Made by a program: the position numbers and the translations under genes. 64,000 nucleotides of DNA from Antedon mediterranea (lineage: Eukaryota; Animalia; Echinodermata), in NCBI RefSeq assembly GCF_964355755.1, contig NC_092676.1:1865788-1929787 (forward strand), read 5' to 3'. Numbering within the stretch: position 1 is the first letter of the stretch; the number at the start of each line of letters is the position of its first letter. The notes under the pieces were generated by a model. It saw only the letters and a list, made by a program, of their open reading frames with translations. It did not search any database and was not told the DNA's origin. This document shows, piece by piece, positions 1-64,000 of this stretch.

Positions 1-99
1 TGAACAAAGGACTATGGCATTGCATTGTGAGCTCCATCTTAGATGATGAGGATATTATTCAGATGGAATAATTCTCATTTAATTATTTTTGTTTTTTAG

Positions 100-309
<210 letters not shown>

Positions 310-323
310 TAGAACCATTCTAT

Positions 324-478
324 AGCTCTGTCTACACTATCAAACAATTTGACAAAAAAAAGTGTGATGTGCCCAAACATGGTAGTGATATACCCAAATA
401 TGGTAGTGATATGACATGTCCATATATAGGCACACATCACATTTGTTTCACATAAAGTTTGATAGTGTAGACAGAGCT
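324..478. mobile_element. PIF/Harbinger-type (Tourist-like) MITE, family A; about 11 copies in the window
   Basis: TIR agctctgtctacactatcaaac...gtttgatagtgtagacagagct. Other copies at about 15433-15532 (partial), 24506-24623, 25085-25243, 33097-33256, 44241-44421, 46008-46084 (partial), 53540-53697, 53954-54101, 60100-60243 and 61079-61206. TTA target duplication is clear at 33097 and 53540. Confidence 0.85.
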
Positions 479-599
479 TATGCCTATGTGTTGTACTGTA
501 AAGTGAGATACGAGACAGACATTCTGAATTGCTTCTGACATTGGATTGGAGTAAAGATTCTTCAATTTTTTTAATTTTTGGATCATAATTGTTTTTCAG

Positions 600-719
600 G
601 TCCAAATGGAAGTAAATGTACGATTTGTTCAAGATGTACTTAAAGGAGATAACCAGACAGAAATTAAAGTAAAATTTATCAAACGGTTAGAAGATGCACT
701 CCCAGCAGGAGAGGAGTGA
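600..719 (+). CDS. TRAPPC3: TRAPPC3 last coding exon
   Basis: Acceptor tttttcag at 598-599, phase 0. VQMEVNVRFVQDVLKGDNQTEIKVKFIKRLEDALPAGEE* matches the BET3 C-terminus (LPAGEE). Confidence 0.95.
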   Translation, partial: VQMEVNVRFVQDVLKGDNQTEIKVKFIKRLEDALPAGEE

Positions 720-879
720 GGTGAATGAAGTGTTACCTCTCAACAACTCAACTATATTATCATTATTTGTACTATGATTATTGCACTTTACCTAATATGT
801 GCATTACTATAGTATATAATACCCCAATTATTAAAACCAGTTGTGCACCTAAGATTTGTAAAATGGGTGTGTACTGATG

Positions 880-1242
880 ATGAAACCACACCCAAAATGC
901 AGCACTAGTGATGATTTGAGACCACACCCAAAATGGTTTAAACAGCACTATTGATGATTGAGACCACACCCAAAATGGTTGAAACAGCACTAGTGATGAT
1001 TTGAGACCACACCCAAAATGGTTTAAACTGCACTAGTGATGATTGAGACCACACCCAATCTCATCTAATATGGTTGGAACCACACCTAAAATGGTTGAGA
1101 CCACATCCAAAATGGTTGAGACCACATCCAAAATGGTTTAGACCACATCCAAAATGCATTAAACTGCACTACTGATGATTGAGACCTCACCTAAAATGGT
1201 TGCGACCACACCTAAAATGGTTAAGACCACACCCAAAATGGC
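880..1242 (+). repeat. Degenerate tandem repeat (gagaccacacccaaaatggtt core) downstream of the TRAPPC3 stop
   Basis: More than 10 copies of the core with units of about 20 and about 40 bp. Confidence 0.85.
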
Positions 1243-1776
1243 TGGGATTAAGATGTATATTTATTTATGTGGTTTGAAATTTCCCAAATGCTCAAAAATT
1301 TCAGGATTCTTCCACAACAAATTGAGGATGTCATTTTATTTAAAATAAGTAAGAAAATAAAGAAAACTAGAAGATCATATTTATCATTAATAGTAAAGTT
1401 AAATCTCTTTCTGTTTTTAAAACAAAAATCAATAATATGATTATTCCTCCCTCATTCTGTTTTATTTAAGATGTCACCATTTTAATAAATATGTAAATGC
1501 AAAAAAAAAACATATAAAATATTATAATTATGTAAAATATTGTTTTTCCGATTGTATTTGGAGAAAAGTAAAAATAAAAGATAAATGGTCAAGTCTACAT
1601 TATAGTTATATTGTTATAAGCCTAGTAGTAGGTTTAGAATTGTCTAAGCTTACTTCTAAATTTAAAGAGCAGCGCTTGCACATATACACATATATTTAAT
1701 ATTCGAATTTATATAAAAAAACACTAAATATACGGTTTATAATAGAATAATCATTTTAATGATATTACTATTAAAT

Positions 1777-1952
1777 TAGACTTGCCCCAAGTCTGTATTT
1801 ATTGTCTTTTTTTATATTTATTTGTTTTTATTTCGACCGCGATTTTCTCTGAGTATCCAAACTCAAGTAATACACGTATGAAACGCCATATGTGCAAAAA
1901 TATTTATATTTTTACTAATATTAAGACAAAACTCCGTCTGGAGCCCAGACTA
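1777..1952 (-). mobile_element. Short non-autonomous DNA transposon (TAG...CTA ends, 9-bp TSD; AcademH-like), deletion derivative of 8382-9478
   Basis: Flanked by ctattaaat on both sides (1768-1776 and 1953-1961). Its ends are the reverse complement of the ends of the 8382-9478 element. Confidence 0.8.
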
Positions 1953-2550
1953 CTATTAAATGTACAAATATTTTAAGTTTCCCCAGTTGATGATTTTTTA
2001 AAGGTCGCCCTCTATTGGTAGAACCAAGGCAATAACAACATAATGCTTATAGCCCCAAAAATCAAAGCAGGGACGAGTTGTTATCAACTCCCTGATCAAA
2101 GTGTTTATCTGTGGCTGCGACACGATCAGTTACACGCCCCTTAACAGACACCGCGTAGAATATGTACATAGTACAGTACTGTTGGTATTTGTCGCAGCCA
2201 GACATAAGATCAAAGGACTGTTACAAGTATCTTGGTCAGGTGTGCTCAGTTGCCTTAGTAGAATCATACGCAACACATTTTACCAAACAATGAGACCAAT
2301 ATTATTATAAAAACGGAATAAAACTACATTTTTTCATTAATTCTGTTACTTTCCATTTTTTTAATGTCTAGAATGCCAAACTCCATATTTCGTTATGATA
2401 AAATCCTGAATCTTACAAATTTCAAGAAGTCCGTTTATAATGTACAAGTAATATACTTGGCACATTTAAAGTATTTACAGCAGCATTAAAATATATTGGC
2501 CCAAAGATTTTGAATTCCTCCCTTTTACAAAATATATAATGTGTATATCT

Positions 2551-4635
2551 TTAATTGTCTTCAATCTGAACAACATGGTCAGCATCAGAATGTAGTTCAC
2601 TTTCACCACGAATTGGTTCCTCTGATCGTGGACTACATTGGTTGATTTCTGCATATACAATGGTGCTTGCTTGAGATATAGGAGATTGTTGGACGTTATT
2701 AGGCACACTTGCTGCAGGTATATCTCTTGCAGTAGCTGCATCATTCACCGGTGGTACACTATGTTGTATATTACTGCTTCCTCTTCCATCTGTTGTATCT
2801 ATTGGTGGCACGACTTTGTTCGATTGTTGACCGGTTTGGTTACCTTGAATAGGTATTCTTCTCGGATCCCTTGGTGTTGTTGTTTTGCTTCTTATCCGAT
2901 CTCTTTCACCTCGAGTTTTCCGTTTCTTGTATAAATTCTGTTGAGATGATGCACCTATTACATCACTAGCGTTGTTTGAGTTCGGGTGTACTCTATCTCT
3001 TCTGCGATGGTGGTATGAAGCCAAATTACGCATTTTATCGGTGGACGAATTTCGCTGATATTTATGTTGTCTGTGTCTGCTGTGGTTGTTGTTGTACTGC
3101 GATATATGTGGGACTTTCGATCTGTGATGACGATTACGTGTAGCACTCCTATGTGTACTAGACGAGTTATTAGCTTCTGGACTTGTCCTCAAAGATGAAT
3201 GTCCACTGTCAGTCAATGGACGAGTGCTCTCGCTGGAATATCGATGTTTGCGGCGTGTAGAGGAGGACGGGGTTTCCGTAAGGTCACCACGAATGGCTCT
3301 TGTAACGTATTCACTGCCTCTCAAACCACTAACGTTGACATACCGTTGTGAGTACGGGCGTCGATCGACGGTAAAGACTTGCTGCTGCTGTTTTGGAGGT
3401 ATGTTCTTATTGGCAGCATGCGTTTTATTTTGATTTTGTTCACGCTTTTTCTTAAAGTAAACATTACAAATAATTATTAACATTAAACCTCCTATTCCCA
3501 AACATCCTATAATCAAAATTAAGTACCAGTCACTTTCTGATGATTCAGCAGTATTGTCTCCTTCATTTTCAAATCGAATCCTTCCGGTAGCAATTGACGC
3601 TCCAATTGCGTTCTCGATTTCGCAGACAACATTCGTACCGTCGTCTGCGCTGATAATTTGATATATTGTAAGTTCGTTCGACACACTTGAAATTGTTCTT
3701 ATTGAAAATCTATCTGAACTTGTGCTAATAATGTTACCTGCCATGAACCATGTGAATGTGACGTTAACTGGGTACGCATCTATGGCAGAACAAGTAAATG
3801 ATATGACGTCATTCTGGTTAGAGATAACAGCCAGTATCGGATCCAGATTGACATAGGGTCTGAAACTAACGTGTAATGGTTGGAATAAGCATGATGTTTG
3901 TACCTCAAGACCTCCACCAGAAGCAAAGCATGCATACTCAGCTTCATGGTGATCTCGTTGTAAATTAAGCGTCATTTTAAGGTTTATGGTGTACTCACTT
4001 GCGGTATAAGTTGTCGAGCTCATTGCTAATGTTTCAAACCCTGTGGAAGTTTTCTGTTTTAGCTCTAACTTTTCACCTGATAGAGACGCCTGTTTAAAAG
4101 CACACACAACGTCTAATTGCTCATCAAGTAACACAGTTCCAGTTCTGCTTATCAAACATGTTGGGAAATTACTTATAGGAATTGGTGTGACACTAACAGT
4201 CATACTGACACTTTCAAGAACACCGTTCTCGTCATCCACTAACGCGCATACGTAAACGCCAGCGTCGTCAGCAGAAACGAACGGTATTCGCAAGTCGTAA
4301 CTTCCCGATTCGTACCCGCCGAATACCTGCCACTGGCGTGGAATCGTGCCTCCTTCGACGGCTGTAATAGTTCCAAAAGACCATTGTAGCAGATATTTCT
4401 TACTAATAACAGTACTTGGTGTGAATGTACACATAATATATAGCGTGTCCTCTTCTGCTATGTTGATGCTGTCAGGGAAGACGTCTAAGCCACCTGACGT
4501 TAGGCCTATCTTTAGGCATAGCATTACTATCAGAAATAAAAAACAGTTCGTAATACAGCATTTTGATTCTTCGATGTAATTATCTATCTTTCTCCGTTTT
4601 CTAATCCTATAAAAACCACTGTATTTAGGTAACAT
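2551..4635 (-). CDS. Ig-superfamily type I membrane receptor 1 (V-type + 2 Ig, TM, long tail with ITIM-like IVYAEI); single coding exon
   Basis: First ATG at 4635 (frame open from 4731). Hydrophobic signal CFLFLIVMLCLKIG; C...W...DDAGVYVC; two further Cys-paired Ig domains; TM WYLILIIGCLGIGGLMLIIICNVYF followed by KKKR. Confidence 0.88.
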   Translation of the reverse strand: MLPKYSGFYRIRKRRKIDNYIEESKCCITNCFLFLIVMLCLKIGLTSGGLDVFPDSINIAEEDTLYIMCTFTPSTVISKKYLLQWSFGTITAVEGGTIPRQWQVFGGYESGSYDLRIPFVSADDAGVYVCALVDDENGVLESVSMTVSVTPIPISNFPTCLISRTGTVLLDEQLDVVCAFKQASLSGEKLELKQKTSTGFETLAMSSTTYTASEYTINLKMTLNLQRDHHEAEYACFASGGGLEVQTSCLFQPLHVSFRPYVNLDPILAVISNQNDVISFTCSAIDAYPVNVTFTWFMAGNIISTSSDRFSIRTISSVSNELTIYQIISADDGTNVVCEIENAIGASIATGRIRFENEGDNTAESSESDWYLILIIGCLGIGGLMLIIICNVYFKKKREQNQNKTHAANKNIPPKQQQQVFTVDRRPYSQRYVNVSGLRGSEYVTRAIRGDLTETPSSSTRRKHRYSSESTRPLTDSGHSSLRTSPEANNSSSTHRSATRNRHHRSKVPHISQYNNNHSRHRQHKYQRNSSTDKMRNLASYHHRRRDRVHPNSNNASDVIGASSQQNLYKKRKTRGERDRIRSKTTTPRDPRRIPIQGNQTGQQSNKVVPPIDTTDGRGSSNIQHSVPPVNDAATARDIPAASVPNNVQQSPISQASTIVYAEINQCSPRSEEPIRGESELHSDADHVVQIEDN

Positions 4636-5574
4636 TTCATCATTTGTTTGAATGAAAAGGCTGAGACAAGCGATCCATGACGAATGGCGGTAGGGGATGA
4701 CGCTATAGCGTTTATTGCCATGGCAAACCAACTTAGTATTGATTAGCTTCTAAACAACAGCAGTGCGAAAAATGTTCAACGGTTGAATATGACAGACATT
4801 TTGAAAAGAATCAATTCTTTAGATCTCTAAAATATTTCACATTTTTTCTATTTCATTGTTGTTTTTTTTTAAATTCAAAATAAAATTAATATCGCATACA
4901 CCCCAAATAACTACTGTCGGATAAAAAACGAACTTAATAATAACCTTTTCGAAAGGTGTTTTAAAGCGAGTGGAACAAAGCAAAGGGCTTTATTGATTTC
5001 CGTAATGTCTGCATGTGTATACATAAGACATTTGTGTCAATAGGCCAATTGTAAAATATAATTGCATATAACTCTCTCACACAGTAGGCAGACCATTGAG
5101 GCAGTTATTTTATACCTCCATGGGTACACCAGAATTCCGTGCGTCCTCAAAACGAACTCATTACGTAGGAGGAGCGTATATTTTCTTATAGGCCTACTTA
5201 TAAAACAGATTAGTTTCAAAATGTAGTGTAGGCTATATTGGCCTGCGTGTTGAATTTGCATTTCCAACAGAAAGATATAATCTGCCTTCCTTTTTGGAAA
5301 AGATGAACATTTTTTGATCATTACAACAATAATGTGACGTGGTAAAGTTACCAAGACAATTTATAATTCCGGTGATCTTCTTCATTCCTCCTCCATCAAT
5401 AATGGTAGGTTCCATCAAACTCCTAGGCAACAGTAATGAGTGCGCGCCACGGGTATGGAACGTCAATGTATTGCGTGCTGGGTGTGCCATACCTCGGTAC
5501 ATCAACAGATTGGGAAAATACAGCACATTAACACAATTGAAGGTGATAATTTAAACAATAAAATGTCAGGGATG

Positions 5575-5784
5575 AAAAATATATTTCAGCGATCCGATTT
5601 CTGTATTCTGTAACCTCCGAGGCCTGGAAGGGCCGATGCTCTACGACGGGTCAGGGTTGACATCTGCGCTGAAGACAGAGGGCCCTACTGCAATCGACAC
5701 GTGATGTCAGTCAAAACCTGCCGCTGGAACACGGATCCGCCAGGAAGCGGACGCACAGACGACAGCAAAACCACTCAGATCACC
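5575..5784 (-). ncRNA. Structured ncRNA gene 1 of an unassigned family (putative Pol III type-3 promoter)
   Basis: GC-rich island. 5' GGUGAUCUG pairs with 3' CGGAUCGCU using G-U wobbles that work only on the minus strand, followed by GAAAUAUAUUUUU. TATA lies 25 nt upstream and a PSE-like motif near -67. Confidence 0.7.
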
Positions 5785-5808
5785 TATACAGCATTATGTG
5801 ACTGTATT

Positions 5809-5856
5809 CTATATAAATATAAATAACATTGTATTGTTGCCGCATTGGTGTTGAAT
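5809..5856 (-). promoter_or_regulatory. PSE-like element plus TATA box of ncRNA gene 1; equivalents at 7448-7496, 8077-8124 and 10124-10171
   Basis: Minus-strand motif attcRacacc...caacaa(t/a)a. Its plus-strand tYgaat begins 67, 68, 67 and 67 nt from the four predicted +1 G residues. A TATA-like atag ends 25 nt before +1. Confidence 0.65.
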
Positions 5857-6842
5857 ACATTACATAATATTCATAAACCTAGCCTACATTTTAAACATGT
5901 TCTGTTTATTAAATAAATAATATTTTTGATAATTTTAGAAAGTAACCCAATGTCTCCTTTTGTTAAAACACACATTATTAAATATAAGAACATAACTTAT
6001 ATTAACTCTTAATCATTTTCGGTGTAGGCCTATAGGAAACAATTATATAATGTTAAAAGTCAGAATGGACCATTCCAAACAAAGGGAAGTCACATAGGTT
6101 TAAAACTTGGGTCCCACACAATAGTAACCTACTTAATCAGGCTCAATACATTTGGATAGTATAATAATTATAGTAGTACAAGAAAACAAATTTAAATGTT
6201 CTCAACTTACTCACTAGTATAGAGTCGGTTTTTAACCGGAAATATCTACTAGTGTAGGAAATTTTCTGTGCAATTATCAATTATGTAGATATTACGAGGT
6301 TCAATAGAAGACGGATGGAGTGCATGTCCACAAAAAAAATGTTTAAAATAAAAAAATATAAAATATTTATCGAATACAACCTAATATCGAAATAATACAT
6401 TTCAACTTCTTTTTCATACGTCAGAAATGTCTACATAGCTAATAATTCGATAATAATGTTTGCTATAGAGTGGCACGAATAGGCTTTCGTAGTTTTAACA
6501 GTAAAGGTATGGAAAGGCAAATACGACATAAACAGAGTACGCTAACTGATATTTGATTTATAAGACTAAACTTCTTTTATTTACTTTAAACGTCTTTATG
6601 TATACTAGATTATATTTTGCCAATATTTACGATCTCTGGATGACCGAGACACAACTGGTGCTGACCAGAGTTCAATTTAGACCTACCCTGGCGAGAGCGC
6701 ATCCTATCACATTCACATGGCATTGTTTCTCTCTTAGTTTCGATGTACAGCGCTTATTAGAGGTTTCACAACATATGATGCAGTATATTGTTATTATAGG
6801 CAATGACTATATAACATTATTTAAAAATAGCAAACGTTTATT

Positions 6843-6925
6843 TTATCAAAATTTGTTATCAAAGTTGTTTTGGTTCGCAGCACACTCTGTTGTAATTGAC
6901 AACGTTCACAACATAAGATTGCGCC
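6843..6925 (-). pseudogene. Remnant of the 3' end of an Ig receptor paralog (similar to gene 2 C-terminus)
   Basis: ttgacaacgttcacaacataagat here versus ttgacaacgttcacaatataagat at 11160-11183. It encodes SYVVNVVN versus SYIVNVVN in gene 2. Confidence 0.6.
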
Positions 6926-7174
6926 TGTGTAATACTATTCCACTCATATAATTAATATTACCAAATATGCCTACTACACATTAAACAGGACAAAGAAGAA
7001 ATCTTTATTTTACATCAGTATTCTACATTTGGCAAACAAACATTGAAATGGAAAATGGTTTGTGTTTTTATCTTATCATCTAAAAATGTTATAATAATTA
7101 TTTGTCAATTATTTATTGCTGCCAGATTGGTTGGGTGAGAGGAATGTTGTATGCATTTTTTAACAATTTTCTAC

Positions 7175-7423
7175 AAAAATGGTTTCAGTGATCCAAGTGA
7201 CAAACTAGTCCAAACCTTCTCACCTTGTGTCCTCCTTTAAGGCCTGGTGGAATCGGCTTTTATTCTTGCTTGGTGCATGCAGAACGCATACGTCCTATCC
7301 TAGCTAGTGACGTGGTTGTATGCCAGCAGAAGGGGAAATCCTGAGTTTTGATGCCACCAGGAGCGGCCGACTAGGACACCTTACAATCTTTCCAATACTC
7401 TCGTAAATGTCACTTGAACCACC
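7175..7423 (-). ncRNA. Structured ncRNA gene 2 of the same family
   Basis: GGUGGUUCAAGUGA/UCACUUGGAUCACU 14-bp terminal stem. Internal helices GUGUCCU/AGGACAC and CCUGGUGG/CCACCAGG. Tail GAAACCAUUUUU. TATAAATA and PSE-like motif upstream. Confidence 0.75.
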
Positions 7424-7842
7424 TGACTTTATTCAACGTTAATCATTCTATTTATAGGCATTAAAGGTGTATTTTGTTGGTAAATAGGTGTTGAATTTAA
7501 TACTTATTAAATAATAATAATCTTTCATTCGAATGTACAGCAATTAATTATGAAGTTTTTTGCACATTTTACAAATAGAAATGTATAAATAATATCTGCC
7601 TTTAGAAAAATTGGAAAAATATCTTTTGTGTGAACATGAAATGGCTTACTGTATTAACAAATGTTAACAAGAATTCAAGATTATCGTTACTCAAAATGGC
7701 ATAATTAACGTTGATTGACGCGGGGTACGACGGACACATAAAAAGAGATGAGGTATAATCAAATGTCATTTTATTTATTTTCTTGACAAAAATAAATTGG
7801 TTGAGAGGATTAATTGCATGTAAGCATTTTAGTAGAAGAGAA

Positions 7843-8052
7843 AAAAAGTGGTTTCAATGATCCAAGCTAGAACAAACCTCTCTTCGTCCTGTGTCCTCCT
7901 TTAAGGCCTGACGGAAATGTGGGTGACGGGAGTTGACGCCGAACGCCCTCTGGTATTCGTCGTATCCTTCCGCCTACCAAACACCGCACAGGAGCGGCCA
8001 CTAGACACCTTACAAGCTTTTCGGAACTCTCGTAAATGCCACCTGAACCACC
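7843..8052 (-). ncRNA. Structured ncRNA gene 3 of the same family
   Basis: GGUGGUUCAGGU/GCUUGGAUCAUU terminal stem; its changes relative to gene 2 preserve pairing. Helices GUGUCU/GGACAC and CCUG/CAGG. Tail GAAACCAC-U7. Same promoter spacing. Confidence 0.75.
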
Positions 8053-8381
8053 TGAGTCTATTGAATGTTAACCATTCTATATATAATCACTACATGTGCA
8101 TATTGTTGGTAATAGGTGTCGAATGAGAACAGCATCCATGTTTAGTTCATTCTTATTAGACCTACAAAGCATTTATCTTTGTTTTAGGCCTACATATTTT
8201 ACAAACAGAAAAGTATAAATAATATCTGCCTTTTTGGGAAAAAAAAAATACTATCTAAATGTTGTGACCATGAAACGAGTAAATTTAATCAGATGAAGGT
8301 ACCATTTCAAAATTGAATAAGGCCTACCATTTCAAAATGAAAGATCGTCGTTACTCAATGGTGTTAATTGACGTGGGGTAC

Positions 8382-9478
8382 TAGTCTGGGTTCCAGACGG
8401 AGTTTTGTCTTAATATTAGTAAAAAGATAAATATTTTGGCACATAATAATAATAATAATAAATAACATTTATAAAGCGCAAGAGACAAAGGTTTCAAAGC
8501 GCTGTGTTTTCCAAGATCAGTGCAAGTAGTAGCGTGCGATTATGCTTCTCTGAAGAGATGAGTTTTGAGTTTAGTTTTAAATGTGATAACAGATTTTGAT
8601 GAGCGTATTTCGAGTGGCGTTTCATACGTATACTACTTGATTTTGGATACTCCGTCTGGGGAAACACGCACAAGTCACGTGGTTTGACACCAAGAATTCT
8701 TGGTGCATACGATTATCCGGTTGACTAGTTTCAGCTGCATGCGATTGGCTACTCACTCGTACACCGTTTTAATATTCATATTTCAGAAGTTCAAAGACTC
8801 AACAACTAAGATGGTGCGCATGCGCTATGTTACGTTTAGACAACGTGTACTTGGTACATTGATGAAAGTTTCTGAAGGCTAGAAATGATTTTATATGGCT
8901 AGTAGTTTGGTAAACATTTGATGGGATTTTTCCCAAGAACATGAAAACTCGTCTTGATAAGATAGGCTGCTTCTCCGCAAATCAAACATTGAATGGATCA
9001 TTTATTACGCGGAGATAATTTGATTTAATTCCCACCCAGACCCTGTCCTGTTCTGTGTAGTGTGTGGTGTAGCTTTGTTGTGTGCCGGTGGCATGTAGGC
9101 CTACTTTATTGGCGTTTTATTTGGCAGGTCATACGTGCGAGTTGAGTAGGACCTACGAAAGAGGCCTAGGCCAATGACTAAACAATTAATAAAAAAACAA
9201 CTTGGCAACACGATTTTATCAACAGTCTCGTCTCGTACATTCAGCACTTTTTCATTTTGAAACAAGATGATCATTGGTTGATTCGAAATCCATATTTACA
9301 TACCGCCCGCCCCATATAGCCAAATACGGTATGATTACCTACGTCATTCTTATCGGACGTTTGCGGTCTACAAATCGATTTCTATACGCGTTTCACAAGT
9401 CTGTATTTTGAGACAAAAATCGCGGTCGCAATAAAAACAAATAAATAAAAAAGAAAATACAGACTTGGGGCAAGTCTA
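8382..9478 (+). mobile_element. Non-autonomous DNA transposon with TAG...CTA termini, terminal hairpins and a 9-bp TSD (AcademH-like)
   Basis: TSD gtggggtac at 8373-8381 and 9479-9487. End hairpins gtctgg-gtt-ccagac and agacttg-ggg-caagtct. Paralogous empty sites near 7720 and 10405. Confidence 0.8.
8446..8614 (-). mobile_element. 5'-truncated L2/CR1-group LINE 3' end nested in the AcademH-like element
   Basis: Minus strand reads FKTKLKTHLFREA* then a short UTR and (ATT)n tail. It is absent from the 1777-1952 copy at the cacata/tggcg junction. Confidence 0.7.
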
Positions 9479-9931
9479 GTGGGGTACAGACACGTCAGGC
9501 AAGTGAAAAACCCTAACACAATAATGTAGGACATCGTAATGTTTTTACTGGAAAAGATGTTCAGCTAATCTTCTTCACTATCACCTTCCATGTCAGAAAA
9601 TGGTAGGTTCCCACCAAACTTAGGTAACATGATAATGATTACCGCGCATGTATGGTATGGAACGCCCGTATGGTATGGAGCGTCAATATGGCATACTAGA
9701 AAAAATGTAGGTTGATCCGCACGTCACAATCTACGCATGTTTGTAACAATTTCACATTATTTAGGCTTAAAATCAATTAGTTTGTGAGCATTCAAAGAAT
9801 GAAACCTAATTTTCTCTTAGGCCTAATAAGTTTTACTTAGACTTTGTTGACAAAAATAGATTGGTTGGGTGAGAGCATTATTGCATGTAAGCATTTTATT
9901 TATTTTTAAGTGAAGAGAAAAAAATGTATAC

Positions 9932-10099
9932 AAAAGGTGTCTTCAGCAATTCAAGGAGCTCCGGGGCAGGTGAGTGGGAAACGTCGGATACCATGGCCAG
10001 TGGCGTCCTCCGTCGCCGGTAACTCTTCGAAATCCTCGCCAGGAGCAAGGAGGAGGCGGGGCGGCCGGCCGACCTTAGACAACCCTCACTTGAACCACC
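9932..10099 (-). ncRNA. Structured ncRNA gene 4 of the same family
   Basis: GGUGGUUCAAG/CUUGAAUUGCU terminal stem. Helices GUGAG/CUCAC, GUCGG/CCGAC, GGCCGG/CUGGCC and UCCUCC/GGAGGA. Tail GAAGACACCUUUU plus a second T7 run. Same promoter spacing. Confidence 0.75.
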
Positions 10100-11026
10100 T
10101 GTCTTTAGTGGATGTTAACCATTCTATATCTAATCAGTACAACAGTATATTGTTGGTAATAGGTGTCGAATATAGTACAACATCCATGTTTAGTTTGCTA
10201 GCATTTACATAATTTACAAACAGAAAAGTATACTAATCTGCCTTTTTTGGAAAAGATGAAAAACTATCTAAATTTTGTGACCATGAAACGACGTAGCTAC
10301 TTAACAAAGTTTAATTAGATGAAGGTACCATTTCAAAATTGAAGTAGGTCTACTGTTTCAAAATGGAAGATCACTCAACACTACAGGGCATTGATGTTGA
10401 TTGACGTGGGATAGGCCTACAGACATGCAAGTGATAAAATACAATAATGTAGGAAATGATAATGTTTTTACCGGATAAGATGCTAATCTTCTTCACCTTC
10501 CATGTCAGAAAATGGTAGGTTCCCACCAAACTCAGGTAACATGATATGATTACCGTCCATGTATGGTATGGAACGCCCGTATGGTATGGAGCGTCAATAT
10601 GGCATACCAGATGACCATGTGTGTCATAATTTTAATTTTTAACTGAAAAAATGTAGGTTGATTGGCACGTCACAGTACCAAATATTATTCGATTTATCTA
10701 CGCATGTTTGTAACAATTTCAAATGTTTTATTTAGGCTCAAAATCAATTCAAAAGAATGAAACCTTTTTGTCTTAGGCCTAATACGTTTTACTTAGGCTT
10801 AAAATCTGTTGGTTTTGTGAGAATCCAAAGGCTGAAACTTTGACGCATTTTTCTCGTAAGCCCAATAAGTGTTTACATTATTTTATTGTCGAAATTAACC
10901 ATTAAAAGTGATAATGACAAATATCAAAGCAGAAGGTTCCAATTCTTTGGAGAACAAAGTTCTTGTCTCACAGTGGCTTTCTACCTGAGAGTCAGTGGTT
11001 TCGATTAATACAGTTTTCTTTAGTTT

Positions 11027-11027
11027 A

Positions 11028-11058
<31 letters not shown>

Positions 11059-11090
11059 AACAATAATAATAATAATAATAATAATAATAA
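11027..11090 (+). repeat. (AAT)n microsatellite
   Basis: Seen directly; a similar (ATT)n run lies at 13911-13946. Confidence 0.9.
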
Positions 11091-11101
11091 CTTTTCTTTT
11101 A

Positions 11102-13174
11102 TCAAAATTGTGTTGCGTCATTTTGATAACGGTTTGCTGGGGGAACGCTCTCTTTGTTATTGACAACGTTCACAATATAAGATCGTTTTTGTTTTACATT
11201 TTTAACATTAAGTTGATTATAAAGACTTCCTATAGCTTTTTGGTGTTTCTTGACATAAATGCCATGAGGTCGTATTTTACCAGAGTTCGACGCTTTTGAA
11301 GAAATCGGTACAAAACCAGCGTTGTTCCACAACGCACGCGTACTATCGTGATGAATTGTTTGCGTAGTGTCACGCACTGGTGGTCTGCGTCCGGTTTTGG
11401 CGGTTTTAGATTTGTTATATCGGCTAGACACTGGCCTATCGATATTATCGTCTGCGATTCTTTCTGAAGTTGTTACCGATACTCTTTCATCTAACTCTTC
11501 AAAGGTGATATCTTTAACTGACCATCTGTCTAAAGATTTATCACTTGTGTTTCCAGTTTCTTTAAAGTCCAAAACATACTTGTTACTACCTTGTTTAGAT
11601 TTTGAATCTGTGTTTTTCATTTTTGGACCTCTAAGTACCGTAGACTGACCTCCACTAGATTTTTTATTTTTCACTTTGCCTTTTTCTCCTATGATGTAAA
11701 TGTCCGCTTGTTTTATAACCACTTCATCGTAAACAAGACTCGCATTTTCTTCATAACTAACTGGTGATGTACTGGATGAATTCGATAATAGTCCAGAACG
11801 AGTTGATGGTGTCCTTTCACTAAGGTAAATACCAGACGTGGATGCTTCGGTGGCACTATACAATTCCTTCGAATCTGTACTAGATATTGATAAGGTAGTT
11901 TCTCGACCTGATGTTATCGAGGTGCTCCTTGCTTCGTCTGAATCTCTATCCGAAGGCCTGTGGTACTTCTGCAAAACTATGGGAGGCATTCTACGAGAAC
12001 GTCTTCTGTAATTATTCATCACAAATAGTTCATTTTGATCATCGTCTGGCTTGACAGTATATTCATTCTGCCATTTAAACGACGCTCTGGCACAAGTTCT
12101 CAAAAACACACGTAAAGACTTTTTGTTTCTAGTCGAAAGATATAAAATCAAACCAGCTATCAAAATAATACCAACAAGTATTCCAGACACCATAGGTCCC
12201 ACGTACTTTAAGCTATTTTCTACGAGTAGGCGTACGCTATTTTTACCTCTTCCTAAAGAATTTATGGCAAAGCAACCAATAATAAGCAAATCATGCTTTG
12301 TTTTATCAACATTTGGTATGTAAAGTCGTTTTCCTTGCACAATATATCCTTCTGTTTCATCAACTAGATAACCGTTTATATACCATTCGTGCTGGCTTGC
12401 GAACGGATTAGCGTTTGATTCACACGTCAGCGCAACCTCGTCTCCGTCTCGTACAGTGCTTGGTGTCATGGTTACACGCACTATAGGTATATATAAAATA
12501 TTGAAAGGTCCCACAACACAGTCATGTGACATGCCATCAGAAAACACAGCTTCACACGTGAGTTGAACGTCATTGTAAGATGGACTCGCATAGAATGAAA
12601 ACCCAATGTTATACCACAGTCTAGAATTCCAATTATCAACCCGTATGAAATATCTCGAAGTATCTTCTAAACTGGTTGCACCCTCCCACCAAAGAGTGCC
12701 TTCGTTTTCATTGCGATGATCATTCCCTTCAATAAGTTTTGCACACGTAATCGTCACAAGATCATTTTCTCTGACCAACGTTGAGCTTGCTGCGCAAACA
12801 TGTGGTTCTGTCGTCGCTGGAACCAAAATGTTTAAGTACGCGACAGAAATTACTTCTTCGTCGTCCGACCTCCAGACGCATTCATATCTACCTGTGTCCG
12901 AGGTCTCACAATATTTGATGTCTAATCTTGAGTATATTTTGTTCCCTTGATACGTTGCCGATACAAACCACTTGTTGGAGTTTAGACTATTATCAATAAG
13001 TTGGCCGTTTGGCAGTTTCCATTTTAAGACGCCCCCGGACACAATCACTTCACAAATAAATTGAGTTCCATGCAGCTGGAAGGTTGTAGTGTTATGAGGT
13101 CTTGTTGAAAACTCCTGACAATTGGCCACCATAAGTGTAGTGATGACGAAAGAAAAAACAAATGCTGCCTGCAT
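11102..13174 (-). CDS. Ig-superfamily receptor 2 (3 Ig, TM, tail with ITIM-like LVYDEV and SLYNQL); single coding exon
   Basis: Signal peptide MQAAFVFSFVITTLMVANC; DTGRYEC; two more Ig domains; TM VGPMVSGILVGIILIAGLILYL. Confidence 0.9.
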   Translation of the reverse strand: MQAAFVFSFVITTLMVANCQEFSTRPHNTTTFQLHGTQFICEVIVSGGVLKWKLPNGQLIDNSLNSNKWFVSATYQGNKIYSRLDIKYCETSDTGRYECVWRSDDEEVISVAYLNILVPATTEPHVCAASSTLVRENDLVTITCAKLIEGNDHRNENEGTLWWEGATSLEDTSRYFIRVDNWNSRLWYNIGFSFYASPSYNDVQLTCEAVFSDGMSHDCVVGPFNILYIPIVRVTMTPSTVRDGDEVALTCESNANPFASQHEWYINGYLVDETEGYIVQGKRLYIPNVDKTKHDLLIIGCFAINSLGRGKNSVRLLVENSLKYVGPMVSGILVGIILIAGLILYLSTRNKKSLRVFLRTCARASFKWQNEYTVKPDDDQNELFVMNNYRRRSRRMPPIVLQKYHRPSDRDSDEARSTSITSGRETTLSISSTDSKELYSATEASTSGIYLSERTPSTRSGLLSNSSSTSPVSYEENASLVYDEVVIKQADIYIIGEKGKVKNKKSSGGQSTVLRGPKMKNTDSKSKQGSNKYVLDFKETGNTSDKSLDRWSVKDITFEELDERVSVTTSERIADDNIDRPVSSRYNKSKTAKTGRRPPVRDTTQTIHHDSTRALWNNAGFVPISSKASNSGKIRPHGIYVKKHQKAIGSLYNQLNVKNVKQKRSYIVNVVNNKESVPPANRYQNDATQF

Positions 13175-13910
13175 GTTGTACCGTCACACAAACGATGTTA
13201 GCGGGTTTTTCGGAAGTTTACATGCTGTCTGCTGTCTTCTTGATGTTGTCGCCTGCCATGTACTAGTGGTTGAAGACCTACCGACCTGTCAATGGCCTTG
13301 GTTATACAGAAGGCTTATTTCAACTATGGCTAATGAAATGTCATGATTATAGTTGGCAGATCAAAAATCTACAGATGGTGTGGTGTTGACGAACTCAGCG
13401 CCATAAAAACCTATTTGCTTGCCAAACTTGCTGAAAGCGGCAACTCCTGTAATCAAAAGAAGACGGCAACGGCGAAATATATGAAGAAGAGAGATGTAAA
13501 GTAGGTAGAGGATAGCAGTGCCATTACGGTTAAATGACAAATAAAAGGCGGAGGTGCCAATTCATAGGATAATATGCGCTTAAATCAATCATTTACCAGC
13601 TTGTTACGCGCACTGCTGTGTTTTCAAAAGCAGTTTCATGTTTGTAGTTGTGGGACAATTCTATATGTTTCGATTTTGACACTTATCTTGATTCGATTGT
13701 ACTCTTTGTGACCTTCAATGGGTCACGGGCGCTCTATGACGGTGACATGCACTTTGACATTTCAGAATCGATGACGTCATTTATTTTATTTTATTAATAT
13801 CAGTTACATATTTCTAGACCTATTTAATTTGTAGATGCGTAGAAACGTTAAGGTCTTAACATTTATATAATTATAAAATGGAATAATTTAGAAGATGATG
13901 ACTTATTGAC

Positions 13911-13948
<38 letters not shown>

Positions 13949-14291
13949 GTTATCATATTATTATATATTACGGTACCATTTTATTTATAATAATCAAATT
14001 CAAAATCGCATTAACCAAAATATGTAGGTTTTTTTCTCTACAAATGCAGTGTAATTCTAGTATCTGCTAGTATCATTTACCAATAATCAATATGTTTTTG
14101 TTTTATCACACAGAAGAAGCTAGCCTGGACATTTTACGCAGCTGGAGGTATACACACTGTAAAACAACTCATTTTGAAACCGATATCATTAAAAACCTAA
14201 TAACACGTCAGAGATTGTTTTTATAATATCTGGATAAATATTTTTATTTCATCAAGAAGAAAATTAATATCAGACGTAGTAAGCGCCTCCG

Positions 14292-14434
14292 ATGATAATA
14301 ACGTAGTGCGTTCAATTAATGATGATACATGCCTTCTTCATTGATAACGTAGTGCGTTCAAATAATGATGACCCATGCCTTCTTCATCGTTCAAATCACG
14401 ATGATACATGTCTTATGATAACGTAGTGCGTTCT
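14292..14434 (+). repeat. Short tandem duplication (gataacgtagtgcgttc...atgatacatg, 3-4 copies)
   Basis: Seen directly. Confidence 0.7.
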
Positions 14435-16172
14435 AACGCGCATTTAATTAAGAATGCATAATGTATTGAAATACAAACATTCACTCAAAATGTTTAGTTA
14501 TTCTTTTATTATCAAATTTACCAACTTAATAAATATAACATTGAATTACAAAATAATACAATATTATAAATTATAATGAATTTGTTGTAAGGGACATTAA
14601 AATTTTGCGCGTATAATATTTTATATTATATAGTATAGGTGTTTTGTACTCGCATGTAATGTATTCTTGATGGCCCTGACGATTGGATTTCACTGTCGAT
14701 CACCAGTAGTAATGTTCATATCACATTGATACCGTATATTGTTACAGAATCGATAAAACCATAAATGTAATGTGACGACAATATATATTTTACCCATTAT
14801 GATATTATTACAAAAATACATTAGGAAGGCTTTTTTATTAAATACGTTTTCATAATGTATAAAAGTGATATTAAAATAACAAAGACATTATTATTGAAAC
14901 TGCTTTTTCAAACGTTATATTTAAATATTTCTTCAACAATATTATTATGACATAAGGGCAGTGGTACATCTTGGTTTCTTTTACAATGTGAAAAAACTGC
15001 ATAAAAGAATATTTTGCAAAATATAAAAGTTTACATTAGTTTACGCGTGCGTACGTAAACGCACAAGGTACGCACACTTGTACAAAAGTACGTACCATGC
15101 CCATCAGGATGACGTTAACTTAATGAAGAAACACATTATTTCAACTACACTGCGCCCAACACAAATACATCTAATTACTTGTAGCGGGCAGCACCGGTAT
15201 TTATTAAATTTATTACAAGTATAACTTTATTATGAGTGCAACTTAACATATTGATATAAAAATATACATAAATTACCCTGTTGTTTAACGAACATTTTGA
15301 CTTTGAATGTATATCCGTCAATAAAAGTACGTTTTTATTGTTACAAATTCAATATAAATAATATTACACTTACATCAAAACAGTATTATAGATTACCAAT
15401 AAGAATATTAACTTAATAATCGTATTAAAAATAAGTGATATGTCCAAATATAGCAGTGAAATGACATCATCATGTCCATATATGGGCACATCACTTTTTT
15501 GTCACATAAAGTTTGATAGTGTAGACAGAGCTTTAGTTTGCCTGAATTACGGATATTAACATTATAGATAATTATATTATATTATACAAACATTCACACA
15601 AGGTATATAAAATTGAGTTATTAGTACTATTGCATTTAATCTGATGTTTTAGTTTATTTGTATCTAAACAAATTTTTGACCTACTTCAAACAATATAAAA
15701 TGTATTTATATACATTTTTTTAAAACCTACACAATATATTTAGAATTCATAAACTAAAAAAAAGTGTCAATTATATATCTATATCATCTTAATGTTTAGA
15801 ATTCAATATTTCATGTTGGAATATCAATTTAAACGTTGTATGCCGAGCCGACCTGGTATTCACTCGTAATAGGTATTCTATTAAAAATATACTTAAAATA
15901 TTTCCAATGTATTATAGACATATCCCTCATATATTTTTAAAAGTGTAGTACAACTGTGACAATGGTATCTATAATATAAATATTAATTTATTTTTTATTC
16001 AATAAATGAATATATCATATAACATCTGTATTTTCAACTGTAGACCTAATCCATATTTTAAAATTAGCCTCGATACCCACAAAACTTTTTCAGCAAATTG
16101 GCTTTAGATTTATATTTTCGAATTAAATGGCTGCCTGGCGCGCCATAGACAACAGAAGAATAAAAACGAATG

Positions 16173-17702
16173 CTATAAATCTGTGGACGGGATAATGGAA
16201 TCAATGTCTTCGGTAGAATCGACTTCTGATGGCAGTGAAGGATCATCCACATCTATATTGACGGTGTACGAGCCTTTCTTGCTATTAAAGTCTGTAACAT
16301 GAGGATTCACTTGGTAAACGTATGAGGCATCAGATGGATCTTCTTCTTCTGTCGTAGGCATATCTTGTACAATATAATCCGACATACTACTTTCGACACT
16401 GCCCTTTTTACCAATACTCGAAGTTTCGCTTTTCCGTCTAGGAATTGGTCGTAACCGATCATCGTCCTCGTCATTTTCACGTTGACGAGGATTAATATCG
16501 GGCAAATACCCGACATTAGTGTTCCCTCTTAATGAATTCGTTTGCCTCATTGGAATAATTACTGAACCGTTTTGTCTTTTTCTTCTTGCTGATTCCGCTC
16601 GTCGAATCAATTCTTTCTTTTGTATCTTCTTAATGGTTTTCTTTTGTCGGCAATACCAGGTCGTAAACGCAATCAGGATCACTAATATAATGAACAACAC
16701 AATGGTGACCAATATTGGCCCTACAATTTCAACTGTGGATTTACCGTCTACTGTCACAATAAAATATTCGTTTTCCCCTTCTCCGACCTCATTGGTCACC
16801 TGACAGGTCAACGTGACACCGTCATCGTTAGGGTCAACGTCAGGAAGGGTTAATAGTTTACCATTATTGTCCAGTTGAAACCCATTTGTCCGGCCATATT
16901 CTGTGATTAAACTTCCAGAATAAAACCATGTATATGTAAACACACTTGGATTGCCAGTGGCTTCACAAGAGAAGCCAACAGACTTACCAAGTTCGACATC
17001 TTCTGTGGTGGGTGTGACCTCAACTTTTGGTGGATACTGTACAGATAATACTAGATTACATTCCGAAAGTAAAAAAATCGAAACACACGAATACCGGCGG
17101 CCGTCATCGTTCGCACTAAAACTTAACTCACTCGTCGAAGGTGCGTATTTTGTAGAAGATGTTGTCGGCAAGTGGTTGCCCTCTGACCTCCAAACCAGAT
17201 CAGCAGTAGGACTACTGGATATACACGTCAATGTCACTATTTCATTTTCAACAAGTTCTCCACTTGGATTGGCAAAACATGTTGGCCTTCCGTCGCTACT
17301 TGGACTCATAACATACACATCTGCTGAAACTTCAGCAACAATGTTAGAATCAAATAAAACCTTACATTTATATTCTCCTCCATCGTTATCGTCCAGATTG
17401 TGTATGACAAGTATAAAGGTGTATTCATTCGCCGCATCATTGATGGTTTCTGTCTCTGTTGAAAATCTGTTTCCATACTCGGATGGAATAGCTGCTTCGT
17501 GGTTTATAAGTATCGAGCCTCTGGGAACTTCCCAGAGCACAACTGTCAAAGAAGACACACCGTTAACCGTGCATGCTAGTCGTTGATCTGTACCAGATAC
17601 ACCTGATGTATCGCGAGGCCCAGCTATTATCGTCTGTGTGTTCACATCATGTGCGACGATTAACAAATTCGCTGCCAAAATTATCACCTTCCAGCTCCAC
17701 AT
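16173..17702 (-). CDS. Ig-superfamily receptor 3 (3 Ig, TM, Tyr-containing acidic tail); single coding exon
   Basis: First ATG at 17702 gives signal MWSWKVIILAANLLIVA; DGGEYKC; YPPKV...FSCEATGNP...YTW; TM IVGPILVTIVLFIILVILIAFTTWY. Confidence 0.9.
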   Translation of the reverse strand: MWSWKVIILAANLLIVAHDVNTQTIIAGPRDTSGVSGTDQRLACTVNGVSSLTVVLWEVPRGSILINHEAAIPSEYGNRFSTETETINDAANEYTFILVIHNLDDNDGGEYKCKVLFDSNIVAEVSADVYVMSPSSDGRPTCFANPSGELVENEIVTLTCISSSPTADLVWRSEGNHLPTTSSTKYAPSTSELSFSANDDGRRYSCVSIFLLSECNLVLSVQYPPKVEVTPTTEDVELGKSVGFSCEATGNPSVFTYTWFYSGSLITEYGRTNGFQLDNNGKLLTLPDVDPNDDGVTLTCQVTNEVGEGENEYFIVTVDGKSTVEIVGPILVTIVLFIILVILIAFTTWYCRQKKTIKKIQKKELIRRAESARRKRQNGSVIIPMRQTNSLRGNTNVGYLPDINPRQRENDEDDDRLRPIPRRKSETSSIGKKGSVESSMSDYIVQDMPTTEEEDPSDASYVYQVNPHVTDFNSKKGSYTVNIDVDDPSLPSEVDSTEDIDSIIPSTDL

Positions 17703-19434
17703 TTTAATATTAAATCTCACAATTTGAGTAATTTATGTCCATTTCCTTTCTATATGGTCCTTTTTGGTCATGGTATTGCCTTTTGTGGGTGGAAAAAACC
17801 GTCGTACCAAGCACCAACACTCGTAGTATTATTATTACAGTGAATTTCAAATAGTTCTCACAGTAGATCACTTGCACTATTGTCATCTGCTTCTATATTA
17901 CGCATGCGTACTGATGCAATCTAATCTATCAATAAAAGCTCCACCTTTTTTCGTTTTGTTGGTTGAACAAACACAAAAGATGATTCACTTGCTTTCTTTA
18001 CAGCGAACAGAAATGAAAGGAGATCCTTGCCAGAAAGGTTGATTACGCCAACTAATTCCTCCATATTAAAACGAAACTAATTGTTAACCAAAATGTTACA
18101 AGGACCAGCTGCAGCGCAGCAAATTAAAATAATAACTTGATTACTTCTACTGATTAACGATGATAATGACGGTCGGTCTGTTTATCAAGATAAAATGACG
18201 TCAAATATAATTATGATGATGACGATCGAGAAAAATATCTTAGGCCTATCTTAAACATATCTAGTAAGTTAAAAAAATAACAGTTCACGTATTTGAAAAT
18301 ATCTCTACTTTGAGCATGCGTATTATGTGATTTTGTCTACATCTTTGTAAACGTTGACACATAGGTCATTACACTTGTTTAGACATATACATTCAGATAT
18401 TAAGAATATTTTTGTTATGATTTTGAATTCGATAACAAAGGTTTTTTTTAATTAATATATAAATGATCAGTGAAGAGTGTGAAAGATTAAGATTTCAGAG
18501 TTTTGTTTCCCACTACAGTTACCACTAGAAGTATCGTCAAATTCATTTTGATTCGCTTTAACTGTATTTTGTCTTTATGTGTAAGCTGACTTTGAGGTTT
18601 GGTCAACCGGCTCAGCTACAGTGATTAAGTTCACTTAGGTTGACCCTGTCTCCCAATTTAAGTTTTGTTTATGTATATACTGAAATAGACCGAATAAATA
18701 ATGAAATTAAATGAAAATATAACTTCACTTCAAGATAAATACAATAATAACAAATTTATAATACATTTAGATAACAAGAATATTATATTCATTCTAATTC
18801 GCCGATTGAAATTCAGGTTGTGTTTTGTTTCATTGTTACAATAGTAGATCTATAGTCATATTTCATGTAATACGTGCTAAATTATATGTATATTGCACTT
18901 TGTAAAAATCAATATAAACGCTAAGGTTAATGAAATGCAGAAAAGTGAGGAAAAAAAACGAAACATCGATATTCTAATATTTTGAATTACATTTATTTAT
19001 CAAGATTTGCAGTATTCAAATTATAAACTATGTATAACCCTTTTATGCAAAACATTAATTACCAGCATTTTTTATTTTAACCTTAAGTTCTGTTTCATGA
19101 ACACTATGCAGTATATTTTTAAAGTACCAAATACAAGATTTCGCCAGGAAAATATTGCACAGAAGCCAACCTGCCCACCAGCAGAAAACATAGAGAAATA
19201 CTGTAATCATCATTAGTATTGGAATATAACGTGCTGACAAAACGTATTTTAGAACTTGAAGTTGAATGCATTATATTACCAAGTTTAAGATTTTTAATAA
19301 TGCAAACTTTAATCCGATATCAGAGGTCATTTTAATTAATGTAAATCTGATTAAGATTTCAGGGTTTGTTTTTCATACTACAATTACTAGAAGTAGGCAA
19401 TGGCCAAATGCTTGACGTGTGAAACAATCGCTTT

Positions 19435-19616
19435 ACGCCCAACTTACAAAGACGAGCGGTAAACGGCGTAGGTAGCTTGTCCCACGTAGAGTCTGTATCT
19501 ATCAGGAGCGGAACCGCCCGTCCGCTCCGCATTGTGTGTAGGAATGGTCATAAGGAATAACAAAAAAGATTCTATATTGTTTTTTACCGTCACCGCTCGT
19601 CTGTGTAAATTGGCCT
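19435..19616. mobile_element. Degenerate Harbinger-type MITE
   Basis: Imperfect TIRs cgcccaacttacaaagacgagcggt...accgctcgtctgtgtaaattggcc flanked by tta. Confidence 0.55.
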
Positions 19617-19816
19617 TTAGTTATCCACCTATAACAATTACATTATACTGTAAGTTTACAAAGGTCGATGAACAATGAACACACAATTATTATATCACAG
19701 CAAATAAATTATTATTAGAAATGTATGATTCTGGACCGATGACTGCAACAAACATTCATTTTAATTTATAAAAGCACACTAAGCAACAAAGTTGTTTGAA
19801 ATATTTTAGCTACGTT

Positions 19817-21211
19817 TTAGGAATACTCTTCTTTGACAATGTTCAATCCTGGATTCCTGGTAAAATTGAGATCCGCGTACACAACTGTATCGTCTGTTTT
19901 TTTAATATTATTGTCTGCTTTTGGCTGTGTTGAGCGCCCGTTTCTACCAAGATTATTTATTCGTTCGTTCGTTCTTCTAGGTTGTAACGATCTAGGCCTA
20001 GTTGAAGAGGACACTTTTGTGGACGGATGCTGTCTGACAGGAGATACGGGCACTCGTTCAGACTTAGTCCTATTTGACTTAGACCTACATCTATACTGTT
20101 CTAAATCATTATCCACAGTTTCTTTTGTAGAATTAAACACGATGTCTTTTGTTTTTGTTTCGTAACCTTTAGATTCGTCTTTTTGGAAATTGTCCTCAAA
20201 ATTCAATCTTGCATCTTTTTTGTGATGACCTCGTGAATGATTTGAACTAGTCGACTTTATTTTGGATTCAGTTTTCGCTCTCATAATAGTTTCAGTGTTC
20301 ACGCTTGTTGTCTGTTTATTTGAGTTGGATGAACTCACAACTTCGTCTTCGGAAGACTGATCGGATAGAACTGCAATTGGAACACCTACTCCTTCTCGAA
20401 GAGATGACATATCCAGCACCTGTTGAGGTTGAGGAACTGTCTCCTTACAATACTTACACTCTCTGAATCGAAATGCAAAGACGATTACGATGGCGAAAAG
20501 AATTAAGGCAATGATGCTAAGAACGGCCACAATTATGTATGGTACGATATTGCTATTGCTCCAGTCAACATGGAGTGTCACGGAACAGGAGAGTGGATTC
20601 TGCATGTTTGGTAAAGACGCCTCACAGACAAACTGTCTACCGTTATCGTCCCTATTCACAATTTTATTATATTTAACAGATGTGTATGTAGCATTTCCAT
20701 TTGGTTTATTACTTATTACGACTCCATTTTTAGTCCATGTTAGATCTGGTACTTCTTTTATATAATCTAACGTCGATGAGAAGCATGTCATTTCAACATT
20801 ATCTCCTGACGTTAGGCTTTTCGGTTGTTGTTTACAGTTTGGTAACCATGACAACGTAGGGTTGTAAACTCTTAGAGTGGCAGTAGATGAATCTGCACCA
20901 TCTGATTCACAAAACAGCATAATATCTACAAACGTTTCTGTCATAGAAGAGTTACCTGTAATTGATAACGTCGAACGTTGATCATTTGCAGTTATATGAT
21001 ACATGTCCGAACGTTTAATCTCGACGTCTTTTTCATTATATGTTTTCCTGAACCATTTTATTTCGTTTGATTTGCCAATACAATCAAATTTGGCAGAGTG
21101 AGTAGGAATAGCTATCAGTACAGTCTGCAAAGGGCGAATAGTCAGAGTACATTCGCATTTTGAAAACAGGAAATACGCAATGCATAACGTTACTAAATGG
21201 AAAACATTCAT
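19817..21211 (-). CDS. Ig-superfamily receptor 4 (2 Ig, TM, C-terminal ITIM VVYADL); single coding exon, probable 5'UTR intron 21255-21746
   Basis: ATG at 21211 gives signal MNVFHLVTLCIAYFLFS; TM IVPYIIVAVLSIIALILFAIVIVFAF. Minus-strand acceptor tgtttcag at 21255 and donor gtaagt at 21746. Confidence 0.88.
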   Translation of the reverse strand: MNVFHLVTLCIAYFLFSKCECTLTIRPLQTVLIAIPTHSAKFDCIGKSNEIKWFRKTYNEKDVEIKRSDMYHITANDQRSTLSITGNSSMTETFVDIMLFCESDGADSSTATLRVYNPTLSWLPNCKQQPKSLTSGDNVEMTCFSSTLDYIKEVPDLTWTKNGVVISNKPNGNATYTSVKYNKIVNRDDNGRQFVCEASLPNMQNPLSCSVTLHVDWSNSNIVPYIIVAVLSIIALILFAIVIVFAFRFRECKYCKETVPQPQQVLDMSSLREGVGVPIAVLSDQSSEDEVVSSSNSNKQTTSVNTETIMRAKTESKIKSTSSNHSRGHHKKDARLNFEDNFQKDESKGYETKTKDIVFNSTKETVDNDLEQYRCRSKSNRTKSERVPVSPVRQHPSTKVSSSTRPRSLQPRRTNERINNLGRNGRSTQPKADNNIKKTDDTVVYADLNFTRNPGLNIVKEEYS

Positions 21212-22397
21212 CTTCAATTTATTTTTTACTTTCTTCTTCTTAAAATTGTAGTATCTGAAACATAAAATCAGATAAACAAGGTGAAAATACTAAAATTTAC
21301 TCAATAAATTATTTAAACAGCACATGCCTATAATACAATTTCAAGCTCAACATATGCTGGGTACAATACATTCCATGGTCATTTTAGTACAACAACAATT
21401 CCAAATACGTTTTTTTTCCACAATACTTTAATTTGTTTCGACGCCTGCAGCAATACTCGGTGGAAATATTTAATAATAAGGATTATCATTATTAATATCA
21501 TTATCATAATAATTACGTAAAAATGATCTGAGTATTATATACCCCATCTATATGGATGATAATTTAAAGTTATAATTGTCTTAAAAAAAACCAATTCTTT
21601 TCTTTTACAAATTTATAATGCAATCCTGATTTTAAAATAACTACTATAAATAAGCCTTCGATATGCAGCGTGGATTACGAAGACTATCAATGCATAACAT
21701 CTACTGAACAGGTTAGGATAAAAGATGTGAATTGTTTAGTACTTACCACACCAAATAGTACACTGTCTACCAAAATGAATAGGCCTACATTCGCTCAGTC
21801 GTATTAACCATTTATGGTCTTTTAAACTTGGTAGTTAATTTCAGTTCTTTTCCATTGAAAACAAACACACAGAGCCGTTTACATTGTTGCTATTCATCCA
21901 TACTTCATTGCCAAGTCTTTCAGTAAAAATTAGCATATTGGTTTCATTGAATTAAATAGAGTCTTTTGTTATGTCATGAAAAGGCCCGTTATTTGTAAAT
22001 CATCGATGCGTCTAGTTCGCCAGTCATTCTGTGTTCGTGTTGTCGTTCGGTATTAAATCAATCGTACAAGTGTCGCGCTCTCAGCTACTTGTAACACGGT
22101 TTCACACAAGCAAAACGCATCGGACCTGTCTGCTTCTAATTCGATTTATACTGTATACACGAATTGAATGCATTCCTCCAAATAAAAACCGTCACTCATT
22201 CAATCAAATCTCTTCTATTTTATTTCTGATTATCTCGTTAAAACTGTCCAGTTTGGATTCAATATCAGAGACTATGTTTTGTAAAAATTCATATCAAAAT
22301 AGATCTACATTAATAATGGATTTTTAATAAAGTTTCGTTTGTTTCGAAATCAGGCCTTTGCAGTACAATGAAAAGACAAAATCTAACGCACAGGTTA

Positions 22398-22556
22398 AAG
22401 GTTGGTTCCCACTAGGACGTAACGAAAGGGCGTAAGCGCACCGCAAGCGAGCTGACCAATGACAAACGACAGTTTGGATGCTCCACCCAGTCGTGATTGG
22501 TCAAATTACTTGCATTGCGCTTATACGTCCTTTGCGTTGCGTCCGTAAACCAAGCT
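22398..22556. mobile_element. Harbinger-type MITE family B; second copy at about 24082-24223
   Basis: Termini agcttg(g/c)ttcccactag...aagct with shared internal gaccaat...gattggt inverted segments. Confidence 0.65.
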
Positions 22557-25290
22557 TTAAAAACATAGGCCTATGTGTACGCATAACTGATTGTTTGTGT
22601 GGCGTGACTCTCTTAGAAGGCAGGTTATGTGGTGGGGAAAAAATGCATACAAAATTAAAGACAAGACACACAATATAATATCATAGAGGTAACTGCTATG
22701 ATAATAATATGTATGCGTTTATTTCGTATTATCCTGTCTGGTTTACAGTATCGATTTCCTATATAGCCTAGAGGGCGTGTACACTTTGTTTACCGTTCAT
22801 TATACGACTCTTGGAGCTGTAAAAATGTCCCTGTGTATGAAGCTTTTTATATTTTCACATTTTACTGGTTAGCAGTTACTGCGATCGAATAAATAGATGG
22901 ATGAAAGATATGGAAAGACAAATGGTATCGCACTGCAAGATATGTACCGGCCGTGTGCATTGTATAAATCCATCATGTTGGATACCATGCTTTATGGCAT
23001 TAATAACTGTGAATTATAGTATGGGCAGATTGGCAGTACCACATTAAGGAAATACATCGCACATCCACGTATCTGTCAAACTTTGACATAATATGGCTCT
23101 CGGCTTATAATAGTAAGCACATGGCTTAATATAATAATACCCATTGTTATTTTTATGAATACAATGTAGAAGCACGGTATATATTGATAAGGATAGGACA
23201 CATGGATATTTAACAAAATATTAATACATTGTCAATGAATGCATGAACTATTGGGTAAGTTCCCAAATAATTAAGTGGCGCGCGTTTTATTTTTAAAAAA
23301 ATATACACACATTTAATTTAGGTCTTTCAGTAACTTATAATCAGGCCTATCCTACCGTTGAAATTACCATTTTACAATACGGTATACACCCATAGTCCAA
23401 TTTGTCTTTATGTCCTGATTTTAAGTAACATTTGCTCTTTCTCTAAAACAATGATTTTAATTTTGATGTTTAAACATTCAGATACGGATGCACATATTCA
23501 CAAAATGTAAAAATAATAATGCGACATTAATTTTAGGCCTATATAGCGCTATTTCGCTCCATTAAGATCAGAGCGCTTTGAGTGTTTGCTGATTATTAAA
23601 ATTATCTAGACTCTGAGCAGGAAATAGGATAACCAACCCAATAATGACAAAACAAATATAACGAAGAAGATTAAAACCATAACACATCTCATTATTTCGT
23701 TCCATTTTTTCGTTCATATTTTATTATAAAAAATTGCATAAATTTAGTAACTTTTCATATGGAAAAATAGAAAATACATATGCAAATATAACACTACCGG
23801 TACAGTATTTAAAAGCTGCTATATTAACGAAATACTATAGTTTATAACGACCTGTCTTTTTAAAGCAATAGTTATATACCATAATGAAGATAGTATTTAA
23901 AGCTATCCATATTTAAGTAAAATTCATATTTAATTGTAAGATAACCATTTAAAAAAGAAAGGTTTATGTATGAGTATAATAACAAGACTTTTATCACATG
24001 TTATGGGACAACTTTCGAATACCAAATCGGAAACTTAAAGGTGCCCCGTCACATTGTAAATCCTTCCATGAACTTGACATAAGCTTGCTTCCCACTAGAC
24101 GCAACGACTTACGCGCAACGCAAGCAAGGTGACCAATCAGAAGAGACAGGATAATCCGTCCCTTGTGATTGGTTAAATTGCTTACATTGCGTCTATTTCC
24201 TTGTGTCTAGTTGGAAGCAAGCTTAATGACAGAAAACGCGGTTTACATTTTCGTTCTAAACTTTCTTTTGTTGATATTAAATGAAAAGTCATTTCGTACC
24301 ATAAATAAGTATGGAACGCGCATAAATGACACAATATATTAGTTTTGTTGAGAAACATAAAAGCATTAATTAGGGAAGGGTAAGCTTACGATTTTAACTC
24401 CTAACCCCTATCGTACACCGCTCCAGTTAATTAGTTTACAGCAATCTAAGATACCCCTAATCTACCCTGTATTGAATTTAATTATATAATATACATGATT
24501 CATTAAGCTCTGTCTACACTACCAAATATGGTAGTGATATGTCCAAATATGATATTACATCATCATGTCCATATATGGGCACATCATATTTTTCGTCACA
24601 TAAAGTTTGATAGTGTAAGAGCTTAAGATACTATAAAATTAGAATTATATATCGATCATAAATTGCAATTATCTAAAATTTGATTCGTTATTGATTCACT
24701 GTTGATACTTATACAGTAATAAAAAATAATAAAATAAAACAAGTTGTTTGTAGTAAAATTATTAACAAATGATACAGTACAGTATTATTAAACACCATGA
24801 GAAACAAGTTAAACTCTCCATAAAAAAGCATTACGTTGTTTTAAAAAAAACATTTAGATTAAACATATTTTATTTCAGTTTAAAAGGAAATACAATTATG
24901 TCTTATTAGAATAAATTCAAAAGGAATGAAATTGTCACATGTTCTAGTGACACATTTGCTATATTCGGTTTTGTTCATGTTGTCCTATTATTAATTCAGG
25001 ACAAAGGCTTTCGATCTTTATAGTTTTAACAAACTTGATAATTGAACAAGTGGTTATTAAAGAAGTTCTAAAAATAATGTGTAACGCTTAGTCTACACTA
25101 TCAATTTTGTGTGACCAAAAAAAAAGTGATGTGCCCATATATTAACATGATGATGTCATTTCACTAGCATATTTGGGGATATCACTACCATATTTGGGCA
25201 CATCACATTTTTTGTCAAACTAGTTTGATAGTGTAGACAGAGTTTAATACAAAGTATTGGCACTATACGAACATTAGTAGAAAGACATTT

Positions 25291-26820
25291 CTAATATAAA
25301 GGTGTATTAAATTCTACGTCATCGATATTACCATTTTCTATATCTGGTGAGTAAGCTTGATTGTCAATCGTGTTCACGTCATTGTAATCATTACTACGTA
25401 CAGACGATCGGTTATCGGTATACTCGGAAATACCCGAACGCTGAGAGGCTCGGCTTTTTTGGGATACACGACTTTTATGCGATTCATCCCGAACTAGATT
25501 AGCTTCAGAGCCTCCACTAAAGTCGTCATAACCATCAATAAGGTCATCTTCGTTACTGCCCTGTTGTCGCATAGACGTCTGTCGCGATTCGTTTACATGA
25601 TAATTTGCATTTTTCTCTTCGTCATCTCCGGAGTCTCTCTCACAACAGCAAATGATACAGATACATGTTAGGAAGAATAACAGCAGCCCTCCACAAGCGA
25701 TGATTATAAGGAGGATGTAGGTTTCAAACGGAAGTAGTCTGTCCTCCTCTTGAATGACGATGCTAGCTGATCTTGAACCAATAGTGTTGCTCGCTGTACA
25801 TGTGATGTTTTGTCCGATGTAACTCTTGCGAATACCATCAAGCGTCAGTTTGCTCGTAGTCTTATCTTCAGTTGCAGGCGTAATTATGTTTCTTTTGTAC
25901 GTCCACTCAACAGAAGAGTTTGTAGGTGGGTTAGCGATAACGTTACATTCCAATATAACCGTTTCATCAGAGTCATCATCGTATATAAACAGTTCATTTG
26001 GGCTTATACTCACAACTGGTGAGTACATCACTTGGATTGGATTTAAGGTGGAGGTGGTGTAGTCACATGAAAACTCATCATCAACAGCAGGATGCATCGC
26101 TTTGCATCTGTAAGATGCTTCATGATCCTCATAAGACAACTTAAATGTCGCTGTCTCGGTTGTCCGACCATTATCTTCTATAACAGTAGAACTTGGAATA
26201 ACCTGGTTAAACCCGGAAGATGTTATTCTGATAATTTGAAGAACTGGCAAAGGAACTCCACCATCATCAATCACACATTCCAACGTAACCATTTCATTTT
26301 CTGTAAAAGGCGACATGTCCGGAAGACTAGCTGTAACGGAACAGGTTGCCGGATCGCCACTCGGCGATATAGAACGTTCATTTACCGCTAGTTCAGCAGT
26401 TGCCATTTGCGTTGTTCCTTCATTGACAATAAGACAATAATATGTCCCTTCGTCAGCTTTCACAGTTTCAGATATTAGTAAGTTGTAAACACTATCCTCT
26501 GGATAACCATTCATTATTGACAGTCGTGGGTATCCTGTCGGGTTCCTATTGGTGTAAGGTCCGATGGTTATTGTATCGTCCTCTGGATTACTTGGTTGAA
26601 AGTGCCAGTACACTTCATCTCCGCCACTAATGTCAATGTCTACACTACACAAAATCCTTGTAGTTGCACCAACAGCACTTGTAGTATTACTGGGAGAGGT
26701 AATGTACGATCCAGCACCTACAGATGTACCAATGGAACACGCCAGGCAAACCATCAACAGACATATTTTCCAGGCTACCATTTTGATTCCAAAATAATTA
26801 ACAATATTCAACATTGACAT
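25291..26820 (-). CDS. Ig-superfamily receptor 5 (3 Ig, TM with Cys cluster, acidic Tyr tail); single coding exon
   Basis: Signal MVAWKICLLMVCLACSIG (alternative ATG 26781); DEGTYYC V-type domain; TM YILLIIIACGGLLLFFLTCICIICCC. Confidence 0.9.
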   Translation of the reverse strand: MSMLNIVNYFGIKMVAWKICLLMVCLACSIGTSVGAGSYITSPSNTTSAVGATTRILCSVDIDISGGDEVYWHFQPSNPEDDTITIGPYTNRNPTGYPRLSIMNGYPEDSVYNLLISETVKADEGTYYCLIVNEGTTQMATAELAVNERSISPSGDPATCSVTASLPDMSPFTENEMVTLECVIDDGGVPLPVLQIIRITSSGFNQVIPSSTVIEDNGRTTETATFKLSYEDHEASYRCKAMHPAVDDEFSCDYTTSTLNPIQVMYSPVVSISPNELFIYDDDSDETVILECNVIANPPTNSSVEWTYKRNIITPATEDKTTSKLTLDGIRKSYIGQNITCTASNTIGSRSASIVIQEEDRLLPFETYILLIIIACGGLLLFFLTCICIICCCERDSGDDEEKNANYHVNESRQTSMRQQGSNEDDLIDGYDDFSGGSEANLVRDESHKSRVSQKSRASQRSGISEYTDNRSSVRSNDYNDVNTIDNQAYSPDIENGNIDDVEFNTPLY

Positions 26821-28179
26821 TTACATCGCCCAAACTGAAATGGTTTTCGTTTGGTGAAATAATATCGAGTGAATTGTTAAGGTAAATAAGGATTCGCTTG
26901 ATGGTTTTCTTGGGTGTGGAGCAAACAATGGTTTAGAAAAACAACCATTCAAACAGGATTATTCGATTTTTCAAATAGGGATCGCCAAAATTACCCCATC
27001 ATTGTGTACCTTTTACCTAAATAAATCGAATATTTTACACATGCAACATTTCCAGAGTCTCAATCAACTGGTAAACTAACTAATAACTCATTCGATAACG
27101 TTTTAGTATAAGGAAACAGAAAAAAAGGAAAAACATGTAAAAATGGAATATCTTCTTGCGTATAAAGCGTTTTACGGTGAACGAGTATTATGAATAGGAA
27201 CTTAACCAAGAGTAAGTATAGCCTTTAATTATGTATGTTGATTTAACAATGACTCAGTCGTCTGAAGGTGTATGCTTTGTTGCCGCTGACATTCCTAATA
27301 CTTCCCCTACTTTACACCTATTATTAGAAAATGGGCTGAGAAGAAGAATCCCAAATGTTTTCGTTATTATTCAGATAGAAAATACAATGAGTGGAATCAG
27401 GATAGTGACAAATCGAAACTGAATTTCAAACTAACGTCAAATACGAACAAGTATTATTTATATAGATAAGCCTCTATACCAAGTAAGAATACATGTCGTA
27501 TGGGTTCAATAGTTCTATATAATTATCATATGCCATAATCCTGAATTTAATACTGTTAATGAAAATATGGTAATGATTCTCAATGGATACAGTATTTTGG
27601 CATTGTTTAATCATAAATTAATATCATCACAATCAGGAGGATTGAGTTAGTTGTTGCTGCTTCACGTGACAAAAGTCGGAATCGTTAAATTCCTATTTTG
27701 TTTGCAACAAGTATAGTAGGTCTAACCTGTTACACCATTGTTGGAGACATACATATTTTCTGTTTGTTTGAAAGGACAGAGGAAACAAAAAGTGAAACGA
27801 AATATCTGTGCTGAAAAGGCATTTCAAGTCTACTGGGACATTCCATTTGGCATCGTGTGAACACAGCTTTACGATGACGTCATGTTTTCAAGTTTCAATT
27901 CAATTCAATACAAAAGTGAAATAGATTCGAATAAAAGAGCATAATAAAAATTACTGTGATTTATTGATTGATAGTAGGAAGAAGTAGAAAACCGTAATTA
28001 AATTGTACACTATCTATGTTGTATTGAATACTGTACAGTTAAAATAAAAAGCCTACAACGTCAAGTAGGAGAAACTATGTTTTGTGTTCTTTTTTCTTAA
28101 TTATAAAATGGCTAATTCTTTACGATGATAATGATCTATTGACTTGATGATAATGAGCTATTGACTTGATGATAATGAT

Positions 28180-30076
28180 TTACTGACGTGGTGAAATGGC
28201 CTCTTGCGTGGGAGTGACATTGCACCCCAGCTGGTCTCCCCAGTCGATGTGGCCATACTCTGTAGTCAGCTTGTCCATGTTGTGAAGTCTACACTCCATG
28301 TCAGAGTACTCAGAGTCCATCCTTTTGAACCGTTGTTCTATGTTAAGATTAACATGACTAAGTTGCCTGATGACGTTCTGCAAGTCGCCTTTAGTTTCCA
28401 CCAATCGACTGAACTTACACTCCAGCTCAGTGCTTCCTTTCTCAAACTTATGCAACTTTGAGCGCAACTTTTCGTTTATTTCGTTCAATTCATTCACTGA
28501 TGTTTTCAGGTTTTCATTATCCCCTTTTAGTAATCGCACACTCGATTCTAACTGGTCATATTCACTCGTTAACGCTGTAGTTTTTATTTTCTCTTCGCTT
28601 AATTCATTTTCATTTTCCAAGCATCGCTGTTCTATAATTTCAAGACGTTTCTGTGATTCTGTTTTTTCTGCGAGTAACGATCTGTTTGCACTTTCTAGAT
28701 TTTCTGTTCGTGTCTTCAATTGTTCAGCTTCGTTGGTAACAGCATCATGACTTAATTTAATACGTTCAAGTTCAGATTCTAAGATGCATTTCTGTTCGTA
28801 GCAAGCTAAATTTGCATCTTCCAGTTTTTGCAGTTTCGTTTTAAGTTGCAACAACTCAATCTGTCTGTCGTTGTTGTCTTTTCTCAAACTACCTAATTCC
28901 ACCAGCTTGTGAGTGTTTTCAGTCATTGTTGACGATAGTTTTGATTGCAACTCGAGTGTTGTCATTTGCAACCGTTCATTTTCTTTACGTAGCCTGTTTG
29001 CTTCACTTTCAAGCTTTGTTGTATACTTCAGCTGGTCATTTGTCTCCCGCTCCATCGTTCGCAGTTTAGTTTTCACACAAACACACTCGTTATTTGATTC
29101 TTCAAGTTGAGCTGATAACAGTACATTTTGTTTTCCAGTGACTGTTGATTTCGTTTCCATTTCTACGATTTCTCTCTCAAGATCTCTCATATTTTGATTC
29201 CATTGAGATTTCGAGTCTGATGAACTACGAAGACATTTGTTTAAATCTTCGTTTTCTCTTCTCAATTTGCCAACTTCGCCCGTAAATCTTAAATTGTCTT
29301 CTGTCAGTCGCCGTACATTAACGGATAACTCTTCATTTACCGCTCGTAATCTTAAGATTTCGTTTTGAAGAACTTGGTTCTTAGTTTGAATACAATGTTG
29401 TTCCTGGTTCTCACCATCATTATAGTATTGATTTTCCATTTGTAATGATTCAATCGTTGGAGTTGGTGAAGATCGGCTATTGCTACTGAGTTTGTCTATT
29501 GAGAATGTTTCACCCAACGTCGTCTGCGTGCAAATGGTGCGAGTATCGCTCTTCTGATTGTCATAACAGTCGTCCAGGTTGTCATAAGACGTCACCAGCA
29601 AGGTATGATTTTGCTGGAGAGATTGGGTCTGATACTTAATGCCGTCAAAAGATTTCTCAGACACTTGTCTTAAACTTAAGATTGATCGACTTAAGCCTAA
29701 CTGTTTAATGTCATCTGTGATCGACCATGAGCTATCAGTGATGGATACATCGGCAGACAAACACTCATCTTCGTTGGCGATTCCACCATTCTGCCATTGA
29801 AATACTGAACTTAATTCCACCATTGACTTAAACTGATCAATCATCCTTTCAAGTACAATTGCAACTTTCTTCTGGTCACACTCTATGGTGGCGCTGTCTG
29901 CGATGTCAGGTCGATCAGCTAATTCCATTTGTAAAGCGTCCTCTTTACATGACACTGTATCCAATATCTCTGATACGATGCTTTCCAGGCCGAGATTACA
30001 ACATCTGGTTACGATCTTTCCAAACAAATTTTCAAATTCCGATAGCTGCTTATCGAAGTGCAGTTTTTCAGGCTTT
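28180..30076 (-). CDS. Uncharacterised long coiled-coil protein, exon 2
   Basis: Minus-strand acceptor ttttcttaaacgtag ending at 30077. Its phase 2 matches the exon 1 donor (AG|A = Arg). About 400 aa of heptad-like E/K/L/Q sequence. Confidence 0.8.
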
Positions 30077-30289
30077 CTACGTTTAAGAAAAATGATTTTA
30101 ATAAACATTAGCGACTTTTATAACAAATGATTAGTAACTTTGTGAAAATACAATGATATTTAATACAGTGTGAATAAGAAGCATGTTTGATTAGGGCCTC
30201 TTTGGAGATGAAACTGTGGTACAGTATTATAGTATGGTGGCGCTACACACAAGTAGGCCTATGTAACTTTAAAATGTATAGGCATAACC

Positions 30290-30645
30290 TAAGCCTAGGC
30301 CTAGGCTAGTCCTATATCGGTATTCTACTAGCCTATGCCCAGGCTAGTCCTATATCGGTATTCTACTAGCCTATGCCCAGGCCTAGGCTAGTCCTATATC
30401 GGTATTCCACTAGCCTATGCCCAGGCCTAGGCTAGTCCTATATCGGTATTCTACTAGCCTATGCCCAGGCCTAGGCTAGTCCTATATCGGTATTCTACTA
30501 GCCTAGGCCTAGGCTTAGGCTAGTCCTATATCGGTATTCTACTAGCCTAGGCCTAGGCTAGTCCTATATCGGTATTCTACTAGCCTAGGCCTAGGCCTAG
30601 GCTAGTCCTATATCGGTATTCTACTAGCCTATGCCCAGGCCTACT
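30290..30645 (+). repeat. Intronic minisatellite (ggctagtcctatatcggtattctactagcct with taggcc/atgccc linkers, about 8 copies)
   Basis: Seen directly, inside intron 30077-30701. Confidence 0.9.
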
Positions 30646-30701
30646 AGATTTTACTAACATTGGCCTACTCTACCTCATTAGTGTTTTTCCAACCATTTTA
30701 C

Positions 30702-31249
30702 CTGTTTGTTCCGGTTAAACTTCGTAGTAACTTCTTTGACGATTCTTGAATGATGTGATTCTGCTCATCCGCGTCTTTAGACATCAATTCGTTTGATACA
30801 GAAATATTTTTTTCCATTTGCTCTCCTAAATTTTCTTGTCTGTCGCGATTTTCTTTAATCGTAAGTGCTCTGTCATAGTAATCCTGCATTTTGACGTCCC
30901 ATTGACCTCGGGAGTCCATGACCTTTCCATCTGGCGACAAAATTATCTGCTGACCGTTGATAAAACTCCTATCAGCATACTGTACCAAAACAACACGTTG
31001 TCTGTCTTTAGCAACACACCACGTGATGTCGAAGCTACCAAAATTCTTACTGTATGGTAAAGACGGCGGCTTTAAGAATGTCGGAGTCCTTCCTTCTGCT
31101 TTCAGTAAACCAAATGGGTTGGGCCTATCACTTAGTTGTTTCAAAAGATTTGGGTCGAATTTTTTACGGTTGCATTTTCTTTCTTGTGCTTCTTTCCTTC
31201 CCTTGTATTGCTTTTTTGGAGGTGAAGTAAAAAGTGATCGAAAAGGCAT
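30702..31249 (-). CDS. Uncharacterised coiled-coil protein, exon 1 (spliced product about 815 aa)
   Basis: ATG at 31249; frame open to AAC AG|GTAAAA donor at 30701; in phase with exon 2. Confidence 0.75.
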
Positions 31250-31896
31250 GATTGCTAGCTAGAAATGGTAATTATTATTAAGGTGTCGGTATTTCAGCAT
31301 TTTTTATTTACATAAGAACAAAATTAGTAAACACGCATATGTTGTTAAGCGACGGTATCCATACCAATACGCGCGTGAACCTACATCCGTTTTGCGCGCA
31401 TTCTTTACGTACGCACATCCGTTTATACACACTTCCTTTTTGTAGCCATGACGACGCGGCGCGATCGACTCAGCTCTCTCTCGTTTGTAACTCATCTTCT
31501 TCTGCATGCAAAACTTTTCTTATAAATAGGTGGCGCCCTACAGACCAATAATACTTTACTTGGAAGTACATGCTCAGTTCGCACACGAGGCGGAGAGTTC
31601 GGTCAAGCGTGGTGCTGGCATATCCTTGAGAAAAGTTCATGCATTAGCAGACAACGAAGTGAGGAGGAATTTTATATTTTACATCAGACAGAACATCTTA
31701 CAGGTGAAACCTGTTAGAAAATCATCGATTCTTGTCGATTCCATCCGTTTTATGAACATTTTAAAACTATGGAAATATGCTAGCCCAGAATTTTATTCTG
31801 TGAGGTATTTCTGCATGAATATCATCTCCCGCAGTTTATCGTTTTTGCAACACGGCTCATCATCATTCCATCAAGAAGTCAACGACCATAGTTAGT

Positions 31897-31959
31897 ATGG
31901 CTGACGGCGGTAAAATTCAAGCTAAATTTCGTCGTGAAGGGGGAAAACCAGCTAAACGA
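31897..31959 (+). CDS. PET-LIM protein (LIMPETin/LIM-9-like), probable first coding exon
   Basis: agtATGG start context; MADGGKIQAKFRREGGKPAKR then donor gtaagt; phase 0 is compatible with the exon at 53240. Confidence 0.6.
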
Positions 31960-32626
31960 GTAAGTACATAAATAAAATAAATTAATTATAATCTTGGTTT
32001 ATCAATGTACTGTCAATTCGCTAAAAATATTATTTATTCCTACAAAGAGAGGCATAATAATTAGTAGGCTACTCACTGAGCACTGGAGTAAAAAAAAAGT
32101 AGAAGGTCCCATGAACTGTGTGTGACTACTGTGAACGAAGACCAGGTCGGAGAGGTTGTTGGGAATGAATTCCCCATACGTTAAAAGATAATAAGGGGAT
32201 TATTAATAGTGATAACACAGGATTTATATACTGTATATTTGAATAAAACATTTATGATGTACAATATTTGCACCTTTATAAAATATTTTCACATGTTGTC
32301 GTCTGATAATAGAATAAACAGCCGCAAAAAAAACCCAGAAATTTTGATAGGAATTAAATGCAATCTAGAAATAAAATCTACTAAATGACCTAATCAACAT
32401 AAAGGCCACAACTTAAGTAAGCCACTTAACCACAAAGCATTAATACCACAAAATCCTCAACCTGCACAATAACAATATTGTATTAGTCACCCAGCCTGTG
32501 ACTTCACAAATGAACCTGATTTGAGCCCTTAGAACCTTAATCTCTCACTTCGTCCCAAGCTACCATTTAAAAAAAATTAAATTAGTCCTGCCATTGAAAT
32601 TGTCAAAATCAAAGAAAAATTTATTT

Positions 32627-32765
32627 GTCTATTTCATGCCTAGCTTACCTAGATAAACCAACAATAGCCTTTCTCCTCCAAGAGCGAGATATAACTCGAA
32701 AAGTTTTAATTGAATCCCCCTCTCTACACAAATGATATAGTCCATGAACTATGCCCTCAAGTGGG
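32627..32765 (+). mobile_element. Solo DIRS left-terminus/ITR fragment; others at 44663-44775, 46702-46815, 48161-48225 and 48642-48776
   Basis: gtctatttcatgcctagcttacctagataaaccaaca...gccctcaagtg aligns with the left end of the intact DIRS (gtctatatcgtgcctagcttacctggataaaccaaca...gccctcaagtg). Confidence 0.8.
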
Positions 32766-34407
32766 AGGCTGCACATAAACCACTGTGAAAAGAAGACCAA
32801 CATTAAAAAACTGTAATACTTCGAACATTGAAAAAAAAATTCCACCAAAGTCATGTGTGAAAATTATACTCTTTAGGCTTAGCCTTGGTGGTTTAAAACT
32901 GACCATTATTTACTTTTTAAGAGTGAATGATATACTGTTTACCTTCTAGGTGTGATACAAAAGGCCTACAAGGTTAATCTATTGGTATTTGCTGTACATG
33001 AATAGTGTAAAGCACTGCAGATTAATGTGTCCTTATAATACGTTTTAAAAACTCATTTAATGTTGCTCAATCGTGGTTTGGGAATATAGAAACTTAAGCT
33101 CTGTCTACACTATCAAACTGTATGTGACAAAAAAATATGATGTGTCCATATATGGACATGATTATATCATATCACTACCATATTAAGGCATATTACTACC
33201 ATATTTGGGCACATCACACTTTTTTGTAAAACTAATTTAATAGTGTAGATAGAGCTTTAGATAACACTATTGAATGATTACTGCAGTTTATAAAACTGGC
33301 TTCTTATAGATGTACTTATACCCTAGTTATATTACCATAATACTGTATATATAAATATCATACTTATTATAATCCCACCCTCTTCTTTACAAATTTTGTT
33401 GTTGAATATGCCATTTTATTGTCACCTAATAGTTATCCACTCCAACAATGTTTGTTGTCTGATTTTTAGTAACCTTTTTTTTCTTCATGTTTGTGGGGAA
33501 CAAAACATCTTTAATTGAGGCTAAATTCAAATACAAAATCGTAATTTACATTTCTAGTGCAATCAGGCATGGAACTATACACGGCCATATAAGTAATATA
33601 GTTGTTTTACCTTTTCAGTACGAAAGGATAAATATAATATGAATGCCATTTATTACTTTCTATGGACCAGAGATTCCGAAATAAAAGATTGAATGGAATT
33701 GAATAAATAGTTTTACCAGCTCATATGTTTGTTTATAAACATGGTCCGACACTGAACCTCTATCTCAACACAAACTAGTAACCACCCCTGTAAAATATAA
33801 ATATTGATTTATATTAATATTAACAATACTATCTTACAGTACCTATCATTCTACAATAGACAATAAACCCAGTTTGTAGACATCTACTATTTACATATTT
33901 TTATCTCTCGGTTGCGTTTCATACTTATTTATATCCGTTTCAAAAGATAAAGAATTAAGATGAAAGGGTTATAACTGAATATATCATTTATAAATGTAGT
34001 TAGCGGATACAGTGATATATATTTTTTTTTAAATTCAATTGTCTGCCATATACAATACAAAGAAAACAAAACAAATATAAAAGGCAAGGAAAGACCAAAC
34101 AGGTGCTAAACACCTATGCTAGTAGGCCTTGGCTGTTATCAAGACCTGTTAATTAGCCCCAAATATAATCATGTAGGCCTATATCAACAAAGTTTAAAAG
34201 TTTTCCCTCATCAATGAATGAGAAGCGTAATAATATGATAACTTATGTGTCATATAAGTGTCTAGTTTCCTCAACTAACGTCATCGTGTAAGCCAAATCT
34301 TGTTATGAATGAAATATTATCTTATTGTAAAATATTTATGGTATAAAGTATTATTAATTATATTAGGTTAAGTAGCATACAATGTAATTTAATCATTTTA
34401 TTATAGT

Positions 34408-34478
34408 GGAGCTGTAGCTTGGTGGTTAACGTGCTTGCCTTCCAATCCCAAGGTCAAGGGTTCAATCCTGATCTAGTG
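34408..34478 (+). mobile_element. Degenerate tRNA-derived SINE head
   Basis: A-box tagcttggtgg and B-box ggttcaatcc; poor acceptor stem; followed by a G run. Confidence 0.55.
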
Positions 34479-34873
34479 CCGGGGGGGGGGGGGGGGGGGT
34501 TGTAACTCACGACTCTTTCAACTCCACTCCCAAAATTGTCATCAATAATTTGACACATTACACAGTATATTAAAATTAAAATTAATTAATATGTATGGAA
34601 AACTCCAAAAATATACTGGAAATTAATTTAATTTTTAAATGTGTAATACCAGGAAATCTGAGAATTTGAAAAAAACCGAACCAAGATTTAAAACCTTGGA
34701 ACCATTCAGCTAGTATGCAGACATACTAACCATTTTATAAGATAAAATAATGTTAAAGGGATATAAGTCATTGTTGATGTGCCTAATAATCGTGTCATGT
34801 TTTGACAGATAAAACAACAGCATGGTTGCAGAGGTCAAATAGGCCATGTACTATTAAAACATACTTTGAATCA

Positions 34874-35212
34874 ATGAGATATAACTAAGACCCTGTTCAC
34901 ATTCAACCTATTGCCCGTAGCACAATTACTGTTTTGCTCCTGAATTGAGTTTGATCTATGAGATATAACTAAGACCCTGTTCAAATTCAACCTATTGCCC
35001 GTAGCACAATTACTGTTTTGCTCCTGGATTGAGTTTGATCTATGAGATATAACTAAGACCCTGTTCACATTCAACATACTGCCCGTACCACAATTACTGT
35101 TTTGCGCCTGAATTGAGTTTGATCTATGAGATATAACTAAGACCCTGTTCACATTCAACCTACTGCCCATAGCACAATTACTGTTTTGCTCCTGAATTGA
35201 GTTTGATCCATG
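34874..35212 (+). repeat. 84-bp tandem repeat, 4 copies
   Basis: atgagatataactaagaccctgttcacattcaac... recurs with period 84. Confidence 0.9.
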
Positions 35213-35363
35213 ACATTCATTCAACAAAGAAGAAAATGTCAACTACATAATTAGCTGATTGGATATTGTACGATTTAAAAATAATTCCATTGAATGTTTT
35301 CTTAGAATTTATTGGCACAGTAATATTACTAGTGTAAATGCGACTGAAAAAAACGATATTATT

Positions 35364-35778
35364 AAAATATAAATCTGGTTTAAACCCCACATAATATAAA
35401 TATTCTGACCATATTAGTAAAATATAAATCTGGTTTAAACCCCACATAATATAAATATTCTGACCATATTAGTAAAATATAAATCTGGTTTAAACCCCAC
35501 ATAATATAAATATTCTGACCATATTAGTAAAATATAAATTTGGTTTAAACCCCACATAATATAAATATTCTGACCATATTAGTAAAATATAAATCTGGTT
35601 TAAACCCCACATAATATAAATATTCTGACCATATTAGTAAAATATAAATCTGGTTTAAATCCCACATAATATAAATATTCTGACCATATTAGTAAAATAT
35701 AAATCTGGTTTAAACCCCACATAATATAAATATTTTGACCATATTAGTAAAATATAAATCTGGTTTAAACCCCACATA
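35364..35778 (+). repeat. 55-bp satellite, left part (split by DIRS)
   Basis: Unit aaaatataaatctggtttaaaccccacataatataaatattctgaccatattagt, about 7.5 near-identical copies. Confidence 0.95.
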
Positions 35779-36268
35779 GTCTATATCGTGCCTAGCTTAC
35801 CTGGATAAACCAACATAAGCCTCTCTCTTCGACGAGAGGTAAACATTACGAAAAGAAGAACATTAATAACATTAATTTTTCCCCACCCCCGTCGGATAAT
35901 GGATCAGTCCGCCACCAGTACGCCCTCAAGTGAGACACACCCACTTATCATCGTCATCATTTCTTTTCGTAACGTCGTTGTGTACGCACGTCTTTTTTGA
36001 ACACATTCCTGGAATTCCTGAGGAATTTGCGATAAAGACCTTTATACTGTAGACTGGAAGAGAAGAATAGAGCAAGAAAACGAAGCTAAGTGTAGTAGAT
36101 CGTTATCTTGTGGTGGATACGTTTAGAATCGTTACCCTTGGCTAGTTGCCAGGAGTTAAAATTTAGCGTTGTAAGCCGTTATCCAGTGTGTTTCACCTGG
36201 ATAGAAATACTGGAAGATCTTTTGTTGTTCGTTAGGCTAGTGGGGAAAAGTAGGTCTGTTAGATCACC

Positions 36269-37798
36269 ATGCCTAAGCAGGACTGTATTAAATGTAGGGG
36301 TCCCCGCTCTACCGTGAAGTGGGACCGCCACTTGGAGTGTATAAATTGCCGCACGTGTACCGAGTTGTCGCCGTGCGATGTTTGTGTCCGCTGGACACCG
36401 TCCAAGTTCAAATCGATCCCTAAGCCTAAAGAGCGCACGGAAGCGGTACCACCTTCGGAGGTGGGTACCGTTGATACGGCAGGCCCTCCTGTCGTCGCGC
36501 CGGAAGTTAGCCTTCCAGATATGCCTGCACCGGCTGCGGCCTCTGCGGTTCCGGGGGTGAATGAGTTTTCTCCGGGGTTACTGCAAGCCATTGTTGCAGC
36601 TGTGAGAGCTCTGCCGAGGGATGAGCCTGAGGTACCCTCTCAGATTAGACCTCCTCCCCATATTCCATACATTGATGTTGGCCCACAGCAGACCTCGTTT
36701 TTCGATGGTTCGTCCGTCCGGCAAAGGGATTACGATAGTGACAGGACGATGGCCTCGCTCTCTGACGATGATAGAGATAGCTTACGAGAGCAGGCCGGGC
36801 CAGGGGAGGAAGGTCTGCAGGCGCTAGTTATGCGGACGGTCCCCGCGGTGCTGTCCTTTCTCGGCGTCGATTTCACGTATCGAGAGCCTAAGCATACTCC
36901 TTCGTCTAAGCGGTTTTCCACTTTTGGCGTACGCACGCCCTTTAAGAAGGTATCTTCGTGTCCGGTTACGCCTCTCGATCCAGAACTTGTGGAACGTGTG
37001 GAGCTGATCGCTAAGGAGTCCAAGATTCGTAGGCCTATGCCTTATAGCCTGTCATCGGCTTTTCCGGTGCCGCAGAAACAATTCGAACTGTACATCGCGG
37101 CGCCGAGCGTCCCGGAGGCAGCGAAGGAACGGGTCCGTGAGGACCAGAACCTGGACCCGTCCAGGACTAATTTTTTGAAGCCTTCGGAATCCCGGACAGA
37201 GGACGTCCTTACGTCCGTCGACAGGGCCGCACGCGAGACGCTTAGAGCCGCCTCTATGGCCGGGTACTTGCTATCCTTTCTGGCTGATCCAGAACATCCG
37301 CCTCAGGGCGATTCGGACGTGATAGCTCTACTGCAGCAGATCATGGGCCTGGTTGTTGATCAACAGGCAACGATCTCATTGTCTGCGGCCGCGGCCCGTC
37401 GCGTTAACGTCTTGGGTGCAACTGACATCGCACCGACCGATTTCCGTAGGTTTACTACGTCTGACTCCTTCGGGGCGCAGGACTTGTTCTTTGGCTCCTT
37501 CTCACAGAAGGAGGATAAATGGGCTCGTGAGAGGGAAGCTCGTCGGGAGACAAGAGCGCGCTTCCCGCAAAAACGCCGAGCTAGCAATTCACGCTCAAGG
37601 ACAGCCGCACGACCGCCGCCTGTCCCTGCTGCTCCTCAGCAGATGCAGCCTCCCCCGCCGCCACCGGCTCAGCCTATGCAAAGTCAGGCTTCTACATCAA
37701 GACAGGCTTCACACCCCCCTCGCGGAATGCGAAATAGGGGTGGCAAAGGCGCCACCAACAGAAGTGGTCGCCGGTATTATAATGTGAAGCGCCGGTGA
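36269..37798 (+). CDS. DIRS gag-like ORF1 with N-terminal Cys/His zinc finger
   Basis: CIKC...HLECINCRTCTELSPCDVC; Pro/Arg-rich C-terminus; first ORF after the left ITR. Confidence 0.85.
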   Translation: MPKQDCIKCRGPRSTVKWDRHLECINCRTCTELSPCDVCVRWTPSKFKSIPKPKERTEAVPPSEVGTVDTAGPPVVAPEVSLPDMPAPAAASAVPGVNEFSPGLLQAIVAAVRALPRDEPEVPSQIRPPPHIPYIDVGPQQTSFFDGSSVRQRDYDSDRTMASLSDDDRDSLREQAGPGEEGLQALVMRTVPAVLSFLGVDFTYREPKHTPSSKRFSTFGVRTPFKKVSSCPVTPLDPELVERVELIAKESKIRRPMPYSLSSAFPVPQKQFELYIAAPSVPEAAKERVREDQNLDPSRTNFLKPSESRTEDVLTSVDRAARETLRAASMAGYLLSFLADPEHPPQGDSDVIALLQQIMGLVVDQQATISLSAAAARRVNVLGATDIAPTDFRRFTTSDSFGAQDLFFGSFSQKEDKWAREREARRETRARFPQKRRASNSRSRTAARPPPVPAAPQQMQPPPPPPAQPMQSQASTSRQASHPPRGMRNRGGKGATNRSGRRYYNVKRR

Positions 37799-37838
37799 CG
37801 GCCCGGGGACGCCCGTCCCTCCAAGCGAGGGCGGGCAG

Positions 37839-39821
37839 GTGGGGGGTCGCTTGAAACGGTTTTCACGGGTTTGGGAGACCCTGACCACAGACAGATGGGT
37901 TCTCTCCACCGTGACACACGGGTATCGTATCGAATTCTCGAGCCCTCCGGTGAGCGGAGGTGCCCGGCACACGAGGATTCCGTCAGAGCCGGAAAAGAGT
38001 CAAGCGCTCATGACGGGCCTCGAAGCACTGCTCCAGAAAGGAGCTGTGGTGCATGTTCAAAAAGAACAACTTACGATCCCGGGACACGAATCCACCGTTT
38101 TCCTCGCCCAGAAAAAATCGGGCGATTGGCGACCCATCCTAAACCTCAAAAGTCTGAACAAGCGGTACATCCGGCCCCGCAGGTTCAGGATGGAGACTGT
38201 CTCATCTATCCTGTTGGGGCTAAGACGAGGGGACTGGGCAGCCACAATAGACTTGAAAGACGCGTACTTTCACGTGCCTATTGCGCAAGAACACCAGAGT
38301 TGGCTGCGCTTCCGCATTCACGATCAGGTATACCAATTCGTAGCTCTGCCGTTCGGCCTCTCAACGGCCCCACGAGTGTTTACTCGTCTAGTGAGAACCC
38401 TGGCGGCGTTCTTTCATCAACACGGCATCAGAGTTTTCATGTACTTAGACGATTGGTTGATCGTGGCCCAGTCCAGGGACCAGCTGCTGAGCAGCTTATC
38501 TTTTGTCCGCCTCGTGACGGAACAAGCAGGGTTCATAATAAACGAGGAGAAGTCATGTCTTCTCCCTTCTCAGAACCCTCTGTATCTCGGAGCCCAAATA
38601 AATTTGGTTACGGGCCGTGCGTGCCCATCCATCGAGCGTGTGGCCAAGGCAAGAACTGCAGTGCTACATCTTATCAATGCTCAGGCTCCGACGGCGTACG
38701 ACTGGCTACGCACCTTGGGGTCACTGGCCAGCTTCGTCGCCCTCGTTCCGTTCTGCCGGTTAAGGATGCGGCCTCTACATCTGCACCTTCTGGCAGCGTA
38801 CCGCCCAAGATCAGACTCTCTACACAAAGTGGTTCCAACGAATGCGTTCATTATCTCGCATCTCGAATGGTGGCTCGTGGAAGACAGGTTACTTGTGGGC
38901 ACACCTATACAAAGGTCAATTCCGGATGTCCGTGTGGAAACGGACGCATCCGAAGTAGGCTGGGGCGGTCACATACCGTCTCCGGACATTCGCGTCTCCG
39001 GCCTCTGGTCGCCCGAGGAGACGCGCGCCCACATCAACCTGCTCGAACTATGGGCAGTCGAGCGCTCGTTGGAGGCTCTTCTTCCCCATCTGGCAAATCG
39101 CCATGTTCTCGTCAATTCCGACAACACAACCGTCGTGGCATACATAAACAGGCAAGGGGGTACACGGTCCCCCACGCTATGTTGCCACACGTGGACGTTG
39201 CTAATGTGGTGTATAAGACACAACATCCAACTGTCAGCGGCCCACATTGCGGGTCGTCTGAACATAGTGGCGGACGCACTGTCCCGTCCACTTCTACGTC
39301 CTACGGAATGGCGTCTCCTTCCAATAATCGCCACCCAAATCTTCAACCACTTTGGGCGGCCCCATGTAGATCTGTTTGCGACGTCAGGCAACACGCAGCT
39401 CCCGACGTTCTGCAGTCGATATCGGGATGCACATGCGTGGGCGGTGGATGCCCTGTCCATACCATGGGACAACCTTTGGGCATATGCCTTTCCACCGATT
39501 TCAATACTGCCACTGGTACTGACGCACATTCAGCGCCATCAATGCCGAGTCCTACTAATAGCGCCGTATTGGCCCAGGCAGCCGTGGTTTCCACTGCTTC
39601 TAGGCCTTCTGTACGATCAGCCGTTACGTCTTCCGATTCGGAACGACTTGCTGACGCAGGGCCGAGCTCGGTTTGCTCTACCGAACCTCATATCCCTCGA
39701 CCTGACTGTATGGCCATTGTCAGGGATCGTTTCAGAGACTCAGGCATTCCAGATGGTCCGGCCGCCCTCGCGGCGAAATCCCGACGGGAATCCACTCTTG
39801 CTGTCTACAATAGCCGATTAA
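37839..39821 (+). CDS. DIRS reverse transcriptase / RNase H / methyltransferase-like ORF
   Basis: VGGRL..F...W; WRPILNLK; DLKDAYFH; LPFGL; YLDDW; TDAS..GWG; HINLLEL; DNTT; ADALSR; DLFA; YAFPP; APYWPRQPWF. Confidence 0.95.
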   Translation: MGGRLKRFSRVWETLTTDRWVLSTVTHGYRIEFSSPPVSGGARHTRIPSEPEKSQALMTGLEALLQKGAVVHVQKEQLTIPGHESTVFLAQKKSGDWRPILNLKSLNKRYIRPRRFRMETVSSILLGLRRGDWAATIDLKDAYFHVPIAQEHQSWLRFRIHDQVYQFVALPFGLSTAPRVFTRLVRTLAAFFHQHGIRVFMYLDDWLIVAQSRDQLLSSLSFVRLVTEQAGFIINEEKSCLLPSQNPLYLGAQINLVTGRACPSIERVAKARTAVLHLINAQAPTAYDWLRTLGSLASFVALVPFCRLRMRPLHLHLLAAYRPRSDSLHKVVPTNAFIISHLEWWLVEDRLLVGTPIQRSIPDVRVETDASEVGWGGHIPSPDIRVSGLWSPEETRAHINLLELWAVERSLEALLPHLANRHVLVNSDNTTVVAYINRQGGTRSPTLCCHTWTLLMWCIRHNIQLSAAHIAGRLNIVADALSRPLLRPTEWRLLPIIATQIFNHFGRPHVDLFATSGNTQLPTFCSRYRDAHAWAVDALSIPWDNLWAYAFPPISILPLVLTHIQRHQCRVLLIAPYWPRQPWFPLLLGLLYDQPLRLPIRNDLLTQGRARFALPNLISLDLTVWPLSGIVSETQAFQMVRPPSRRNPDGNPLLLSTIAD

Positions 39822-40738
39822 AACACTTTTTCGAATGGTGCAAGCGCCAGAAGACCGACCCTATGAAAGTGACTTTGGGCCAGGTCTGCGCTTTCCTACA
39901 TTACCTGTTTGAGTCAGGTCTGCAGGTTCGCACCGTATCCGGCTCTCGGTCTGCCTTGGCTGCAGTAATTCCCAACTTTAAAGACGGCTCGACCATCTCT
40001 TCATCCCCTGCAATTTCCAGTTTGCTTCGCGGGATGTTTCGAGAACGGCCTCCTACTAAGGCCCTGATTCCACGTTGGGACGTCAATGTCGTCCTAGCCG
40101 CTCTTATGCGTCCACCCTTCGAGCCCCTGAGTAGGGCATCACTTTACAACCTGACTCTCAAAACTGCCTTTTTGATTGCACTAGCCTCGTGCAAGCGCAG
40201 AGGTGAACTGCACGCTCTTTCTCTGGAGCCAGGGCACATCAGGTTTGAACGGGGTGGCGCGCGGTTGGTTTTTAGGAAAGATTTCCTTGCAAAATCTCAG
40301 ACATTGAACTTCTCGCCGCCGACTGTGTTTATTCCCACCATTGCTGCATATTCAGGGGTTGAGGAAGACAGACTTTGGTGCCCGGTGCGGGCACTAAAGT
40401 TTTACATCAAACGCACAGAGTCCATTCGGGTCTCAGCGTCACATCTGTTCGTATCGACAGTTGCACCCTTCCGACCGGCTGCTCGGTCGACGCTGGCAAA
40501 CTGGGTCGTGGCAGCCATCCGGGCTGGTTACGACTCCACAAATACGCCTCCTCCGGCACATATGCACCAAGTGCGTGGCATAGCCGCTTCATGGGCGCTG
40601 TTTGCTGGGGTGCCCCTTCCAGACATCCTGCAAGCGGCATGGTGGCGATCACAGTCCACCTTCACATCCCACTACCTGTCGGATACCTCCGCAAACCAGT
40701 CTACGGTGGCGGCTTCAATCTTGAAGCCCAGACACTAG
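37871..40738 (+). CDS. DIRS tyrosine recombinase ORF, N-terminal about 650 codons overlapping RT in another frame
   Basis: C-terminal lambda-integrase motifs KRRGELHAL, CPVRAL, HQVR and W..QSTF..HY; first ATG at 37895. Confidence 0.93.
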   Translation: MGDPDHRQMGSLHRDTRVSYRILEPSGERRCPAHEDSVRAGKESSAHDGPRSTAPERSCGACSKRTTYDPGTRIHRFPRPEKIGRLATHPKPQKSEQAVHPAPQVQDGDCLIYPVGAKTRGLGSHNRLERRVLSRAYCARTPELAALPHSRSGIPIRSSAVRPLNGPTSVYSSSENPGGVLSSTRHQSFHVLRRLVDRGPVQGPAAEQLIFCPPRDGTSRVHNKRGEVMSSPFSEPSVSRSPNKFGYGPCVPIHRACGQGKNCSATSYQCSGSDGVRLATHLGVTGQLRRPRSVLPVKDAASTSAPSGSVPPKIRLSTQSGSNECVHYLASRMVARGRQVTCGHTYTKVNSGCPCGNGRIRSRLGRSHTVSGHSRLRPLVARGDARPHQPARTMGSRALVGGSSSPSGKSPCSRQFRQHNRRGIHKQARGYTVPHAMLPHVDVANVVYKTQHPTVSGPHCGSSEHSGGRTVPSTSTSYGMASPSNNRHPNLQPLWAAPCRSVCDVRQHAAPDVLQSISGCTCVGGGCPVHTMGQPLGICLSTDFNTATGTDAHSAPSMPSPTNSAVLAQAAVVSTASRPSVRSAVTSSDSERLADAGPSSVCSTEPHIPRPDCMAIVRDRFRDSGIPDGPAALAAKSRRESTLAVYNSRLKHFFEWCKRQKTDPMKVTLGQVCAFLHYLFESGLQVRTVSGSRSALAAVIPNFKDGSTISSSPAISSLLRGMFRERPPTKALIPRWDVNVVLAALMRPPFEPLSRASLYNLTLKTAFLIALASCKRRGELHALSLEPGHIRFERGGARLVFRKDFLAKSQTLNFSPPTVFIPTIAAYSGVEEDRLWCPVRALKFYIKRTESIRVSASHLFVSTVAPFRPAARSTLANWVVAAIRAGYDSTNTPPPAHMHQVRGIAASWALFAGVPLPDILQAAWWRSQSTFTSHYLSDTSANQSTVAASILKPRH

Positions 40739-41141
40739 GTATGTATGACAATGTTTACCTTGCCTCCCGCCTCCGACTAGACTCTAGTCCGGTGCTACAC
40801 TGGCTTATGTTGGTTTATCCAGGTAAGCTAGGCACGATATAGACTACACAAACCAACAGTGGTGTTGGTAGTCTATGAGTGCCGCTTACCTGGATAAACG
40901 CCCTCCCTACCGTCCCCTCAGGCAGGTGGTCTTGAGAAATGATGACGATGATAAGTGGGTGTGTCTCACTTGAGGGCGTACTGGTGGCGGACTGATCCAT
41001 TATCCGACGGGGGTGGGGAAAAATTAATGTTATTAATGTTCTTCTTTTCGTAATGTTTACCTCTCGTCGAAGAGAGAGGCTTATGTTGGTTTATCCAGGT
41101 AAGCGGCACTCATAGACTACCAACACCACTGTTGGTTTGTG

Positions 41142-41933
41142 TAATATAAATATTCTGACCATATTAGTAAAATATAAATCTGGTTTAAACCCCACATAAT
41201 ATAAATATTCTGACCATATTAGTAAAATATAAATCTGGTTTAAACCCCACATAATATAAATATTCTGACCATATTAGTAAAATATAAATCTGGTTTCAAC
41301 CCCACATAATATAAATATTCTGACCATATTAGTAAAATATAAATCTGGTTTAAATCCCACATAATATAAATATTCTGACCATATTAGTAAAATATAAATC
41401 TGGTTTAAACCCCACATAATATAAATATTCTGACCATATTAGTAAAATATAAATCTGGTTTAAACCCCACATAATATAAATATTCTGACCATATTAGTAA
41501 AATATAAATCTGGTTTAAACCCCACATAATATAAATATTCTGACCATATTAGTAAAATATAAATCTGGTTTAAACCCCACATAATATAAATATTCTGACC
41601 ATATTAGTAAAATATAAATCTGGTTTAAACCCCACATTATATAAATATTCTGACCAAATAGTAAAATATAAATCTGGTTTAAACCCCACATAATATAAAT
41701 ATTCTGACCATATTAGTAAAATATAAATCTGGTTTAAACCCCACATAATATAAATATTCTGACCGTTAGTAAAATATAAATCTGGTTTAAACCCCACATA
41801 ATATAAATATTCTGACCATATTAGTAAAATATAAATCTGGTTTAAACCCCACATAATATAAATATTCTGACCATATTAGTAAAATATAAATCTGGTTTAA
41901 ACCCCACATAATATAAATATTCTGACCATATTA
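41142..41933 (+). repeat. 55-bp satellite, right part (about 14 copies)
   Basis: Resumes in register (TA-atataaatattc) after the DIRS right end. Confidence 0.95.
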
Positions 41934-44900
41934 AAATAATATTACACATATTGACTCTCAAAAGAGGGGTTCTGCTTATAATAAACATTTAATCTAATCT
42001 TATTTGCATGAATCAATCCATAAAATTAAATTACCAATTAATAAAGAAATAATTAAAACCAATTTACTGTTTAATTGTATTATGACTTTCATCTAATTTG
42101 CAAATGGGATGATGAATCCAATGCTCATTTTCTAGTAATCATTCTTGCTTTCATAACTAAAGCATTGTTAGTTTTTTTTCCCAACACATTTAGAGTCTTT
42201 AATATAACCTGAAAGGTAAGCAGTCAGAGGTATTGTGTGCTGGCTTTTATTATAATTTGGCTGAAATAAAGATCTCTATGACTCGATGGTTCCATTATCT
42301 GATAGGGGTGATGATTCAACTGATTTCTTCTCTTTGTATAAAATGTATCCTCTCTTTGAAGTAACATTGGTTTATCCAGAATAAGTGGAACTAATAGATT
42401 TCGTGATCGGCACTCGTAGATGTTTGAATTGGAGTATTTATACCAACACTGTTCCTATTTAACTCAACTCAGCCTTGTTAAATAGATTCAGTCAACTATT
42501 GAAATATTCTTGCCATTCAACTCATGACATATTCTACCCATTCAACTCATGATTTAATTATTTCCATTTAGCTCATGAAATATTCTCACCATCTAACTCA
42601 TAAACATACATTATTTGTACCATGATTTTGTGATGTGTTGCTGTAATAATTTTAAGTAGTCTTTATAAATTCAAGCATTAAAATCAGAATGCATGATGCA
42701 CTAACTTTTCACACATTTACAAGAGTCAAATTATGAGCCGAGGCATCAGACAAAAGAGGCACACATGCTGTAATGATCTATGCTTTAATGAGCCTTTCCA
42801 TATTATGATATGCATCATTGCCTAATTATTCCACCATCCACTCCTGTCAGAGGATTAACTTGGGAGAAACAGCCGCTCGCTGTTATGCACTAGTTTCCCA
42901 ATGTTTCTCCACATATCTGTTTCAATGAGTTTCGCTCGATAATTATTCTTTCACCGAACAATGAATTGATTGGACCGTGTTACCCGGGAGCAAGTAATGT
43001 TGTTTACATTACAGCGAGTATGTGAGCATTATGCGTAGCATGAACATGACGACGATGGCAAATCATAAAATCACTAAAATAATCAATCATTTCTTGTAAT
43101 TCAATGTTAATGGCTACAATTGATGTACAGATGTAGGTACAAAGACGAGGCTACTTACAATTGATATGTCAGTCTGGCAGTCAGTCCTTTGATAAAGTTG
43201 GCAGTAATTTAATTCAAGTACATGAATATTTAAATTAGTATAAATTTGCCAAACACTGAATTTATTATTATTATTATTATTGCAAACTTTCTTTGATATA
43301 CATTTATTTTGTCGACGTAATCATAACATTTTAAGCAGTGAATCCAGGGGTAGTGTTTAGGTCACCCCATTGATAGCTAAAATGACATTTTGATGTCTAT
43401 TTTTGACAGATTATTATATTCTGGCACTTTTCGTTAAAAAAAATAGGTTCATCCTATAAAGATTTAAATTTAATTTATTTCATGATATCACTAACATTAT
43501 ATGCCTTCTATATTATATGTGTATTGTTTTGCTTGTGTTTTTCTTCCAAGAAAACGCTTATCATTGTACTATATGTATGAATGACTTAATAAATCGAATC
43601 TGAATCTGAATCTCCTCCATCCAAGCCTGGTTTATAGAATTTAGTGGAAAAGTGGTGTACAAACAGTGTGTATTAACACAATTTTGCATTTAAAAAAAAA
43701 CTGCCATAGAAGATAAATAAAAAGGCGTAAATACATTAAGTTACAAATTGCCGTTATCACTACCATTGGAAGATAAAAAGTGATTTCATATTATCTAGGA
43801 CGTACTAATGTGTAGGTTTAAATTTCATCAGTTTGCTTCTACAGCTGATAACACTAGATGATTAAAGGGAGAGTAAACGTGTTCTACTTCTATTTGACCT
43901 TTAAATCATTGCTGTTGATTATCTCCCTATAATTACATTTAATGATTGAAAGTTTAAAAGAGTCATGCTCGCATTTGTGAATGAAATTGATAAAAACAGC
44001 TATTCTTGATGATAATTAGTTATATTTATTTTTTAAAGTAAGCGCATTTGGGATTTAAGGTGTAATGGGACTATATACCATTTCAACAAAGTCATAACTT
44101 GTTGATATTTATCAATGTAAAACATAATGTATACATTAAGGATTTGATCTCAATCCATAATTTGTTTACACTAAGTTATTGCATTAAATTTCAATCAATA
44201 ACTTAATAGCATGGGATAGATTGAATATTAATCAACCTAACGCTCTGTCTACACTATCAAACTAGTTTGACAACAAAAGTTTGATGTGCCCAAATATGGT
44301 AGTGATATGCCTAGATATGGTAGTGATGTGCCCAAATATGATAGTGATATGACATCATCATGTCCATATATGGGCACATCACATTTTTGTGTCACATAAA
44401 GTTTGGTAGTGTAGACAGGGATTTGGTTAATGAATTTGTCAAAATAGTAACTACATGAAAATTTAGAAAGATAATGGTTTATTGATTTTCTTGCCTGTTA
44501 TGTGTAGTATACTAGAATGTTACCCTAGTGGATGTTTGACATCCCTAAAATATATTTTGCATGTTATTCTAATTTTGAGATGGCTTTTTCTCATTCTCAC
44601 AGATTTCCTCATCTTTATTATTTCTAAATTAAATAATACTCCGTATATAACAGGGTTTAGAAGTCTATTTCGTGCCTAGTTGCTGGATAAAACGACATTG
44701 GCCTATTCTCTCTGAGAAGAGAGCTAGAATTGGAATATATAAAGTTTATGAAACACCCCCATCAGATAATGGTACATCCCATGTGTATTTGTTATGTTCA
44801 GCTTTGATTACTACTAAACTTTACAATGTTAATTAATTAATGTTGCAAGAGGTTTTGTCACTTTCAACTAGGTTGCATAACATTCATCAAAGTCTATACC

Positions 44901-47069
44901 TGCTATAAACCTACATTTTGTAGACAATTTGAACTTTGGTATTGTTGCTTATTCCCACAAATTGATTTGTATCGTACCGTTTTATATTGTCTATGAATTC
45001 CAAAGGTCAGCAAGGCTTAATGCCGATTGTGTGTGTTTCTGTCCAATCAGACCGTATCCAGTGTGTTGTATTTTACTGACAGTAAAATTAAGACTAGCTA
45101 CAACTATTAACATTTAATTACTGCAGCAATTATAACATGCTAACTGCAGTAATTATTGTTGCTCTTATGATATATAAACACATTGAGATATATGGTGATA
45201 GACTGGTTACCCAATCTGATCTGCAACTTTTTGTCTAATTTGCGTCCCCTACGTTTTTGCCTGTGCAGTATATCAATCTTTTTTTTTAGGCAGGGGGGGG
45301 GGGGGGGTATAATAGATAAGGTTTATTATGCTGAAAAATCTGATAACATTGTTTACCCAGACTGCCATACTTATTTAAATTTTAAGAATTGTGTGTTTTT
45401 AAAACTATTTAAGGTATTTAATATATTTTTGGTTTAATATCAAACTGTCATATTTGCATTTAAGAATTGTCTAATTTTTAAAAACTAAAGATATTTTGGT
45501 TTGATAATCAAATTGAATTAAAACACCATTGTATCAAGCAGTTAATTAATAGTGCTACTGCTGTACGTATGGCAGAATAGAAACAATATATGAAACATCA
45601 TAAAATGTTGAGTTGACCTGCGGAACACACCTGTATATTAGCGTGAAAGGCAGTTAATGATATTCAGTATCTAGATTGATAATTCGCCTCAAAATGATCG
45701 CAACCTCGTACAATCGCTAATAGCATTCGGATTATTAATGAGCCTGACTTCAGTAGCGACTAATATGCTACACTTTTCACAATGGTTTCTGTAGTTTAGG
45801 CCTTTACAATTTTATTTTATAATCAAAATACTGTGACTGAAGATGAATACAAATCTATCTATCAGATATCTATTCTATTGTATTGTCCTATCTCGTCTCT
45901 CATTGATTCTTGCTGCTGATTTGTGTTTCAATTTAACCATGGAAAAATAACTTCACATTTGTAGAATTATTTTAAAATGTTAAAGAAAAATTTTCTTTAA
46001 TGAAAAATATGACATCATCTGATGTCCATATTATGGGCACATCGCATTTTTTGTCACATAACATTTGATAGTGTAGACAGGGCTTAAAAATAAATAAAAA
46101 ATGTTTTCCTAATTGTATTTTCTAAATCCTTGGATACAACATTTAATTTAATATTTTAATGATTTTGTATATACAGTATTTTGGATAATTTATTCCTCTT
46201 TGTCAATATCATCTTCCGAAAATTAAATATTTCTTGTTGATCGATTTTACTGAAACCTTGGACAATGGCTTTTAAATTATCAATGCCTTGATAAATGATT
46301 TTAATATTTCATGAAGGTTTTTATATTTTAAAATATTATTAGTCTGATCTTTGTCAATGCCATCTCAATCTTTCTGAAACCTCAGACAATGATTATACAA
46401 TGCCTTTAGTGGAAGGTGATAGGTAGGTTACCCAATGTGATCTACCACCCATTGTCAAATTTGTGACCCTACTTTTTTGACTGTGCAGTATATTTTTCTG
46501 AAATGTTAGACAATGATTATACAATGTGTTTGATATTTTCTTAATTGTCTGGTTTTTATATTTTAAAATATTAATACCATTGTCATTGTCATCAATGTCA
46601 TTGGGATTATTTACCCATCATACTCATTTATACAATTTTAAAATATCTCATGTTTAAGGCCACACTGTGTCATTGTTTTGGATCACTTTATATAATTTTA
46701 TGTCTATTTCGTGCCTAGCTTACCTGGATAAACTGACAATGGCCCTTTCTCTTCAAAGAGCTAGATATCACGCGAAAAGTAGAAATTATCATTGAACACC
46801 CCTTTCCAAATAGTGTAACATATCCTATATATAAGTATTTTACTAGAGCAACCTAATGTATACTTGAGTTGTTTTTACTTGCTTAATATCCAATATGTAA
46901 AAGATGTATATTATGACATATATATGATTATTATCATTATTATGAGATATATATATATAAACACATCAGGCAATGAACATTAATTCTAAACCGCCCGGTG
47001 ATATACTGAAATTTAATTAATTAATTTGAAACGATAAAGATGAGGAAATCTGTGAGAATGAGAAAAAGT

Positions 47070-47141
47070 CGCCCCAACCGAGACTCGAACTCGGACCGCC
47101 TGCTTGATATGCAGATGTCCTAACCATTAGACCACTGGGGC
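47070..47141 (-). tRNA. tRNA-like gene or pseudogene with ATC (Asp) anticodon; may be a SINE head
   Basis: Cloverleaf: acceptor GCCCCAG/TTGGGGC; D arm GTCTAATGGTTAGGAC; anticodon arm TCTGC-ATATCAA-GCAGG; T arm CCGAG-TTCGAGT-CTCGG; followed by ACTTTTT. Confidence 0.6.
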
Positions 47142-49220
47142 TTTCATGGCATTGTTCGAACTCGATTATATATATATATATATAAGTAAATGCGTGAGTA
47201 ACTAAACTGAACTGAAATTGAAACATATAACCACTATTAAAATTATGCAAACTGGAAGAGAACTGTAAATATTTTTTGTTTTAATTTATCCAGTTGATTT
47301 TAACACAGAATTATTTTTAAAATAAAATTGAAATTTTAGCAAAATAGTGTTGTATTTTGTATCTTGCATTTTCGTCTCAGATTTCTAAGATGATATCCAA
47401 TTTTGATTCTAGATTCTGATTTTTTATCAAATGATTTGGTCAACGTAACGTATCAGCATATTGCGTTACAGTCACACTTTTCTAGGATAATGTGCATACT
47501 AATTACCCTGTGTGTTCCACTGCTAATTAGTCTTGTAGAAGCGTAATCATAACAGATTATCTTTGTCAGGTCATATTGAATTTTTTTTTACCAAGGAACA
47601 TAGAGCGAAGGTTGAATTGGTGAGGTGAAAATATTGTTTTACTTTGCACCTCTGGAGAAAATTCTACAAAATATGAGTGCCAGGCTTGTGATCTGGAGAT
47701 GAGTCCCATTTGCAAACATCTTGCAGTTTGTTTAGTTTTAAAAACATACTGAGAATTTGATACAATGATGACACAACAAAAAGTTGTTTGATTGTAAACA
47801 ATATATTGAAGTACTGTGCTGTTTTTTTTCTCTCTGAAGGTGATCGCTAAATCTCCTGTAGCCTTGTTTAGATAATGGTCTGCATTCTATATATATAATG
47901 GTGGTACAATCACACAGGGTGCCAGTGTAATGTTATGCTAAATCTGAAAGACAACTGACATAGATAGCCTAAGGCTATTCTAGCCAATATCTTCTCTCTG
48001 TTGGTATCCAATACCAATAGTGTAAACTCTATGTAGTAAGCTAGCCACTAAAGTATATGTACTATTTTTATTAAATTAATTTTTCTTTGGACCGACCACT
48101 TCGTTTTAAATTTGTAGAGGAATATTTGTAACATACAACTGAATATTGATAATATTCTAATCTATTTCGTGCCTAGCTTTCCTGGGTAAACCGACAATAG
48201 CCTTTCTCCTCGTTGAGGTGAGATGTTTGTTTGGGACACCCCGTCACTTTCACTACAATCAAACCCTATTTAGATGACACCCTACTAAGAGACACTTTCC
48301 TGTTAAACGAACGAGGGGGTATCAACCCCTATTTAGAGGACATAAGGGAACACTTTGTTGGGGCCCGAAGGTGTCCCCATAATAGGAGTTATACTGTATA
48401 GATATAATATATGCAAGATTAATGAACTCAATGATCAATCTGGTGGTCAAAGTCACTACCTTGAATCTTAAGTACGTACTAACGTAATTATGATGACATT
48501 TTCATTGGATTAAAAATCCTACAAAATAATTGTACCCGATGGAACTCTTCAGCTGAAAGTTTCACATAATTCATCGTCAGTGACTTTATCAGTTTTTTTT
48601 TTATTAAACTCTTGTTAATTACAATTACAAATAAAAACTTTATCCATTTTGTGCCTAGCTTACCTGGATAAACCGACAATATTCCTTTCTCCTCAAAGAG
48701 CGAGATTTAACTCGAAAAGTAAACATTTTCATTGAACACCCCTCTTCATAAATGGTATAGTCCATGAACTATGCCCAAAAATGGCATTAAACCATAATTG
48801 CTACTATATGAAGGTTATATTGTTTAAAGGTTTGCATGGTGAAATTAAATGTTGATATGAATTTTGCAGTATACCAGGTCTATTAGTTCTGAAAAGAATT
48901 GTTTAGTTATATGAAGCTTTTACATAACAGGTTAAAATATGTTGTCACTGTTTTATTTGTGTGATATAAATATTTACAGTACATTTACTTATAAGAATAT
49001 GTAGGTGTGTGTACAGGCCTCCACGGAGCGTACAATTACAGATCTTCAACATCTTTCAATTTTCTGCTTTTTTTGTGTCAGCATGTGTTTATTACAAAGA
49101 TAAAATTGACCACAGGAGGTAGATGTAATTTGACACATCATATTCTGATAATTATATTTGTTTTATTTGTAGTTACTATTTTAGGGTGACCAAACCTGGG
49201 TTTCAAATGTACTGAATTCT

Positions 49221-49550
49221 GTTTACTTACTTGTTTACTTGTTTCCGGAGCTCAGCAATGCTGGGTCCGGAGTCGAGGCTAGGCTATGCCTATAAGCCCC
49301 TCTTGATAATTACATCAACTCTTGAATATGGCGCAAATTTAAGAGGGTGGTTGGACCATGCCCGTTCAAGACCGGACTTAAATTGATTGGTTGATCTTGA
49401 AGCTACTACATCCTCCGATAACGAATTCCATAATATAATAGCTTTTCGACCAAATGAGTCCCTCATCCAATTTGTGCGTGAGAACTTAAATTTCAATTTA
49501 AAAGAATGACCACGTGTTCTAACATCTTCATCACGCTCAAAAAAAGAATC
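49221..49550 (-). mobile_element. CR1-group LINE 3' fragment
   Basis: RTRGHSFKL...WNSLSEDVVASRSTNQFKSGLE is the typical CR1 ORF2 C-terminus; simple-repeat tail. Confidence 0.8.
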
Positions 49551-49574
49551 AGTATTCAGTACAGAGATACTGTA

Positions 49575-49955
49575 GGGATGTTACTTGAATAGAGGTGTCC
49601 TATGATATGGGTGTCACATGATAGGGGTGTCGCATGATAGGTGTGTCCCATCATAGGGATGTCACATGATAGGGGTGTCACAGATGAATAGGGGTATCCC
49701 ACGATGAGATGTCACATAAATAGAGGTATCACATACTTGCTTGATACTTGCTTGATGTTATGGGTCGGTTAGAAAGCTAAGTATCCCATGATAGGGATGA
49801 ATAGAGGTGTCACATTATAGTATCCCATGATAGGGTGTCGCATATGAATAATAGAGGTGTCCCATGAATAGAGGTGTCACATGAATAGCAGTATCCCATT
49901 ATAAGTGTGTTACATATGAATAGAGGTATCCCATCATAGGGGTGTCCCATATAGC
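49575..49955 (+). repeat. Degenerate tandem repeat (atagRggtRtcMcat)
   Basis: Seen directly. Confidence 0.7.
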
Positions 49956-50029
49956 AGTGTTCTATTGTTTGTCTTAAAAGAGGGATTCTACTGTTTAGTA
50001 TAGAGTATAATTATTATTAAACCTACTTC

Positions 50030-50221
50030 AGCACCACTAGGCCTACCAGTAGCACCACTAGGCCTACCAGTAGCACCACTAGGCCTACCAGTAGCACCAC
50101 TAGGCCTACCAGTAGCACCACTAGGCCTACCAGTAGCACCACTAGGCCTACCAGTAGCACCACTAGGCCTACCAGTAGCACCACTAGGCCTACCAGTAGC
50201 ACCACTAGGCCTACCAGTAGC
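50030..50221 (+). repeat. 21-bp minisatellite (agcaccactaggcctaccagt, 9 copies)
   Basis: Perfect copies. Confidence 0.95.
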
Positions 50222-51566
50222 TCCAAGAACAAGTCTTTCTAATATCATTCATAGCGTAGTAGAACATGTTTACCTGGTGTATTTGATCTTCTAGGTCATT
50301 TAATATGAATATGAATAATTTGATTGGATTGCAGTAATACTAATAATGGTATTAGTAATTCAAGTATAAAATGTAATATGATTATATTGTGATATCGATT
50401 CATACATTTTGATTTTAAACCTGCATGCTTTTGTTGACAAATACAACATCAAAATGGAAAAAAAATGATTTGATATAAAAATGAATACCAAAATATAAAT
50501 CATGCTAAAATTTTATAGGTTTTAATCTTCATCAAAATGACATTTATACAGAATTTTTCACTGTTTTTACTGATTGACGTAACTTAATTTATTTTTGTAT
50601 ACAGAAGGTAGTACTGTACTGCAAATACTGTTAATATTCATAGCATGAATCGTCCAATGGGATTACACAACAGATGTAACATAGATTAAACAAGCCAGCA
50701 ATATCAAACCACATAAAACTCCCCAATGAAAAATAAAATTTGCGTTTCTGTATAGTGATATTAAGTGGCATGGTGATTGCAAATATGAATAGCCTGACAA
50801 AACATTTTGTACAATATTACCATAATGGGAGAAACTTGAAATGCTGTAAACTGTGAAGTCGAGCCATTGTTTATTGTGAGAGGAGGGGTGTTGTAGAAAA
50901 ATGAATTTAAAAAAAATTGAAACGGTGTTAATACGACTACCTGATTCTCTGTCCAGAATCATAGCAAATCTGTGATACAGGATCTCATGTGTTTCACATG
51001 TGATACTGTATCATAGACCCTAACTAATAACCTAACCTTCCATGATATAGGCATCACATGTGATGCACATGAGATGCTGTATTCTGGAATGTCCCTATGG
51101 TACTGGATAATATAGCACTGACAATTGTGTGCACAGCGCATATGCAGTGGTTTTATGTAAAATACGACTTCTGTTTTGATTTTTTTTCTTTTCATATGTT
51201 TTTAATTTTATAGAATAATATAATTCTCTGAGAACATCTGATATATAATAATTCCACAATAGTAGATTACCTTATGGTGTAAATAAAGCATTACAGGATT
51301 ACACATGTTATAGAGTACTCCGCCCCTCTCGTCTGGAATGAATATATAATTAATGGTTGAAAAGACAACAATGAATCACTGCAAATGGTTTTTAATTGTT
51401 GGATAGATTGGCAGAGTCCTAGTTTTATTTATATTATATAGTTTAGGGAATACTACAGTATTTAATTTTACTCAATGAAAGCATTTAAATTATGTCATAA
51501 CCAATATATTTATTCATAGTTTACAATGGAACATTGATCAAAATGACTATCAATATCATGCTTAAA

Positions 51567-51747
51567 TAATTGGTCAGATGTTTTGCCCTACTCCGACGTA
51601 ATTTGTACTTCATACTAAGTACATTTGAGAATACTTTCGAAAAAATTCGCAAGTAATTCTTGGTTGGGACTCAACCCACAACCTCCAGATCACTAACCTG
51701 GCGTTCATACCTACTTCATAGAGTAGGGCAAAAACATCTGACCAATT
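51567..51747. mobile_element. Small inverted-repeat element enclosing a tRNA/SINE-like fragment
   Basis: aattggtcagatgttttgccctactc...gagtagggcaaaaacatctgaccaatt, about 26-bp IR. Confidence 0.55.
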
Positions 51748-52294
51748 ACTCAACTCCCTGACGCAAAGCTACTACACAGTAGTTTATATACAATTACAAC
51801 CATACTTAAATAAGTTTTAAAATCCTACCACAAGTCTCATCAAACTTTAGGTAAAAAGAAATTCTGAAATAGGAACATTATACCTTTATTACTGGTATAC
51901 AATAGCAGAGTAAATCAAAAGGTGAAAGGTATCATAGGTATGCCTATGTAATGTTAAGTACAAGCAATTAAAGTCAAAAGGCTTAATTAAAATACCAATT
52001 ACCTTAAAGTATTAAGAGCAAGAAATGGTTATTTTTAAATTGTTATGCCAAAAAATATATTATATTTTATGGAATCCATGAAAACAATGTTATTATATAA
52101 TATGAATTTACAGGCGCAGAACAAATTCTAAATTGCCCAGTTTCTGATATACTGAAAATTAATTAATTTATTCAAAGTAAAGATATAGAAATAAAAGCAA
52201 TAGCCTCTGTAAAGCCACATCACTAAAGGCAGAAAAATGACCAAAAACATAACACATTTATTTTTACCTTTTCTGAAAAAAAAATATGCATATT

Positions 52295-53165
52295 TTTACT
52301 CTTTCCCATTATATCTTCACTCCCTCCTTTTATATCTTCACTCCTTCCCATTATATCTTCACTCCATCCCATTATATCTTCACTCCTTCCCATAATATCT
52401 TCACTCCCTCCTTTTATATTTTCACTCCTTCCCATTATATCTTCACTCCTTCCCATTATATCTTCACTCCATCCCATTATATCTTCACTCCATCCCATTA
52501 TATCTTCACTCCTTCCCATAATATCTTCACTCCTTCCCATAATATCTTCACTCCTTCCCATAATATCTTCACTCCCTCCCATTATATTTTCACTCCCTTC
52601 CCATTATATCTTAACACCCTTTCCATTATATCTTCACTCCCTCCCATTATATCTTCACTCTCTCCCATTATATCTTCACTCCCTCCCATTATATTTTCAC
52701 TCCCTTCCCATTATATCTTCACACTTTTTCCATTATATTTTCACTCCCTTCCCATTACATCTTCACACCCTTTCCATTATATCTTCACTCCCTCCCATTA
52801 TATCTTCACACCCTTTCCATTATATCTTCACTCCTTCCCATAATATCTTCACTCCTTCCCATAATATCTTCACTCCTTCCCATAATATCTTCACTCCCTC
52901 CCATTATATTTTCACTCCCTTCCCATTATATCTTAACACCCTTTCCATTATATCTTCACTCCCTCCCATTATATCTTCACTCTCTCCCATTATATCTTCA
53001 CTCCCTCCCATTATATTTTCACTCCCTTCCCATTATATCTTCACACTTTTTCCATTATATTTTCACTCCCTTCCCATTACATCTTCACACCCTTTCCATT
53101 ATATCTTCACTCCCTCCCATTATATCTTCACACCCTTTCCATTATATCTTCACTCCCTCCCATAT
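52295..53165 (+). repeat. 21/22-bp pyrimidine-rich minisatellite (cccattatatcttcactccYt), about 40 copies
   Basis: Seen directly; the variant pattern repeats as a block of about 320 bp. Confidence 0.95.
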
Positions 53166-53239
53166 AACCATTATATACAAACTTTTCGAGTGTAAGTTAT
53201 TACAACATTGTAATAAACTGTTGTTTGTTTTTCCTTTAG

Positions 53240-53325
53240 CGTTTCAGCTATGAAGAAATCGATAAAGGCCAATCATGTTTAAGGTGTGGCGATCGTTGTC
53301 AAGGATTTAGTTTACACAAGTGGAG
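53240..53325 (+). CDS. PET-LIM protein exon 2 (Cys-rich N-terminal region)
   Basis: RFSYEEIDKGQSCLRCGDRCQGFSLHKWR resembles the testin/prickle/LIMPETin C..C...C.GF..H.WR motif; ag and gtaag boundaries. Confidence 0.9.
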
Positions 53326-55056
53326 GTAAGAAAAATGTTTATTTTATGAATTTATTTACAGAGAAATAAGTTGATTAAAAGACGCAGAGATTGTTGTATT
53401 GATTAGTGTGACAATGATGAAGTTGTTGAACACGTGAAGTAGATGATAATGGTAACATTGGCAAGAGTTTTCAATTAGATGCAAGCCACTTAATTCTTTA
53501 TTACAAGCTGATCAATCACAAACAAACGAAGATGAGTTAAGCTCTGTCTACACTACCAAACTTTATGTGACAACAAAATGTGATGTACCCATATAAGGAC
53601 ATGATGATGTCATATCACTACCAACTTTTGGCATATTACTACTATATTTTGCCACATCACACTTTTTTTTGTCAAACTAGATAGTGTAGACAGAGCTTTA
53701 CATATTCTTGGCTGTACCATCATGTTGTGGTATGTTACTGCAGTAAGTCAGCCACTATCAATGTCAAAATGTGAAGTGGATGATAATGGTAACATTGGCA
53801 AGGTTTCAATTAGCTGCAAGCCCGTTAATTTTTTATTGTCAACTGATCAATCATGAATGGATACAGATGATTTACCTTTAAACACAACCAGTTCTGTAGT
53901 TGTAATGAGCAAAAGGTGCCATAGCCACAATATGAACCCTGATGCAGCTCTTAAGCTCTGTCTACACTATCAAACTAGTTTGTGATGTGCCCAAATATGA
54001 TAGTAATATGCTTAACATGATAGTGATATGACATTTTCATGTCCATATATGGGCACATTACATTTTGTTTTCACATAAAGTTTGATAGTGTAGACAGAGC
54101 TTTCAACAGTTCTTTCTTCTATCTACTATTTTTAACCATTCCATTCTACTTCAACACTTCCTTCAACAACACCTCTCTTGATACATCATAAACATCTCTT
54201 CATTTTGCAAGTTAATTTTCACTAATTTTCATCTCACTGAACCGGTGTATTGCTTTGTGAAAGGATTATATGAGAAAGTTAATGTTCAGTGCAAATGGTA
54301 AATCATAGAGGTAACAGCGTTTGGCAGGTACTCAAGTTTATCTCTTGCCAACACCTGTTAGCTGATGATGGAACAACTGTTGATAATGCAGAAAGGACCA
54401 ATATCATTAGTTTTGTTTTCCTCTATTGCAACTGTAGGTTTATCCCTCATTGTCTTGTTTGTAGGCCTACATTCATTTCAACACCTTTTTAGACAAATTG
54501 GTGTATATTTATGTGACAACAAAATTTGTATTGGTATTGGTAATTGGTATTATTGAAAAGTTTATCTGGGGTGGTTTTTATGCTTCTTTCACAAGATGAT
54601 ATGTAAATGCTCATTTATTTGATAAATATTCCTTGAAACTCTAATAGCAACACATCTTTACATGACTAAAGTCTGGAGTCTCAGAATAAAACATGTTAAA
54701 GTCTTTCAAAAAAAGTTTTGATTTTTGGAATAAAATTTGGCAATCTCTGAATAAATGTTTATAAGACTCTTGGAATAAAAGTATAAAATAAATAAAAGCA
54801 GCAATTTCCAAAGTAAAAGTTTGGCGAGAGTAAAAGTTTGTAGTAATTTTCAAGAAAAAACAACAAAACTAAATTCACCGTTAACATACTAACAATAGCC
54901 TAAAATATTTGTATTGAAACAAGATTCTATGTATCTGTGCAAATTCTATAATACAATTTCACGTATGTATCACATGTGATGCCTATATTATGTTAAAATT
55001 AGGCTTACATGTCACATGTGATGCCTATATTATGTTAAAATTAGGCTTACGTGTCA

Positions 55057-56376
55057 CAGGGCATCACGTATGCAAAACCCAGGAGAGCAACAAATCGCTC
55101 TCCTCAAATCACCGAGGAGAGCAATTCGCTCTCCTTGCAAAAATTTTAAATCGCTCTCCTCAAATATTTATGTTGAAGTTGAAGGATGGTCGCCCATATT
55201 AAAAATGGCTGGCCCTTATTAATTTTTTGTACACATTTTTTTGCCCGACAGGGGATAAACCCCCCCCCCCCCAGGCACAACAAATGTATACTGTACCTCT
55301 CCCCTAAAATCCCCCACACCCACCTTTACACACAATATTTTCCGTGGGGATCGTATTATTCTACAGTACAAAAAACTCAAGCTTTATGGCCTGCCTGGGT
55401 AGATTGGGTTTCAGGAGCCCTGGAGAATCCTGTCCTGGCCAACTATATATAGGGCCTACTATGCCTTTAGCCTAGCTTTTCTAGCCTAGCTTGTTGGCCT
55501 AGAAATCAGACAGAAAACCTGAAAAGTATTTACCTGCAATTCATAAATTATACAATTCTAACATGCAACAGCCATTAAAATATTGATAATAAGTTACAAA
55601 GTGTCATTTTAAAATAATTAAGAAAGATATTTGATCGTGTTTACATGTGTCACACATGGGCGCACGCACAATAGGGGGCTGAGAGAGCTTCTAGAAGATG
55701 CTGACTCACACATCAGCACGTGTTTTGAGGAGGATTTGAGTGACCAAAATTGGTTAGAACTTTCGAAGAAATAATCCATCTTCAAAATGACATAATTAAA
55801 GCAACCAGCAGCTAAGCTTTTTTAAATAATAAACATTATATTTAGGCCTCCTATATTAATGTTTCCTTTTAAAATTAAATATATTTTATTAACTCGTTCC
55901 ATAAAAACATAAAGGGAAAAATTATTGGTTGGGACATGATCTTCCTGTAAAGGAGGTGTTTCTATGACACCGTACTGGTTGCACTATGAGGCGATGAAGT
56001 AAACTCGCCCTTGAATGCGCGCAGGCAGGGGAATCCCCTTTGTTGGTACCTCGCACTGTGAGAGATGGAGCGCGATGAATTGCTCTCCTTTTCGAAGGTT
56101 GTTGATTGCGATCGCGCTCGCGATCCTTAAAAACGAGGGACTGCCATTAGGCTTGTAGCTTTATAACTTAGCTTATATATTATTAGCCTAGGCCTAGATT
56201 GGTTTTAACTTTTAAAAATCCACGTGTTTTTAGGCCTCTTGACAGAAAAATCAACACTGTCAAAAGCTAGGCTCTATTTTGAAAATTAAGGAGCGCGATA
56301 AATTGCTCTCCTCGAAGCCTGTTGAGGAGCGCGGAGGAGCGCGGTCGCGCAGGCGCTCCTTATAAATGATGCCCTG
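55057..56376. mobile_element. Non-autonomous hAT-like DNA transposon with a 6-bp TSD
   Basis: TIR cagggcatc...gatgccctg; gtgtca duplicated on both sides; subterminal cgctctcct/aggagcgcg repeats. Confidence 0.75.
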
Positions 56377-59300
56377 GTGTCACATGTGAAAGAACAATTT
56401 TGTTTTGTATCACATCATTTTCCTGTACAAATATACAAAGAATTGACTGGTATTACTTGATACTGTATTCAACTTTATATATTGCCAACTTGATATGGTA
56501 GCCATATGGTTTGATTACCTCTTTATGATAATATCTTGGTAATGAGGTGTTTGAAATGTACTATAAACATCTTTTTATCATTCTAATTCAAAATTATAAT
56601 TTAAATAATATTATCATTAACACGTTACATAATTATACGTTATACTTTTTTTTGGTATTAAGCCATATATAGTGAAAAAATTAAAAATAATTTTTTTTTC
56701 TTTAAAAATATTTGATTTATAATAGAATAGAATTAAATGACGTATATACTTCAGTTATTTGTTTTATATTTATTATTTTTGTCTGCTGAATTCCCATTGA
56801 AACTACAGATAATACTTAGATGTTGAAAGCCCATTGAACCATGGTACATAAAATAAAAAAATGAGATTTATGAGTCTTAGCTTCAGATTTGTGGTTGAAC
56901 CATCACAGTTATATTTGGTAAATATTCATTTTAAATATATGTTCTTGGTAAATTCAACCAAAATTATTTTCTCTGAGGTAATGATTTGACTTTGATTCAA
57001 CTATTAACATTTGCCATAAAGAAAGATGATTTTTTTATGCTTTCACACAACTTTTGTATGGATAAACATTAATATTAAGAAAAAATCTACTCTCTGCAGT
57101 AATTGCAGTAGGATAATTTTCCCATGATTCCTTGGTGGTTTGATATGAGGAAACTCATGAAGAATGTTTAGAAATTTTTCGTCTAATATTTGCTTTTATT
57201 CATGAAAATGAATTGTGAAATTTTAAAAGCATAATATGTATATTGTTAGTTTAAACTAATGTATGGCTTTCGTCAGTTGGTTGAGAATTGAAATTGATGA
57301 ATACAAATTTGTTTAAATTAAAAACAAGCCAGAAAAATTTATTAAATACTAATAATTATCATATTTTATTACACCTTCAACATTTTTTATGATTAATCCA
57401 AATTTTTTAATGCCTGTTTCAGAAATTACAATTTGATACTTTTAATCTAGATAAGTACCATAGTACGTCTAAAAATATAGCTTATTAACATTTAACAGAG
57501 ACCGCATACGGCAATGGACTGTCCCCACCGTTGCTTGTTGTTACGTTAAACATAGCGCCAGGTACATAGCAAGGTCACGCTAAGTATGATTCATACCGTA
57601 CGTATACTGTGAATGCGGCCTACTTTTATCCTCTGAGTGCGAATATAATTTATCTCGTGCTTTGTCTATCACACTTCATTATAATAAGTGGGTGGTTGTA
57701 ATGGTTGCGGTATCATTTTTTAAACTGATTTTCGCATAATATATATTAAAAAAATATTATAATCAGATGTGATATTAATGTATAGTCCCATTCATATGTT
57801 ATGGATATAACATATTTTGTCGATCATTTTCACCATCTATTATTAGCGATTTTGTAATATTCTAAATTAAAATTTGCATGTGATAATATAACATTAATGA
57901 AAGAACATAATACTGTAATGTAATATTAATGCATAATAACATTTTCAAATGTTGCGTTACATGCTATACATAATTTAATGTTTTCTTTGTTTTTATGTGG
58001 GTGTTAATAATGTTAAATTGAACATTTTTTTAATACAATTTCACACAGAATGGCAAACAACAATAGATTATGTAATTATACATGAATTTAATGCATAATT
58101 TTAATAACATTATTAATGTTACTTTGATATCATGTTACAGACATTAATGAAACAACACGTATCTAGTATCGATCATATGTCCATCATTAATGTAGGTAAT
58201 ACTCAGACAGGCAGGCCATCTCATAGGAGAATATTCCTCTTGTTAAAAGAATGACTGTATTGTTATAAAAAATTATTATTTCATCATTAAAAGGGATAAA
58301 TGTCAACAAAAAACCCCAAATTTAATTGTACTTTTTATGTTCACCTTGGTTTTAATAATTGCTTTTTGTGAATAGGGTGGTTGTTCTGTGTAATAATGTA
58401 AAATTGTTGAGCTAGCCTATGATCTAATGCTGCTAACATTTCAATGGCTTTGGTCTGCCATCCGTTGATTTATTTCTCCTATGGGGATCTAAGTTAGCAG
58501 GTAATAGCAGCTTAGCAGTGTAAAACATAGTTTTTATTATTAACATAAAATTTGAATAGTTGTAGGGTTTTCGATGATTGATGGCCGCCGTTGATGCGGA
58601 ATTTTGTTATTTTCGTCTAAAAATAGTATTTGAGATTGTCAACGTCTTTTGAGGCTTGTATTGTGAATACTGTATGTAACATTAAATGCATTGTATTCTA
58701 GTCGTTCCGGTTTCCGCATAAATTGCTCTTTCTCGTTTCCTTCACTTTCATTTTAATAATCATCAACAAAAAAAAAAAACCTTACCAGTTTTTCTGCCGT
58801 GATATCAGCACAGGTTTGTCAATAATTTGATCACTTTATAAAAAATATGTTCCTAAAAATAGATTAAATTATTATTATTAATTCCATTTTAATTATGAAA
58901 AGATTGCAGCTTATGTAATCACGTCCTTTAATTCAATTTTTCAGTCTTAACCCTCCCCATCTTTCCTCTCTCCAACTCTCCTCTCCCCCACCCCTTCTCT
59001 CCTTCACCTTTCCTCTCCCCTACCCATCCTTTCTCCCACCCCTCTCAAATCTATTGTTCTATTACTAATGTTCCGATTTCAGAATCTGAAAATGGAATGT
59101 TGTTGAGAAATAGACATGACATAATTTCTGTCCAATTTAATCTTAAATGTCGGACATTGCACCTAGTTTTGCATGCAGAAGGAAGTGCATATAGGTTTTA
59201 TGTTTACTAATCCTAATAAATAAATAATTATAAAAATAATTGAAAACAAAACTGTAAGGAAATGTGATGTGTTTACTTATCATCAAATTGTTAAAGAAAA

Positions 59301-60469
59301 CAAAAGATTTCATTCCAATTGAAGAAACAAAATCATGCTACTTAAGAAATAAAATGTTTACCAACTTTAAAGAAAAGATAACATTGATAAAATTAACAAT
59401 CGGGATTGACTGTTCCGGGATAGATTCATCCGTTCCCCATAATTTCAACTTGATATTATTTATTAATTTAGCCTTAACAAATAATTGAATATTAATGAAA
59501 TTTTCACTGAATTTTAATAACAGTTTTTTCTTAAGAGTAATTATTTCCTGTATAAACTAATCATGAATTTTATTATCACCTTATTTAAGTAACAGTTTTG
59601 TTAATAAGACATTGACATTTAAATTTCTTGAAAATAAAAAATAAATAAAGTACCAATATTTCATTTAATTTATGTGGGAGGTATGTTTAAAAATTTAAAG
59701 AATAAAGCAGTTTTATTGAATGTAAAATTCGTTGTCTGAGCATTTTCCTGGAAGTGGTTGTAAGAGTTATTTGTGGTATTGGTATAGTTTAGAGGAGTCA
59801 GGTTGTATATGTGATTCAGTTACCACATTGTGTATTGTTTTTCGAAAGGTTAACGGTGTATTATACTTCAGCATGTATGTTTCTTTTGTGGATGTAGCAT
59901 ACATCCGTTGAACTCTCTTTAATTTTCTTTAATGTTCATAATGTCAAAGTTGGAACATTTGGGGGAAAAGAATACTTTCACCTGTTCTTGTGAATCACTG
60001 GTGTTTTGTTTCTTATGACTGTTTAATCTTTTTATGATTTATTATATTAGTATAACATAATGCTACTTATCCTAACATTATGTTTTGTCAAATTCTCTAA
60101 AGCTCTGTCCACACTATCAAACTAGTTTGACAAAAAAAAGTGTGATGTGCCCAAATATGGTAGTGATATGCCCAAATAAGGTAGCGCTATGACATCATCA
60201 TGTCCATATATGGGCACATCACATTTTTTTGTCAGACAGAGCTTAACATTATATTAGTTTCTTTTTTTTTGTATATTTAACCAAGATTGTTGTTGCCTGG
60301 TACAATTGAAAATGAGCTTCTTTTTAAAACTTGTTTTAAATTTTTTCTTGATGTACTGTATATGATATTGAGAAGGATTTTCCAGTCAACTAAGTGAATA
60401 GATATGATAACTTATTGTTAAATTTATATTAACGCAAAGTAAAAATTTAAATTTAGTATTTTGATCATA

Positions 60470-60840
60470 AAGCCCACCTTGGTGATAAGCTCACCTTGGT
60501 GATAAGCCCATCTTGGTGATATGCCCACCTTGGTGATATGCCCACCTTGGTGATAAGCCCACCTTGGTGATAAGCCCACCTTGGTGATATGCCCACCTTG
60601 GTGATATGCCCACCTTGGTGATATGCCCACCTTGGTGATATGCCCACCTTGGTGATATGCCCACCTTGGTGATATGCCCACCTTGGTGATATGCCCACCT
60701 TGGTGATATGCCCACCTTGGTGATATGCCCACCTTGGTGATATGCCCATCTTTTTAGTGATAAGCCCATCTTTTTAGTGATAAGCCCATCTTTTTAGTGA
60801 TAAGCCCATCTTTTTAGTGATAAGCCCATCTTTTTAGCCC
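60470..60840 (+). repeat. 17-bp minisatellite (gcccaccttggtgatat) changing to a 20-bp variant (gcccatctttttagtgataa)
   Basis: Seen directly. Confidence 0.95.
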
Positions 60841-61206
60841 ACTGATAAATTAAGTAATATAATATGTAATATTAAATTATGATAATTCATCATATTTTTA
60901 GTATTCTGTAAACTCACTCCCACATTTATCCCATTTTTTTGTTAGCACTTTGTTTCAAACTTATTTATGACAATTAACAAAACCTGTATGCTGCCCTCTA
61001 TAGATCTATTGTCTCGTATAGTTGTGTGGGTGCTGTACAGTAATTATTAGCATTTGTCTGTGCTTTCATCATCCATAAAGCTCTGTCTACACTCAAACTA
61101 GTTTGTGCCCAAATACGGTAGTGATATGCCTAAATATGGTAGTGCTATGATATTATCATGTCCATATATGGGCACATCACATATTTTTGTCACAAAAAGT
61201 TTGATA

Positions 61207-61925
61207 GGGCCTGTTTCTGCTGCAACTGCTCAAAATATGGTATAAAAATACGGTATAAAATACGGTATTTTTTATACCGTATTTTTTAGTACCCCGTTTC
61301 TGCTAACAATACTTCTTGGGTGGTCGTGTTAAATTTCCTCTTTTTTACCCAAATTGCCATTCATTTATTTGATCGATAATTAAAAGTCGCAATAAAGGAA
61401 GTTTTACGTCTCACTTTCAACAGCCTAGCCCTAGTGATAGAGATGTTGTGAGAGCACAGAAAACATCGTAATGGGGACAATTAATTCGTTCCCTCCCCGA
61501 GTTATTGTATTTTGCAATGTTGTACTGCTTTCGCAGGCTCTTCAGCTTTGAGTTTACTTGCTTTGGAGACCAGTCTATTCCATACTCCTGCTTTATTTTT
61601 TTAGAAATGTCTTTATAAATGTGGTTGTCCCTTTTATTACCTTTTAGTTGGCCAGACATTTTTGCTTCCCCACACACATTTATTTAGTAAAACTGTGACG
61701 TCTTTGCTCCACATTTTCGCTGAATATATCTATACACGTGTGTAAAGCAGCTGACAGCGACAGAAAATAAAAACATGAATGTTGATCTTTTGTCATGTAA
61801 AAAAAAAAAACGGTATTTTTTATTGGCAGCAGAAACGGGTATAATAATAAAATAAATTTGCAAATACCGTATTTTATCCACAAATTTTGTGGGGAAAATA
61901 CGGTATACAAAATACAGTATATTTT
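61207..61925 (-). mobile_element. Harbinger transposon remnant with a Myb/SANT-like (trihelix) coding fragment at 61417-61677
   Basis: IYKDISKKI...GIDWSPKQVNSKLKSLRKQY...CPHYD fits the Myb/SANT-like Harbinger accessory protein. It starts gggcctgtttctgc exactly where the family A MITE is cut, and has repeated aaaatacggtat motifs. Confidence 0.7.
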
Positions 61926-62036
61926 TTATGAGCGCAGTTAGTTTTTTCTTTTATGAGGCAGTATAAAATGTAGATAAAAGTAAATACATTACATAATAAA
62001 TGATATAATATTGTGCTGTTTATTTTGTTGTTTTAG

Positions 62037-62217
62037 GAATGCTTGTACAAATTGTGGTTGTATGCGGGAAGACCACGATTTAATACATGATAACCTAGTG
62101 ACAGTGTGTGAAAGGTTAGGCCTAGAACTCAAAGATCACAATGAAACAGAACGAACAAAAGAGGGAGCTATATCACTTGGATATTCATGGACACCAGTCG
62201 GTCTTTCAGCTTCAAAG
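62037..62217 (+). CDS. PET-LIM protein exon 3
   Basis: NACTNCGCMREDHDL...GYSWTPVGLSASK; splice phases consistent. Confidence 0.92.
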
Positions 62218-62570
62218 GTTTCGATATTTTATTCAATTATATGATAATAAAAATAGTTCATTCTTATATAGCGCATATAAGCAAGCTGTCAATGCGCTGT
62301 AGATCATAGTAAATAATGATGCGTAGATCATAATCATAATAATTTGTTCTTGATTTTATGCATTATCCTTTGTGCTTTACATAAATAAAAAATAATAAAA
62401 ATTAATCAAACTGTAAAAGAATTCATCAATAAAACTTGCTTGAACAATAAAGGCTAAGTTCACCCAAATTTCAATCCCTGGAACTATACTAGTCATATAT
62501 ATAAGAGTAGATATATTTCAAGGATCATTAATAGTTTACTGCAATATCTTTTTTTTTTCTCTTATTTCAG

Positions 62571-62807
62571 GTAGAAGAATTTATGAACTCGCTACCTAGT
62601 CCTATTATACCAAAGTTACACTCAGCCGGAGAAAAATACCGAGATCGTCAACTCATTTTACAGATACCAAAGCAGGACTTAGCGCCCGAATACTGTCGTC
62701 ATTTGAACGACTCTGTTGCCAGAGAGAATTTTTATCAGTTTTTGGATATCAGAGATGAGACAGCGTTTGGATTAGGACAAGTTGAAGATTATCTTACAGA
62801 TGACAAG
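62571..62807 (+). CDS. PET-LIM protein exon 4 (PET domain core)
   Basis: GEKYRDRQLILQIPKQDL..EYC; PKQD rather than PPHD points to the LIMPETin/LIM-9 subfamily. Confidence 0.92.
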
Positions 62808-63073
62808 GTTTGTATATTACAAAGGGATTAACAATATTTGATATTGTCATTTTAATACCAAATATGGTATCCATATAAGTTCAGTGTTTTTTTAATTTAG
62901 AAATAAATTTTGGACAATTAAATCAAGGTTTTAGAGTGGGTTTTAAATAGTAGACTACTTAACTGTGGGTTGAGCTTATACCAAAAGGTAGACGAATATG
63001 CTGGGCTGGGCTTATACCAAAAGGTGGAAAGGCTTCTAAGTTACTATTAATAAACTCTCATGATTGTTTACAG

Positions 63074-63289
63074 CCTTGTTCTAGATGTGGTAAAGATGTG
63101 GAAGCAGGTGAGATTGGGTTGTATGTTGATGGGAAGCAGGAGGAGGAGTGTTGGCATCCGGCCTGCTTCACCTGTACAACCTGTGAAGAGATTCTAGTTG
63201 ATCTCGCTCACTTTGTGAAGGATTCACAAATATACTGTGAACGCCATTATGCTGAGCTAATAATGCCACGATGTGCTGGCTGTGATGAG
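63074..63289 (+). CDS. PET-LIM protein exon 5 (LIM1 and start of LIM2); gene continues past the window
   Basis: CSRC...WHPACFTCTTC...YCERHYAE..PRCAGCDE then donor gtaaat. Confidence 0.93.
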
Positions 63290-63516
63290 GTAAATATTAT
63301 TATTTATTCTTTATACTGGGTAGCCTCTTCAGTCAAAGACTGTTCTCCTAGAGGGCCCAGTGTATATACATATATATGAGTGGCTGTGTGTGAACTAGTA
63401 CACTAGGACAACCCCCTACTCATTTTGAAAGATGTACTAGATTCTTTAAAGTCCACATGAGCCAGATGTACACTGGACCTACGGTTTATAGTCCTTATCC
63501 GAGAAAATATAAACTA

Positions 63517-63663
63517 CAGTCAACTCTCCCAATACCGGACATCTTTGGGCTGCCTGGCCTATTATGTCTGGTTTTCTAGAAAGTCTGGTGTGTTTTTAAT
63601 TATAAAAATGAATTTTGGACCTTTTAGATCTCAAGAAAAGTCCAGTATTAGGAGTGTTGACTG
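63517..63663. mobile_element. Tc1/mariner-type MITE
   Basis: ta-cagtcaactctcccaataccggac...gtccagtattaggagtgttgactg imperfect TIRs. Confidence 0.6.
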
Positions 63664-64000
63664 AAAACAAAAGTTTCCTTCTTTGTAATGTTCTTTAATA
63701 ATAAAAAAAGTGGGTCATATATTTGAGGTCAATGACCCAAAACAAACACTTCTTTATTGTCTGTGTTGGCAATGATTCCAGGTAAACCACATCCGTTTTA
63801 GCCTATGAGTGTGGGTGTATTGGCACCCCAAGGGCTAGCAGGAATCATTACTCTACCAGATGACCTACACAGTGGTCTCAGTATATACATGGATTTGAGC
63901 CTAGAATTGAAATACCAATATATGCATTTTTTAGCCATATAAATGATATTTATCTAAATAGAAAATATAATTTATTTACTCCTTCCATACAATAAAAACC

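Follow-up and report, generated by a model that had tools for sequence, protein, structure and literature searches.

The window, i.e., the whole 64-kb stretch of DNA analysed, harbors four GC-rich units, g1–g4, whose coordinates, minus-strand orientation and motifs proved on re-examination of the sequence to be as originally predicted (Table 1). Each predicted RNA begins with GGUGRUYYRRGUG, a motif whose sole four matches in the 64 kb, both strands considered, have their 5′ ends at 10099, 8052, 7423 and 5784; GC content is 0.47–0.61 inside the units and about 0.3–0.4 in their surroundings. The cluster is surrounded by single-ORF Ig-domain genes, and no snRNA gene was found in the 64-kb window. 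The host is a crinoid, one exon being 100% identical to a protein of Antedon. A high-copy insertion located between g2 and g1 is bracketed by a 9-bp target duplication (8373–8381 and 9479–9487). The spacer block beyond g4, with a homology score of 88 vs. a shuffle maximum of 49, is a leftover of the tandem unit, and no fifth RNA gene was detected in it.

Table 1. Features of the RNA gene cluster and its neighborhood (window coordinates).
Feature	Position	Strand	Remarks
g1 predicted RNA	9932..10099	minus	168 nt; weakest terminal stem of the four
g1 core motif	10065-10057 and 10019-10007	minus	
g1 PSE-like element	10150..10171	minus	ATTCGACACC ... CAACAA; -72 to -51
g1 TATA-like element	10121..10132	minus	ends ATAGAAT; -33 to -22
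g2 predicted RNA	7843..8052	minus	about 210 nt; T7 run reaches 7841
g2 core motif	7998-7989 and 7910-7890	minus	
g2 PSE-like element	8103..8124	minus	
g2 TATA-like element	8074..8085	minus	
g3 predicted RNA	7175..7423	minus	249 nt; GUG-CAC forms part of the 16-bp terminal stem; T5 end
g3 core motif	7367-7358 and 7246-7226	minus	
g3 PSE-like element	7474..7496	minus	
g3 TATA-like element	7445..7456	minus	
g4 predicted RNA	5575..5784	minus	210 nt; long rod, z -4.15; T5 end
g4 core motif	5751-5741 and 5626-5614	minus	
g4 PSE-like element	5834..5856	minus	
g4 TATA-like element	5806..5817	minus	
High-copy insertion, 1.1 kb	8382..9478		330 bp upstream of g2; outside the RNA genes
Spacer block beyond g4	5326..5493	minus	homologous to 10608-10441 (also 9844-9496)

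Upstream of every unit, three motifs recur at nearly constant distances: ATTCRACACC, starting at −72 in g1, g2 and g4 and at −73 in g3; CAACAA, at −56 in g1–g3 and −55 in g4; and ATAGAAT, at −28 in every unit. Each composite upstream motif has four matches in the window, all of them at g1–g4, and within the window the joint occurrence of the three is confined to these genes. A promoter matrix regained the omitted gene in leave-one-out runs at 44.3, 47.2, 40.8 and 34.3 bits; the next listed scores, at most 21.1 bits, were one-base shifts of the same sites. In g4, the region −75 to −1 is homologous to that of the other units (z 3.4–5.6), and the far-upstream flank displays no homology to them (z −0.0 to 0.8). 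Thus, a PSE-sized element and a TATA-like box, both labeled from position alone, lie at a fixed upstream distance in all four units, as in Pol III type-3 genes; metazoan U6 genes combine PSE, TATA and oligo-T in this way (PMC1761439). The fixed-spacing motifs and the leave-one-out matrix uphold the proposal of four paralogous units with this layout and, judging from the sequence, g1–g4 are very probably real Pol III type-3 genes.

The predicted transcripts share a GAA-N-oligo-U tail of 12–13 nt, for which the folds show no hairpin and where the GAA spacer separates the stem from the U run by 7–8 nt. The units end in T4 (g1), T7 (g2), T5 (g3) and T5 (g4); the T4 of g1 becomes T5 in another allele, and a T7 run is situated 11 nt beyond. 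Two internal T4 runs occur in g4, at +15 and +69.

On the minus strand, the longest helix between the 5′ and 3′ ends comprises 11, 12, 16 and 10 bp in g1–g4, respectively, vs. 6, 7, 9 and 5 bp on the plus strand, and the minus-strand lengths were matched by 1.85%, 0.8%, 0% and 3.2% of 2000 shuffles. Stem pairs 1–10 are paired in 40 of 40 cells across the units; with pair 11 included, the figure is 43 of 44 (97.7%) vs. 20.5–50% in slid registers. Hence, the claim that the 3′ strands pair with the 5′ ends on the minus strand only is confirmed. Seven pairs differ between the units on one side and one pair on both; the column-shuffle control for covariation was not passed (99/500 and 129/500), as expected because the alignment has four rows. 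Selection on the minus-strand stem, also proposed originally, is supported by the 40 paired cells. None of the 16 examined variants is located in pairs 1–10, and both alleles found within the extended stem retain pairing (C to U opposite G). The mean pair probability of the terminal stem is 0.19 in g1, 0.59 in g2, 0.99 in g3 and 0.98 in g4. The GUG–CAC pairing which continues the stem had been ascribed to genes 2 and 4; it is well predicted in g3 only (probability 1.00), and in g1 it would cost about 4 kcal/mol (probability 0.00). As whole RNAs, only g4 folds better than dinucleotide shuffles (z −4.15; g3 −1.32, g2 −0.68, g1 +0.26).

All units also contain a two-part internal core motif. Its halves stand in order in g1 and g4, an arrangement reached in 0.125% and 0.06% of shuffles for a motif chosen post hoc. 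The core helix has a probability of 1.00 in g4, 0.67 (partly) in g2, 0.08 in g3 and 0.00 in g1, where it costs about 10 kcal/mol. Flanks and bodies tell different stories: the flanks of g1 and g2 are 89–93% identical, yet their interiors are unalignable; g2 combines g1-like flanks with a g3-like body. A 5′ block of 64–66 nt is common to g2 and g3 (z 15.2), as are an identical stretch of 21 nt and, at the 3′ side, a block of 23 nt (z 8.6); the arms between the blocks are unalignable (z 0.2 and 1.5), and the far-upstream flanks are 72% identical. There are three body types: g1, g2/g3 and g4. The core, the flank/body discordance and the internal T4 runs of g4 were absent from the first reading of the locus.

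Of 36 tallied variants, 14 fall within the gene bodies, which account for 627 of the 2870 bases (p 0.015, from a biased tally), and four alleles break predicted interior pairs (probability 0.65–0.97), some of them perhaps artefacts next to an 8-base indel. The variant density, together with the weak stem of g1 and its lack of a folding signal, the internal T4 runs of g4 and the depth of g4, which four runs from a single sample put at about half that of the neighbouring units, could mean that some or all of the cluster is in decay, i.e., that duplicates of one ancestral gene include silent copies with drifting interiors. This is quite unlikely: all four units retain fixed-spacing promoter elements and all ten stem pairs, despite g4 flanks without detectable homology and unalignable interiors, and CpG is not depleted in g1 (13/15.5), g2 (13/13.7) and g4 (15/15.2), the value for g3 being 7/13.7.

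Overall, read depth over g1–g4 equals the flank level, 27.6–47.4 (X2), the neighbouring 1.1-kb insertion reaching 38,899–97,495; the units are therefore no high-copy SINE, as the first reading requires, in copy-number data that cover contigs at least 85% alike and would let copies less than 80–85% alike escape notice. A covariance model built from the four copies, as had been recommended, finds g1–g4 alone in the window (next score 5.3 bits). Pol III-like, GC-rich units with T-run ends could in principle stem from a SINE or another kind of dispersed repeat; we consider this extremely improbable, since g1–g4 retain upstream promoters, whereas retroposition would lose them, and many dispersed, near-identical promoterless copies were not found among sequences at least 80–85% alike.

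Vertebrate Y RNAs come from a four-gene cluster in which the stems are conserved and the loops vary (Kowalski and Krude 2015, PMC4726728); more generally, the Pol III genes of Y and sbRNA families lie in clusters, and their RNAs have a conserved terminal stem, variable loops and a La-binding U tail (PMC4726728, PMC4450293). A terminal stem of paired ends and a U tail are present in g1–g4. The strand touched by Xenopus Ro60 is, according to PMC4201824, GGUCCGA; nucleotides 4–10 read GGUUCAA in g1 and g3, GGUUCAG in g2 and GAUCUGA in g4, i.e., 5, 4, 5 and 5 of 7 positions match in g1–g4 and all mismatches are transitions. The chance per position is 0.002 for 5/7 and 0.008 for the purine/pyrimidine pattern, in a comparison made post hoc on units that are not independent of one another. 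The CG of GGUCCGA is replaced by CA in g1–g3 and UG in g4, so that CGA occurs in none. Thus, the suggested resemblance to the Y RNA Ro60 site in the absence of the bulged C holds: bulged registers give non-pairs in the lower stem of all four units. The same 5′ strand also resembles the tRNA A box consensus.

Other Y features are missing. The units measure 168–249 nt vs. 100 ± 20 nt for Y RNAs (PMC4726728); a Y upper stem with GUG–CAC is predicted in one of four (g3), there within the terminal stem; the U tail does not directly follow the stem in any unit; and the sbRNA UUAUC is approximated by UUGUC at +18 in g1, with nothing within one mismatch in g2–g4. The Rfam scan that had been called for matched no family to g1–g4, U6 and U6atac included, in line with the original prediction, and Y_RNA gave no match at E up to 10, whether to g1–g4 or to the initial 45 nt of g2; the Rfam model, which describes a 100-nt RNA, may fail to span units of this length. 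Homology searches likewise missed Y RNAs in two tunicate genome papers, which put this down to limited search sensitivity.

It is hence conceivable, albeit rather unlikely, that g1–g4 are real type-3 genes unrelated to Y RNA: a family perhaps limited to crinoids or echinoderms, with a terminal stem, central core and variable apical arm, acting as rod-shaped decoys or scaffolds, the Y-like strand being coincidental. Adenovirus VA RNA and nc886 would be its analogues. The missing Rfam match and Y features speak for it, as do the long rod of g4, the setting among single-ORF Ig-domain genes and the internal core and GAA tail, which have no counterpart in the consulted parts of the Y RNA literature. 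Against it stand the strand at +4, which in every unit departs from GGUCCGA through transitions alone, and the overall layout, which is that of Y/sbRNA genes.

The 7SK-like reading, in which highly derived RNAs would bind HEXIM and LARP7 and regulate P-TEFb, is very unlikely. Invertebrate 7SK is poorly conserved, and Drosophila has a second divergent copy (PMC10083321, PMC8406779); the type-3 layout, the 5′ end paired with a 3′ segment, cf. the circular model in the same papers, an alternative 7-bp helix that the 5′ ends of g2 and g3 can form with the tail, and facing GAUC motifs at positions 4 and 191 of g4 would suit it. The original suggestion is not supported, however: the SL4/M8 3′ hairpin is missing before the U run, the tail being just 12–13 nt; GAUC occurs 0, 1 and 1 times in g1, g2 and g3, and faces another GAUC in g4 only, within the terminal stem instead of a 5′ hairpin; and Rfam 7SK gave no match. 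Divergent vault RNAs are a highly unlikely identity as well. They, too, have clustered Pol III genes, paired ends and variable middles, with an external TATA and proximal elements in human, and sea urchin has one vault RNA, but they carry internal A and B boxes (PMC10491885). Rfam Vault did not match and the A-box-like stretch at +3 is too close to the predicted start; the B-box consensus pattern is found in none of the units. Telomerase RNA was rejected, as no unit contains a 7-nt template word for the TTAGGG repeat; so were C/D snoRNAs and Sm-class snRNAs, the consensus of box C (RUGAUGA) and of the Sm site occurring in 0/4 units.

Overall, the type-3 layout, the minus-strand stem and the Ro60-site likeness of the first reading stand, whereas the 7SK-like option and the two-gene GUG–CAC do not. 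The balance tips slightly towards an undescribed animal Pol III RNA family inside an Ig-domain receptor cluster, either an echinoderm Y counterpart without the Ro60 bulge or one without a vertebrate relative, with a fixed stem and core and with interiors exchanged or diversified faster than the flanks. More tentatively, the family would work like Y/sbRNA without being filed as Y RNA; with the same reserve, the tandem paralogues g1–g4 may be transcribed separately by Pol III from external promoters into 168–249-nt Y/sbRNA-like protein scaffolds. SNAPc and TBP would recognise the elements at −72 and −33, Pol III would start at G+1 or at the A at −1 and stop at T5 or longer, and La would bind the U tail. 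The terminal stem could dock one shared protein and the core motif a second, while the variable apical arm might direct the individual paralogues to different partners or locations. The 5′ strand would derive from a Y-type Ro60 site after loss of CGA and the bulge; therefore, the RNAs are predicted to bind Ro60 in the canonical way only weakly or not at all.

Animals have a short list of U6-type Pol III genes, known chiefly from vertebrates, flies and nematodes; in invertebrate deuterostomes, Y, vault and 7SK RNAs are difficult to detect. The promoter shared by the four genes offers a model of the echinoderm type-3 promoter with which such genes could be listed genome-wide in the crinoid, and g1–g4 a seed model for searching other echinoderms. 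If related to Y RNA, they allow a test of which Y RNA function, Ro60 binding or the replication role of the upper stem, persists beyond chordates and nematodes; if unrelated, they constitute a new RNA family. The flank/body discordance permits a test of whether paralogue identity escapes gene conversion.

Among known systems, U6-type promoters (PMC1761439; for sea urchin and sea star U6, bioRxiv 10.1101/2023.01.09.523328) share the upstream element of about 22 bp, the TATA-like box, the fixed spacing, the G or A start and the T-run end, but by Rfam g1–g4 are neither U6 nor U6atac. With 7SK snRNA (PMC10083321, PMC8406779), the common points are the external promoter layout, a 5′ end that pairs close to the 3′ end and the facing GAUCs of g4; g1–g4 differ in being four divergent tandem copies without the LARP7 3′ hairpin and, in g1–g3, without the GAUC hairpin. 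Vault RNAs (PMC10491885) have the same clustering, paired ends and variable middle, whereas g1–g4 are longer and lack the B box and an Rfam match. Nematode stem-bulge RNAs (Kowalski et al. 2015, PMC4450293) likewise form an invertebrate multigene Pol III family with paired ends and unalignable loops that vary in size; the crinoid units lack the lower-stem bulged C, approximate UUAUC in g1 only, and in three of four miss the separate 9-bp upper stem with UG–CA. Vertebrate Y RNAs (PMC4726728) are of about 100 nt and differ from g1–g4, which lack the bulged C, CGA and an Rfam match, add the 7–8-nt GAA spacer and the internal core, and have GUG–CAC in g3 only. Still, both are clusters of four Pol III-type genes, each under its own promoter, with paired ends, a U tail, a conserved stem and a variable interior, and the crinoid 5′ strand, followed by GUG, departs from GGUCCGA by one or more transitions.

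The four minus-strand candidate Pol III RNA genes of the cluster, g1-g4, are found at the positions and in the orientation originally predicted (see the table) and are genuine paralogues that display every element of the U6-type Pol III gene layout; very probably, at least most of them are expressed. Three motifs precede each gene: ATTCRACACC, starting at -72 or -73, CAACAA, placed at -56 or -55, and ATAGAAT, placed at -28; on both strands of the 64 kb, each composite upstream pattern has four matches, all of them at g1-g4. A promoter matrix built from three genes retrieves the fourth with 34-47 bits, the next scores listed being at most 21 bits. The type-3 Pol III promoter layout is outlined in PMC1761439; according to a sea star preprint (bioRxiv 10.1101/2023.01.09.523328), the U6 upstream sequences of echinoderms are strongly divergent. 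Upstream of g4, the stretch from -75 to -1 is homologous to that of the other genes (z 3.4-5.6), whereas the stretch from -300 to -76 displays no homology (z -0.0 to 0.8); hence, the conservation of the promoter exceeds that attributable to recent duplication. Position -1 is an A following a pyrimidine in all four genes, so the start may lie one base earlier than the predicted +1. The sequencing run X1, guessed to be RNA, covers intergenic and repeat sequence in the manner of low-depth DNA and is uninformative about expression.

Positions of the candidate genes and neighbouring features in the window
Feature	Position	Strand	Remarks
g1, candidate RNA gene	10099-9932	minus	
g2, candidate RNA gene	8052-7843	minus	
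g3, candidate RNA gene	7423-7175	minus	
g4, candidate RNA gene	5784-5575	minus	
Ig-domain ORF	2551-4749	minus	long, uninterrupted; Pfam
Ig-domain ORF	11102-13183	minus	long, uninterrupted; Pfam
Ig-domain ORF	16173-17732	minus	long, uninterrupted; Pfam
Ig-domain ORF	19817-21289	minus	long, uninterrupted; Pfam
Ig-domain ORF	25291-26820	minus	long, uninterrupted; Pfam
High-copy 1.1-kb element	8382-9478		short imperfect terminal inverted repeats, 9-bp target duplication
GC-rich element, overlapping ORFs	36263-40738	plus	reverse transcriptase PF00078, weak integrase N-terminal match
tRNA gene, Asp, anticodon ATC	47070-47141	minus	57.9 bits

The read data comprised five sequencing runs. In the DNA runs, g1-g4 display flank-level depth and the 1.1-kb insertion is about thousandfold deeper, so the hundreds of dispersed copies that would betray a SINE are not indicated, as far as copies at least 80-85% alike are concerned; the reading of the genes as SINE copies is the least credible of those weighed here. 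It is also improbable that the four are decaying copies. Among 16 variants examined, none falls in stem pairs 1-10, two in the extended stem keep the pairing, and four break predicted interior pairs. In sample S2, 14 of the 36 listed variants reside in the gene bodies, which make up 627 of 2870 bases (p = 0.015), a weak hint from a tally that excludes g4, repeat rows, rows seen in X1 only, and g1-contig rows cross-laid on the g2 promoter, and that is biased by the presence of the g2 interior as two separate contigs, favouring variant detection. The g2 interior (7890-8042) occurs as two alleles differing by six substitutions and eight gap bases over about 150 bases. Both are present in a single sample, and X1 contains one of them. 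A single contig type represents the stretch 5535-6667, which encompasses g4 and its promoter; in four runs from the same sample, its depth is about half that of the adjoining stretches. This figure is a depth, not a copy number, and possibly reflects presence/absence or a strongly diverged second allele.

The predicted pairing of the 5' and 3' ends on the minus strand was corroborated: over g1-g4, all 40 cells show bases 1-10 paired with a strand that lies 12-13 nt before the end (20-50% paired in slid registers), and the terminal helix spans 10-16 bp on the minus strand vs. 5-9 on the plus strand. The GUG/CAC pair ascribed to two of the genes is predicted in line with this stem in g3 only. 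The changes in the stem comprise one two-sided and seven one-sided cases; with only four rows, the shuffle control was not passed. Structure as such had been overstated, since folding better than that of shuffles is confined to g4 (z -4.15 vs. -1.32, -0.68, and +0.26 in the other three), and the g1 stem, facing a rival pairing with the tail, has a mean pair probability of 0.19. The tails of g2 (7843-7855) and g3 (7175-7186) could instead pair with the 5' end over 7 bp, which may constitute a switch; in g1 and g4, only 4 bp are available. Internal T4 runs at +15 and +69 of g4 mean that either the host Pol III requires T5 or the g4 transcript is truncated. A T5 requirement fits the gene ends, which are T7 in g2, T5 in g3 and g4, and T4 in g1; for the last of these, a T5 allele exists, and a T7 run follows further on.

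The original prediction missed a two-part internal core, CCGCY(Y)CC + GGC-N2-7-GGAGG, which is present in all four genes. Its sequence is thus common to the cluster, and a common core structure is only partly supported, because the core of g4 is a predicted helix-loop-helix with a probability of 1.00, while the inner helix reaches 0.67 in g2 and is not favoured in g3 and g1. In g2 and g3, a common core block of 21 nt is identical, the 5' and 3' blocks are 86% and 91% identical, respectively, and the arms in between are not alignable. The core words of g2 and g3 may resemble stretches of human 7SK and SRP RNA, a presumed likeness not counted as evidence. The flanks of g1 and g2 are 89% identical upstream and 93% downstream, yet the identity of the two interiors, 60%, is no higher than that of shuffles (59%); for g2 and g3, identity is 72% in the upstream flank and 77% in the interior. 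The flanks and the gene bodies thus have different histories, the simplest reading being that g2 combines flanks of the g1 type with a body of the g3 type as a result of conversion or unequal exchange. The cluster retains three types of body.

On either side of the cluster lies a single-ORF Ig-domain gene. The window contains five such ORFs in all, co-oriented and apparently intronless receptor genes; of 1510 candidates, none proved related to the 693-aa flanking Ig protein. The exon at 63074-63289 matches a LIM-domain protein of Antedon mediterranea with 100% identity, the next matches being at most 67%, which marks the host as this feather star or one of its closest relatives. The 1.1-kb element, which we take to be Mutator-like from its target duplication, has a short related copy at 1777-1955; a second high-copy repeat fragment lies between g3 and g4 (6639-6775; depth up to 21,123 in run X4). 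The GC-rich element, probably DIRS-like, has an array of 55-bp repeats on either side. In the whole window, TAGGCCTA has 33 plus-strand occurrences vs. 0.69 expected from base composition. The Asp-ATC tRNA may be a variant or a pseudogene; a report on a tunicate genome lists this anticodon as undetected.

At the gathering threshold, Rfam found only one tRNA in the whole window, and its E-value scans gave nothing beyond weak hits to unrelated families (17.4 bits or less), none relevant to g1-g4, in agreement with the original impression that the sequences match neither U6, U6atac, P/MRP, SRP, vault nor tRNA-Sec. The terminal-stem pattern, which fits three of the four genes, occurs in three stretches of metagenome contigs; these were rejected as homologues and treated as chance matches, because upstream motifs were absent by eye, the stretches looked microbial, and the covariance model of the four genes gave 14.7 bits, 8.2 bits, and nothing. 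The same search of viral contigs returned none. Thus, no homologue outside the window emerged from these two collections, which are not animal genomes, so their blanks carry no information on distribution. Beyond g4, spacer homology is present, but a fifth gene is detected there by none of the two methods applied, the promoter matrix and the covariance model. Within the window, the longest antisense matches outside the cluster (10-15 nt) are at chance level. Among the papers listed for the subject, subscription papers being outside the scope, none describes such genes or an echinoderm Y RNA, and the same holds for those on crinoid non-coding RNA; two tunicate papers state that Y and vault RNAs were sought and not found.

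Vault RNAs carry A and B boxes (PMC10491885), and two hairpins are required in 7SK, one with GAUC and one at the 3' end (PMC10083321 and PMC8406779). The 7SK-like identity entertained earlier is even less probable than decay; g1-g4 lack both hairpins. A vault identity is marginally less probable again, the combination of the two boxes being absent. The nematode sbRNA features given in PMC4450293 are largely absent as well; PMC12135203 and PMC4604435 added only short motifs to the comparison. Y RNAs, as characterized in PMC4726728, are encoded by four clustered Pol III genes, measure 100 +/- 20 nt, and combine conserved stems with variable loops; Ro60 binds them at a helix of 7 bp from which a C bulges out, contacting mainly the 5' strand GGUCCGA (PMC4201824). 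We do not file g1-g4 as Y RNA, because defining features were tested and not found: CGA occurs in none of the four, and an in-register bulged C is impossible in each. An unrelated new RNA family, with which this difference is compatible, is unlikely, albeit less so than the other rivals. The most likely reading, still a tentative one, is that of Y/sbRNA-like scaffolds, in which the terminal stem and the core would be common to all the RNAs and the arms specific to each paralogue. As anticipated, the 5' ends are Y-like without the bulged C: in a post hoc comparison with GGUCCGA, bases 4-10 of g1-g4 match at 5, 4, 5, and 5 of 7 positions, all mismatches are transitions, and where the motif has CG, g1-g3 carry CA and g4 carries UG, both a single change away from CG.
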